The translations under genes and the position numbers were made by a program. The notes under the pieces were generated by a model. The model was not told where the DNA came from. It was given only the letters and a program-made list of their open reading frames with translations, and did no database searches. DNA of 46,808 nt from Verrucomicrobiota bacterium (GTDB taxonomy: Bacteria > Verrucomicrobiota > Verrucomicrobiia > Limisphaerales > UBA9464): contig JBBRQL010000003.1 of NCBI GenBank assembly GCA_038226425.1, positions 1 through 46,808 on the forward strand. The letters are read 5' to 3'. Numbering within the stretch: position 1 is the stretch's first letter; every line of letters begins with the position of its first letter. Shown here in pieces: positions 1-46,808 of the stretch.

Positions 1-1
1 C

Positions 2-574
2 GCGGTCCAGCGGGACCTCCGGAAGGTCCGCATCCTCTCCGGCCTCGCGGCGACGGTCGTCGTCCTCGCGGCCGTCTTCGGGCTGCGCGCCTATCTCGTC
101 GGGAAACGCGAAGCCGTCCTCGCCGCGGCCAGGGCCGAGCTGGCCGATGCCGAGAAGAAACGCCCGGTCTACCGGAAGATGATCCAGCAGGCGGGCGTCG
201 TGGACGACTGGATCAAGGCGGACCGCGATTGGCTGGTCCACTACGCCTATCTCACATCGGTCCTCCCGCCGAGCGAGGAGGTCTACCTGACCTCGCTCGC
301 GGTCAGCGGCCAGGGATCCGTCCGCCTCGCCGTCCAGGCGCGGAGCGGCGAGACCTTGGCGCGCCTCGACAAGCAGCTGCGCGCGGCCGGCTACGACGTC
401 AAACCGGTCGCCATCACGCCGGGACCGGACCGTTTCGGCTACGAGTTCCGTTCGACCGTCGAGCTGACCGTGCCCGACAAGCTCAAGATCGACCTGCACA
501 AGGTGAGGCCCGCCGTCCGCCCGATCGACGATGTGTCGCTCGAGGCCTCGGCCTACAAGCGAGGTGGCGCATGA
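2..574 (+). CDS. PilN/GspL-like inner-membrane assembly protein (5' partial)
   Basis: Frame is open from base 2: TM helix (ILSGLAATVVVLAAVFGL), coiled coil, then a PilN-like ferredoxin fold (LPPSEEVYLTSLAVSGQGSVRLAVQA). Stop overlaps the next ATG (ATGA 571-574). Confidence 0.7.
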   Translation, partial: AVQRDLRKVRILSGLAATVVVLAAVFGLRAYLVGKREAVLAAARAELADAEKKRPVYRKMIQQAGVVDDWIKADRDWLVHYAYLTSVLPPSEEVYLTSLAVSGQGSVRLAVQARSGETLARLDKQLRAAGYDVKPVAITPGPDRFGYEFRSTVELTVPDKLKIDLHKVRPAVRPIDDVSLEASAYKRGGA

Positions 575-1599
575 ACCCGCGCGAGAAGGTCATGGCCGCT
601 GCCGTCGGGGGCGTCGTCGCCCTCGTGCTCGTCGTCGCGGGCGTGCGGTCCGTCCTGTTGGCGCCGTTGCGCGAGATCGACAAGACCACCGCCGTCGTGC
701 GCGAGAAGATCGCGAAGATCCAGGCCGACCGCCGCGCGTACTTCGTGGCCGAGGACAAGCTCAAGACCGTCGCGATGCGGACCTTCGCCGACAGCGTCGA
801 TCCCGCGAGCGCCAAGTCCGGCGAGATCCTCACGCAGCAGATCCTCGCGACGGGGCTGGAGGAATCGGATTTCACCCGCCTGCCGATCCAGCCGCGGAAA
901 CTCCGGGGCGCCTACGAGCTGGGCTGGAACGTCCAGGGCGACGGCCCGCTCACCAAGGTGGTGAACCTGTTGTTCCTCCTGAACGAATCCCCGTGGCTGC
1001 ACCGCACGGAGAACCTCACCGTCGCGAACGGCGACGCGCCGGGCAACGTGCGGGTCCGCTTCCGCTACCTCACCCTCGTGCTGGACCCGGCGCCCGATAT
1101 CGTGAGGACCAACCTCGCGCCGGCCCGGACGCTCGAGTCGCCCGAGCGCCACCTGCTCAACAGCATCGTCTCGCGCGACATCCTGCGGCCCTACATCAAG
1201 CGTCCGCCCGCGCCCGTCCTCCCCGGGCAGCCGCCGCGGCCGGCTTCCAAGCCCGGGGTGCCGCCCGGCCCGGAGACCTTCCGCGTCGTCTCGTTGTCCG
1301 AGTGGCGCGGCCAACCGGAGGTCCACATGCGCGACCTCTCGGCGGGCAAGACCGTCCGCTACCGGCCCGGTGACGAGCTCGCCGGCGGCACCGTCGCGAT
1401 GGTCGATTACCGGTCGCTGCCGATGCCCGGCAACTCGCTGCTCATGTCCTCCAGCCGGTTGATCCTCAAGGTCGGCGCCGATTACTACGCGGTCGAGCGC
1501 GGCCGCACCCTTGCCGAGAAACGCCGGCTGGACGCTTCCGAACTTCCTCCCGAGCTGGCCCAAGCGGCCGCGAAACCCCTTTCCTCTTCCAAGCCATGA
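571..1599 (+). CDS. PilO/GspM-like protein with Pro-rich linker and C-terminal GspC/PilP-like beta domain (342 aa)
   Basis: True start MNPREKVM at 571 (ATGA overlap). 'xxREK' plus TM is typical of GspM/PilO, followed by a ferredoxin-like region (VQGDGPLTKVVNLLFLLNESPWLHR), a Pro-rich stretch, then FRVVSLSEW..VHMRD..KTVRYRPGDELAGGTV. Confidence 0.65.
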   Translation: MNPREKVMAAAVGGVVALVLVVAGVRSVLLAPLREIDKTTAVVREKIAKIQADRRAYFVAEDKLKTVAMRTFADSVDPASAKSGEILTQQILATGLEESDFTRLPIQPRKLRGAYELGWNVQGDGPLTKVVNLLFLLNESPWLHRTENLTVANGDAPGNVRVRFRYLTLVLDPAPDIVRTNLAPARTLESPERHLLNSIVSRDILRPYIKRPPAPVLPGQPPRPASKPGVPPGPETFRVVSLSEWRGQPEVHMRDLSAGKTVRYRPGDELAGGTVAMVDYRSLPMPGNSLLMSSSRLILKVGADYYAVERGRTLAEKRRLDASELPPELAQAAAKPLSSSKP

Positions 1600-4500
1600 A
1601 ACCCATCCGACTGGTCCTCCTCGGTGCTTGCCTGCTGGCCGGCCTCACGCTCGGCGCGCAAGACGCCGCCCGGCCGCCCGCGACCAACCCGCCGGCGTCC
1701 GTGAAGCCCGCGTCGCCGAAGCCCGACGTCGTCAGCGCCAAGACCGCGCCGGCCCGCGACATCCGCTTCCAGTTCGACGGCATCCCGTACTCCGACGTCG
1801 TGGAACGGTTCGCGCAGATGGCCGGACGTCCGCTGCTCTCCGACACCAACGTCGTCGGCTCGCTCACCTACGACGACCCGAACGCCTACACCTACAACGA
1901 GGCGCTCGACACGTTGAACCTCATGCTCGCCATGAAGGGCGTGATGCTGCTCGAGGACGGCAACAACCTGCGGCTCGTCCCGTTCAAGCAGCTCCCGTCG
2001 ATGCCCATCCGCATCATGCGCGGCACCGAGAACGCCGGAGACGTGCGCCCGGGCGAGGTCGTCACCGTCGTGCTCGACGTCGCCAACCTGGAGGCCAAGG
2101 AGGTCGCCGATTCCGTCCTGCCGATGCTCTCCAGCGCCGGTTCCGTCGCGCCGCTCTCGCGCGGCCGCGGCCTCGTCGTCACCGACCGCCTCTCGAACAT
2201 CCAGCGCGTCCGCACGCTGCTCGCCACCATCGGCACCGGCCAGTCCGCCGACCGCCAGATGAAGACCTACACGTTGCAGCACGCCTCCGGCGCCATCGTG
2301 TCGGACCTGCTCAACCGCACCTTCGGCATCGCCACCGCGCCGAAGCGGACCTCGTTCAACCCGAACACCAAGGCCATGGAGGTCCTGCCGCCGGATCCCG
2401 CCGACTACGTGACCTCGGTGTACGACGACGCCTCGCGCACGTTGCTGCTCTTCGGGCCGCCGGACCGATTGGCGCTGGCCGAGGAGCTGGTGAACAAGTT
2501 CGAGCAGAAGGACGGCTCGGCCGGCGACGTCCGCATCTATTACCCGCAATCGATGAAGGCCGACGAGCTGGCGAACTTGATCCGCCAAGCGATCCCCGGC
2601 GTCGCCGCCGCCAACGAATCCGCTTCCGCCGCCGCCACCAAGGCCCGCGTCATCCCCGACCTCGCGCTCAACCGCGTCATCGTCGCCGCGCCGCTCCCCG
2701 GCCAGCTCGACCAGATCGAGCAACTGGTGACCCGCGTGGACAAAGGCGTCCAGGGTGCCGTCGGCCAGAACGGCGAGAACTCGCTGGTGCCGACGCGCTC
2801 GCAGACGATCCAACTCACCAAGATCTTCCGGCCGCGCGCGACCGGCGCGACCAACGTGGCCAGCATCGTCCGCCAGGCGTTGACCCGGCGGAACAGCTCC
2901 GGCCAGGTCGCCACCACGGCCAGCGTGAGCTTCGACGCCGGCAGCCAGAGCGTCGTGGTGACCGGCTCGCCGGCGGATCTCCAGACGGCGACGGACATCG
3001 TATCGCAGATCGAGACCGGCACGTCGCAGCCGACACCGTTGCAGACGCGCTTCATCGATGTCGGCTCGCCCGAGGAGGCCCAGCGCATCCAGCCGCTGGT
3101 GGACCAGCTCTACCGCAACCAGACGGCGGACGGCTCGGCCGGCACGGTCGCGCACGCCAAGATCCTCGCCGACACCGGATCCGGCCGGCTCATCGTCACC
3201 GCGAGCCAAGACCATCTCGCCCGCATCGAGGCGCTGGTGAAGCAGCTCCGCGCGGACCGGCCGGAGGGCATGTCGCGCCATCTCCGGGTGGTCGTGCTGA
3301 AGCACACGCGAACCGACATCGCGTTGCCCGGCATCCAGAGCCTCGTCACCGAGCGGATGGCCGACCGGAGGTTCTCTTCCTTGCCCAAGCCTTCGCTCGT
3401 CGCCGACGCGCCGAACAACCGCATCCTCGTCACCGCGACCGACGAGCAGTTGAAGGAGATCGAGGACGCCGTCGCCGTGGTCGACATCGCCCCGGCGCAG
3501 GCCCAGCGCGAGCTCAGCGTCATCCCGCTCCAGGCGAGGACCGCGACGGAGATCATCCCGCTGGTCACGCAGCTCGTCGGCCAGCTCGCCGCGCCCGGCC
3601 AGCTCGCGCCGACCCTGATGGCCGACCCGACCGGCAAGCAGGTCATCGTGCTCGCCGTCGCCAAGGACCAGGAACGGGTGCGGACGCTGGTGAAGCAGTT
3701 CGACGTCACGGCCGCCACCGCCGCGCCGCGGCAGTTCCGCGGCGTCGAGATCTTCGGCCGCACCGCCGCCGAGTTCACGCCGCTGGTCCAGCAGCTCTAC
3801 CAAGAACAGATCCGCGGGCAGCCCGAGCCCGCCGGCGGCCCGGCGACGTTGATCGCCGAGACCAAGAACAACCGCATCATGGTCAGCGGCGGCGAGAAGG
3901 AGATCGCCCGCGTCGAGGCCATCATCCGCCAGCTCGACCCCGTCGCGGCCAAGGCGTCGAAAGAGGAGACCCGCGTCATCCGCCTCAAGACCGCTTCTGC
4001 CGCGGAGATCGCCGGTCTGGTCGAGAAGAGCCTCAACGCACAGACCCAGCAGGTCCGCGTGCTGCTCGACGCCCGCAGCAACAGCCTCGTCGTCACCGGC
4101 GAACGTGCCGCCGTCGAGGCCGCGTGGCAGATGGTCCAGCAGCTCGACACCCGCGGGGAATCCGGCCCGCGCGAGCTGCGCGTCATCGAGCTCAAGTCCG
4201 CCGATGCCGCGACCGTGGCGCCGATGGTGGGCAACCTCTTCGCCGAGCTGGTGAAGGACCAGCGCGGCGCCGATTACGTCTCCGCGACCAAGGTCGTGCC
4301 CGACACCTTGGCCAACCGCCTCATCGTCACCGGCAGCCACGCCGAGATCGAGCAGGTCGTCGCCCTCGTCGACCGCCTCGACAACGCCCCGCAACAGGCG
4401 CCCGGTGCCCGCGTCTTCAAGCTCAACATGGCCGAGGCCACGATGATGGCGCCCATCGTCTCCAACGCGATGGTGCGCTTCGACGCGCGCGGCCAGGCCG

Positions 4501-7500
4501 TAAAGCGCGTCACCGTCGCCGCCGACGAGAAGTCCAACTCGCTCATCGTCTCGGGCAGCCGTTCCGACCTGCAGGACGTCGAGTCCGTCATCGAGAAGCT
4601 CGACGGCGAATCCACCGGCAAGGAGCGCGTGCTCCGCATCTTCGACGTGAAGGGCGACCCCGACGCGCTCGCGGCCACCGTGCAGAAGGTCTTCGCCGCG
4701 CAGAACCCCGGCCGGAACATCGGCGGCCTGCTCAGCATCACGCCCGAGCCCGCCGGCAAGCGCCTGCTCGTGCTCGCCCCGCCCGCCACGCTCGCCCAGG
4801 TCGCCACCATGGTCACCGCGCTCGACGCCAACCCCGACCAGGGCATCCGCGAGCTCCATCCGGTCGAGCTGAAGAACGCGACGACGGCCGACCTGCTCCC
4901 GAAGGTCCGCCAGATCTACACCGAGCAGTCCCAGGGCAAGACCATCAAGGCCGCGTCCATCTACGGCGACGCCTCCGGCACCCGCCTGCTGGTCCACGGC
5001 ACCGAGGAACAGGCGTCTTCCATCCGCCAGATCGTCTCGACGATGGAGAGCCAGGCACCGTTGGCGCGGGAGACCAGGACGTTCGACCTGGGCAAGCTTT
5101 CCGAGGCGCAGCGCGTGCTGCCCCTGCTCCAGCAGTTCTACAAGGACCAGGTCGCCAGCAGCCCGCAATCGGGCATCGCCGACGCCCAGATCGTCAGCGA
5201 CGGCAAGACCGGACGCCTCCTGGTCAGCGCGCGCGCCGACCACCTGAAACTGATCGAGGACCTCGTCTCCCGACTCCAGGTCGTCGATGCCGGAGCGTCG
5301 GCGGCCCGCGAGACCCGGACTTTCGATGTCGGCACCGCGGCCGATGTGCAGCGCCTCCAACCGCTCGTCGCGCAGCTCTACAAGGACCAGTGGAAGGACA
5401 AGCAGGACACCGATCCGGCCGACGCCCAGATCATCGCCGACGCGAAGACCGGCCGCCTCATCGTCACCGGCAAGCCCGAGCACCTGAAGCAGATCGAGGC
5501 CATCCTCCAGCAGCTCGGCACCGGCAAGGCCCGCACCGAGAACCGCCAGACCCGCATCATCGACCTCACCACCGCCAGCGCCGTCGAGCTCGCCACCACC
5601 GTCCGCACGCTCTACGCCGAGGAGGCCAAGGGCCGTCTCGGCGGCCAGACGGCCGACACGCTCATCACGCCCGACACCGGCGGCAACCGCCTCATCCTCG
5701 TCGGCGACACCAACGAGCTGACCGCCGTCGAGGAGATCGTCCGCAAGCTCGACAAAGGCAGCGCCCAGAGCGCTTCCGCCCGCGTCTTCAAGATCAAGTC
5801 CGCAGACCCCGAGAAGGTCGCGGAGATCCTCACCACGTCGCTCGTCCGGTACGACGCCTACGGCCGGCCGCAGAAGCGGGCCACGGTCTCGGTCGATGCC
5901 AAGACCCGGACGCTGATCGTGACCGGCGACCCGAAGGAGCTCCAGGGCGTCTCGCTCATCATCGAGCAGCTCGACCAATCGCTCGGCGCCGTGCCCGAAC
6001 GCAAGACCAAGGTCATCACCCTCAAGCAGGGCCGTGCCGTGCTGCTTTCTCCGAAAGTCCGCCAGCTTTACAACGACCGGATCAAGAGCCTGCCTGAGCT
6101 GTCCACGTCGGAGATCCTCATCCTCGATGAGGGGGAGAGCAACCAGCTGATCGTCGCCGGCAACGATGCCCAACTGAAAGTGGTCGAGCAGATCGTCGAC
6201 GAACTGCAGTCGGCCCAACTCTCGCGGGGCGTGCGCGAAACGCGGCTGCTGGACGTGGGAAGCGCGGACGAACTGGCCCGCCTTCAACCGCTCGTCCAAG
6301 GGCTCTACAAGGATCGCATCCGGGGGCGTGACGCCAGCGATCCAGTGGACGCGCAGATCATCACCGACACCAAGAACGCGCGGTTCATCGTCACCGCCCG
6401 CACGAACCACATCGCCGAGATCGAGTCCATCATCGCGCAGCTGCGCAGCGGCGATGCCGCGTTCCAGCCCCGTGACACGCGGGTGATCGACCTCGCGACG
6501 GCCAACGCCGTGGAGCTCACCACGACGGTCCGCACCCTCTACACCGAGCAGGCCAAGAACCGCCCGGGCGCGCCCGCCGCCGACACCTTGATCACGCCCG
6601 ACACCAGCGGGAACCGCATCATCGTCACCGGCGCCACCAACGAGCTCGCCGTGGTCGAGGACATCATCCGCAAGCTCGACAAGGTCGGCGCCCAGAGCGC
6701 CAGCACGCGGGTCTTCAAGCTCAAGTCCGCCGATGCCGACAAGGTCGTCGAGATCCTCGCCACCGCGCTCGTCCGCTACGACGCCTACGGCCGCCCGCAG
6801 AAGCGCGTCAGCGTCGTCACCGATCCCAAGACCCGCACCATCATCGCCACCGGCGACCCCAAGGAGCTCCAGTCCGCCGCCGTCATCATCGAGCAGCTCG
6901 ACACGTCGCTCGGCACGCAGGCCGGTCGTTCGATGCGGGTGCTGACCGTGAAGAACCGCTCCGTCGGCGAGCTCGGCTCCAAGGTGCGTCAGGTCTACAC
7001 CGACCGCAGCAAGAGCCAGCCGGAGCTCGGCGGCAGCGAGGCCCTGATCCTCGAGGATGCCGCGAGCAACCAGCTCATCGTCGCCGGCACCGAGCCCCAG
7101 CTGGTCGCCATCGAGGAGATCGCCGTGCTCCTCCAGGCCGGAGGAGGCGGCGAGAACGGCCGCGCTGTCCGCGTCGTCTCCCTCGAGCGCAGCAACGCGA
7201 CCAGCCTGGTGGCGATGTTGTCCCAGCTCTACGCCAAGCAGATCGCCAGCCCGGATCCCGCGGTCCGCTTGATGGTCAGCGCCGGCGGGAACGAGCGCAC
7301 GCTCGTCGTCGACGCGCCCGCCGCCACCGCCGAGAAGGTCGAGCAGCTGGTGAAATCGATGGACCAGACCGATCCCGCCGCCCAGAACGTCATCCAGACG
7401 GTCCGCCTCACCAAGAGCCGCGCCGAGGACCTCGCCGAGGCCGTCAACCGCACGCTCACCAACCGCATCGGCTCCGGTCCCGGCGCCGGCCGCCGCGTCG

Positions 7501-10500
7501 CCGTCACCGCCGTCCCGGGCGCCAACAGCCTGCTCATCAACGGCCCGACCAACGCGGTGCAGGACGTCCTCAAGATCGTCCACGAGCTCGACACCGACGG
7601 CAACGGCAACCCGGGCGACATCGAGGTGCGGATCTACAAGCTCGAGAACGGCGTCGCCCGCGAGGTCTCGTCCGTGCTCCAGCAGCTGCTCCAGAACGTC
7701 ACCCGCAACCTCCGCGGCGGATCCGCCGACGGCGAAGGACGTCGCGGCCCGGCCGTCAGCGTGTCGATCGACGAACGGTCCAACAGCCTCATCGTCTCCG
7801 CCACGCCGGCGCACTTCCGCGTGGTCGAGAAGATCCTGCCGACGCTCGACAAGGCGCCCGAACGGTCCGACCGCGACGTCCAGTTCGTCTGGCTGCGCAA
7901 GGCCAAGGCCTTCGACGTCTCCTCCAAGCTCGACACGCTCTTCGAGGACCGTCCGCGCTCCGCCCGCCCGGTGATCGAGCCCGATATCTCGGCCAATTCG
8001 CTGACCATCATCGCCAAGCGCGGTGACATCCCGCAGATCCAGGACCTCGTCTCGCGGCTCGACGAGCAGGGCAAGGATTCCGCGGTGCAGGTGCGGTTGC
8101 GTCCGCTGGAACGCGTCGCCGCCGACCAGATGGCGAAGATGCTCGAGAGCATCTACCCGCAGGTCTCCGGCAAGTCGCTCCGTGTCGCCGACAAGGTCCC
8201 GGCCGCTCCCCCCGAGAAGAAGACCGACGACACCACGCCCGCCCCGGAGCCCGAGGTGGTCATCGCCGTGGACAAGGCGGCGAACGCCCTGATCCTTTCC
8301 GGACCGGCCCAGGAACTCGACAACGTCGAGCGCCTCGTCACCGACCTGTCGATCAACTCTCACGGAGACGAATCCGAGTTCCGGCTCTTCCCGATCAAGG
8401 ACGCCGATCCCGTGATCGTCGCCCGCACCCTCACCGAGCTGCTCAAGCAGGAGCCGGTCGCGGTGCCCTCCGCGTCGGGCGCCCCGATCCTCGTTTCGCC
8501 CAAGCAGCGCATCACCGTGGTCGCCGAGCCGCGCACGCGGTCCGTCATCGTCCGCGGACGGCCGACCGATTTCGCGCTGATGGAGTCGCTCATCCGCCAG
8601 CTCGACAACGCCGGGCAGATCACCCAGCTCGGCTTCCACATCGTGCCGTTGACCAACGCGCCTCCTGAGAAGGTCCTCCCGCTCGTGCAGCAGATGGTCG
8701 CGCAGCTCGCGGCCTCTCGGCCGGGAGAACCGGTGACCGTCGCGATGGACCAGCGTTCCCGCGGGCTCGTGGTGATCGGACGCGACACCATGGCCGCCCA
8801 GGTCGAGAAGATGATCCGTTCGCTCGACCAGCCCACGGCCAACGTCGAGGCGGTGGTGCAGATCATCTCGCTCCGCAAGACCGCCGCCGCACAGGTCGCG
8901 GCCGTCCTCCAAGGCATGCTCAAGCCCGGTGCCCAGGGCGAGTCGACCTCCGAATCCCGCGAGCTCCAGGACCAGGTCCGCCGCCTCAAGGTCCGCAACG
9001 ACGCCGGCGACGAGGTGGTGCTCGACCTCTCCAAGCCCGTCAAGATCGCCGCCGATCCTGCCGCCGGCGGCGGCAACCGGCTCGTCCTCACCTCGACGCC
9101 CGACAACCTCAAGGCCCTCGCCGCGCTGGTCGAGATGATGGATTCCGTGCCGGTGCTCGACGGCGTGAAGGTCCGCTTCGTGCCGCTCGAGCACGCCGAC
9201 GCCGCTGCCGTCGCGCAGGCCTTGACCACCATCTTCACCCAGGGCCGTCAGCTCGCCGCCGGCCCCGCCGGCCCGAACGCCGTCCCGGCCGACCAGGGCA
9301 AGGCGCTCGTGAGCCCGCTCAACGTCGCCGTCGACGCCCGGAGCAACACGCTCATCCTGAGCGGCCAGCCGGAGAGCCTCGAGCTCGCGCAGAAGGTCGT
9401 CGCCGACATGGACCGCGAGCAGATGAAGTTCGTGACCGACGTGAAGCTCTTCCGCCTCAAGCACGCCTCGGCCACGCGCCTCGTGCCGCTGCTCCAGTCC
9501 GCCTTCGCCGAAGGTCCGTCGGTCCCCGGCACCGAGGGCTTGTCCACCCAGATCACCCGCCTCCGCACCCTCCAGGAAGGCCAGCGCGCCAAGCTCAACG
9601 ACACGCCCAAGACCCGCGCGGCGCTGACCATCCAGGCGGACGACCAGGCCAACATCCTCGTCGTCGCCGCCCGCAGCGACAACATGCCGCTCATCGCCGA
9701 CATCATCGAGCAGCTCGACATCCCTGCCGCGTCCGGCCTCGAGACCGTGCGGATCTATCCGCTCGTCCACGCCGATCCCGCCGCGGTCCAGAAGATCCTG
9801 ACCGACCTCTACACCGGTCCGCGCGCGACGCCGCTGCGCAACGAGGACCGCCCGGTGATCACCGTGGACGCCCGCACCGGTTCGCTGATCGTCGCCGGCA
9901 ACGGCAAAGCGTTCGGCGTCATCGAGGGGTTGCTCAAGCAGCTCGACCAGAAGCTGCCCTTCGACCTCCGGGACATCGCGCTCATCCCGCTGGAGCACGC
10001 CGACGCCAACGTCGTCGCCCCGACGCTGCAGAAGCTGATGGATGCCCGAGTCACCCAGCGCGCCACCCTCAACCAGGGCCAGGCCGACGCGCTCAAGGTC
10101 GTGATCATGACCGACCAGCGCAGCAACGCGCTGCTCGTCGGCGGCGCGCGCGAGGGCTTCGAGCTGGTCCAGAACCTCGCCAAGCAGCTCGACCAGGCCA
10201 GCCCCGCGCTGAGCGGTCGGGTCCGGTTGATCCCGATGCAATACGCCGACGCGCGCGTCGTGGCCGGCACGATGACCACGCTCTTCGAGCAGCGCTACGC
10301 GGCCATCCGCACCGCCGACGTCCAGCGCAGCAAGCCGATCATCCTCGCCGACCCGCGCAGCAACTCGCTGCTTGTCGCCGCCAGCCAGGACGACAACCGG
10401 ACGCTCGACGACCTGTTGAAGCGCCTCGACGCCAAGCAGGACAACCCCGCCCTCGCGCTCACGGTCGTGCCGCTGAAGCACAACGATTCCGCCCGCGTCG

Positions 10501-13457
10501 CCACCATGGTCGAGACCATCTTCACCGCGCGGATGCGGGCGCAGGTCCTGCCCGGCCAGACGCCGCTCCCGAGCGAGCAGATCAAGGTCGAGCCCGACGC
10601 GCTGAACAACGCGCTCGTCGTCTCCTCCAGCAAGGAGAACCTGGAGCTGATCCAGTCCCTCGTCGCCAAGCTCGACCAGGAGCCGACCATCGCCGACGGC
10701 GTGTTCGAGACCTTCACGCTCGAGTTCGCCGACGCGCAGCGCGTGGCGACCATCCTGAAGTCCCTCGTCGACCAGGGCCTCTACCGTCCGGGCCGCACCG
10801 GCGGCGCCGCGACGAAGGGCAACAACGGGCGCGACGTGCTCTCCATCAGCGTCGATCCGCGCAGCAACACGCTCATCGTGAGCGCCAGCCCGGAGAACCT
10901 CGTGATCGTCCGCGACGTCGTGAAGCGCATCGACACCAAGGACCTCGCGGCCACCGCCGACGTCCGCCTCTACGCGCTGAAGAACGCCCGCGCCAGCTCG
11001 CTGGCCACGACGCTCCAGCAGTTCTTCCAGGCCAAGCAGCGCGCCGATTCCATCGCGGTCAACGCCAACGAGCGCAGCGTCCCCGCGACCGTGCTCGCCG
11101 ACGACCGGGTCAACACGATCCTCGTCACCGGCGGCAAGGAGGCCTTCGACCTCGTGGACCGCATGTTGCCCGAGCTCGACGGCGAGAGCGTCTTCTCCCG
11201 GCTGAACTTCAAGGTCTTCCCCCTCAAGAAGGCCACGGCGATGAAGCTGCAGGCCACCTTGCGGCCGATCTTCGCCAACCGCCCGCCCAAGGTGAAGGGC
11301 GAGCCCGTCGATCCCGTGACCATCATCGCCGACCAATGGGTCAACGCGCTGCTGGTCGGCGCGACGGTGGACGACATGGGCACGGTCAGCGGGCTGATCG
11401 AGAAGCTCGACAGCGAACCGACCGAGACCGGCATCGCCATCCACGTCTTCCCGCTCGCCAAGGCCGACGCCCGCAAGGTCGCGACCACCGTGCAGGGGCT
11501 CTTCCGCGAGAACCTGCCCAACCAGGTCCTTCCGATCACCGTATCGGCCGACGAACGCATCAACGCCATCGTCGTCTCCTGCGGCGAGACCGACGCCAAG
11601 CGCATCGGCGAGCTGGTCCACAAGCTCGACACCGACCAGGTCGCGAAGGTCAGCGAGATCAAGGTCTTCCCGCTCCGTTACGCCAAGGCCGAACCGCTCG
11701 CGGCCATCCTCAACACCGCGCTGAACACCAAGGCGGCGCCGATCAACGACCCGAGCCCGAACGCGCAATCCGTGCTCCAGTTCATCACCCGCACCCAGGA
11801 AGGACAAGAGCTCGTCACCGCCGCGCTGAAGGAGTCCGTGCTCATCACGCCGGATCCGCGGATGAACTCGCTCATCGTCTCCGGCCCGGTCGATTACATG
11901 GGCCTGCTGGAGCAGATCGTGACGCGCCTCGACGCCAGCTCGCCGCAGATGGCGAAGATCAAGGTCTTCGCCCTGCGCAACGCCGACGCGCGCCAGATGG
12001 GCGAGCTGCTCACCCAGATGTTCCGCATGACGCAGAACGCCTCGCCCAACACCCAGCGCTCCGTGCAGTACACGCTGGTCCGTCCGGTCGCCGGCGACAC
12101 CGGGAACGGCGAGGAGGAATCGCTCGCCTCGGCGACGCTGGGGACCGCCGAGCAGTCGGCGCTGACGGTCACGATCGACCCGCGCACGAACAGCCTGCTC
12201 ATCGGCGGCACCGACCACTACGTCGCGCTGGTCTCGCAGCTGATCGAGTCGCTCGATTCCAGCACGGCGCTGGAGCGCAACTCCGAGGTGATCCGCCTCA
12301 AGAACTCGCAGGCCGTCGAGGTCGCGGCGGCGATACGCAGCTTCCTCGACCAGGAGCGGCTGAAGCTGATCCAGGCGCTCGGCGCCGACGCCGCGGCCGC
12401 CATGCAGCGCTCGATGGAGCAGGAGGTCGCCGTCGTCGCCGAGACCTCGAGCAACACGCTGCTGCTCTCCGCGAACCGACGCTATTTCGAGCAGGTCCGC
12501 CACCTCATCGACGAGCTCGACCAACCGCAGCCGCAGGTGCTCATCCAGGTGCTGCTCGCCGAGGTGACCTTGGACAACGCCACCGACCTGGGCATGGAGT
12601 GGAACTACAAGGGCGCCAGCGGCAACACCACCTACGCCGTCGGCACCGACCTCGGGGTCGCCGAGCAGCTCAAGAACCTCGGCGGCTTCTCCGCCGCTGT
12701 GACCGGCAGCGATTTCACCTTCCTGCTCCGCGCCTTGAAAGAACAGGGCCGGCTCGAGGTGCTCAGCCGACCGCAGATCGTGACCGCGGACAACAAACCG
12801 GCCACCATCAACATCGGCCAGCGCGTGCCGCTGATCGACCAGAGCCGCCTCGACGCCCAGAACAACCTCACCACCTCGTTCCGCTACGAGGACGTCGGCG
12901 TGAACCTCACCGTCACTCCGAAGATCAGCCCCGACGGCTTCGTGAAGATGGAGATCGGCACGACCAACAGCGCGATCAGCAGCTCCAGCGTCCAGGTCAA
13001 CAAATCGTCCTCCGTCCCCATCATCAACCAGCGCAAGGCCAGCACCACCGTCAGCGCCCAGAGCGGCCAGACCATCATCATCGGCGGCCTCATCGCAACC
13101 ACCGACGACAAGCGCGTGAAGAAGATGCCCATCATGGGCGACATCCCCTACCTCGGCGCGTTGTTCCGCACGACGTCCACCAAGCGCGAGCGCAAGGAGC
13201 TGCTGATCCTCCTCACGCCCCAGGTCCTGGTGAACAACCAGTCCCGGGTGCCGTTGCGCGATCCGGACGACGTCCTGCGCCAGCAGCTGGATTCCTCGGG
13301 CTTCAAGCCGTTGATAAAGCATGGAGAGATGCAGCATCGGCTGCTCGACCCTTTGTACCCCACCAACCCGCCTCCGCGCCGGAACATCATCATCACGCCG
13401 TCGGCGCCCGCGGCCACGCCGCCTCCGAGACCCGCATCCGCGTCCAAGGTCCTCTAG
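1596..13457 (+). CDS. gspD: Giant secretin (GspD/PilQ family), 3953 aa: signal peptide, N0, ~43 Secretin_N repeats, secretin core
   Basis: Sec signal, N0 (IRFQFDGIPYSDVVERFAQMAG), repeated 'V..L..A.A..V...L...D.RSNSLIV.G......I..LD' units, and a C-terminal core from ~12531 (PQVLIQVLLAEV, VLSRPQIVTADNKPATINIG, YEDVGVNLTVTPKI, GQTIIIGGLI, KMPIMGDIPYLGALFR, ELLILLTPQV). Confidence 0.95.
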   Translation: MKPIRLVLLGACLLAGLTLGAQDAARPPATNPPASVKPASPKPDVVSAKTAPARDIRFQFDGIPYSDVVERFAQMAGRPLLSDTNVVGSLTYDDPNAYTYNEALDTLNLMLAMKGVMLLEDGNNLRLVPFKQLPSMPIRIMRGTENAGDVRPGEVVTVVLDVANLEAKEVADSVLPMLSSAGSVAPLSRGRGLVVTDRLSNIQRVRTLLATIGTGQSADRQMKTYTLQHASGAIVSDLLNRTFGIATAPKRTSFNPNTKAMEVLPPDPADYVTSVYDDASRTLLLFGPPDRLALAEELVNKFEQKDGSAGDVRIYYPQSMKADELANLIRQAIPGVAAANESASAAATKARVIPDLALNRVIVAAPLPGQLDQIEQLVTRVDKGVQGAVGQNGENSLVPTRSQTIQLTKIFRPRATGATNVASIVRQALTRRNSSGQVATTASVSFDAGSQSVVVTGSPADLQTATDIVSQIETGTSQPTPLQTRFIDVGSPEEAQRIQPLVDQLYRNQTADGSAGTVAHAKILADTGSGRLIVTASQDHLARIEALVKQLRADRPEGMSRHLRVVVLKHTRTDIALPGIQSLVTERMADRRFSSLPKPSLVADAPNNRILVTATDEQLKEIEDAVAVVDIAPAQAQRELSVIPLQARTATEIIPLVTQLVGQLAAPGQLAPTLMADPTGKQVIVLAVAKDQERVRTLVKQFDVTAATAAPRQFRGVEIFGRTAAEFTPLVQQLYQEQIRGQPEPAGGPATLIAETKNNRIMVSGGEKEIARVEAIIRQLDPVAAKASKEETRVIRLKTASAAEIAGLVEKSLNAQTQQVRVLLDARSNSLVVTGERAAVEAAWQMVQQLDTRGESGPRELRVIELKSADAATVAPMVGNLFAELVKDQRGADYVSATKVVPDTLANRLIVTGSHAEIEQVVALVDRLDNAPQQAPGARVFKLNMAEATMMAPIVSNAMVRFDARGQAVKRVTVAADEKSNSLIVSGSRSDLQDVESVIEKLDGESTGKERVLRIFDVKGDPDALAATVQKVFAAQNPGRNIGGLLSITPEPAGKRLLVLAPPATLAQVATMVTALDANPDQGIRELHPVELKNATTADLLPKVRQIYTEQSQGKTIKAASIYGDASGTRLLVHGTEEQASSIRQIVSTMESQAPLARETRTFDLGKLSEAQRVLPLLQQFYKDQVASSPQSGIADAQIVSDGKTGRLLVSARADHLKLIEDLVSRLQVVDAGASAARETRTFDVGTAADVQRLQPLVAQLYKDQWKDKQDTDPADAQIIADAKTGRLIVTGKPEHLKQIEAILQQLGTGKARTENRQTRIIDLTTASAVELATTVRTLYAEEAKGRLGGQTADTLITPDTGGNRLILVGDTNELTAVEEIVRKLDKGSAQSASARVFKIKSADPEKVAEILTTSLVRYDAYGRPQKRATVSVDAKTRTLIVTGDPKELQGVSLIIEQLDQSLGAVPERKTKVITLKQGRAVLLSPKVRQLYNDRIKSLPELSTSEILILDEGESNQLIVAGNDAQLKVVEQIVDELQSAQLSRGVRETRLLDVGSADELARLQPLVQGLYKDRIRGRDASDPVDAQIITDTKNARFIVTARTNHIAEIESIIAQLRSGDAAFQPRDTRVIDLATANAVELTTTVRTLYTEQAKNRPGAPAADTLITPDTSGNRIIVTGATNELAVVEDIIRKLDKVGAQSASTRVFKLKSADADKVVEILATALVRYDAYGRPQKRVSVVTDPKTRTIIATGDPKELQSAAVIIEQLDTSLGTQAGRSMRVLTVKNRSVGELGSKVRQVYTDRSKSQPELGGSEALILEDAASNQLIVAGTEPQLVAIEEIAVLLQAGGGGENGRAVRVVSLERSNATSLVAMLSQLYAKQIASPDPAVRLMVSAGGNERTLVVDAPAATAEKVEQLVKSMDQTDPAAQNVIQTVRLTKSRAEDLAEAVNRTLTNRIGSGPGAGRRVAVTAVPGANSLLINGPTNAVQDVLKIVHELDTDGNGNPGDIEVRIYKLENGVAREVSSVLQQLLQNVTRNLRGGSADGEGRRGPAVSVSIDERSNSLIVSATPAHFRVVEKILPTLDKAPERSDRDVQFVWLRKAKAFDVSSKLDTLFEDRPRSARPVIEPDISANSLTIIAKRGDIPQIQDLVSRLDEQGKDSAVQVRLRPLERVAADQMAKMLESIYPQVSGKSLRVADKVPAAPPEKKTDDTTPAPEPEVVIAVDKAANALILSGPAQELDNVERLVTDLSINSHGDESEFRLFPIKDADPVIVARTLTELLKQEPVAVPSASGAPILVSPKQRITVVAEPRTRSVIVRGRPTDFALMESLIRQLDNAGQITQLGFHIVPLTNAPPEKVLPLVQQMVAQLAASRPGEPVTVAMDQRSRGLVVIGRDTMAAQVEKMIRSLDQPTANVEAVVQIISLRKTAAAQVAAVLQGMLKPGAQGESTSESRELQDQVRRLKVRNDAGDEVVLDLSKPVKIAADPAAGGGNRLVLTSTPDNLKALAALVEMMDSVPVLDGVKVRFVPLEHADAAAVAQALTTIFTQGRQLAAGPAGPNAVPADQGKALVSPLNVAVDARSNTLILSGQPESLELAQKVVADMDREQMKFVTDVKLFRLKHASATRLVPLLQSAFAEGPSVPGTEGLSTQITRLRTLQEGQRAKLNDTPKTRAALTIQADDQANILVVAARSDNMPLIADIIEQLDIPAASGLETVRIYPLVHADPAAVQKILTDLYTGPRATPLRNEDRPVITVDARTGSLIVAGNGKAFGVIEGLLKQLDQKLPFDLRDIALIPLEHADANVVAPTLQKLMDARVTQRATLNQGQADALKVVIMTDQRSNALLVGGAREGFELVQNLAKQLDQASPALSGRVRLIPMQYADARVVAGTMTTLFEQRYAAIRTADVQRSKPIILADPRSNSLLVAASQDDNRTLDDLLKRLDAKQDNPALALTVVPLKHNDSARVATMVETIFTARMRAQVLPGQTPLPSEQIKVEPDALNNALVVSSSKENLELIQSLVAKLDQEPTIADGVFETFTLEFADAQRVATILKSLVDQGLYRPGRTGGAATKGNNGRDVLSISVDPRSNTLIVSASPENLVIVRDVVKRIDTKDLAATADVRLYALKNARASSLATTLQQFFQAKQRADSIAVNANERSVPATVLADDRVNTILVTGGKEAFDLVDRMLPELDGESVFSRLNFKVFPLKKATAMKLQATLRPIFANRPPKVKGEPVDPVTIIADQWVNALLVGATVDDMGTVSGLIEKLDSEPTETGIAIHVFPLAKADARKVATTVQGLFRENLPNQVLPITVSADERINAIVVSCGETDAKRIGELVHKLDTDQVAKVSEIKVFPLRYAKAEPLAAILNTALNTKAAPINDPSPNAQSVLQFITRTQEGQELVTAALKESVLITPDPRMNSLIVSGPVDYMGLLEQIVTRLDASSPQMAKIKVFALRNADARQMGELLTQMFRMTQNASPNTQRSVQYTLVRPVAGDTGNGEEESLASATLGTAEQSALTVTIDPRTNSLLIGGTDHYVALVSQLIESLDSSTALERNSEVIRLKNSQAVEVAAAIRSFLDQERLKLIQALGADAAAAMQRSMEQEVAVVAETSSNTLLLSANRRYFEQVRHLIDELDQPQPQVLIQVLLAEVTLDNATDLGMEWNYKGASGNTTYAVGTDLGVAEQLKNLGGFSAAVTGSDFTFLLRALKEQGRLEVLSRPQIVTADNKPATINIGQRVPLIDQSRLDAQNNLTTSFRYEDVGVNLTVTPKISPDGFVKMEIGTTNSAISSSSVQVNKSSSVPIINQRKASTTVSAQSGQTIIIGGLIATTDDKRVKKMPIMGDIPYLGALFRTTSTKRERKELLILLTPQVLVNNQSRVPLRDPDDVLRQQLDSSGFKPLIKHGEMQHRLLDPLYPTNPPPRRNIIITPSAPAATPPPRPASASKVL
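5307..7140 (+). repeat. Intragenic tandem duplication of a 4-domain, 927-bp (309-aa) module within the secretin
   Basis: RETR at 5307 and 6234, and LVRYDAYGRPQKR at ~5841 and ~6768. Both offsets are 927 bp. Confidence 0.9.
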
Positions 13458-13465
13458 AACCTGCC

Positions 13466-13984
13466 ATGACCCACCCATCCGTGACGACGTCGTCCCTCGC
13501 CGCGCGCCTCGCCTGCATCACGGCGCTGTGGATGCTCGGCGCCGGTTGCGGCGGAGCTGGGAAGGCCGCGCGCGGCGGCCGGGACGCCGTGGCGGACCTC
13601 CATCTGTTCGGCGTGCCCGTGGCGTTGGACCTCGACGGCGTGCCGGGTCCGGACGGCATCGGCGTGCGCATCTACGCCAGCGGCCCGGGCGTCGCCCGCG
13701 GGGTCGCCATCCGGCAAGGCACGCTGGAAGTGGTGTTGTTCGAAGGCGTCGTCGACGCCGGCGCGATAGGCAAGACCCAGCCGCTCAAGGTCTGGTCCTT
13801 CGATGCGGCGGCGCTGAAGCCGCTCGTCGCCGAGACCTCGCTCGGTCTGGGCTACCAGCTCGCGCTGCGCTGGGGCGCGGAGAGTCCGGCCGACAACGTG
13901 GTGACGGTGGTCGCGCGCTACCGGAGCCCTGCCGGCGCGGTGATCTACTCCACGAGCAACACGATCTCGGTGCGGATGAAGTGA
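13466..13984 (+). CDS. Lipoprotein, candidate pilotin/secretin accessory (172 aa)
   Basis: ATG 8 nt after the secretin stop, hydrophobic signal ending in lipobox-like LGAG-C, beta-rich mature domain. The function is inferred from position only. Confidence 0.65.
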   Translation: MTHPSVTTSSLAARLACITALWMLGAGCGGAGKAARGGRDAVADLHLFGVPVALDLDGVPGPDGIGVRIYASGPGVARGVAIRQGTLEVVLFEGVVDAGAIGKTQPLKVWSFDAAALKPLVAETSLGLGYQLALRWGAESPADNVVTVVARYRSPAGAVIYSTSNTISVRMK

Positions 13985-14273
13985 GCCATCCGCGCTGTTC
14001 TCTTCGACGCATCCGATACCGCACACCCTCCCCTCCGCCGCCCGCCGCCGCCGACCACGCGACCCGGGATCGCGCGCCGACCGCAGAGCCTTGCGAAATC
14101 ACCAGCGGCCACGCCTCCGGGTCCGCCGCGACCATGGGATCGGCGCCCCGGACATCGAGCAAAGCGTAGCTGGAGAATTCCTCGACTCGCATGGAAACCA
14201 CCGGGCGACGGAGCGGTCCGCCATACCCTCGACAGCGGACTGTGTTTCCCACGATGGATGTCCGCACGTTGTC

Positions 14274-14294
14274 CACCAAACGCTCCGTTTGGTG
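14274..14294. terminator. Perfect 9-bp hairpin between the convergent secretin operon and tRNA
   Basis: CACCAAACG-CTC-CGTTTGGTG, 17 nt downstream of the tRNA 3' end. No clear U-tract. Confidence 0.45.
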
Positions 14295-14310
14295 ATACGC
14301 TGAGCCGATA

Positions 14311-14396
<86 letters not shown>

Positions 14397-14610
14397 GGAC
14401 CGGACGAGCCTCGCGCTCGGGCAGACGACCGGGCACCACGGACGATATCCGGTGGCTGTGCCGCTGCTTGAGGTATCCGTACCAGCGCCCATGCGCCCCG
14501 CGCAAGGAACCCGTTCGCGAGCGCAAGCGTAGGAGACGAGATGACGAGTCCCCGTTTCCTGCGAGAACCAAGGGCCTCTTCATATCGGCTTCTGCAGGAT
14601 CAAGTTCATA

Positions 14611-14727
14611 ACGCCTGTTTGAAAACTCACCGACGGGTCGTGGGACAGGCTTCCTGCCTGTCCGACCGTGGGCTGGAAGCCCGCCCGCAGACAGGCTCTC
14701 GGCAATCCAGAGTTCTCGAACAGGCTC
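14611..14727. mobile_element. MITE-like element with 16-bp imperfect terminal inverted repeats and an internal REP-like palindrome
   Basis: GCCTGTTTGAAAACTC (14613-14628) versus GAGTTCTCGAACAGGC (14710-14725). Internal GGGACAGGCTTCCTGCCTGTCC is related to the repeat at 36483. Confidence 0.5.
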
Positions 14728-14756
14728 TGAGACCCGTGCCCGCCCCAACGGCGCAC

Positions 14757-14785
14757 TTTCCATCCTCACCCCGCGCCCCCACAAT
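14757..14785 (+). promoter_or_regulatory. Putative sigma70 promoter giving a leaderless yajQ mRNA
   Basis: TTTCCA-17 nt-CACAAT-6 nt-ATG, no Shine-Dalgarno. Confidence 0.5.
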
Positions 14786-14791
14786 CCGCCC

Positions 14792-15277
14792 ATGCCAAGT
14801 TTCGATATCGTCTCGAAGGTCAACTCGATGGAGGTGGAGAACGCCGTGAACCAGGCCCAGAAGGAGCTGCTCACGCGGTTCGACTTCAAGGGCAGCGGCG
14901 CGGAGATCGTGCTCGAGAAGCACGAGATCAAGCTGAAGGCGATGGACAGCTTCAAGATCCGCGCGCTGGAGGAGATCGTCGTCGCCAAGCTGGCCAAGCG
15001 GGGCATCAGCATGAAGAGCATCGACCGCGGCGACGCGGAGATCTCGCCGCTCGGCCACGCGCGCCAGGTCATCAAGATCAAGCAGGGCATCGACGGACCG
15101 ACCGCGAAGCAGATCAGCCTCTTCATCCGCGAGAGCAAGATCAAGGTCACCGCCGCCATCCAGGGCGACGAGCTGCGCGTCAACGGCAAGAGCCGCGACG
15201 ACCTCCAAGAGGCCATCGCCGCGGTGCGCGGGCATGATTTCCCGGTGGCGGTGTCGTTCGTGAACTTCCGCGACTGA
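14792..15277 (+). CDS. yajQ: YajQ family nucleotide/c-di-GMP-binding protein
   Basis: MPSFDIVSKV...NAVNQAQKELLTRFDFKGS...IQGDELRVNGKSRDDLQ...NFRD, 161 aa. Confidence 0.97.
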   Translation: MPSFDIVSKVNSMEVENAVNQAQKELLTRFDFKGSGAEIVLEKHEIKLKAMDSFKIRALEEIVVAKLAKRGISMKSIDRGDAEISPLGHARQVIKIKQGIDGPTAKQISLFIRESKIKVTAAIQGDELRVNGKSRDDLQEAIAAVRGHDFPVAVSFVNFRD

Positions 15278-15357
15278 GAGGAAGGGCTGTCGGAGCGGCC
15301 CGGGGGCGCCCGAGCGTTTGCCTTGCCCATCCGGTCCCGGTCCGCACCATCCTTCCC

Positions 15358-16488
15358 GTGTCACTCCGCGTCCTCGTAGCACCCGACAAGTTCAAGGGCA
15401 CCCTCAGTGCGCACCAGGCCGCGGGCGCGATCGTGGACGGCTGGTGGGCGGCACGGCCGCAGGACGAGATGGAGATGCTGCCGATGAGCGACGGCGGCGA
15501 CGGCTTCGGCGGGATCGTGGCCGAGCTGATGGGCGCGACCGAGCAGGTCACCGCGACCGTGGATGCCGCGGCCCGCCCGGTCGGTGCGAAGTGGTGGTGG
15601 CACGAGGCTTCCCGCACGGCGATCATCGAGGCGGCCCAGGTGGTCGGCTTGGCGATGCTCCCGCCCAACCGGTTCCATCCGTTCGAGCTCGACACCCGCG
15701 GCCTCGGAGCGGTCATCCGCACGGCCGTCGCCGCCGGCGCGCAGACGGTGGTCATCGGCATCGGCGGCAGCGCGACGAACGACGGCGGCTTCGGCGTCGC
15801 CACCGCCCTCGGCTGGCGGTTCTACGACGACCGCGACCAGCTCATCGACAAGTGGGTGAAACTGTGCCGGCTCACGCGATGGCTGCCGCCGCTCGAACCG
15901 GTCCTGGGCGTGGACATCGTGGTCGCGGTCGATGTCGAGAACCCGCTCCTCGGCCTGAACGGTTGCACGCGCGTGTACGGCCCGCAGAAAGGCCTGCTCA
16001 TGCAGCAGGCCCCGATCGCCGAGGCCGCGCTGGAGAAGCTTGCGCTGAAGGCGCGCGAAGCGGCCGGCTACGACGTCTCGGACGATCCCGGCTGCGGCGC
16101 GGCGGGCGGCCTGGGTTTCGGGCTCAAGGTGTTCCTCGGCGCCCGGCTGGAATCCGGTTTCGAGATCTTCGCAGCCCACGCGAAGCTCGACGAGAAGATC
16201 GCCAAGTCGGACCTCGTGGTCACCGGCGAGGGCGCCATCGACAAGCAGAGCCTCATGGGCAAGGGCACGGGCCGCATGGCCCAGCGCTGCCGCCTGCTCG
16301 GCAAACGCTGCGTCGGCCTGGCCGGGATGGTCGAAGGCGGCGCGCAGCTCCCCACGAGCGACCGGCTGTTCCACTCCGCCCACGGCATCACGCCGACGAT
16401 GACCAATCCCGCGGCCTCGAAGAAGGATGCCGCGAAGTGGCTCGAGCTGCTGGCCAACAAGGTCGCGAACGATTACGATTGGTCATGA
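15358..16488 (+). CDS. glxK: Glycerate kinase (GlxK/GarK family)
   Basis: VLVAPDKFKGTLSA, PMSDGGDG, IGIGGSATNDGG, DVENPLLG, YGPQKG, GAAGGLG, TGEGAID.QS.MGK. Confidence 0.95.
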   Translation: MSLRVLVAPDKFKGTLSAHQAAGAIVDGWWAARPQDEMEMLPMSDGGDGFGGIVAELMGATEQVTATVDAAARPVGAKWWWHEASRTAIIEAAQVVGLAMLPPNRFHPFELDTRGLGAVIRTAVAAGAQTVVIGIGGSATNDGGFGVATALGWRFYDDRDQLIDKWVKLCRLTRWLPPLEPVLGVDIVVAVDVENPLLGLNGCTRVYGPQKGLLMQQAPIAEAALEKLALKAREAAGYDVSDDPGCGAAGGLGFGLKVFLGARLESGFEIFAAHAKLDEKIAKSDLVVTGEGAIDKQSLMGKGTGRMAQRCRLLGKRCVGLAGMVEGGAQLPTSDRLFHSAHGITPTMTNPAASKKDAAKWLELLANKVANDYDWS

Positions 16489-16526
16489 TGATCGATCGAC
16501 CGGCACGGGACTTGCGCACGGCGCGC

Positions 16527-17636
16527 ATGTTCTCATCGGTTTCGCGCCGGATCGGGGCCATGGCCGCGATCGGCCTCGCCTCCGCGCTCCCTGCTTGGGG
16601 GATCATCACCTATGGCACGGATGACCCGGCCCACACGACGCCGCCGACCGGTGCGCTCGCCGGCAGCGGTTGGCAATGGCAGGGGCCGTGGGGCGGCCTG
16701 CTGGGCACGGCCATCTCGCCGAACCACTTCATCACCGTCGCCCACGCCGGCGGCGCGACCGGTTGGGATTTCATCCTCGACGGCAAGCACCACACCGCCG
16801 TCTCGGTGTGCATCGCCCAAGGCGCGGACCTGCAGATCTGGAAGGTCGCGGGGACGATCACCTCCTTCGCTCCGCGCTATACCGGCACCGCCGAGCGCGG
16901 GAAGACCGTGGTGATGATCGGCCGCGGCACCACCCGGGGCGAGGCGATCATCGGCGAAGGCACGTTCGGCCAGGAGCTGAAGGGCTGGTACTGGGGCGGC
17001 GGGGACGGCGCGATGCGCTGGGGCACCAACGTCGTCTCGAGCATCACCGATTCCGCCGGCAAGTCCGTCACCGGCCGCGCCGGCCTGGCCGGCGACCGCA
17101 TCCGGTGCTCGTTCGATGGCGGAGCAGGCGACGACGAGGGGACCCTTTCGGGTGGTGATTCCGGTGGCGCGCTGTTCCTCCAGGACGCGGGCGCATGGAA
17201 GCTGGCCGGGCTGTTGTCGGCGGTCGAGAGCACTGTCCGCCTCTCGGCCGACGGCCCGGACGTGTCGGCCGCGATCTTCGACCTCGGAGGATTGTACGTC
17301 CAGACCTCGGGCGGATGGGTCAAGGTCCCCGACCAGTTCGCGAAGCAGCCGACGTCCTTCAGCGCGGCCCGCGTCTCGGGCAACGAAGCTTGGATCGCCA
17401 GCGTGTTGGCCGATGAAGTCGCACCGGACCGGGTGATGACGGTGGAGTCCTCGGCTTTTGCCGAAGGGCCGTTCACCGAGGAGAAGGAAGCCCGGTTGCA
17501 GTTGCAGCAGTCGCAGTTCGTGGTGCCGGCCGTGGAAGGCACGCGTTACTATCGGTTCCGCTCCGACGCGGCGCTGGCAGTGTCCGGCGTCTCCTGGTCC
17601 GCGGAAGGCGTCGTGCTGAAGTTCGGTGTCGAGTGA
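16527..17636 (+). CDS. Secreted trypsin-like (S1) serine protease with C-terminal beta domain
   Basis: Signal peptide (…ASALPAWG), triad motifs ITVAH, ADLQIW, GDSGG, and C-terminal VESSAFAEGPF…TRYYRFR. Start could alternatively be 16485 or 16560. Confidence 0.8.
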   Translation: MFSSVSRRIGAMAAIGLASALPAWGIITYGTDDPAHTTPPTGALAGSGWQWQGPWGGLLGTAISPNHFITVAHAGGATGWDFILDGKHHTAVSVCIAQGADLQIWKVAGTITSFAPRYTGTAERGKTVVMIGRGTTRGEAIIGEGTFGQELKGWYWGGGDGAMRWGTNVVSSITDSAGKSVTGRAGLAGDRIRCSFDGGAGDDEGTLSGGDSGGALFLQDAGAWKLAGLLSAVESTVRLSADGPDVSAAIFDLGGLYVQTSGGWVKVPDQFAKQPTSFSAARVSGNEAWIASVLADEVAPDRVMTVESSAFAEGPFTEEKEARLQLQQSQFVVPAVEGTRYYRFRSDAALAVSGVSWSAEGVVLKFGVE

Positions 17637-17730
17637 CGCCCGCTCGCGACACCGCCGCTGGACAGGCCGTCACGACATCGTCACCCAACTCAGGGATTTC
17701 TCGGCCGCTGGCCGCGGTTAGGCTGGCCGC

Positions 17731-20211
17731 GTGAGCACTCCCCTTCCCGCTTCCGCACGCGTCGTGATCATCGGCGGCGGCATCGTCGGATGCAGCATCG
17801 CGTACCACCTCGCCAAGCTCGGCTGGCGTGATGTGGTCGTGCTCGAACAGAACTTGCTGGCCGGCGGAACGACGTGGCACGCCGCGGGGCTCGTCGGACG
17901 CCTCCGCACCTCGACCAGTCTCACCGCCATCAACAAGTACAGCGCCGAGCTCTACCAAGGACTCGAGCGAGAGACGGGGCATCCGGTCGGTTGGAAGCAG
18001 GTGGGCAGCCTCATCCTCGGGCGCTCCGAGGCGCGGATGACCCAGCTGAAGCGCACGATGGCGATGGCCGAATGGTTCGGCATCGAGTCCCGCCTGATCT
18101 CGCCGGAAGAAGCCCGGGCCAAGTGGCCGCTGCTGCGCGTGGACGACATCCTCGGCGCCGCGTGGCTGCCGCACGACGGCAAGGTGCTGCCGAAAGAGGT
18201 CGCCATCGCCTTGGCCAAAGGCGCGCAGGCCGGCGGCGCGACCCTCGTCGAGGGCGTGCGCGTGCTTGGTATCCAGCACCGCGACGGACGCGCCACGGGC
18301 GTCGAGACCGACCAGGGCACGATCACCGCGGAGACCGTGGTGCTCACCGGCGGCATGTGGGCGCGCGACCTCGGGCTCCGCTGCGGCGTCGACCTGCCCT
18401 TGTACCCGGTCGAGCACCATTACGTCGTCAGCAACCCCGTCCCGGGCGCCTTCGACGAGCTGCCGGTTGGACGCGATCCCGATCTGTGCCTGTATTTCCG
18501 TGGCGAAGGCGACTCGGTGATGCTCGGCGCGTTCCAGGCCGAATCGAAGCCGTGGATGGTGGACCGGGTGCCGGACAAGTTCTCGTTCCAGCTGCTGGAG
18601 CCGGACTGGGAGAAGTTCGCGGAACCGCTGCGCCACGGGAAGCACCGCATCCCCGCGCTCGAGACCAGTGGCTTCCAGAAATTCGTCAACGGCCCCGAGA
18701 GCTTCACGCCGGACAACAACTTCCTCATGGGCGAGACCGCGCAGATGAAGGGCCTCTTCGTCGCCTGCGGCTTCAACTCCGTCGGCATCGCCAGCGCGGG
18801 CGGTGCCGGCAAGTACCTCGCCGAATGGATCGTCGACGGTCAGCCGAGCCTCGATCTCTGGAGCGTGGACGTGCGGCGCTTCGGCCCGTGGGCGAACAAC
18901 CGCGAGTTCCTGCGCCGGCGCGTCGTCGAGGTGCTCGGGCTGCATTACCAGATGGCCTGGCCGAACCGCGAGCCCGAGACCGGCCGCGATATCCGGCGAT
19001 CGCCGCTGCACGAACGCCTGGCCGCGCGCGGCGCGTGCTTCGGCCAGAAGGCCGGCTGGGAACGGCCGAACTGGTTCACACGCGTGGACGCGGAGCGGGG
19101 AACGGGGAGCGGGGAATCCGCCACGACGCCGGTGATGGAATACAGCTTCGGCCGGCAGAACTGGTTCGCGAACCACGCCGCCGAGCATCGCGCCGCGCGC
19201 GAAGCGGTCGCGCTCTTCGACCAGACCGCGTTCGGCAAGCTCGTGGTGAAAGGGGCCGACGCCCTCGCCCTGATGCAGCGGCTCTGCGCCAACAACGTCG
19301 ATGTCGCCGACGGCCGCGTGGTCTACACCGGCATGCTCGACGAGCGCGGCGGCTTCGAGAGCGATCTCACGGTCGTGCGCACCGCGAAGGACGCGTTCTA
19401 CCTCGTCACGGGCAGCACGCAGGCGGTGCGCGACGCCGACTGGATCCGCACGCACATCCCGGACAGCGGCCGCGTGGACGTCACGGATGTCACCGGCGCC
19501 CACGGCGTCATCGGCGTGATGGGCCCGGCCGCTCGGACGCTCCTGGCCCGCGTCACCGAGGCGGACCTCTCCGGCGAGGCGTTCCCGTTCGGCACGGCGC
19601 GGACGATCTCCGTCGGTCTCGCGACGGTGCGCGCGATCCGCTTGACCTACGTCGGCGAGCTCGGCTGGGAACTCCACGTGCCGGCCGAGCAGATGGTCCA
19701 CGTACACGAGACGCTCCACGCCGCCGGGGCCGATCTCGGCGTCACCGACGCGGGGCATTACGCGGTCAATTCCTTGCGGCTGGAGAAGGGCTACCGAGCG
19801 TTCGGCGCCGAGCTCTCGCCCGATGAATCGCCGGTCGAGGCCGGGCTCGGCTTCGCGGTCGCATGGGACAAGCCCGGCGGTTTCATCGGCCGCGACGCCC
19901 TCCTTCGCCAGCGCGCCGCAGGTGTGAAGAAACGCCTCGCCGTGTTCACGCTCGACGATCCGGAGCCCGTTCTCTGGGGCAGCGAACCGATCCTGCGCGA
20001 CGGCGTGATGGTCGGCTACACGACCAGCGGCAGCTACGGCCACACCGTCGGCCGCGCCGTGGGCATGGGCTACGTGCGGGACGCGGGCGGCGTGACGGAC
20101 GCCTTCCTCAAGGCCGGCCGCTACGACGTCCTCGTAAACGGCGTCCGCCAGCCGGCGACCCTGCACCTCCGCTGCCCGGTCGATCCTGAGCGACGGAAGA
20201 TCCTGGCTTGA
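17731..20211 (+). CDS. GcvT-family FAD-dependent oxidoreductase (sarcosine/dimethylglycine dehydrogenase-like)
   Basis: VVIIGGGIVG, GTTWHAAG, GPESFTPD, GWERPNWF, TYVGELGWELH, LRLEKGYR. 826 aa DAO + GCV_T architecture. Confidence 0.93.
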   Translation: MSTPLPASARVVIIGGGIVGCSIAYHLAKLGWRDVVVLEQNLLAGGTTWHAAGLVGRLRTSTSLTAINKYSAELYQGLERETGHPVGWKQVGSLILGRSEARMTQLKRTMAMAEWFGIESRLISPEEARAKWPLLRVDDILGAAWLPHDGKVLPKEVAIALAKGAQAGGATLVEGVRVLGIQHRDGRATGVETDQGTITAETVVLTGGMWARDLGLRCGVDLPLYPVEHHYVVSNPVPGAFDELPVGRDPDLCLYFRGEGDSVMLGAFQAESKPWMVDRVPDKFSFQLLEPDWEKFAEPLRHGKHRIPALETSGFQKFVNGPESFTPDNNFLMGETAQMKGLFVACGFNSVGIASAGGAGKYLAEWIVDGQPSLDLWSVDVRRFGPWANNREFLRRRVVEVLGLHYQMAWPNREPETGRDIRRSPLHERLAARGACFGQKAGWERPNWFTRVDAERGTGSGESATTPVMEYSFGRQNWFANHAAEHRAAREAVALFDQTAFGKLVVKGADALALMQRLCANNVDVADGRVVYTGMLDERGGFESDLTVVRTAKDAFYLVTGSTQAVRDADWIRTHIPDSGRVDVTDVTGAHGVIGVMGPAARTLLARVTEADLSGEAFPFGTARTISVGLATVRAIRLTYVGELGWELHVPAEQMVHVHETLHAAGADLGVTDAGHYAVNSLRLEKGYRAFGAELSPDESPVEAGLGFAVAWDKPGGFIGRDALLRQRAAGVKKRLAVFTLDDPEPVLWGSEPILRDGVMVGYTTSGSYGHTVGRAVGMGYVRDAGGVTDAFLKAGRYDVLVNGVRQPATLHLRCPVDPERRKILA

Positions 20212-20314
20212 GCCGCAGGCGGCAGAGGCGCACCGGGCGACGTCGCGAGAGAAAATCACGCCTGCGCCATGGTCGGGCTTGAGCAGGCACCCGGCGGACG
20301 TCCATGCTCCGGGC

Positions 20315-22855
20315 ATGACACTCCGTTCGTCGCTCTCACTCGGGCTTTGCCTTGGCATCGCCGCGCTGTTCCCGGCCTTCGCCCAAGGCTCGCTCAAGGA
20401 CGCAGCCACCGCCGTCAGCTCCCTGAAGGTCGCCAAGGGCTTCAAGGTCGAGCTGCTCTACACGGTGCCGAAGGACGGCAAAGGCTCCTGGGTCTCGATG
20501 TGCCTCGACCCGAAAGGCCGCCTCATCGTCTCCGACCAGTACGGCAAGCTCTACCGGCTCACGTTGCCGCCGCTCGGCAGCACGGCGGAGCCGGCGGTCG
20601 AGACCCTCGACATCCCGGTGGGCGGCGCCCAAGGCCTGCTCTACGCCTTCGACAGCCTGTACGTGATGTGCGCGAACGACAAACCGTACGCCCGCGGCCT
20701 CTACCGCGTCCGCGACACGGACGGCGACGACAAGTTCGACGAGGTGAAGCTGCTCCGCGGCCTCGACGGCGGCGGCGAGCACGGACCGCACGCCATCCTG
20801 CTCTCGCCCGACGGCAAGTCGCTCACCATCGTCTCCGGCAACCAGACCCGGCTCACCGAGATCGATTCCTCGCGCGTGCCCATGCTCTGGTCCGAGGACC
20901 ATCTGCTCCCCCGGCTCTGGGACGGCAACGGCTTCATGAAGGGCGTGCTCGCGCCCGGCGGCTGGATCGCCAAGACCGATCCCGAAGGCAAGACCTGGGA
21001 ACTCATCGCGAACGGCTTCCGCAACGAATACGACGCCGCCTACAACCGCGACGGCGAGCTCTTCGCTTTCGACGCGGACATGGAGTGGGACATGAACACC
21101 CCGTGGTACCGGCCCACGCGCGTCAACCACGTCGCCAGCGGCGCGGAGTTCGGATGGCGCAGCGGCGCCGGCAAATGGCCCGCCTACTATCCCGACAGCC
21201 TCGGCGCGGTCGTGGACGTCGGTCCCGGATCGCCCACCGGCGTCACCTTCGGCTACGGCGCGAAGTTCCCCGCGAAGTACCAGGAGGCCCTGTTCATCAA
21301 CGACTGGAGCTACGGCAAGCTCTACGCCGTCCACCTCAAGCCGCAGGGCTCCGGCTACACCGGCGAGCTGGAGGAGTTCATCGCCGGTTCGCCCCTGCCC
21401 TTGACCGACCTGGTCGTGAACCCCAAGGACGGCGCGCTCTACTTCGCCATCGGCGGACGCAAGACGCAGTCCGCGCTCTACCGCGTCACCTGGGCCGGCG
21501 GCGGCTCGACCGCTGCGTCTCCCGGGATGAAGGGCGGCGAGAAGGAACGCGCACAACGCCACGCTCTCGAGGCCTTCCATGGCAAGGTCGACCCGAGGGC
21601 GGTCAAGGCCGCGTGGCCGTTCCTCGGCAACAAGGACCGCAACCTCCGCTTCGCCGCGCGCGTCGCCATCGAATGGCAGCCGGTCGGGACCTGGCGAGAG
21701 CTCGCGCTGGCCGAGAAGGACCCCGAGGCCAGCATGACCGCGCTCATCGCCTTGGCCCGTGCCAGCAGCAAGGACGCCTTCCACCGCAAGGCCTCCGACC
21801 CGCAGCCGGACGCCGCGTTGCAGGGCAAGATCGTCGCGTCGCTCGACCGCATCCGCTGGGACAAGCTCTCCGATCCGCAGCGCCTGGAGCTGCTCCGCGC
21901 CTACTCGCTCGCCTTCACCCGCCTCGGCCGTCCCGATGAGGCCACGCGGACGCGCCTCATCGCCAAGTTCGATCCCGCCTATCCCGCGAAGTCCCGCGAG
22001 CTGAACGCCGAGCTCGCACCGATGCTCGTGTACCTCGAAGCGCCCAGCGCCGCCGCGAAGGTGACCACCGCGCTCGCGACCGCGCCGACCCAGGAGGAGC
22101 AGCTCGACATCGCCCGCTCGGTCCGCGTGCTCAAGAACGGATGGACCCTCGAGCAGCGCAAGGCCTACTTCGGCTGGTTCCTCAAGGCCGCCAACTTCCG
22201 CGGCGGCGCCTCGCTCGCGGGCTTCCTCCGCGACATCAAGGCCGACGCCGTCGCCACGCTCAGCCCCTCCGACAAGACCGCGCTGGCCGAGGTGCTCAGC
22301 GCCAAGCCGGTCGTGAAGAAGCCGCTCGAGAACCTGCTCGCCGGCCGCGCCACCGTGAAGGAATGGACCGTCAACGACCTCGCCCCGGCGCTCGCTTCCG
22401 GGCTGAAGGGCCGGAACTTCGAACGCGGCCGCGAACTGTTCGGCGCCGTCGGCTGCTACAACTGCCACCGCTTCGCCACCGAAGGCGGCGCCGTCGGGCC
22501 CGATCTCACCGGCATCGCCGGACGCTTCAACCCGCGCGACCTGCTCGAGTCCGTGATCGAACCGAGCAAGGAGGTCAGCGACCAGTACGCGCCGACCGTC
22601 TTCACCCTGAAGAACGGCACGACCGTCATCGGCCGCGTGGCCAACCTGAACAACGACGACATCAGCGTGATGGAGGACATGTCCGCCCCGGGCGACTTCA
22701 CCAACGTGAAGCGCGCCGAGCTGGTGCGGTCCGAGCCCTCGAAGGTCTCGCCGATGCCCGAAGGCCTGCTCAACACGCTCAAGCAGGACGAGGTGCTCGA
22801 CCTGATGGCGTTCCTGCTCTCGCGCGGTGAGCGCGACGGGAAGTTCTTCCGGTAG
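20315..22855 (+). CDS. PVC-type heme-binding protein (beta-propeller, HEAT-like repeats, cytochrome c CxxCH)
   Basis: Signal peptide, DTDGDDKFD, GEHGPH, GFRNEYD, FDADMEWD, CYNCH, VGPDLT, SPMPEGL. Start at ATG 20315. Confidence 0.9.
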   Translation: MTLRSSLSLGLCLGIAALFPAFAQGSLKDAATAVSSLKVAKGFKVELLYTVPKDGKGSWVSMCLDPKGRLIVSDQYGKLYRLTLPPLGSTAEPAVETLDIPVGGAQGLLYAFDSLYVMCANDKPYARGLYRVRDTDGDDKFDEVKLLRGLDGGGEHGPHAILLSPDGKSLTIVSGNQTRLTEIDSSRVPMLWSEDHLLPRLWDGNGFMKGVLAPGGWIAKTDPEGKTWELIANGFRNEYDAAYNRDGELFAFDADMEWDMNTPWYRPTRVNHVASGAEFGWRSGAGKWPAYYPDSLGAVVDVGPGSPTGVTFGYGAKFPAKYQEALFINDWSYGKLYAVHLKPQGSGYTGELEEFIAGSPLPLTDLVVNPKDGALYFAIGGRKTQSALYRVTWAGGGSTAASPGMKGGEKERAQRHALEAFHGKVDPRAVKAAWPFLGNKDRNLRFAARVAIEWQPVGTWRELALAEKDPEASMTALIALARASSKDAFHRKASDPQPDAALQGKIVASLDRIRWDKLSDPQRLELLRAYSLAFTRLGRPDEATRTRLIAKFDPAYPAKSRELNAELAPMLVYLEAPSAAAKVTTALATAPTQEEQLDIARSVRVLKNGWTLEQRKAYFGWFLKAANFRGGASLAGFLRDIKADAVATLSPSDKTALAEVLSAKPVVKKPLENLLAGRATVKEWTVNDLAPALASGLKGRNFERGRELFGAVGCYNCHRFATEGGAVGPDLTGIAGRFNPRDLLESVIEPSKEVSDQYAPTVFTLKNGTTVIGRVANLNNDDISVMEDMSAPGDFTNVKRAELVRSEPSKVSPMPEGLLNTLKQDEVLDLMAFLLSRGERDGKFFR

Positions 22856-22959
22856 AGCCCGAGCAGGGACGGGCTCAGTCCCGGCCACAGCCTTCCGGGA
22901 TGACGAGCAGTGCCGTGGCCGGCAAGGCCGCAGCTATCGCGGAGCCGCGTGAGCGACCG

Positions 22960-23384
22960 AGCTCGGCGGCAGGTTGCGGTCGGGAACGACCAAGTTGGCC
23001 GTTCCACCCTTTGCCACACGCACCGCTGTGGCAAAGGGCACGGCGCTTGTTGCCACCGACGCGACCCCGCGGATCCGCAGATCCGCTGCGCTCCGGAAGT
23101 CCAACGCGTCCCGAGTCCGCCGAAGTCGTCCCTGCCTTTGCAGGGTGGAACGGGCCACCGGCCCGTTGGCGGCGGCAACCTGCCGCCGCCACCGCGGCGC
23201 GCGGAGACCCGGATCGCACCCATCTGGCAGAATCCTCCCTGCCCACCGCGCGTCGGTGCGCCGGGTTCGCGCGATGGCGTCCGGGTGTCCGCGATGCCGA
23301 AGCTCGGCGGCAGGTTGCCGCCGAGAACGGCCAAGTTGGCCGTTCCACCCGGATCGCCATGCACCGCTCCGGCAAAGGGCACGG
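22960..23384. repeat. Cluster of REP-like palindromic repeats: two ~85-bp direct copies and one inverted ~46-bp core
   Basis: AGCTCGGCGGCAGGTTGC…CAAGTTGGCCGTTCCACCC…GCACCGCT..GGCAAAGGGCACGG at ~22960-23043 and ~23301-23384. Inverted core GGGTGGAACGG…GCAACCTGCCGCCG at 23143-23188. Confidence 0.85.
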
Positions 23385-23558
23385 GACGAGACCTCGGTCT
23401 CCTCAGTCGATCGGACTTTGATTCCACGACGGTCCACGACTCCGGATCGCGCCTGACTTGATCACGGTCCGGTGACGACTGTCGGGCGCATCTTGACTTG
23501 GGCACATCGGCCCCGGACGGTGCCGACCGATCATCCACGCATGGAAACGCCTCCCGTC

Positions 23559-24929
23559 ATGTCCGCTGAAACTAAACCCGCCGTGCCGGGTATTCCGGGC
23601 GGCAAAATGACCGCTCCCAAGAAGAAAAGCTCCGGCTGGATATGGTGGTGCCTGCTCGTCGTCCTGCTCCTCGTGGGCGGCGGAGGCTACGCCGGATGGC
23701 AGAAGTTCCGTCCCCAACCGCTCGCGGTGCAGACCGATAAGGTCGCGCGGCGCGGCCTCACCGAGATCGTCACCGCCACCGGCAAGGTGCAGCCGGTCCT
23801 CCAGGTCAAGATCAGCCCCGAGGTCTCCGGCGAGATCATCGAGCTGCCGGTGAAAGAGGGGCAGGCGGTGAAGAAGGGCGACCTGCTCGTGCGGATCAAG
23901 CCCGACTTCTACATCGCCAGCCGCAACTCCGCGCAGGCGAACTTCCAGTCGGCTGAATCCGGGCGGGCCACCTCCATCGCGCAGGCGGCGAAGGCCGGAT
24001 CGGAGTTCAAGCGGAACAAGGAGCTGTTCGAGCGCAAACTGGTGAGCGAATCGGTCTACGACGACTACCGCACCGCCTTCGATGTCGCCAAGGCCCAGTC
24101 CGAGAGCTCCGGCCACCAGATCGAGATGGCCAAGCAGACCCTCAAGAAATCCGAGGAGGACCTGCTCAAGTGCACCATCTACAGCCCGATCGACGGCACC
24201 GTCAGCAAGCTCATCTCCGAGAAGGGCGAGCGCGTCGTCGGCACCGGCATGATGGCCGGCACGGAGATCATGACCGTGGCCGACCTCACCGAGATGGAGG
24301 CGCGCGTCGAGGTCGGCGAAGTGGACGTCGTGCTCGTGCAGCTCGGCCATCGGGTCCGGTTGGAGGTCGATTCCTTCCGCGACCGCAAGTTCGCCGGTGT
24401 CGTCACCCAGATCGCCAACTCCGCGAAGACCACCGGTATCAACACGCAGGGGGAGGCGACCAAGTTCGAGGTCCGGATCCGCATCGCCGACAAGGCCCGT
24501 TTCCTCCCCGGCATGAGCGCCACCGCCGAGGTCGAGACCCGCTACCGCACCAACGTGCTCACGGTGCCGATCCAAGCGGTGACGACCCGCCTGCCGAAGG
24601 GCGTCAAGAAGGACGATGCGAAGCCCGCGATGGCCAAAGGCGAGGACAAGGACCTGGAGCAAGAACTCGCCGACCTGAGCAAGAAGAAGGACAAGTCCGG
24701 ACCGAAGCCGATCGACGTGGTCTTCGCGGTCGAGGCCGGCAAGGCGAAGATGTTGCCGGTGAAAAGGGGCATCAGCGACGAGGCCTACTACGAGATCTTG
24801 GAGGGCCTCACCGAGGGCCAGGAGATCGTGACCGGCAGCTACAAGGCGATCGCGCGCGAGCTGGAGGACGAGAAACAGGCCCGCGTGGACAACACGAAGA
24901 AGAACGCGAAACGGGACGAGAAGAAGTGA
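23559..24929 (+). CDS. Efflux periplasmic adaptor subunit (MacA/HlyD family)
   Basis: N-terminal TM, ATGKVQP..ISPEVSGEIIELPVKEGQAVKKGDLL, alpha hairpin, IYSPIDGTV, PGMSA. Start could be 23541 or 23607. Confidence 0.92.
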   Translation: MSAETKPAVPGIPGGKMTAPKKKSSGWIWWCLLVVLLLVGGGGYAGWQKFRPQPLAVQTDKVARRGLTEIVTATGKVQPVLQVKISPEVSGEIIELPVKEGQAVKKGDLLVRIKPDFYIASRNSAQANFQSAESGRATSIAQAAKAGSEFKRNKELFERKLVSESVYDDYRTAFDVAKAQSESSGHQIEMAKQTLKKSEEDLLKCTIYSPIDGTVSKLISEKGERVVGTGMMAGTEIMTVADLTEMEARVEVGEVDVVLVQLGHRVRLEVDSFRDRKFAGVVTQIANSAKTTGINTQGEATKFEVRIRIADKARFLPGMSATAEVETRYRTNVLTVPIQAVTTRLPKGVKKDDAKPAMAKGEDKDLEQELADLSKKKDKSGPKPIDVVFAVEAGKAKMLPVKRGISDEAYYEILEGLTEGQEIVTGSYKAIARELEDEKQARVDNTKKNAKRDEKK

Positions 24930-25041
24930 GATGATGCCCCGCGCCACACACCCCGTTCCACGCGTCATGCCCGACAAGGTCCGTCCGACCCCGGGCAAGG
25001 TGGCACGTGGTGCGTGATGCGTGGCACACTAGATCGCCGCC

Positions 25042-25766
<725 letters not shown>

Positions 25767-25770
<4 letters not shown>

Positions 25771-26024
25771 GATCGAGCCCCTCCAGGTCTCTTGGTCGAG
25801 AAGCCCGGCAGCTTGTGCCGGGACCGCTCCGTGTCTTCGCGTGGAACCTAGGTCCGAGGGTTGGCCACGAAGGGCGGCGGCAGATCGCGCTGAACGTCAT
25901 CGAGCGGGGACGCGCTTGGCATTGGCGGCAATTGCCCAAGGGTTGGTTCGACCTGGACTATTGCTTGGAGCACGGACAGAAGCGGACCCGGCAGGTGCTC
26001 CGGGAGATCTACCGGGTCGCATGA
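25767..26024 (+). CDS. Small putative antitoxin (resembles DUF6922-type proteins), 85 aa
   Basis: ATGA-coupled on both sides. VFAWNL…[15 protein letters not shown] resembles the FWD…IIERVLE.G…W..L pattern of proteins found upstream of AbiEii genes (recognised from memory). Confidence 0.6.
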
Positions 26025-26710
26025 AACAGCAGGCCGCAGACCTGGACTCCATCAAGGAGGCGTTCGCCCGCGTGCCGGAACTCATCCGCGCCGGGACCTT
26101 CGCCGGTGCCGGTGCCATGTTCCATGAACATCTGGAGAACCGGTTCGGGCGCTTCAGCTACGACATCGACCTCCACAACGCCAAGGAGGACTTGGAGACC
26201 GTCCATCGCCGCCTGCCCACCGGGCGTGGAAAGCCGCTCCGGCTGGTCAGCAAGCTGAACGAGGATATCTTCGAGTACGCGCTGAAGAACGGTCCGCACA
26301 CGTTGCGGATCGAGCTGGCCCGGCCCTATCTGCGGCCCCGCCAGAAGACGGTCCGCAGCCGGCATGTCGCCGGGCTGCGGGTGACCGCCTTCGCCGACCT
26401 GGTCTTGGCCAAGCTGTCAGCGCTCTCGACCCGCGGCCTGCCACGCGACTTGATCGACCTGCTCGCGGTGGAACTCGAGCGGTCGCCAAAATGGGAGGGT
26501 CTGCTGACCCGGGCGTCATCGGCCGAGGACAACGACTACAGCCCGGCCGAACTGCACCAGCGGTTGAACCGTCTGGCGGAGGAGGTCTCAGGACCGGAGT
26601 GGTGGGAGGACCTGCCCGTCCGCACGCCACCCGACCGGGATACGGTCGTCGCTTTCATCGGACGGTTGAAGCAGGCGAACGAGGCCGTGTTCCAGGAGAC
26701 GCTCGCATGA
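26021..26710 (+). CDS. AbiEii/DUF1814-family nucleotidyltransferase toxin, 229 aa
   Basis: FAGAGAM (GG/GT-type motif), RFSYDIDL, DLVLAKLSALSTRGLPRDLIDL. True start is ATG 26021. Confidence 0.8.
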   Translation: MKQQAADLDSIKEAFARVPELIRAGTFAGAGAMFHEHLENRFGRFSYDIDLHNAKEDLETVHRRLPTGRGKPLRLVSKLNEDIFEYALKNGPHTLRIELARPYLRPRQKTVRSRHVAGLRVTAFADLVLAKLSALSTRGLPRDLIDLLAVELERSPKWEGLLTRASSAEDNDYSPAELHQRLNRLAEEVSGPEWWEDLPVRTPPDRDTVVAFIGRLKQANEAVFQETLA

Positions 26711-27930
26711 CCCTGCTCTCCGAGTTCAAGGAATCGGCGTTCATCGCTTGGACGGCGCTGAGGGCCAACAAGCTCCGCGCCGGGCTCACCACGCTGGGCA
26801 TCGTCATCGGTATCGTGTCGGTGACGCTGATGGGCACCGCGATCACCGGCCTGAACGACGCGTTCCGGAAGAGCGTCGGGAACATCGGCGCCGACACGTT
26901 GTTCATCCAGCGGTTCTCCTGGATGACGAGCGAGACGGATTGGCGGCTCTCCCGCAACCGCAAGGAGCTCACCCTGCAGAACGTCCGCGACCTCGACCGG
27001 TTGGTCACGCTGTGCTCGGCGGTCAGCGTCGATTCCGGCGGCAACGGCACGGTCTCGTTCGGCCGCCGGCAAGCCCGCGGCGTCTACGTGGCCGGCAACG
27101 ACGAGAACAGCCTCGCCGTGCGCGGGCTCTCGCTTTCCCAGGGGCGGTGGCTCACCCCGGGCGACGTCCAATCAGGCCGGCCGGTGTGCGTGCTCGGGAG
27201 CTATCTGGCGGACCGGTTCTTCCCCGGCGGCGAAGCCATCGGCGGCAAGGTGAAGCTGAACGACATCCGCCTCGAGGTCGTCGGCGTGCTGGACAAGCAA
27301 GGGAGCGCCTTCGGCAATGACCTCGACAACCAGATCGTCATCCCCATCACGCGGTTCAGCCAAGATTTCAGCCGCTGGCCGGACCTCACCATCACGGCCA
27401 AGGTGCGGGATCTTTCCCAGGTCGACGACGCCCGCGAGGAGCTGCGGGGCATCATGCGCAAGCTCCGCCGCGTGCCGCCTGATTTCCCGGACGACTTCGC
27501 CATCAACTCGCAGGAGGCGATCGTGGCCTTCTTCAACGCGGTCGGCGGCACCATCGCCGCCGTCGGGTTGTTCATCAGCGGCCTGTCGCTGTTCGTCGGC
27601 GGCATCGGCATCATGAACATCATGTTCGTGAGCGTGGCCGAGCGGACCAAGGAGATCGGCATCCGCAAGGCCATCGGCGCGAAACGCCGGACCATCCTCG
27701 TCCAGTTCCTGGTCGAGGCCGCGACCATCACGCTCGGCGCGGGCATCCTCGGCATCCTCGTCGCGTGGCCGCTGACGCTGGTCGTGGACAAGTTCCTCGC
27801 GGCCTCGATGCCGTGGTGGCTGGTGGCGGTGGCGCTGCTGGTGTCGGTGCTGACCGGCGTCGTGAGCGGGTTCCTGCCGGCTTGGCGGGCCGCGCGGATG
27901 GACCCGGTGGACGCGTTGAGGGCCGATTGA
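26707..27930 (+). CDS. ABC transporter permease (MacB-PCD/FtsX)
   Basis: ANKLRAGLTTLGIVIGI, VGGIGIMNIMFVSVAERTKEIGIRKAIGA, PAWRAARMDPVDALR. Start at ATG 26707. Confidence 0.95.
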   Translation: MTLLSEFKESAFIAWTALRANKLRAGLTTLGIVIGIVSVTLMGTAITGLNDAFRKSVGNIGADTLFIQRFSWMTSETDWRLSRNRKELTLQNVRDLDRLVTLCSAVSVDSGGNGTVSFGRRQARGVYVAGNDENSLAVRGLSLSQGRWLTPGDVQSGRPVCVLGSYLADRFFPGGEAIGGKVKLNDIRLEVVGVLDKQGSAFGNDLDNQIVIPITRFSQDFSRWPDLTITAKVRDLSQVDDAREELRGIMRKLRRVPPDFPDDFAINSQEAIVAFFNAVGGTIAAVGLFISGLSLFVGGIGIMNIMFVSVAERTKEIGIRKAIGAKRRTILVQFLVEAATITLGAGILGILVAWPLTLVVDKFLAASMPWWLVAVALLVSVLTGVVSGFLPAWRAARMDPVDALRAD

Positions 27931-28027
27931 GGATGAACGCCCGGGTCACCAAGTCCCCCAGCGGTCGTCGATCCGTCCAACCCGGGCTCCGCGCCCACGC
28001 ATATGGGCCGCCGCCCTCCCCTTCCCC

Positions 28028-29281
<1,254 letters not shown>

Positions 29282-29409
29282 CGGACGGCACGGAGCCGAC
29301 CGCTCCGGCCCGTCGGAGAAGATGCGCGCCGTGCGCGACCGCGTCCGGCCAGCGCGTGTCCGTTGCTCCGCCCGTCATCGGCAGCCGGTGCACCTTTCCG
29401 ATGTGCTTG

Positions 29410-29570
29410 GGAGAGGCGTGGGCGAGCCCCTGCCAGCATCTTGCTGGCAGGGGCTCGACGAAGCCGGGGCCGGGAAAATCCCCCGCGCCTCTCCATCCCC
29501 GCCTTCTGCCGGCGAGACGCGTTGGCAGCACTTTGGCGGCGCCCGGGACCACGGTGTCCCGATGCACCCG
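29410..29570 (+). repeat. ~160-bp dispersed palindromic element, copy 1
   Basis: CTGCCAGCATCTTGCTGGCAGGGGCT…GAAGCCGGGGCCGGG…CTCCATCC…GCCTTCTGCCGGCGAGACGC…GGCAGCAC, matching the reverse complement of 43861-44026. Confidence 0.88.
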
Positions 29571-29652
29571 TCGGCGCCGCGCCCGGAAAGTTTCCCTGTC
29601 GCGGCCGTGCTCCGTCGCTAGGTTCGCCCGCGAGTCCTGTCGCCTCCCTGAA

Positions 29653-32600
29653 ATGAAGCTCAAGCTGCTGATCCCGTTCCTGCTGGTGTTGTGGTCCGGG
29701 CCTCTGCTCCGGGCGGACCGGCCGGTCGCGGTCTTCCTGGAGCTGGAAGGTCCGGCGGTCGCCGAACTCGACCTCGCCGCAGCCGAACGCACCGGAGCCA
29801 AGCCGGCGGTGGCGCCGACGCCCTCCTCCGAGCGTCTCGCCGAGATCCGCCGGCAACAAGCCGCGCTGGAGCCGTTGCTCGTCCCGCTGGATGCGAAGAT
29901 CACCGGTCGCTTCGGCATCTTGGTGAACGCCGTCCGCGTCCGCGTGCTGGAATCGCGGATCCCGGAGCTACGGGCGTTGCCCGGCGTGGTCCGCGTCCAA
30001 CGCGTCCACCAGTACAAGCCGAACTTGGAATCGAGCGTGCCATGGGTCGGCGCGCCGGCGGCATGGGCCGGGACCATCGGCGGCCTCGCCGGCGCCGGCG
30101 TCCGCATCGGGATCATCGATTCCGGCATCGACTACTATCACGCCGACTTCGGCGGCCGCGGCCGCGCCGCGGACCATGAGAACGACGATCCGAAGGTGAT
30201 CGAGCCCGGCTCGTTCCCGACGACGAAGGTCGTCGGGGGCACCGATTTCGTGGGCGACAACTACGACTCGAGCGACACCGCGAAGGACACACCGGTCCCC
30301 GATCCGGATCCGCTCGACACCAAGGCGAACGGCCACGGCTCGCACGTCGCCGGCATCGCCGCGGGCCTGGGCGTGCTGGCCGACGGCAGCACCTACACCG
30401 GCCCGCACAACGGCAAGGTCGACTTCACCCGGTTCAAGATCGGACCCGGGGTCGCGCCCGACGCGAAGCTGTATGCGCTGAAAGTCTTCGGTCGCACCGG
30501 TTCCACTGATGCCGTGACCGACGCACTCGACTGGGCGGCCGACCCCAACGCCGACGGCCGGACCACCGACCATCTGGACGTGGTGAACCTCTCGTTGGGC
30601 GGTGATTTCGGGCAGTACGACCCGGCCGATGTCGAACTCAAGGCGGTCGACCGCTTGGCGCGGCTCGGCTGCGTCGTCGTCATCTCCGCGGGCAACGCGG
30701 GCGACACCCACTACATCCTCGGCAACCCCGGCGTCGCCCCTCGCGCCATCACGGTCGCCAACTCGATCGACAACGGCACGAGCACCTTGGACTTGCGGGT
30801 GCTTTCCCCGGCTTCGATCGCCGCCAACTACCCCGCCGTCGAGGGCGCCGTCACCGCGCCGCTCGCCGAGGTCGGGCCCAAGACGGCCCAGGTCGTGGCC
30901 ACCTCGCCGTCCGATGCCTGCGGACCGCTCTCCAACACCGCCGCGCTCAAAGGGAAGATCGCGTTGATCGACCGCGGGGATTGCCTGTTCGCCGACAAGA
31001 TCGCCAAGGCCCAGGCCGCGGGCGCGATCGGCATCATCATGGTCAACAACCAGGACGGTCCGCCGATCCCCATGGGCGGCTCTGCCGTCGATCCGATCAC
31101 GATCCCCGGCGTGATGATCTCGAAAGCAGACGGCACCTTGCTGCGCGCCCATCTGATCGACGGCGTCACGGCCATGCTTTCCAGCGCGGTCGTCACCGTC
31201 CATCCGGAGCTGGCCGACCAGATCGAGGAGAGCAGTTCCCGGGGACCTACCTATCCGGACAACCGGTTGAAGCCCGACCTCGCCGCGCCCGGCTCATCGA
31301 TCCGGTCGGCGGAATCGGGCGGTGGCTCCTCCGGCGTGGTGTTCAGCGGCACATCGATGTCGGCCCCGCACGTCTCCGGAGCCGCGGCGTTGTTGAAGCA
31401 GGCGCATCCGACCTGGCCGGTCGACGACATCAAGGCCGCGTTGATGGGCACGACGGTCATCATCCACGACGCCGATGGCCATCTGTATCCCAAGTCCCGC
31501 GCCGGCGCCGGGCGGCTCCAGGTGGACGCCGCCGCGTCGACCGCGGTGGTGGCCAAGGCGGACAACTCGCTGGGCGAGGTCTCCATCTCGTTCGGCCTGT
31601 ACGAGCTGTCAGGACCGCTCTCGCTCAACCGTTCGGTCCGGGTGGTCAACCACGGCGGTTCGCCGGTCACGTTGGACCTGACCGTGGCGACCTCCGTCGC
31701 GGAGCCGGGCATCACGCTCACGCCGTCGGTCCCGAACATCACGGTCCCGGCCAACGGCGCGACGAGCGTCGGTTTCCGGCTCGATGTCGATCCTTCCAAG
31801 TTCGTCCGCACCCGCGATCTCACGGCGGTCGCCGACATCGGCGGCGTGCCGCGTCCGCAGTTGCCGGAATCGAGCGGCGACATCTGGCTGCGCGGCGGCG
31901 GGACCGCGCTGCACGTCCCGTGGCACATCATCGCCCGCGCCGCATCTCAGATGGCCGTGACCGCGACCCACGTCGGTCTTCCGGCCGGCCCGACCGGCTC
32001 GCTCACCTTGCCCGGCCGCGGACCCAGCGCGCATTCCGCGCCGCTCGTCGCGGCGTTCCAGTTGGGTCTCGCCAAGACACCAGTGGCCTTCACCCCGGTC
32101 GGCGCCTCGACCGACGTGCTCGCCGTCGGCGCCGCCAGCGACATCGCGACCGCCGGCACGATGGCGTCCACCACGCTTTATTTCGGCATCGCCACCGCCG
32201 GGCATTGGTCGACGCCGAACCGCGCGGCGAACGACTTCGACGTGGAGATCGACCTCGACGGCGACGGCATGGCGGACTTCACGCTCATCAACGGGAACAC
32301 CGGCACGTTCGGCGTCGGCGACGTCGATTCCTACGACGACTCGACCGATGCGCTGGAGACCGTCGTCCGCGACGAGGCCACCGGGAAGCTCGTCGGGAGC
32401 CGGCCGCTCGACCTGTTCGGCGCCGGGCCGCACGACGCGGCGCTCTTCGCCAACGGCGTGATGGTCCACTCCGCCGCGGCCACCGATTTCGGGCTCTCGG
32501 CGACGCGGACGCGCTTCCGTTACCGGGTGCTCACCCGCGGGGAGTTCGACGACACGACCGATTGGGTGGCCTTCGACGCCGCCAAGCCCGCCATCGACAC

Positions 32601-33159
32601 GACCTCGGCCGGGATCGATCGCACGCCGTACTTCGACGAGGCATCGGGCGTGACCCTCGGCTTCGACCGCGCCAACGCCAAAGCGGCCGGCTTCACCGAT
32701 ACGGCTCCGCCCCGGGCGCTGCTGATCCACGTCCACAACCTGAGCGGCAAGCACGCCGACATCGTCCGCCTCGACCTCGCGACGCCCGATGTGGACGCCG
32801 ACGGCATGGACGACGTTTGGGAACTGGCGCACTTCGGCGACCTCTCCCACACCGGCGCGGAGGATTCCGACGGCGATGGTGCCTCCGACCGACAAGAATT
32901 CCTCGCCGGCACCGATCCGCTGGATCCGGGCACGACGTTCCGGTTGTCCGCGCAGCCCTCCACGTCGTTGGCCGGCACGACCCGACTGCGCTGGGCCAGC
33001 ACGGCGGGCCATACCTACGCCATCGAGCGCGCCGCGCGGTTGCCGGGACCGTTCACGGCCGTGCGCACGGGCATCCGGGCCACACCGCCGCAGAATCAAT
33101 CCGACGACCTCGCCCCCACCGGCGATGCCACCGTCTTCTACCGCATCCGGGTCGAGTGA
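29653..33159 (+). CDS. Secreted S8 subtilase (Vpr-like): I9 propeptide, PA domain, Fn3-like, DxDGDG repeats, C-terminal beta domain (1168 aa)
   Basis: Signal MKLKLLIPFLLVLW, IGIIDSGIDYYH, GHGSHVAG, SAGNAG, KIALIDRGDC, KPDLAAPG, SGTSMSAPHVSGAAALL. Confidence 0.95.
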   Translation: MKLKLLIPFLLVLWSGPLLRADRPVAVFLELEGPAVAELDLAAAERTGAKPAVAPTPSSERLAEIRRQQAALEPLLVPLDAKITGRFGILVNAVRVRVLESRIPELRALPGVVRVQRVHQYKPNLESSVPWVGAPAAWAGTIGGLAGAGVRIGIIDSGIDYYHADFGGRGRAADHENDDPKVIEPGSFPTTKVVGGTDFVGDNYDSSDTAKDTPVPDPDPLDTKANGHGSHVAGIAAGLGVLADGSTYTGPHNGKVDFTRFKIGPGVAPDAKLYALKVFGRTGSTDAVTDALDWAADPNADGRTTDHLDVVNLSLGGDFGQYDPADVELKAVDRLARLGCVVVISAGNAGDTHYILGNPGVAPRAITVANSIDNGTSTLDLRVLSPASIAANYPAVEGAVTAPLAEVGPKTAQVVATSPSDACGPLSNTAALKGKIALIDRGDCLFADKIAKAQAAGAIGIIMVNNQDGPPIPMGGSAVDPITIPGVMISKADGTLLRAHLIDGVTAMLSSAVVTVHPELADQIEESSSRGPTYPDNRLKPDLAAPGSSIRSAESGGGSSGVVFSGTSMSAPHVSGAAALLKQAHPTWPVDDIKAALMGTTVIIHDADGHLYPKSRAGAGRLQVDAAASTAVVAKADNSLGEVSISFGLYELSGPLSLNRSVRVVNHGGSPVTLDLTVATSVAEPGITLTPSVPNITVPANGATSVGFRLDVDPSKFVRTRDLTAVADIGGVPRPQLPESSGDIWLRGGGTALHVPWHIIARAASQMAVTATHVGLPAGPTGSLTLPGRGPSAHSAPLVAAFQLGLAKTPVAFTPVGASTDVLAVGAASDIATAGTMASTTLYFGIATAGHWSTPNRAANDFDVEIDLDGDGMADFTLINGNTGTFGVGDVDSYDDSTDALETVVRDEATGKLVGSRPLDLFGAGPHDAALFANGVMVHSAAATDFGLSATRTRFRYRVLTRGEFDDTTDWVAFDAAKPAIDTTSAGIDRTPYFDEASGVTLGFDRANAKAAGFTDTAPPRALLIHVHNLSGKHADIVRLDLATPDVDADGMDDVWELAHFGDLSHTGAEDSDGDGASDRQEFLAGTDPLDPGTTFRLSAQPSTSLAGTTRLRWASTAGHTYAIERAARLPGPFTAVRTGIRATPPQNQSDDLAPTGDATVFYRIRVE

Positions 33160-33276
33160 AGCCGCTAGGTCGGAGTAGTCTCTGGCCGGGCCTCCGCCAA
33201 GAGCGGGTGAGCTTGTCAGGCTCGTGGCACGGGAAAACCGTTGCGAAGAGCGATGCAGCGGTCTGGATTGGGCGCG

Positions 33277-33849
33277 ATGCTTCTGTTCCGCGAGCGGATC
33301 CCCTCCGATTGGCTGCCCAAGGTGAAGGCGAACCTGCCGGCCGTGCTGGTGGACCATGCCCATCTGGAGCGCAAGGCCGCGACCACCGCGCTGAACCTCG
33401 AGAAGTTCCGCCAGCTCTTCGGCCAGGTGCATGAGCTGAACGCCATCGCCATCGAGGAATTGCAGCATTTCGAGCTGGTGCTCCAGCTGCTCCGGCGCCG
33501 GGGCATCCCCTTCACCGAACCGCGTCCGAGCGCTTGGATCAAAGGCCTGATGCGGGCCGTGCGCGGAGGCATCCAGGGCCAGGTGATCGACCACCTCATC
33601 TGCTGCGCGCTGATCGAGGCCCGGAGCTGCGAGAAGTTCCAGGTGCTCGGCGAAGCGCTGGAAAGCGACGACCCGGAGCTGGCGGCGTTCTACCGCAGCC
33701 TGGTCGAATCGGAAGGCAACCACTACGCGACCTATCTGATCATGGCGCGCCACATCGACCTGGAGGAGACCGATCGCCGCCTGGATTGGTTCCTCGACCT
33801 CGACGCGGAACTCATGCGCCAGCCCAACCCGGAACCGATCCTGCACTGA
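33277..33849 (+). CDS. miaE: tRNA-(ms2io6A37) hydroxylase
   Basis: LVDHAHLERKAA, EELQHF, ALIEARSCEKF, FYRSLVESEGNHY, C-terminal PILH. Confidence 0.9.
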   Translation: MLLFRERIPSDWLPKVKANLPAVLVDHAHLERKAATTALNLEKFRQLFGQVHELNAIAIEELQHFELVLQLLRRRGIPFTEPRPSAWIKGLMRAVRGGIQGQVIDHLICCALIEARSCEKFQVLGEALESDDPELAAFYRSLVESEGNHYATYLIMARHIDLEETDRRLDWFLDLDAELMRQPNPEPILH

Positions 33850-34208
33850 GGCGGGGGCCCGGGGGAGGATCGAACGGTCCACGAGATCCCGCGGATCGCG
33901 GACATGGACCGGTTCAGGCGCCTGATCCGTGGGCAGGGAGAGTCGTGGATCAGAGCTGGAGCGTCCGTGACCGGCCCGATGCGAGCCATGCAGCCATGGT
34001 AGCTTGGGCCAGACAACCGGAAGGCAGGCCCTTCAATCCACGCCTCCTCCACTACTGTCCGCCACTTCTTGTCGGACCCTCTTGTCTTCCTCTTCTCCAG
34101 GTCCCGACCCGATCGTGTCGCGATCCGGAATTTTCCACTTGTGATCCCGTGGCCAAGACCGCTTATCGCCCGCCTGTGGGACCTTCCCGTTCTACCCGTT
34201 CTGCGCCG

Positions 34209-35696
34209 ATGTCCCGGCATCGCCCGGCGTGCCTTGCTCTCCTTCTCCGCGGGGTCGCGGTGTTCCTTCTCGCGATGGCGGCCCACGCCGGCACCTGGGC
34301 GGAGATCCGGCAACGCGGCGTGCTCCGCTGGGGCAACGACGCCGAAGGCGGCGCGCCCTACATCTACCACGATCCGCAGCGTCCGCAGGAGCTGACCGGC
34401 TTCGAGGTGGATTTCGCCGGCGCGCTCACGGCGAAGCTGGGGGTGAAGTCCGCCTTCGTGCAGCAGAACTGGGACATGCTCATCCCGGCGCTGGGGGACG
34501 GCACGTCCTTCGACATCATCATCGCCGGCCTCGAACGCTCGCCCGAGAACCTCGCCAAGATCGCGATGAGCCGGCCGTACTTCGCCTTCGGCCAGCAGCT
34601 CGTCGTCCGCGCGGACCAACCGCTGGTCACCTCGCTCGACCCGCTCAAGGGCCGTCCCGTCGGCGTGCTCTCCGGCACGGTGTCGTACCGCATCCTCGAA
34701 GCGCGCGGCGACCTCGACGTGCGGGTGTACCAGGACAACGTGAACTACTTCCGCGACCTCGAGGTCGGCCGTCTCGACGCGGTGCTCACCGACACGCCCA
34801 TCGCCCAGGTGAACCTCGCCGGCAACACCAAGCTCCGGCGCGCCGGACCGCCCTTCGCACCGGGCTTCTACGCCATCGGCGTGCGGCGCGAGGACGCCGC
34901 CTTGCTGCCCGAGATCGACCGGGCCATCGAGGCCTTGCTCGCCGACGGCACGCTGGAACGCATCTACTCGAAGTACGGGCTCTGGACGGCCGAGCAAGGG
35001 ACATTGCTTGGCTGGAAGGTGCCGGAAGAAGGGCCGGCGACGGCCCGCGCATCGGCGCTGCGCGGATGGCGCATCTACCTGCCCATCCTGCTCAGGGCCG
35101 CGGTGACGACCGTCTGGGTGACCTGCGCCGGCATGGCCATCGCCGTGGTCTGGGGACTCGCCTTGGCGCTGTTGCGGACCGATGGACCGGCCGTGGTCCG
35201 CTGGGCCGCGACGGCGTACATCGAGGTCTTCCGCGGGACGCCGCTGCTGTTGCAGATCTACTTCATCTACTTCGGGCTCGCGCAACAACTCGGCATCAAG
35301 CTCAGCGCGGGCGTCGCGGCGGTGGTCGCGCTCGGGCTGAACTACGCGGCGAACGAGGCCGAGAACTACCGCGCCGGCATCGAGGCCGTGCCGAAGGGGC
35401 AATCCGAGGCGGCGCTCGCGCTGGGGATGACGCGTTGGACCGCGCTGCGCCGGGTGGTGCTGCCGCAGGCGTTGCGCATCAGCCTCCCGAGCGTCACCAA
35501 CGACTTCATCGCGATGTCCAAGGACTCGTCCATCGTCTCGGTCATCGGGCTGGTGGAGCTGACGAAGGAGTACCAGATCCGCGCCATCGACACGTCCGAC
35601 TACATCGGTCTCGGCCTGATGACCGGCGGCATCTACCTGGCGATGAGCTACGGGGCATCGGTCGCGTTGCGGCGCCTGGAGAGGAGCCTGCGATGA
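34209..35696 (+). CDS. Polar amino-acid ABC transporter, fused substrate-binding protein and permease
   Basis: Signal peptide, LRWGNDAEGGAPY, GFEVD (SBP family 3), then YIEVFRGTPLLLQ, GLNYAANEAENYRAGIEAVPKGQSEAA, KDSS. Confidence 0.93.
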   Translation: MSRHRPACLALLLRGVAVFLLAMAAHAGTWAEIRQRGVLRWGNDAEGGAPYIYHDPQRPQELTGFEVDFAGALTAKLGVKSAFVQQNWDMLIPALGDGTSFDIIIAGLERSPENLAKIAMSRPYFAFGQQLVVRADQPLVTSLDPLKGRPVGVLSGTVSYRILEARGDLDVRVYQDNVNYFRDLEVGRLDAVLTDTPIAQVNLAGNTKLRRAGPPFAPGFYAIGVRREDAALLPEIDRAIEALLADGTLERIYSKYGLWTAEQGTLLGWKVPEEGPATARASALRGWRIYLPILLRAAVTTVWVTCAGMAIAVVWGLALALLRTDGPAVVRWAATAYIEVFRGTPLLLQIYFIYFGLAQQLGIKLSAGVAAVVALGLNYAANEAENYRAGIEAVPKGQSEAALALGMTRWTALRRVVLPQALRISLPSVTNDFIAMSKDSSIVSVIGLVELTKEYQIRAIDTSDYIGLGLMTGGIYLAMSYGASVALRRLERSLR

Positions 35697-36436
35697 TCCG
35701 CACCGAAGGCCTTGGCAAGAGCTTCGGCGCGGCCCGCGTGCTCGACGGCATCGACCACGCGCAGCAACGCGGCGAGGTGGTCGTGCTCATCGGCCCGAGC
35801 GGCTGCGGCAAGAGCACTTTCCTGCGCTGCCTGAACCAGCTCGAGACGCACGACACCGGGCTCATCACGGTCGGCGACGTGACGCTGGAGGCGGGCGCCA
35901 GACCCGACCGCGAGAAGCAACGCCGGCTCCGCCTGTGCTCCGGGATGGTCTTCCAGCAGTTCCATCTGTTCCCGCATCGCACCGCGCTGGAGAACGTGAT
36001 GGAAGGCCCTCGGTTCGTGCTCGGCCAGACCGCCGCCGAAGCCGGGGCGACCGCGAGGGCGTTGCTCGCCAAGGTCGGCCTCGCCGACCGCGCGGACCAT
36101 CGGCCGTCCCAGCTTTCCGGCGGACAACAACAGCGCGTGGCCATCGCCCGCGCGCTGGCGATGAAGCCGCAGGTGATGCTCTTCGACGAGCCCACCAGCG
36201 CGCTCGACCCGGAGCTCCGCGAGGAGGTGCTTCGCGTGCTGCGCCAACTGGCCGACGAAGGCATGACGATGCTCGTCGCCACGCACGAGATGCGGTTCGC
36301 CGAGGAGGTCGCCGACCACGTGCTCTTCATGGAAGGAGGACGCATCGTCGAATCCGGTCCGCCCGGGCGGATCTTCCGCGACCCGTCGCAGGAGAGGACC
36401 CGCGAGTTCTTGCGGAAGATCCTGCCGAAGGCCTGA
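35693..36436 (+). CDS. Polar amino-acid ABC transporter ATP-binding protein (GlnQ-like)
   Basis: GPSGCGKST, GMVFQQFHLFPH, LSGGQQQR, FDEPTSALDPE, THEMRFA. ATGA overlap with the permease. Confidence 0.96.
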   Translation: MIRTEGLGKSFGAARVLDGIDHAQQRGEVVVLIGPSGCGKSTFLRCLNQLETHDTGLITVGDVTLEAGARPDREKQRRLRLCSGMVFQQFHLFPHRTALENVMEGPRFVLGQTAAEAGATARALLAKVGLADRADHRPSQLSGGQQQRVAIARALAMKPQVMLFDEPTSALDPELREEVLRVLRQLADEGMTMLVATHEMRFAEEVADHVLFMEGGRIVESGPPGRIFRDPSQERTREFLRKILPKA

Positions 36437-36482
36437 GCGGCCCTTCCGAGAACATCGACGCTTCCGCGACCGATGCGCAGGA

Positions 36483-36528
36483 GGGCGGGCTTCCAGCCTG
36501 CCTGTATCCGCGGGCTTCCAGCCTGCGA
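36483..36528 (+). repeat. REP-like doublet (GCGGGCTTCCAGCCTGC x2)
   Basis: Two short palindromes in tandem, related to GGACAGGCTTCCTGCCTGTCC at ~14643. Confidence 0.65.
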
Positions 36529-36611
36529 GGCGGACGGAAAATCCGTCATCCCGGTGTCCGTCATGAGCGCAATTCGTGTCTTTCGCGGGCGGACCGTGCT
36601 TTGATCGGCGC

Positions 36612-37487
36612 GTGGCGAAACCGACCTACATCGAGCTCGCGGACGAGACGCGCATCCCGATCCTCTACGAAGACCGCACGGTCATGGCCCTCGACAAGCC
36701 GGCCGGCTGGATCCTCGGACCGGACGACTGGGAGCACACCGCGCGCAACCTTCCGCTGGCCATCCAGTCGTCGATCAGCGCGGGCGACTACTGGGCGCGT
36801 TCGCGGAACATGCGGTATCTCCGGCACGTCCACCGCCTCGACGCCGGCACCAGCGGGATCCTGCTCTGCGTGAAACATCTCGGCGCGATGGCGCCCATCT
36901 CGCGCCTCTTCGCCGACCGCGTGGTCAAGAAGACCTATCTCGCCGTGACCGACGGCCTGCCCAAGCAGCCCGAATGGACGCGCACCGACATGCTCGGGCC
37001 GGAAGAACGCGAACCCGGCCGGCACCGCGTCGACCCGACCGCCGGCAAGGAGGCGCACACCGATTTCAAGGTGCTGCAGACCGGGCGCTACACGGCCTTG
37101 GTCGAGGCGAAGCCGCACACCGGTCGCACCCACCAGATCCGCCTGCATCTCGCCGCGAGCGGGACGCCGGTGCAGGGTGACGACATGTACGGCACGCCGC
37201 ATCCCGGCGGCCTGGCATTGCGCGCGGTGGGGCTGGAATACACCGATCCATTCACCCAACGCGTGGTGCGGATCAGCGCGCCGGCGGCCGATTTTTGCCG
37301 CCACTTCGGCTTCACTCTGCCGGAGCGCCCGAGGCGGCCGGCTGCGGCCGGCCCCGAACCGGGAACGCCGCCGCCAACCGCAGCAGTTCGCCCGGGACCT
37401 GCTCCTGCCCTCGCTTCGGTCGCGGGTCCGGCAGCTTCCAGGACATCGCCGCACGGTCGTGGACCGGATCGCTCGTCTCAGAAGTAG
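36612..37487 (+). CDS. RluA-family RNA pseudouridine synthase
   Basis: ILYED..MALDKPAG, VHRLDAGTSG, KKTYLA, TGRTHQIRLHLA, PVQGDDMYG. GTG start at 36612. Confidence 0.93.
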   Translation: MAKPTYIELADETRIPILYEDRTVMALDKPAGWILGPDDWEHTARNLPLAIQSSISAGDYWARSRNMRYLRHVHRLDAGTSGILLCVKHLGAMAPISRLFADRVVKKTYLAVTDGLPKQPEWTRTDMLGPEEREPGRHRVDPTAGKEAHTDFKVLQTGRYTALVEAKPHTGRTHQIRLHLAASGTPVQGDDMYGTPHPGGLALRAVGLEYTDPFTQRVVRISAPAADFCRHFGFTLPERPRRPAAAGPEPGTPPPTAAVRPGPAPALASVAGPAASRTSPHGRGPDRSSQK

Positions 37488-37590
37488 TTCTCTATCCACC
37501 CCGCGGTTCTTCAAGCTCCGCCCCGGCTTCCCGGCTTCTCTGCTCGGCACGCTCTTGATGCGTCGGCCTTGGGCCCCTGCGAATTGTGCA

Positions 37591-37619
37591 TTGTCAGGCA
37601 CCCTTCGGTCCGGCATGGT
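37591..37619 (+). promoter_or_regulatory. Putative sigma70 promoter of the cimA leader
   Basis: TTGTCA-17 nt-CATGGT-7 nt-GTG (start of the leader ORF). Confidence 0.65.
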
Positions 37620-37626
37620 CCCCGGG

Positions 37627-37740
37627 GTGATGCTGATGCCGACATACCCGACGGTCACGGGACGTTGCTCCCGGGGAGCCGCGCTGGAGATTCCTAGCTT
37701 CATCGGAACGGTCATCATCATCGGCCACCTAGGGCGTTGA
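37627..37740 (+). CDS. cimA leader peptide (Ile-rich), 37 aa
   Basis: MMLMPTYPTVTGRCSRGAALEIPSFIGTVIIIGHLGR, with ATC ATC ATC at 37714-37722, six codons before the stop. Start is uncertain (37627, 37630 or 37636). Confidence 0.75.
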   Translation: MMLMPTYPTVTGRCSRGAALEIPSFIGTVIIIGHLGR

Positions 37741-37759
37741 ACGAGTTTTCCATCTTCTG

Positions 37760-37793
37760 AAAACCCCGTTCCGCCCGTCGGAACGGGGTTTTT
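37760..37793 (+). terminator. Attenuator terminator upstream of cimA
   Basis: AAAACCCCGTTCCG-CCCGT-CGGAACGGGGTTTTT. Its 5' arm can instead pair with 37732-37750 (antiterminator). Confidence 0.88.
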
Positions 37794-37841
37794 GCTTTGT
37801 ACCCTCTGCCAGCCCGCACGACCATCAGCCACAGCCTCCGA

Positions 37842-39404
37842 ATGAAAAACCAAGTTGAGATCTACGACACGACCCTCCGCGACGGATCGCAGGGCGAAGG
37901 CATCAATTTCTCCCTGACCGACAAGCTGCGCATCGCCGAGCGGTTGGACGCTTTCGGGGTCCACTACATCGAAGGCGGATGGCCGGGATCGAACCCGAAG
38001 GACATGGAGTTCTTCCAGCAGGCGAAACGTCGCAAGTGGAAGAACGCCAAGATCGCTAGCTTCGGTTTCACCCGGAAGAAGGGCGTGCCGGTCGAGCAGG
38101 ACGAGCAGGTGCGGATGCTTCTCGACGCGGCGACCCCGGTCGTCTGCGTGGTCGGCAAGACATGGCTGCTCCACGTCACCGAGGTCCTGCGGGTGAAGCC
38201 GGACGAGAACCTCGCGATGATCGCCGACACGATCCGCTACCTGAAGGACCAGGGCAAGATCGTGGTCTACGACGCCGAGCACAGCTTCGACGGGTTCAAG
38301 GACGAGCCCGAATACGCCCTCGCCACCTGGCAGGCCGCCGAGAAGGCCGGCGCGGACGTCATCTGCCTCTGCGAGACCAACGGCGGCGCCATGCCGAGCG
38401 AGGTCGCGCGGATCACCGCCTTCGCCCACGGCAAGCTGAACGCCCGCCTCGGCATCCACACTCACAACGACTGCGGCTTCGGCGTCGCCAACGCCATCGC
38501 GGCCTTGGAGGCCGGCGCGTCCCACGTGCAAGGCACCATCAACGGCTACGGCGAGCGCACCGGGAACTGCAACCTCACCAGCGTCATACCCACGCTCCAG
38601 CTCAAGCTCGGCAAGATCGGCGTGCCCCCGAAGTCGCTGCCCAAGCTGAAGGAGTTGTCCGAGTTCGTGGACGAGATCGCCAACCTGCGCCACGACACCC
38701 GGCAGCCGTGGGTGGGCCAGACGGCGTTCGCGCACAAGGGCGGCATCCACGTCCACGCCATCGAGCGCGTCGCGCGCAGCTACGAGCACATCGATCCGGC
38801 CGCGGTGGGCAACTTCCGCCGCGTGCTGGTGAGCGACATGTCGGGCCGCACCAACATCCTGGTGAAGGCCGCCGAACTGGGCTTCAAGCTCACCGCGGAG
38901 ATGCCGGAGACCAAGACGATCACCGCCCGCGTCAAGGAGCAGGAGAACCTCGGCTACGAATACGAGGCGGCCGAAGCGTCGTTGGCGCTGCTCATCCGCG
39001 GCGTGCTCGACCACGATCCGGAACTCCTGTTCACGGTCGATTCGTACCATGTCTCGATGCGCGGCGACGCCAAGACGTCCATCTGCGAAGCCACGGTGAA
39101 GGTCAGGGTGGGCGACGAGGTCCACCACACCGTGGCCGAAGGCGACGGACCGGTGAACGCTCTGGACACCGCGCTCCGCGCCGCGCTCGCGAAGTCTTTC
39201 CCGAAGATCCGCCAGGTGAAGCTCACCGACTACAAGGTGCGCATCCTCGACGGCGTCGCCGGCACCGGGGCGAAGACCCGCGTGCTCATCCAGAGCACCG
39301 ACGGCAAGCGCGATTGGGGCACGGTCGGGGTCAGCGAGAACATCATCACCGCATCGCTCCAGGCGCTCGTGGATTCGATGGAGTACGCCTTGCTGAAGAA
39401 GTGA
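37842..39404 (+). CDS. cimA: Citramalate synthase
   Basis: IYDTTLRDGSQGEG, IEGGWPGSNPKD, YDAEHSFDG, GIHTHND, GTINGYGERTGN, AFAHKGGIH, YEHIDP, AEGDGPVNALD, WGTVGVSENII. Confidence 0.93.
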   Translation: MKNQVEIYDTTLRDGSQGEGINFSLTDKLRIAERLDAFGVHYIEGGWPGSNPKDMEFFQQAKRRKWKNAKIASFGFTRKKGVPVEQDEQVRMLLDAATPVVCVVGKTWLLHVTEVLRVKPDENLAMIADTIRYLKDQGKIVVYDAEHSFDGFKDEPEYALATWQAAEKAGADVICLCETNGGAMPSEVARITAFAHGKLNARLGIHTHNDCGFGVANAIAALEAGASHVQGTINGYGERTGNCNLTSVIPTLQLKLGKIGVPPKSLPKLKELSEFVDEIANLRHDTRQPWVGQTAFAHKGGIHVHAIERVARSYEHIDPAAVGNFRRVLVSDMSGRTNILVKAAELGFKLTAEMPETKTITARVKEQENLGYEYEAAEASLALLIRGVLDHDPELLFTVDSYHVSMRGDAKTSICEATVKVRVGDEVHHTVAEGDGPVNALDTALRAALAKSFPKIRQVKLTDYKVRILDGVAGTGAKTRVLIQSTDGKRDWGTVGVSENIITASLQALVDSMEYALLKK

Positions 39405-39446
39405 CCGGACAGGGCCTTGGCGACGCCCGCCTTCCTTTGATCGGCG

Positions 39447-39528
39447 GGTAGGGCGACGCTCCTGCGGAGCCCATGCGAGTTGACGGGCCGCCCTCTGCTC
39501 AGCGGCTCGGCAGGAGCCTCGCCCTACC
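39447..39528. repeat. GTAG-type REPIN (inverted REP pair), copy 1
   Basis: GGTAGGGCGACGCTCCTGCGGAGCC…GGCTCGGCAGGAGCCTCGCCCTACC between convergent genes. Near-identical copy at 45707. Confidence 0.9.
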
Positions 39529-39550
39529 GACGCCGTCGACCTCCCGAGCC

Positions 39551-40855
39551 TCAGCGGGAACCGAACGCGTACAGGTTCTTGGCGGTGCGGAAGAAGACCA
39601 TGCCCTGGGCCGCGGCGACGCTGCCTTTGCACGGGCCTTCGCCTTCGAACGTGCACGTGCCGAGGATCTGGAACTCGTCGCCGGTGCCCACCACGCTGGC
39701 GACACCGTCCTCGCTCACGACGTAGATCTTGCCGTCCGCGCCGGTGGGGGAGCTCCAGATGGGGCCGGTGCCGGGAAGCTTCCCGCTCCACTTCTTCTCG
39801 CCGGTCTTCGGATCGAGCCGCGAGAGCACGCGTTTGCCGCCGTCGAGCACGAACAGCTTGCCTTGGTAGAGCAACGGCGTGCTCCAGTCGGTCGGGTTCT
39901 CGGTGAACTTCCAGGCGACATGGGTGCCGGTGACGTCGCCCTTGCCGCCATCCTTGAAGGCGACCACCGGCTGGCCCTTCGGTCCGCTGGCGTAGATGAG
40001 CCCGTCGGCCGCGAGCGGCGAGGTCACGATGCGGTACCAGTCGTCGCGCTTCTCGTACAACCGCGCCCGCCAGAGCTCCGTGCCGTCCTTCGGATCATGG
40101 CCGCTCACGTGGTCGCCGCCGACGACCAAGATCTCGGCGCCGTTCTTGCCGCGGTACGGGATCGGCGTGGCGTAGGATTCGTGGGATTCCTTGGTCGAAT
40201 CAGTCGTGCGGACGTGCTTCCACAGCGTCTTGCCCGTCGCCGGATCGAGCGCCAGCAGATAGGATTCGCGCTGCGGCTTGCCGTCGAAGAGCGGGTAATC
40301 GGACGGCAGCTCGTCGCGCTGGAGGACCGGCACGATGAGCCGGCCGTCCTGGAGCAACGGGCTGGCGCCGTAGATCCACATGATGCCGAAGCTGCCGTGG
40401 TCCTTCCCGAGGTTCCGCTTCCAGAGCTCCTTCCCGGCGAGGTCGAACGTCGCGAGGTCGCCCGTGCCGTAGAGGATCGTCACCCGTTCCCCGTCCGTGA
40501 CCGGCGACGGCGCGGCCATGTTGTTACGGCCGACATCCTTGTCGCCGACGGCCACCGTCCGCGCCCACAGCTCCTTGCCCGTCTTCCGGTCGAGGCACAG
40601 CAGGACCAGCTGCTTCTGCGCGTCGGCGGTGCTGACGAAAACCTTGTCGCCCCAGACCGCGGGCGTGGCACCGCTCTTGCCGGGCATCGGCGCGACCCAT
40701 GCGGCGGATTCCTTGGCCAAGGTCGCCGGAAGCCCGGTGGCCTTCGCCGAGCCGTCGAAGTTCGGTCCGCGCCATTGCGGCCAGTTCTCGCCGGAACCGG
40801 CATGGAGAGCGACGGCTAACGTGAGGCCCGAGGCGAGCAGCGCGATTGGTTTCAT
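39551..40855 (-). CDS. PQQ-like beta-propeller protein (BamB-like, PVC-expanded family)
   Basis: Signal peptide, ENWPQWRGP, repeated LD..TGK.LW and SSP motifs. Confidence 0.9.
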   Translation of the reverse strand: MKPIALLASGLTLAVALHAGSGENWPQWRGPNFDGSAKATGLPATLAKESAAWVAPMPGKSGATPAVWGDKVFVSTADAQKQLVLLCLDRKTGKELWARTVAVGDKDVGRNNMAAPSPVTDGERVTILYGTGDLATFDLAGKELWKRNLGKDHGSFGIMWIYGASPLLQDGRLIVPVLQRDELPSDYPLFDGKPQRESYLLALDPATGKTLWKHVRTTDSTKESHESYATPIPYRGKNGAEILVVGGDHVSGHDPKDGTELWRARLYEKRDDWYRIVTSPLAADGLIYASGPKGQPVVAFKDGGKGDVTGTHVAWKFTENPTDWSTPLLYQGKLFVLDGGKRVLSRLDPKTGEKKWSGKLPGTGPIWSSPTGADGKIYVVSEDGVASVVGTGDEFQILGTCTFEGEGPCKGSVAAAQGMVFFRTAKNLYAFGSR

Positions 40856-41030
40856 GGATGCGGAGGTCTCTTACCGCGCGGATGGACCCGGACGGAAGCA
40901 GGGAATTCAAACCCATCGCGACGGTCTCGTCCCGGCACGGCCGAAGCCGGGATGGAGACTGGTCCGATCTGAAGTGGCGGACACGGGACGGGCACCGCTC
41001 TTGTTCTGAAGAAACACCGGCCGGAGAGAG

Positions 41031-41118
41031 AATTTGGAAAACAGGAAAGCAGGAAACCTGACGCGACAGAAACTTGGCGTTTTGTCCGCTCCGTTCCTGT
41101 TTTCCTGCTTTCCAGATT
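41031..41118. repeat. AT-richer imperfect inverted repeat (25-bp arms)
   Basis: AATTTGGAAAACAGGAAAGCAGGAA … TTCCTGTTTTCCTGCTTTCCAGATT in a divergent intergenic region. Confidence 0.7.
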
Positions 41119-41331
41119 TAATTTTCTACAGAGCAAATCGCTCCCTGCTGCATCGCGGATCCGCGACCGGCACCCGCCGCCTCGTCCCGCTCGTCCAAGC
41201 TTCGTCGCACGCTGAGTCCGACCCGGTGACCCAGCAGGCCGGCAATCGGTGCCCGAAATCCGCCACGTCGGATCGCGTCCGCCCCAATCGGCCCATTGCC
41301 GATCCGCCGGACCTTGGCTAGACATCAACAC

Positions 41332-42351
41332 ATGTCGCCCAAGTTCATCTCCTTCGCCCTCGGACTGATCATCGGCGGCGTGGTCACCGCTGGGTTCTTC
41401 GCCACCCGCAGCCATGGACCCGGGCAGTCGGCAAACCACGAGGCCGCGGCGCACCCCTCAGCGGACGCCGGCGGCGCCGGGGCCGAGACCGACTCCTCGC
41501 TCGCCAAAGCCAAGGAGCAGCTCGCGCGGCTCGAAGCCGACAACCTCCAGCTCGCCACGCGCGTCCAGGACCTGCTGAAGAAGGACGACGCGGCCACCAC
41601 GGCTGCCGCAAAAAAAACCGATGCGGGGAACCCCTTCGCAGCGCTGTTCGGCCAGGACGACGGCAACACCAACGGCATGGCGAAGGCCATGAAGGGGATG
41701 ATGGAGTCGGCGTTGAAACAGCAGCTCGAAGGCAAGCTCGCACAGATCCATGCGAAGGTCGGGACGACGCCCGACCAAGAGCAGGCCATCCGCGAGATCC
41801 TTGAAAAGCAGGCCAACGTCAGCCGCGAGATCAGCCAGAAGATGATGAGCGGCAAGATGACCAAGGAGGAGATGGCCGAATCCGTCCGCCAACAGGGCGA
41901 CCCTGAGGCGCAGATCAAGGCCCTGCTCAGCCCCGAGCAGCAGACCGCCTACACGGAGCTGAAAGTCGAGGAGCGGCGCACCAACGCACGTCTGGTCGCC
42001 AACTCCGAGCTGCTCCAGATGCAGCAGGTCGTCGGCGGCATCGACCAGGCGCAACAGGACAAGATCTTCGAGGTGCTCTATTCCCAGACCGAGCGGACGT
42101 TGACCGGGCCGGTGCCGACGACCGACGGCACCACCGGTGGCGAAGCCGCGAAGCCCGTGGACATGCGGTCGTTGTCGGAGCAGAAGCTCGCCGCGCTCAA
42201 AGGCGTGCTGACCGATGAGCAGTACGGCCGCTACAAGGAGCTCCAAGAGCAGCAGATCAAGATGTTCGAGGCGTTCATGCCCAAAGACGGCAAGGCCGGC
42301 GACACCACCCCCCGCGACATCCAGGTGATCACGGTGCCGGCGAAACCCTGA
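41332..42351 (+). CDS. Membrane-anchored alpha-helical hypothetical protein with LTxxQ (Spy/CpxP-like) repeats
   Basis: N-terminal TM, coiled coil, TTPDQEQAI / LLSPEQQTAY / IDQAQQDKI / VLTDEQYGRY. Host-like codon usage. Confidence 0.7.
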   Translation: MSPKFISFALGLIIGGVVTAGFFATRSHGPGQSANHEAAAHPSADAGGAGAETDSSLAKAKEQLARLEADNLQLATRVQDLLKKDDAATTAAAKKTDAGNPFAALFGQDDGNTNGMAKAMKGMMESALKQQLEGKLAQIHAKVGTTPDQEQAIREILEKQANVSREISQKMMSGKMTKEEMAESVRQQGDPEAQIKALLSPEQQTAYTELKVEERRTNARLVANSELLQMQQVVGGIDQAQQDKIFEVLYSQTERTLTGPVPTTDGTTGGEAAKPVDMRSLSEQKLAALKGVLTDEQYGRYKELQEQQIKMFEAFMPKDGKAGDTTPRDIQVITVPAKP

Positions 42352-43798
42352 CGCTCGTCGCCGGCTCGACCACCGACGCGACCTCGCCCCGGGCCAGACG
42401 CGTGCTCAGACGTCGACCGGGCGCGAGCCCGGCCGCGTCGCGGACCACCGCGCCGGATTCCGCATCGAGCGTGATGGAGTAGCCGCGCTGCAGCACGCTC
42501 AGCGGCGAAAGCAGGCGCAACCCGTCGCCGAGCCGCGCCACGCCTTCCTTCTTTTCCGCGAGCCGGTCCTGCATGAGGCCCGACAAGCGCCGCACCAACT
42601 CGGCGAGCTCGCGACGTCGCCGCGCGATGGCGGCAGCGGGCTTGAGCGCCGAAAGCCGGCCCGCGAGGTTGGCCACTTGGGCCTGGCCCGGCTTCGTCGC
42701 CGTCCGACCCATGCGCGCCAGGGCGGACGCAAGATCGTCGAGCCGTTGTCCGCGTTCTTCGAGCCGACGTCGCGGATGCGCACGAAAGAAACGCCGCGCC
42801 AACCCGCGCCCCTCTTCCTCCGCATGGACGAGCCGCCGCCGCACCAACTGACGGAGCCGCTGCCCCACCGCGGCGACGAAGCCCGCGCTGTCCACGTAGG
42901 CCTGGGTCAGGATCTCCGCCGCGGCGCTCGGTGTGGCGGCGCGCAGGTCCGCCACGAGGTCCGCGATGGTGAAATCGATCTCGTGCCCGACCGCCGAGAT
43001 GACCGGCACCGCCGACGCCGCGATCGCCCGCGCGACGATCTCCTCGTTGAAGCACCACAGGTCCTCCAACGAACCGCCTCCGCGCGTGACCAGGATGACA
43101 TCGAGCCGCGGCATCGCACGATCGTCCTGGACGACCGACCCGCTGGCTTTCCCGCCTGCTTCCCCACCCGCGGACCAGCGGTTGAGCAGCCCGATCGCCC
43201 CGGCGATCTCGGCCGCCGCCCCCTGCCCTTGCACCCGCACCGGGACCAGCACGAACTCGATGCCCGCGAAACGCCGTCCGACGACGTGCAGCACGTCCTG
43301 GATCGCCGCGCCGGTCGGCGACGTGACCAATCCCACGCGGCGCGGGAACTCCGGGATCCGCCGCTTCCGCTCCGCGGCGAACAAGCCCTCCGCGTCGAGC
43401 TTCGCCTTCAACCGCTCGAACGCCGCCTGCAACGCGCCCACGCCTTGCGCCTCCGCCGAGGTGACGCGCATCTGGTAGGTGCCGCGCGGTTCGTAGACGG
43501 TCAGCTCGCCGCCGAGCAGCACGTGCGCGCCGTCCCGGAAGAACGCGCGCTCCACGCTCGCCGTGCCGCGGAAGAGCACGCAGTTGAGCTGCGCACCGGC
43601 GTCCTTCAGCACGAAGTAGGCGTGCCCGGACGATTGCAGGCGCCAGTTCGAGATCTCGCCGCTCACGAAGACGGAGCCGAATTCTTTCTCGACCAGCCGC
43701 TTCACCCGCGCCGTGAGGTCGGTGACCGACAACACCTGCCGTGTCTCCGCCGCCGGGAAGAGCTCACCGAAATCCCACTGCGATCTGCTACGCGCCAT
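42329..43798 (-). CDS. xseA: Exodeoxyribonuclease VII large subunit
   Basis: VSGEISN, SSGHAYFVLKD, VTSPTGAAIQD, VRVQG, RGGGSLEDLWCFNEE, SAVGHEIDFTIAD, ATPSAAAE, LSPLSVLQRGYS. Start at ATG 43798. Confidence 0.96.
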   Translation of the reverse strand: MARSRSQWDFGELFPAAETRQVLSVTDLTARVKRLVEKEFGSVFVSGEISNWRLQSSGHAYFVLKDAGAQLNCVLFRGTASVERAFFRDGAHVLLGGELTVYEPRGTYQMRVTSAEAQGVGALQAAFERLKAKLDAEGLFAAERKRRIPEFPRRVGLVTSPTGAAIQDVLHVVGRRFAGIEFVLVPVRVQGQGAAAEIAGAIGLLNRWSAGGEAGGKASGSVVQDDRAMPRLDVILVTRGGGSLEDLWCFNEEIVARAIAASAVPVISAVGHEIDFTIADLVADLRAATPSAAAEILTQAYVDSAGFVAAVGQRLRQLVRRRLVHAEEEGRGLARRFFRAHPRRRLEERGQRLDDLASALARMGRTATKPGQAQVANLAGRLSALKPAAAIARRRRELAELVRRLSGLMQDRLAEKKEGVARLGDGLRLLSPLSVLQRGYSITLDAESGAVVRDAAGLAPGRRLSTRLARGEVASVVEPATSVRVSPAP

Positions 43799-43860
43799 GC
43801 CCGACGAGTAAACGGTCGGCACGCTGGACGGACAAGCGGCAACGAGGATGGACCTGCCGA

Positions 43861-44026
43861 TCGGGACGCATCTGGCACCCGTGGTCGCCGGTGCTGCCAA
43901 TGTGCTGCCGTGCGTCTCGCCGGCAGAAGGCGCGGATGGAGACACGCGGGAAGATTTCCCCGGCCCCGGCTTCGGCAAGCCCCTGCCAGCAAGATGCTGG
44001 CAGCACGCTGCCCCAAGCCTCACCCC
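43861..44026 (-). repeat. ~160-bp dispersed palindromic element, copy 2
   Basis: Reverse-complement match to 29410-29570. Confidence 0.88.
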
Positions 44027-44057
44027 AGCACGGTGAAAAGATGCACCCCGATCGAGA

Positions 44058-44759
44058 TCAACGACGCCGATCTTCCGCCCGATCGATCACGCCAATTCCC
44101 GCAGGCGCCGAAGACCGGTCACGGATCTCTGCTCGCAGCTCATCGATCCGCCGGTCCAGTTCAGGACGCGCCGGCCACACTCGGGCCAACGATTCCAATG
44201 CCCGCAACTGCGCCGACGGGTCGGTGCTCGTGAGGTCCTTCAGCGCGTGCGCCAGCAGCGCTTCCGGCAAGGCATCGCCCAGGCTCGTGACCGCTTGGAG
44301 GGCAAGCCCGTGGTTGGCAGACCGCGGATCGGTCAACGCAGCGGCGAGCACCGGCAACGCCTCGCCCGCGTCCCGGTGGTTCAGCAGCCCGATGGACGCC
44401 GCCGCGCCGCGGAAGCGCTCGTCCAACGGCCGGGGAAACCGTCGCCGGATCCAGCCCGGCAACTGGTCGCGCGCCGCCCGGTAGAGCTTGCCGACCGAAG
44501 TATCCTTTCGGACCAACGCCCGCGCCAATGCCGCGGCCGAGACATCGCGCCGATCGAGCTGGCGCTCCGATAGCACCGCGGTCGACTTGCCGCCCGCGAC
44601 ACCCGCGATCCAAGCCGTCGCGATGCGGTCTTCCAAGGCCGTCGATGACGGCTTCCGCCAGACGACCCAGAACGCGGAACCGACCACCACACCGAGCACC
44701 ACCCACCAGCGCCACGAACGCGGCAGGCCCGTCCCGGCGGATGGCGCTGCCGTGTTCAC
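44058..44759 (-). CDS. Hypothetical membrane protein with HEAT-like helices (233 aa)
   Basis: GTG overlaps the ymdB stop (GTGA). TM (WRWWVVLGVVVGSAFWVVW), then ALPVLAAALTDP, ALQAVTSLG, LRALESLA. Confidence 0.6.
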   Translation of the reverse strand: MNTAAPSAGTGLPRSWRWWVVLGVVVGSAFWVVWRKPSSTALEDRIATAWIAGVAGGKSTAVLSERQLDRRDVSAAALARALVRKDTSVGKLYRAARDQLPGWIRRRFPRPLDERFRGAAASIGLLNHRDAGEALPVLAAALTDPRSANHGLALQAVTSLGDALPEALLAHALKDLTSTDPSAQLRALESLARVWPARPELDRRIDELRAEIRDRSSAPAGIGVIDRAEDRRR

Positions 44760-45541
44760 GCCGGCAAGACCTCGGCGACGCGCACGATCGTCCGCGTCCG
44801 GCCGGTGGCCTCGTCGATGTCCAGCACGCAACCGTGGAGCCGCACGTCGGTCTCGCAAACGCCGAACCGTTGCGGCGTCTGCTTGAGGAAGCGCTCGACG
44901 ATCGGCGCCCATTCGCGGCCGAGCACTCCGCCGTGCCCGCCGGTGAAGCCCGCGTCGCTCAGGCACGCCGTGCCGCCGGGAAGGATCCGTTCGTCCGCCG
45001 TCTGGACGTGCGTGTGCGTGCCGATCACCGCGCTCACCTGGCCGTCCAGGAACCAGCCCAACGCGATCTTCTCCGACGTGGCCTCGGCGTGGATGTCGAT
45101 GAAGATGACCGGTGTCTGCGCGCGCAGCTTGGCCAACTCCGCGGCGGCGACGGTGAAGGGATTCTCCAGCGGCGGCATGAAGGTGCGCCCTTGCAGGTTC
45201 AGCACGGCCACCGGCGGGAGGCCCGGCCGGGTGACGACGATGCTGCCCTGACCCGGCACGCCGGCGGGATAGTTCGCGGGCCGGAGCACGCGCGGATCCG
45301 CTTCGACCAACTGCGCGGTCTCCTTCTGGTCCCAGACGTGGTCGCCGGTGGTGATGACGTCCACGCCCGCGGCGAAGATCTCCCTCGCGGTCGCGGTCGT
45401 GATCCCGGCGCCGCCGGCGGAGTTCTCGCCGTTGGCGATGACCAGATCGAGGCCGTGCTGCTCGCGGAGGCGGGGCAGCAGGACCTTCACGGCCTTGCGG
45501 CCGGGTCCGCCGACGACATCGCCGATGAAGAGGATTTTCAC
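44756..45541 (-). CDS. ymdB: YmdB-like metallophosphoesterase
   Basis: ILFIGDVVGGPGR, ANGENSAGG, TTGDHVWD, LRPANYP, DIHAEATSEK, GTHTHVQTADE, SDAGFTG. Confidence 0.95.
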   Translation of the reverse strand: MKILFIGDVVGGPGRKAVKVLLPRLREQHGLDLVIANGENSAGGAGITTATAREIFAAGVDVITTGDHVWDQKETAQLVEADPRVLRPANYPAGVPGQGSIVVTRPGLPPVAVLNLQGRTFMPPLENPFTVAAAELAKLRAQTPVIFIDIHAEATSEKIALGWFLDGQVSAVIGTHTHVQTADERILPGGTACLSDAGFTGGHGGVLGREWAPIVERFLKQTPQRFGVCETDVRLHGCVLDIDEATGRTRTIVRVAEVLPA

Positions 45542-45706
45542 GACGCGGAGCCTGCGGGCAGCCGGGAGACGGAGGCAAGCCGCCGGAACCGGGCCGAAGA
45601 CGGTCGACCCGCGCTCCGAAGTGCCGGACAGTTGTGGGAGAGCAAGTACCGGCCGGAACGATCAAAGGAGCGGAAACGTGGGTTGCGCCCCTTCATACGA
45701 TCGCGT

Positions 45707-45783
45707 GGTAGGGCGACGCTCCTGCGGAGCCCTTGCGAGTTGACGGGCCGCCCTTTGCTCAGCGGCTCGGCAGGAGCCCTACC
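45707..45783. repeat. GTAG-type REPIN, copy 2 (5-nt deletion in the right arm)
   Basis: Near-identical to 39447-39528 and about 107 bp from the RAYT remnant. Confidence 0.9.
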
Positions 45784-45889
45784 TGCGCCTTCGTTCTTCC
45801 CCGATTCCAGAGCCTCGGCATGCCTCTCGATTTCAGGCTTTCACGTCCGTCACCTCTGATCGCACCCGTGCCGGTGACGGCCGGCCGCG

Positions 45890-46193
45890 CTAAGGCGTGA
45901 TCAAAAGTTGACCAAAGAGCTCATGCCGCCGGTTGAACCGATTGATGTAAACGCCCAGAAACCAATTCATGCCCGCGACCCGATTCGGCTGCGGCGTCTC
46001 GAGCACCCGATGAAAATAATCCGGCGTGAGGACGAAGGCGTGGCCCTCCTCACCGGTCTTCACGCGCGGCTCGGCCAGCTTCGCGACGAAACGGTGCCGG
46101 TCCACGTCGTCCTTGAAGTTGGGGCCACGCTGGCCACCGCGATTCAGCACTTTGAAAACCGCCCCGATACTGGACTCTAAACTTTCGAGCCAT
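45890..46193 (-). pseudogene. Degraded REP-associated tyrosine transposase (RAYT, Y1_Tnp)
   Basis: ATG at 46193 gives MARKFRVQY, then a frameshift into GAVFKVLNRG…FKDDVDRHRF…HAFVLTPDYFHRVLETPQPNRVAGMNWFLGVYINRFNRRHELFGQL. HUH motif is decayed (DYFH) and the gene is truncated before the catalytic Tyr. Confidence 0.85.
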
Positions 46194-46297
46194 GCTGGGA
46201 GCATGGGCGTCACACCCTCATGTGCCATTATAAAAAACTGACCTGTTTATTGCATACCAGAAAATGCAGCTCGGCCGAATCCGGTTGACCAATCCGC

Positions 46298-46807
46298 TCA
46301 CCGATGTCGATCACGGCGCCACTGATCCAGCGACTCTCGCAAGCGTGCCCGGTTTGCCTCATTTGCGAAAACACCTGAAGTCACCGCGTTCGCGATTAAT
46401 GGCACCGACGCTTCATCTCGCACCATCAGAACCCATTCATTGGGGAAGGCTCCGACGTCGATCAGCGCTTCCTGTGTCCATAGGAGCAACTCCGCGCTCG
46501 CTTGTGCCAGACCCATATGTGATAGCGATGCCCATGCAGCAACGACGGTCATCTCCTGGTCACCACCTTTGCGAATTGCTTCAGCCAACACCGGCACGGC
46601 AGTAGGATTCGTCACTTCGCTTAAAGCATCGAACGCGACCAAAGCAGACCGGGTTTTTCTCACCTCAAATTCTTCTATTGTGCGACCGCCCACGAGCACA
46701 TCGGTGAGCAGTAGCCGGACCGCGGATGGTGCTCCTACCCGTGCGAGGCTAAGACCAATTGACTCCTTCAACCTCTCGTCAGTAGTATGAGACCACGCAT
46801 TCTCCAA
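46298..46807 (-). CDS. HEAT-repeat-like hypothetical protein (5' partial), lower GC
   Basis: Open to the window edge, with SLARVGAPSAVRLL, ALSEVTNPTAVPVLAEA, VRDEASVPLI. Many A/T-ending codons. Confidence 0.65.
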   Translation of the reverse strand: MENAWSHTTDERLKESIGLSLARVGAPSAVRLLLTDVLVGGRTIEEFEVRKTRSALVAFDALSEVTNPTAVPVLAEAIRKGGDQEMTVVAAWASLSHMGLAQASAELLLWTQEALIDVGAFPNEWVLMVRDEASVPLIANAVTSGVFANEANRARLRESLDQWRRDRHR

Positions 46808-46808
46808 C

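Follow-up and report, generated by a model that had tools for sequence, protein, structure and literature searches.

A GspD-type secretin with N0 and 43 N-domains in a type II secretion cluster of Verrucomicrobiota

Secretins are among the best studied machines of the bacterial envelope. [quoted passage not shown] As far as we know, the N-domains of all solved secretins form rings, and the range of periplasmic rings known to us is three to six. To our knowledge, the debate about the cell plan of PVC bacteria has lacked molecular markers for envelope geometry.

The solved T2SS secretins GspD, PulD, XcpQ, EpsD and ExeD (5wq7, 6hcg, 5wln) have chains of 524-657 residues with three N-type units (N1-N3), whereas the protein described here, in the following called the giant secretin, has 3953 aa and 43 such units. 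It resembles them in the pore, in N0, in the fold of the N-domains and in a gene context with gspE/F, G-K and L/M/C-like genes. A precedent for extra ring domains that bridge a wide periplasm is PilQ of Thermus thermophilus. In the excerpts of the report available (PMC5745081), this protein of 757 aa forms six stacked rings (N0-N5) over 350 A, is described as reaching across a wide periplasm and is called 'exceptionally long', its six rings ranking among the largest systems characterised. By the same excerpts it is a secretin for type IV pili and DNA uptake, and its six rings compare with 44 predicted here.

The window, i.e. the whole stretch of 46,808 nt that was analysed, carries the end of the cluster to which the giant secretin belongs (Table 1). 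With a genome of 69% GC, the GC content of the gene by codon position (0.67/0.44/0.95) is what a genuine gene should show. An antisense frame of 3997 aa (1485..13478) was also considered and rejected as a gene; its translation is nonsense rich in R/G/D/A, and it is a shadow frame of the high GC content.

Table 1. Features of the giant secretin locus (positions in the window)
Feature	Position	Strand	Basis and remarks
GspL-like gene (PilM/PilN fusion), 3' part	2..574	+	96% identical to L010 protein residues 382-571
Gene B, 342 aa	571..1599	+	AF2 and fold comparison
Giant secretin gene	1596..13457	+	3953 aa, 424.9 kDa, stop-free frame
Putative Sec-type signal peptide MKPIRLVLLGACLLAGLTLGAQ	1596..1658	+	Translation read by eye
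Proline-rich spacer after signal peptide	to ~aa 54	+	Translation
N0 domain, aa ~55-140	1758..2015	+	GspD 5wq7 aligned from its residue 12 onwards, E 1.2e-5
N1 domain, aa ~141-224, first Secretin_N-type unit	2016..2267	+	Alignment to 5wq7 N1 and XcpQ N0-N1 structures
42 further Secretin_N-type units, aa 225-3650	2268..12545	+	Pfam, custom HMM, AF2
4-unit block present twice (units 14-17, 18-21)	5313..7166	+	Unit-to-unit scores
Secretin pore domain PF00263, aa 3713-3878	12732..13229	+	E 4.5e-49, model positions 1-168/169
Proline-rich C-terminal tail, aa 3886-3953	13251..13454	+	Poorly conserved
Small lipoprotein, 172 aa, lipobox LGAGC	13466..13984	+	GC3 0.91, conserved
Terminator-like hairpin, end of lipoprotein gene	13968..13997	+	2 sites vs 0.9 expected, weak

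Domain architecture of the giant secretin

The initial annotation had described an uninterrupted ORF of 3953 aa with a signal peptide, N0, about 43 KH-like Secretin_N units at ~2050-12530 and an intact secretin core. This description was borne out: the frame runs from 1596 to 13457 on the plus strand, the signal peptide was recognised by eye, the unit array lies at 2016-12545 and the core matches PF00263 with an E-value of 4.5e-49. Pfam detects Secretin_N in 39 stretches (1142 bits). A custom HMM, iterated on the giant secretin itself, finds 42 units (aa 235-3657); N1 escaped this HMM and was added from the structure-sequence alignment. The total is N0 plus 43 Secretin_N-type units, in agreement with the count of the initial annotation, and with 3953 aa the protein falls outside the canonical N0-N1-N2-N3 architecture. 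An AF2 model of units 9-12 shows the order beta-alpha-beta-beta-alpha, the ring-building fold of secretin N-domains, four times. Foldseek searches with this model returned the T2SS secretins ExeD, GspD, EpsD, PulD and XcpQ at the top (prob 1.00).

The N0-N1-N2 part of the protein aligns to GspD, and the closest solved sequences to the C-terminal 664 aa are those of T2SS GspD (5wq7, 1.6e-43), XcpQ and PulD. The pore domain is matched by solved GspD, PilQ and InvG chains. With the NCBIfam model for GspD (TIGR02517) the giant secretin reaches 1175.8 bits at a cut-off of 351.35 (best stretch, model positions 193-594/600), a score inflated by 22 repeated stretches, whereas the PilQ model (TIGR02515) gives 417.8 bits. 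The AMIN family is absent among the Pfam matches of the protein. Among nine orthologues N0 is 66-100% identical; the C-terminal tail reaches 23-51% identity in eight orthologues and 89% in that of locus L010, with a dN/dS of 0.29.

Type II secretion cluster and neighbouring genes

The initial annotation had pointed upstream for GspE/F and pseudopilins, and these genes are present. At locus L010, which is 96% identical to that of the window, the secretin is preceded by T2SSF, T2SSE, T2SSG, GspH, weak T2SSJ, weak T2SSK and PilM_2, and in the window's genome this T2SS set is found on contig C170; the pseudopilins J, K and I are supported by weak Pfam matches or by an N_methyl motif. Contig C170 also carries the 5' part of the GspL-like gene with which the window begins. 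The L010 counterpart of the GspL-like protein carries PilM_2, and the PilN match in the window's part is weak (E 0.022, under the cut-off). The stop codon of this gene overlaps the start of gene B (ATGA at 571-574), and overlaps of start and stop codons link all three genes, GspL-like, gene B and giant secretin. The giant secretin closes the series of large genes in a cluster with gspE, gspF and the pseudopilins G to K. At the divergent loci L029, L032 and L033 a giant secretin is found without upstream T2SS genes.

By sequence, gene B matches no Pfam family, and the sole match in a profile search of PDB sequences was to ATP synthase subunit b, through a coiled coil (E 0.037); its kinship is read from fold comparison (Foldseek, Z scores) alone. 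In the AF2 model (pLDDT 80.7) a TM helix with a coiled coil is followed by a ferredoxin-like domain of GspM/PilO type; a linker rich in proline then leads to a C-terminal beta domain resembling GspC-HR/PilP. It compares with PilO 2rjz at Z 11.6, with EpsM at Z 7.5 and with PilP 2ivw at Z 7.3. Residues 234-311 superpose on the HR domain of GspC (3oss_C, whose structure was determined together with GspD N0) at Z 8.1 with an rmsd of 2.0 over 61 aligned positions. About 60 residues of linker separate this HR-like domain from the membrane-anchored domain. Compared with the T2SS, the GspM-like and HR-like domains stand in one chain, so the platform is differently fused. In 18 of 23 loci gene B lies directly 5' of the giant secretin, and a PilM-like gene precedes it. 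Its PilO-like domain also resembles Amuc_1100 of Akkermansia (6lad; Foldseek prob 1.0, Z 7.5). The Amuc_1098-1100 cluster is nevertheless a different, pilus-type system, and the Amuc_1098 family (model of 805 positions) matches the giant secretin pore only weakly, at 67 bits vs a cut-off of 750.

Whereas T2SS secretins come with an S-domain or pilotin, neither is recognised in this system, and a conserved lipoprotein is encoded downstream. It follows the secretin directly in 12 other loci, with two more partial matches at locus ends (tblastn). It has no Pfam family, and Atlas returned only hypothetical proteins in unnamed clusters. From its position and lipobox we would guess at a pilotin or an accessory factor.

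The giant secretin is thus encoded together with gspE/F, G, H-K and a platform of L/M/C type. A better match to PilQ, an AMIN domain or a pilMNOPQ context with PilT, as would mark a PilQ, was not found. The protein is a GspD-type secretin of a complete T2SS cluster of Limisphaerales/Pedosphaerales, in which the periplasmic module is multiplied to N0 and 43 N-domains. The platform proteins of the cluster are, in fold, PilM/N/O/P-like as much as GspL/M/C-like, and this could also be read as a cluster for polysaccharide export or for the assembly of a long filament resembling a pilus, with the tube as its sheath. T2SS-type secretins have been reported as slime nozzles of cyanobacteria and myxobacteria (excerpts of PMC12475490), and Thermus PilQ, in the excerpts cited above, serves both pili and DNA uptake. 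However, T2SSG with GspH/J/K-type minor pseudopilins is typical of the T2SS, the GspD model scores 1176 bits and the PilQ model 418, and no PilT-like retraction ATPase was seen within the cluster, the only one examined. We therefore consider a fibre or polymer conduit improbable.

Conservation and length steps of the array

The best 120 of 421 homologues have 3258-5121 aa. Of 151 genomes sampled from the order, 36 carry a giant secretin; a 95% complete genome from the window's own genus returned no match. In one genome search all 12 giant secretin loci found were from MAGs. When the first 2999 aa were compared with 401 genomes across the phylum, the sole match at E <= 1e-60 was the genome of the window itself. 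This phylum-wide search included only two other genomes of the order and was a stricter first look, so its result is a floor. Likewise, out of about 1950 matches the PF00263 survey covers the 150 best, and further long secretins may exist. No published description of secretins of this size was found, in agreement with the initial annotation, which knew of none; most subscription journals and supplements lie outside the coverage of this literature search, which is no proof of absence.

Nine orthologues with 56-96% identity are collinear unit for unit and have no gap of at least 25 inside the array. Their identity per unit is comparable to that of the pore domain, and the dN/dS is 0.10-0.15 for the blocks of the array and 0.098 for the pore. 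By these ratios, every unit of the array is under purifying selection.

DNA contigs of run X1, possibly the source sample, cover positions 1-14000 of the window at near identity, and contigs of run X2, from a separate study, cover 1904-13422 piecewise. Orthologues from independent assemblies are collinear. The gene is accompanied over its full length by RNA-library contigs of two studies with 90-99% likeness; they are no more than a hint of its transcription, since such contigs can also stem from DNA. Gaps between them, e.g., 6072-6538 and 7940-8406 in X15, carry no evidential weight. Joints in contigs along the gene were not taken as deletions; their sides are 20-25 letters long and often belong to other organisms or repeats.

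That the gene is an artefact of assembly, which the initial annotation had already held to be unlikely, or of annotation is contradicted by these data; it is real and conserved. Collapse or expansion during assembly is unlikely because the units are too diverged, with best scores of 60-153 outside the duplicated block. Processing of a precursor to a secretin of normal size, which the initial annotation had named as a possible refutation, found nothing in its favour. Purifying selection acts on every unit, with dN/dS ~0.1 throughout, which makes such processing unlikely, and the long homologues, the 36 carrier genomes and the collinear orthologues stand against it as well. Artefact and precursor taken together are, in our judgement, highly improbable.

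Within the array two classes of units can be distinguished. The period is 77.5 +/- 6.6 aa for units 2-25 and 86.8 +/- 18.4 aa for units 26-42, which carry loop inserts; the best partner lies in the own half for 22 of 23 units of the N-half and for 16 of 19 units of the C-half. Unit-to-unit scores are 149-265 within the duplicated block vs 60-153 for every other best pair. Orthologues of 4276-5155 aa have insertions of ~308 aa after aa 1843-1853. The array grows by copies of the 4-unit block at one hot spot, the 3' end of the duplicated block. For the query and 120 homologues, protein length follows 80.0 aa x units + 636 (r = 0.96). Among these 121 proteins 37 share a count of 42 units and 25 a count of 41, and 65 of the 120 homologues measure 3890-4010 aa. 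Judged from these sequences, the number of units is quantised and conserved.

Proposed conduit and alternative arrangements

As a whole, the data are best explained by a GspD-type secretin of the T2SS that serves as a stacked-ring conduit for pseudopilus and cargo, an explanation to which we give an even chance of being right. About 12-16 protomers would insert a C-terminal double barrel in the outer membrane. By analogy with the solved secretins, the N-domains would stack as coaxial rings of 3-4 nm each into a conduit of 130-175 nm, and a 15-mer would have a mass of ~6 MDa; the initial annotation had envisaged a tube on the order of 100 nm and several MDa. The far end, the N0 ring, would dock on gene B through its HR-like domain, with gene B held in the inner membrane next to the GspL-like protein; N0 (alignment, E 1.2e-5) and the HR-like domain (Z 8.1) are candidate docking partners. 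A GspG pseudopilus with an H-I-J-K cap, driven by GspE/F, would polymerise within the tube and push cargo towards the pore. In this way fibre and cargo would be led by the tube over an enlarged or locally widened periplasm ('paryphoplasm'), and the tube may itself set the membrane spacing like a ruler. Such a paryphoplasm is reported for the subdivision-3 strain Ellin514, in the excerpts available without a width figure (PMC2647929).

A tube of 130-175 nm takes up a large share of a small cell, which weighs against the tube reading. An oligomer prediction with four copies of units 9-10 (alignment A1) scored 0.01 vs a mark of 0.42, without folded controls, and speaks neither for nor against ring formation.

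In the AF2 monomer of units 9-12 the pTM is 0.31 and the linkers of 5-8 residues have low confidence, so that the units may be strung loosely like beads. Together with the two unit classes and their differing periods, this is consistent with a pore on flexible tethers, in which only the C-proximal units (26-42 or fewer) would form rings and the compact N-proximal units would be flexible or elastic chains that let N0 hold the inner-membrane platform across a variable periplasm. The same genome also has seven other matches to the Secretin domain, in open frames of 248-1087 aa (one cut by the contig end) with 0-5 units each by the custom HMM. Secretins of ordinary size fit an ordinary distance between inner and outer membrane, at least at their sites, and speak against a uniformly enlarged periplasm. 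However, the N-proximal units are conserved like the pore and constant in length in nine orthologues, which exceeds the need of a tether; the linkers are short, and N-domains of solved secretins are known to us only as rings. Flexible tethers therefore appear rather unlikely.

The normal-size secretins elsewhere in the cell would also suit a compact assembly, in which the array doubles back in concentric or zig-zag layers and forms a multi-walled vestibule or cargo antechamber within a near-normal periplasm. N0 must sit near the inner membrane, given the ~60-residue linker between the HR-like and the membrane-anchored domain, and the pore sits in the outer membrane; growth by 4-unit blocks could mirror a structural repeat of higher order. 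Yet no secretin is known to fold in this way, sharp reversals are hard to make with short linkers and turn points are unmarked in the sequence, so that this arrangement is pure inference and, to us, quite improbable, slightly more so than the fibre or polymer conduit.

Extended to its relatives, the stacked-ring conduit would mean that a whole clade of T2SS secretins in Verrucomicrobia builds rigid tubes of 100-200 nm, whose length, in steps of one or four rings, would be a molecular ruler that fixes or matches the distance between inner and outer membrane and a determinant of the enlarged PVC periplasm. We put this forward tentatively, below an even chance. Tubes of this kind would be the longest secretion channels known and a natural modular protein nanotube with gene-encoded length. 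Between natural variants, each 4-unit block would be expected to change the length of the tube by some 12-16 nm. A conserved family with what would be 36-57 rings per protomer, a complete T2SS cluster and selection on every unit raises the questions how a pseudopilus piston operates beyond 100 nm, how a tube of 6 MDa is assembled and what the true envelope geometry of subdivision-3 Verrucomicrobia is.

The initial annotation had also mentioned enlarged secretins in PVC bacteria. Complete secretins of intermediate size (1633-1868 aa) were indeed found, with a signal peptide and 12-14 units by the custom HMM, i.e., about one third of the unit number of the giant secretin, and with pores 38-43% identical to its own. 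Two of them, the only ones with a source label, are labelled Phycisphaerae or Phycisphaerales. These proteins suggest a PVC-wide trend to long secretins.

GspD-type secretin and its gene cluster

The giant secretin is a GspD-type protein with 44 periplasmic domains that is encoded with a full set of type II secretion system (T2SS) genes. With NCBIfam it reaches 1176 bits for the GspD equivalog versus 418 for PilQ and 410 for SctC. The best solved matches of its C-terminal 664 aa are T2SS secretins (5wq7 at 1.6e-43, XcpQ, PulD), followed more weakly by PilQ (~1e-31) and then InvG (~1e-17). Pfam places the Secretin pore domain at aa 3713-3878 and recognises 39 stretches as Secretin_N. A self-iterated HMM resolves 42 units; N0 and one further unit are added by the first 330 aa, which can be aligned with the N0-N1-N2 part of E. 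coli GspD (5wq7). The protein thus starts with a signal peptide and a proline-rich spacer, continues with N0 and 43 N-type units, and closes with the pore domain and a poorly conserved tail. The period is 77.5 +/- 6.6 aa in units 2-25 and 86.8 +/- 18.4 aa, with loop inserts, in units 26-42.

Units 9-12 (aa 856-1160), aligned with 22 orthologous stretches from the loci of relatives, were used for a fold model (pLDDT 79.3), which has beta-alpha-beta-beta-alpha in each unit; its linkers are of low confidence, pTM is 0.31, and the orientation between neighbouring units in the monomer is left undefined. Foldseek gave 35 matches at E <= 0.001, led by ExeD, GspD, EpsD, PulD and XcpQ N0-N2, all with probability 1.00. 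The initial annotation had proposed about 43 Secretin_N units of KH-like fold and an intact core; the fold is confirmed by the model and this ranking, and the count by the 42 HMM units plus N1.

The reading frame comprises 3953 codons without stop and encodes a monomer of 424.9 kDa (computed). GC is 0.67/0.44/0.95 by codon position and 65-70% in the window (46.8 kb). An antisense frame of 3997 open codons, longer than the real gene, was rejected as a gene as its product is R/G/D/A-rich nonsense; such a shadow frame is expected at high GC. The proline-rich spacer behind the signal peptide carries small in-frame insertions that differ between strains (15 nt in one RNA-library contig, 3 nt in one DNA contig), and the secretin of L010, the locus of a 96% identical orthologue, is 6 aa longer overall.

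The first three genes of the window overlap start to stop (571-574 and 1596-1599). The window opens contig C3 of a genome of 4.38 Mb (384 contigs, 88.7% complete), and L010, with 10 kb upstream, was used for the upstream context. Upstream GspE/F and pseudopilins, which had been put forward for checking, are present there as T2SSE, T2SSF, T2SSG and GspH, and the same genes lie on C170, a contig of the own genome ending within the PilM-like gene. A tblastn search with these proteins places the PilM-like gene and gene B immediately before the giant secretin in 18 of 23 loci, and it also detects G-K where the flank is long enough. Among the five loci without a match, two have < 450 nt of flank and three (L029, L032, L033) have other genes there. 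These three, from genomes G473, G539 and G401, encode divergent giant secretins of 4118-4539 aa without upstream gspG-K/L/M; L033 has a prepilin-like ORF (6279-7073) in their place, and L032 keeps the downstream lipoprotein gene.

No sequence family was found for gene B. Its model (pLDDT 80.7) runs from a TM helix with coiled coil through a ferredoxin-like domain and a disordered proline-rich linker to a beta domain. For the ferredoxin-like domain the Z scores are 11.6 with PilO, 7.5 with EpsM and 7.2/7.0 with XcpY/EpsL; the beta domain matches PilP (7.3, 6.6) and GspB (6.6), where values below 8 can reflect a common arrangement. For the beta domain the highest non-helical match is the HR domain of GspC in its complex with GspD (3oss_C; Z 8.1, rmsd 2.0, 61 aligned). 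Gene B encodes an inner-membrane protein with a predicted HR-like domain, a type known to bind N0.

Features of the window, of the region upstream in L010 and of other contigs (C) of the same genome
Feature	Location	Strand	Remarks
Gene A, GspL-like	2-574	+	3' part
Gene B	571-1599	+	342 aa
Giant secretin	1596-13457	+	3953 aa
Proline-rich spacer	~1687-1728		
Antisense open frame	1485-13478	-	rejected
Lipoprotein gene	13466-13984	+	172 aa, lipobox LGAGC; directly behind giant secretin
tRNA gene	14314-14396	-	Rfam RF00005, 60.6 bits; gene-poor stretch between secretin operon and DUF520 gene
HlyD/MacB-type ABC exporter set	23472-29281		
AbiEii nucleotidyltransferase-like ORF	25841-26710	+	weak, E 6.6e-5; overlaps start of MacB-like gene frame
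Large subtilase	29284-33159	+	Peptidase_S8 with PA domain, bacterial TSP3 repeat; after exporter set
T2SSF	L010, upstream gene 1		Pfam
T2SSE with MshEN	L010, upstream gene 2		Pfam
T2SSG with N_methyl	L010, upstream gene 3		Pfam
GspH	L010, upstream gene 4		Pfam
N_methyl protein	L010, upstream gene 5		Pfam
T2SSJ	L010, upstream gene 6		Pfam, weak
T2SSK/HHH	L010, upstream gene 7		Pfam, weak
PilM_2 protein	L010, upstream gene 8		Pfam; 571 aa, C-terminal part = gene A; then gene B, secretin
Other Secretin-domain matches	C2:7631-9070, C2:41342-44602, C1:23702-26503, C112:8874-11414, C208:2498-5572, C277:4003-4989, C13:14843-15586		

A conserved family of giant secretins

Within the length band searched, 421 of 1787 scored database candidates are homologues at E <= 0.001; the best 120 have 3258-5121 aa, 42-96% identity and the source labels Limisphaerales, Pedosphaera, Verrucomicrobia and, once, Methylomirabilota. 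In the family as a whole two members, P0120 and P0289, carry this last label, which could be a binning error or gene transfer. Within the same order, 36 of 151 genomes (25 of 107 genera) have a match to the first 2999 aa at E <= 1e-100, with open frames of 2500-5155 aa where no contig end cuts them; one same-genus genome, 95% complete, has no match at this threshold. Of 401 phylum-wide genomes, none besides the own genome reached 1e-60, a count to be read as a floor. The giant secretin belongs to a conserved family and is not an assembly artefact, which had already been thought unlikely.

In a search of 1.84 billion representatives with the pore region (aa 3560-3953), the best 150 matches included 118 of at least 2000 aa and 85 of at least 3500 aa, up to a maximum of 5532 aa (57 units). 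All 21 with < 1200 aa start within an N-unit and are thus fragments, so the nearest pore domains come almost all from giants. An intermediate class emerges among relatives of 691-2000 aa: the complete proteins measure 1633-1868 aa, begin with a signal peptide and contain 12-14 units, and two of them carry the label Phycisphaerae or Phycisphaerales. The other open frames among the best 150 of about 1950 Secretin-domain matches in the phylum have 311-1339 aa.

Window 1-14000 is tiled by DNA contigs from run X1 (0.96 of words; perhaps the source sample), and a different study contributes run X2, with coverage of 1904-13422. Contigs of two RNA libraries (X15 and X16; two studies, fresh or lake water) match in pieces from 367 to 13190 with 90-99% likeness, a hint that close relatives transcribe the gene.

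Build and growth of the N-domain array

Nine orthologues (56-96% identity) show no gap of at least 25 residues within the array and have their own counterpart for every unit, with unit identities of 22-100% versus 60-95% for the pore domain. Compared with L010, the whole gene has a dN/dS of 0.12; the array blocks give 0.097-0.153, the pore 0.098 and the tail 0.29. The units fall into two similarity groups, N-half and C-half: the best partner comes from the same half for 22 of 23 units in the former and 16 of 19 in the latter. Close copies are confined to units 14-17 versus 18-21 (scores 149-265; other best pairs 60-153), and the extra units of longer orthologues, typically about 308 aa or four units, lie at a single site after aa ~1843-1853, the end of unit 21. 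Collinearity, unit similarity and the single site together show an old, position-specific array that grows in four-unit blocks at this central hot spot. For the query and 120 homologues, length equals 80.0 x units + 636 aa (r = 0.96), with modes at 42 (37 proteins), 41 (25), 43 (14) and 46 units (13); 65 of the 120 homologues fall within 3890-4010 aa.

Possible assembly and downstream genes

The giant secretin works like a T2SS GspD and by most tests is one, departing from it solely in the canonical N0-N3 architecture. Family members are labelled 'GspD/PulD (secretin)' or 'secretin N-terminal domain-containing protein' in databases, so the sequences are already known; no paper describing giant secretins was found in the full text of main articles from open-access and some subscription journals. 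The nearest functional precedent is Thermus PilQ, which is 350 A long with six rings and a pore (PMC5745081).

If the protomers stack their N-domains as rings of 3-4 nm each, a tube of 130-175 nm would result, and 15 copies would make an oligomer of 6.3 MDa. N0 would lie within reach of the ~60-residue linker of gene B and the pore in the outer membrane, so that the array must fill the space between, and a straight stack would require the periplasm to be very wide, if only in places. The paryphoplasm of Ellin514, a subdivision-3 strain, is reported without a width (PMC2647929) and would fit such a periplasm. Against a straight tube stand the seven other Secretin-domain matches of the own genome, whose open frames span 248-1087 aa. 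We give the straight tube about an even chance and rank after it a flexible tether or a folded assembly formed by the array, as well as a conduit for a fibre or polymer. Together with GspE/GspF paralogues on C2, C51, C85, C112 and C167, the seven matches indicate several T2SS or pilus systems in this genome.

Twelve other loci keep the lipoprotein gene behind the secretin, and two more show partial matches; no known family was found for its product, a candidate pilotin. In the window the gene is followed by a terminator-like hairpin and the tRNA gene on the other strand. The other window genes are housekeeping and transport genes unrelated to the secretin. The AbiEii-like ORF may be no real gene, and the subtilase is possibly a secreted protein.
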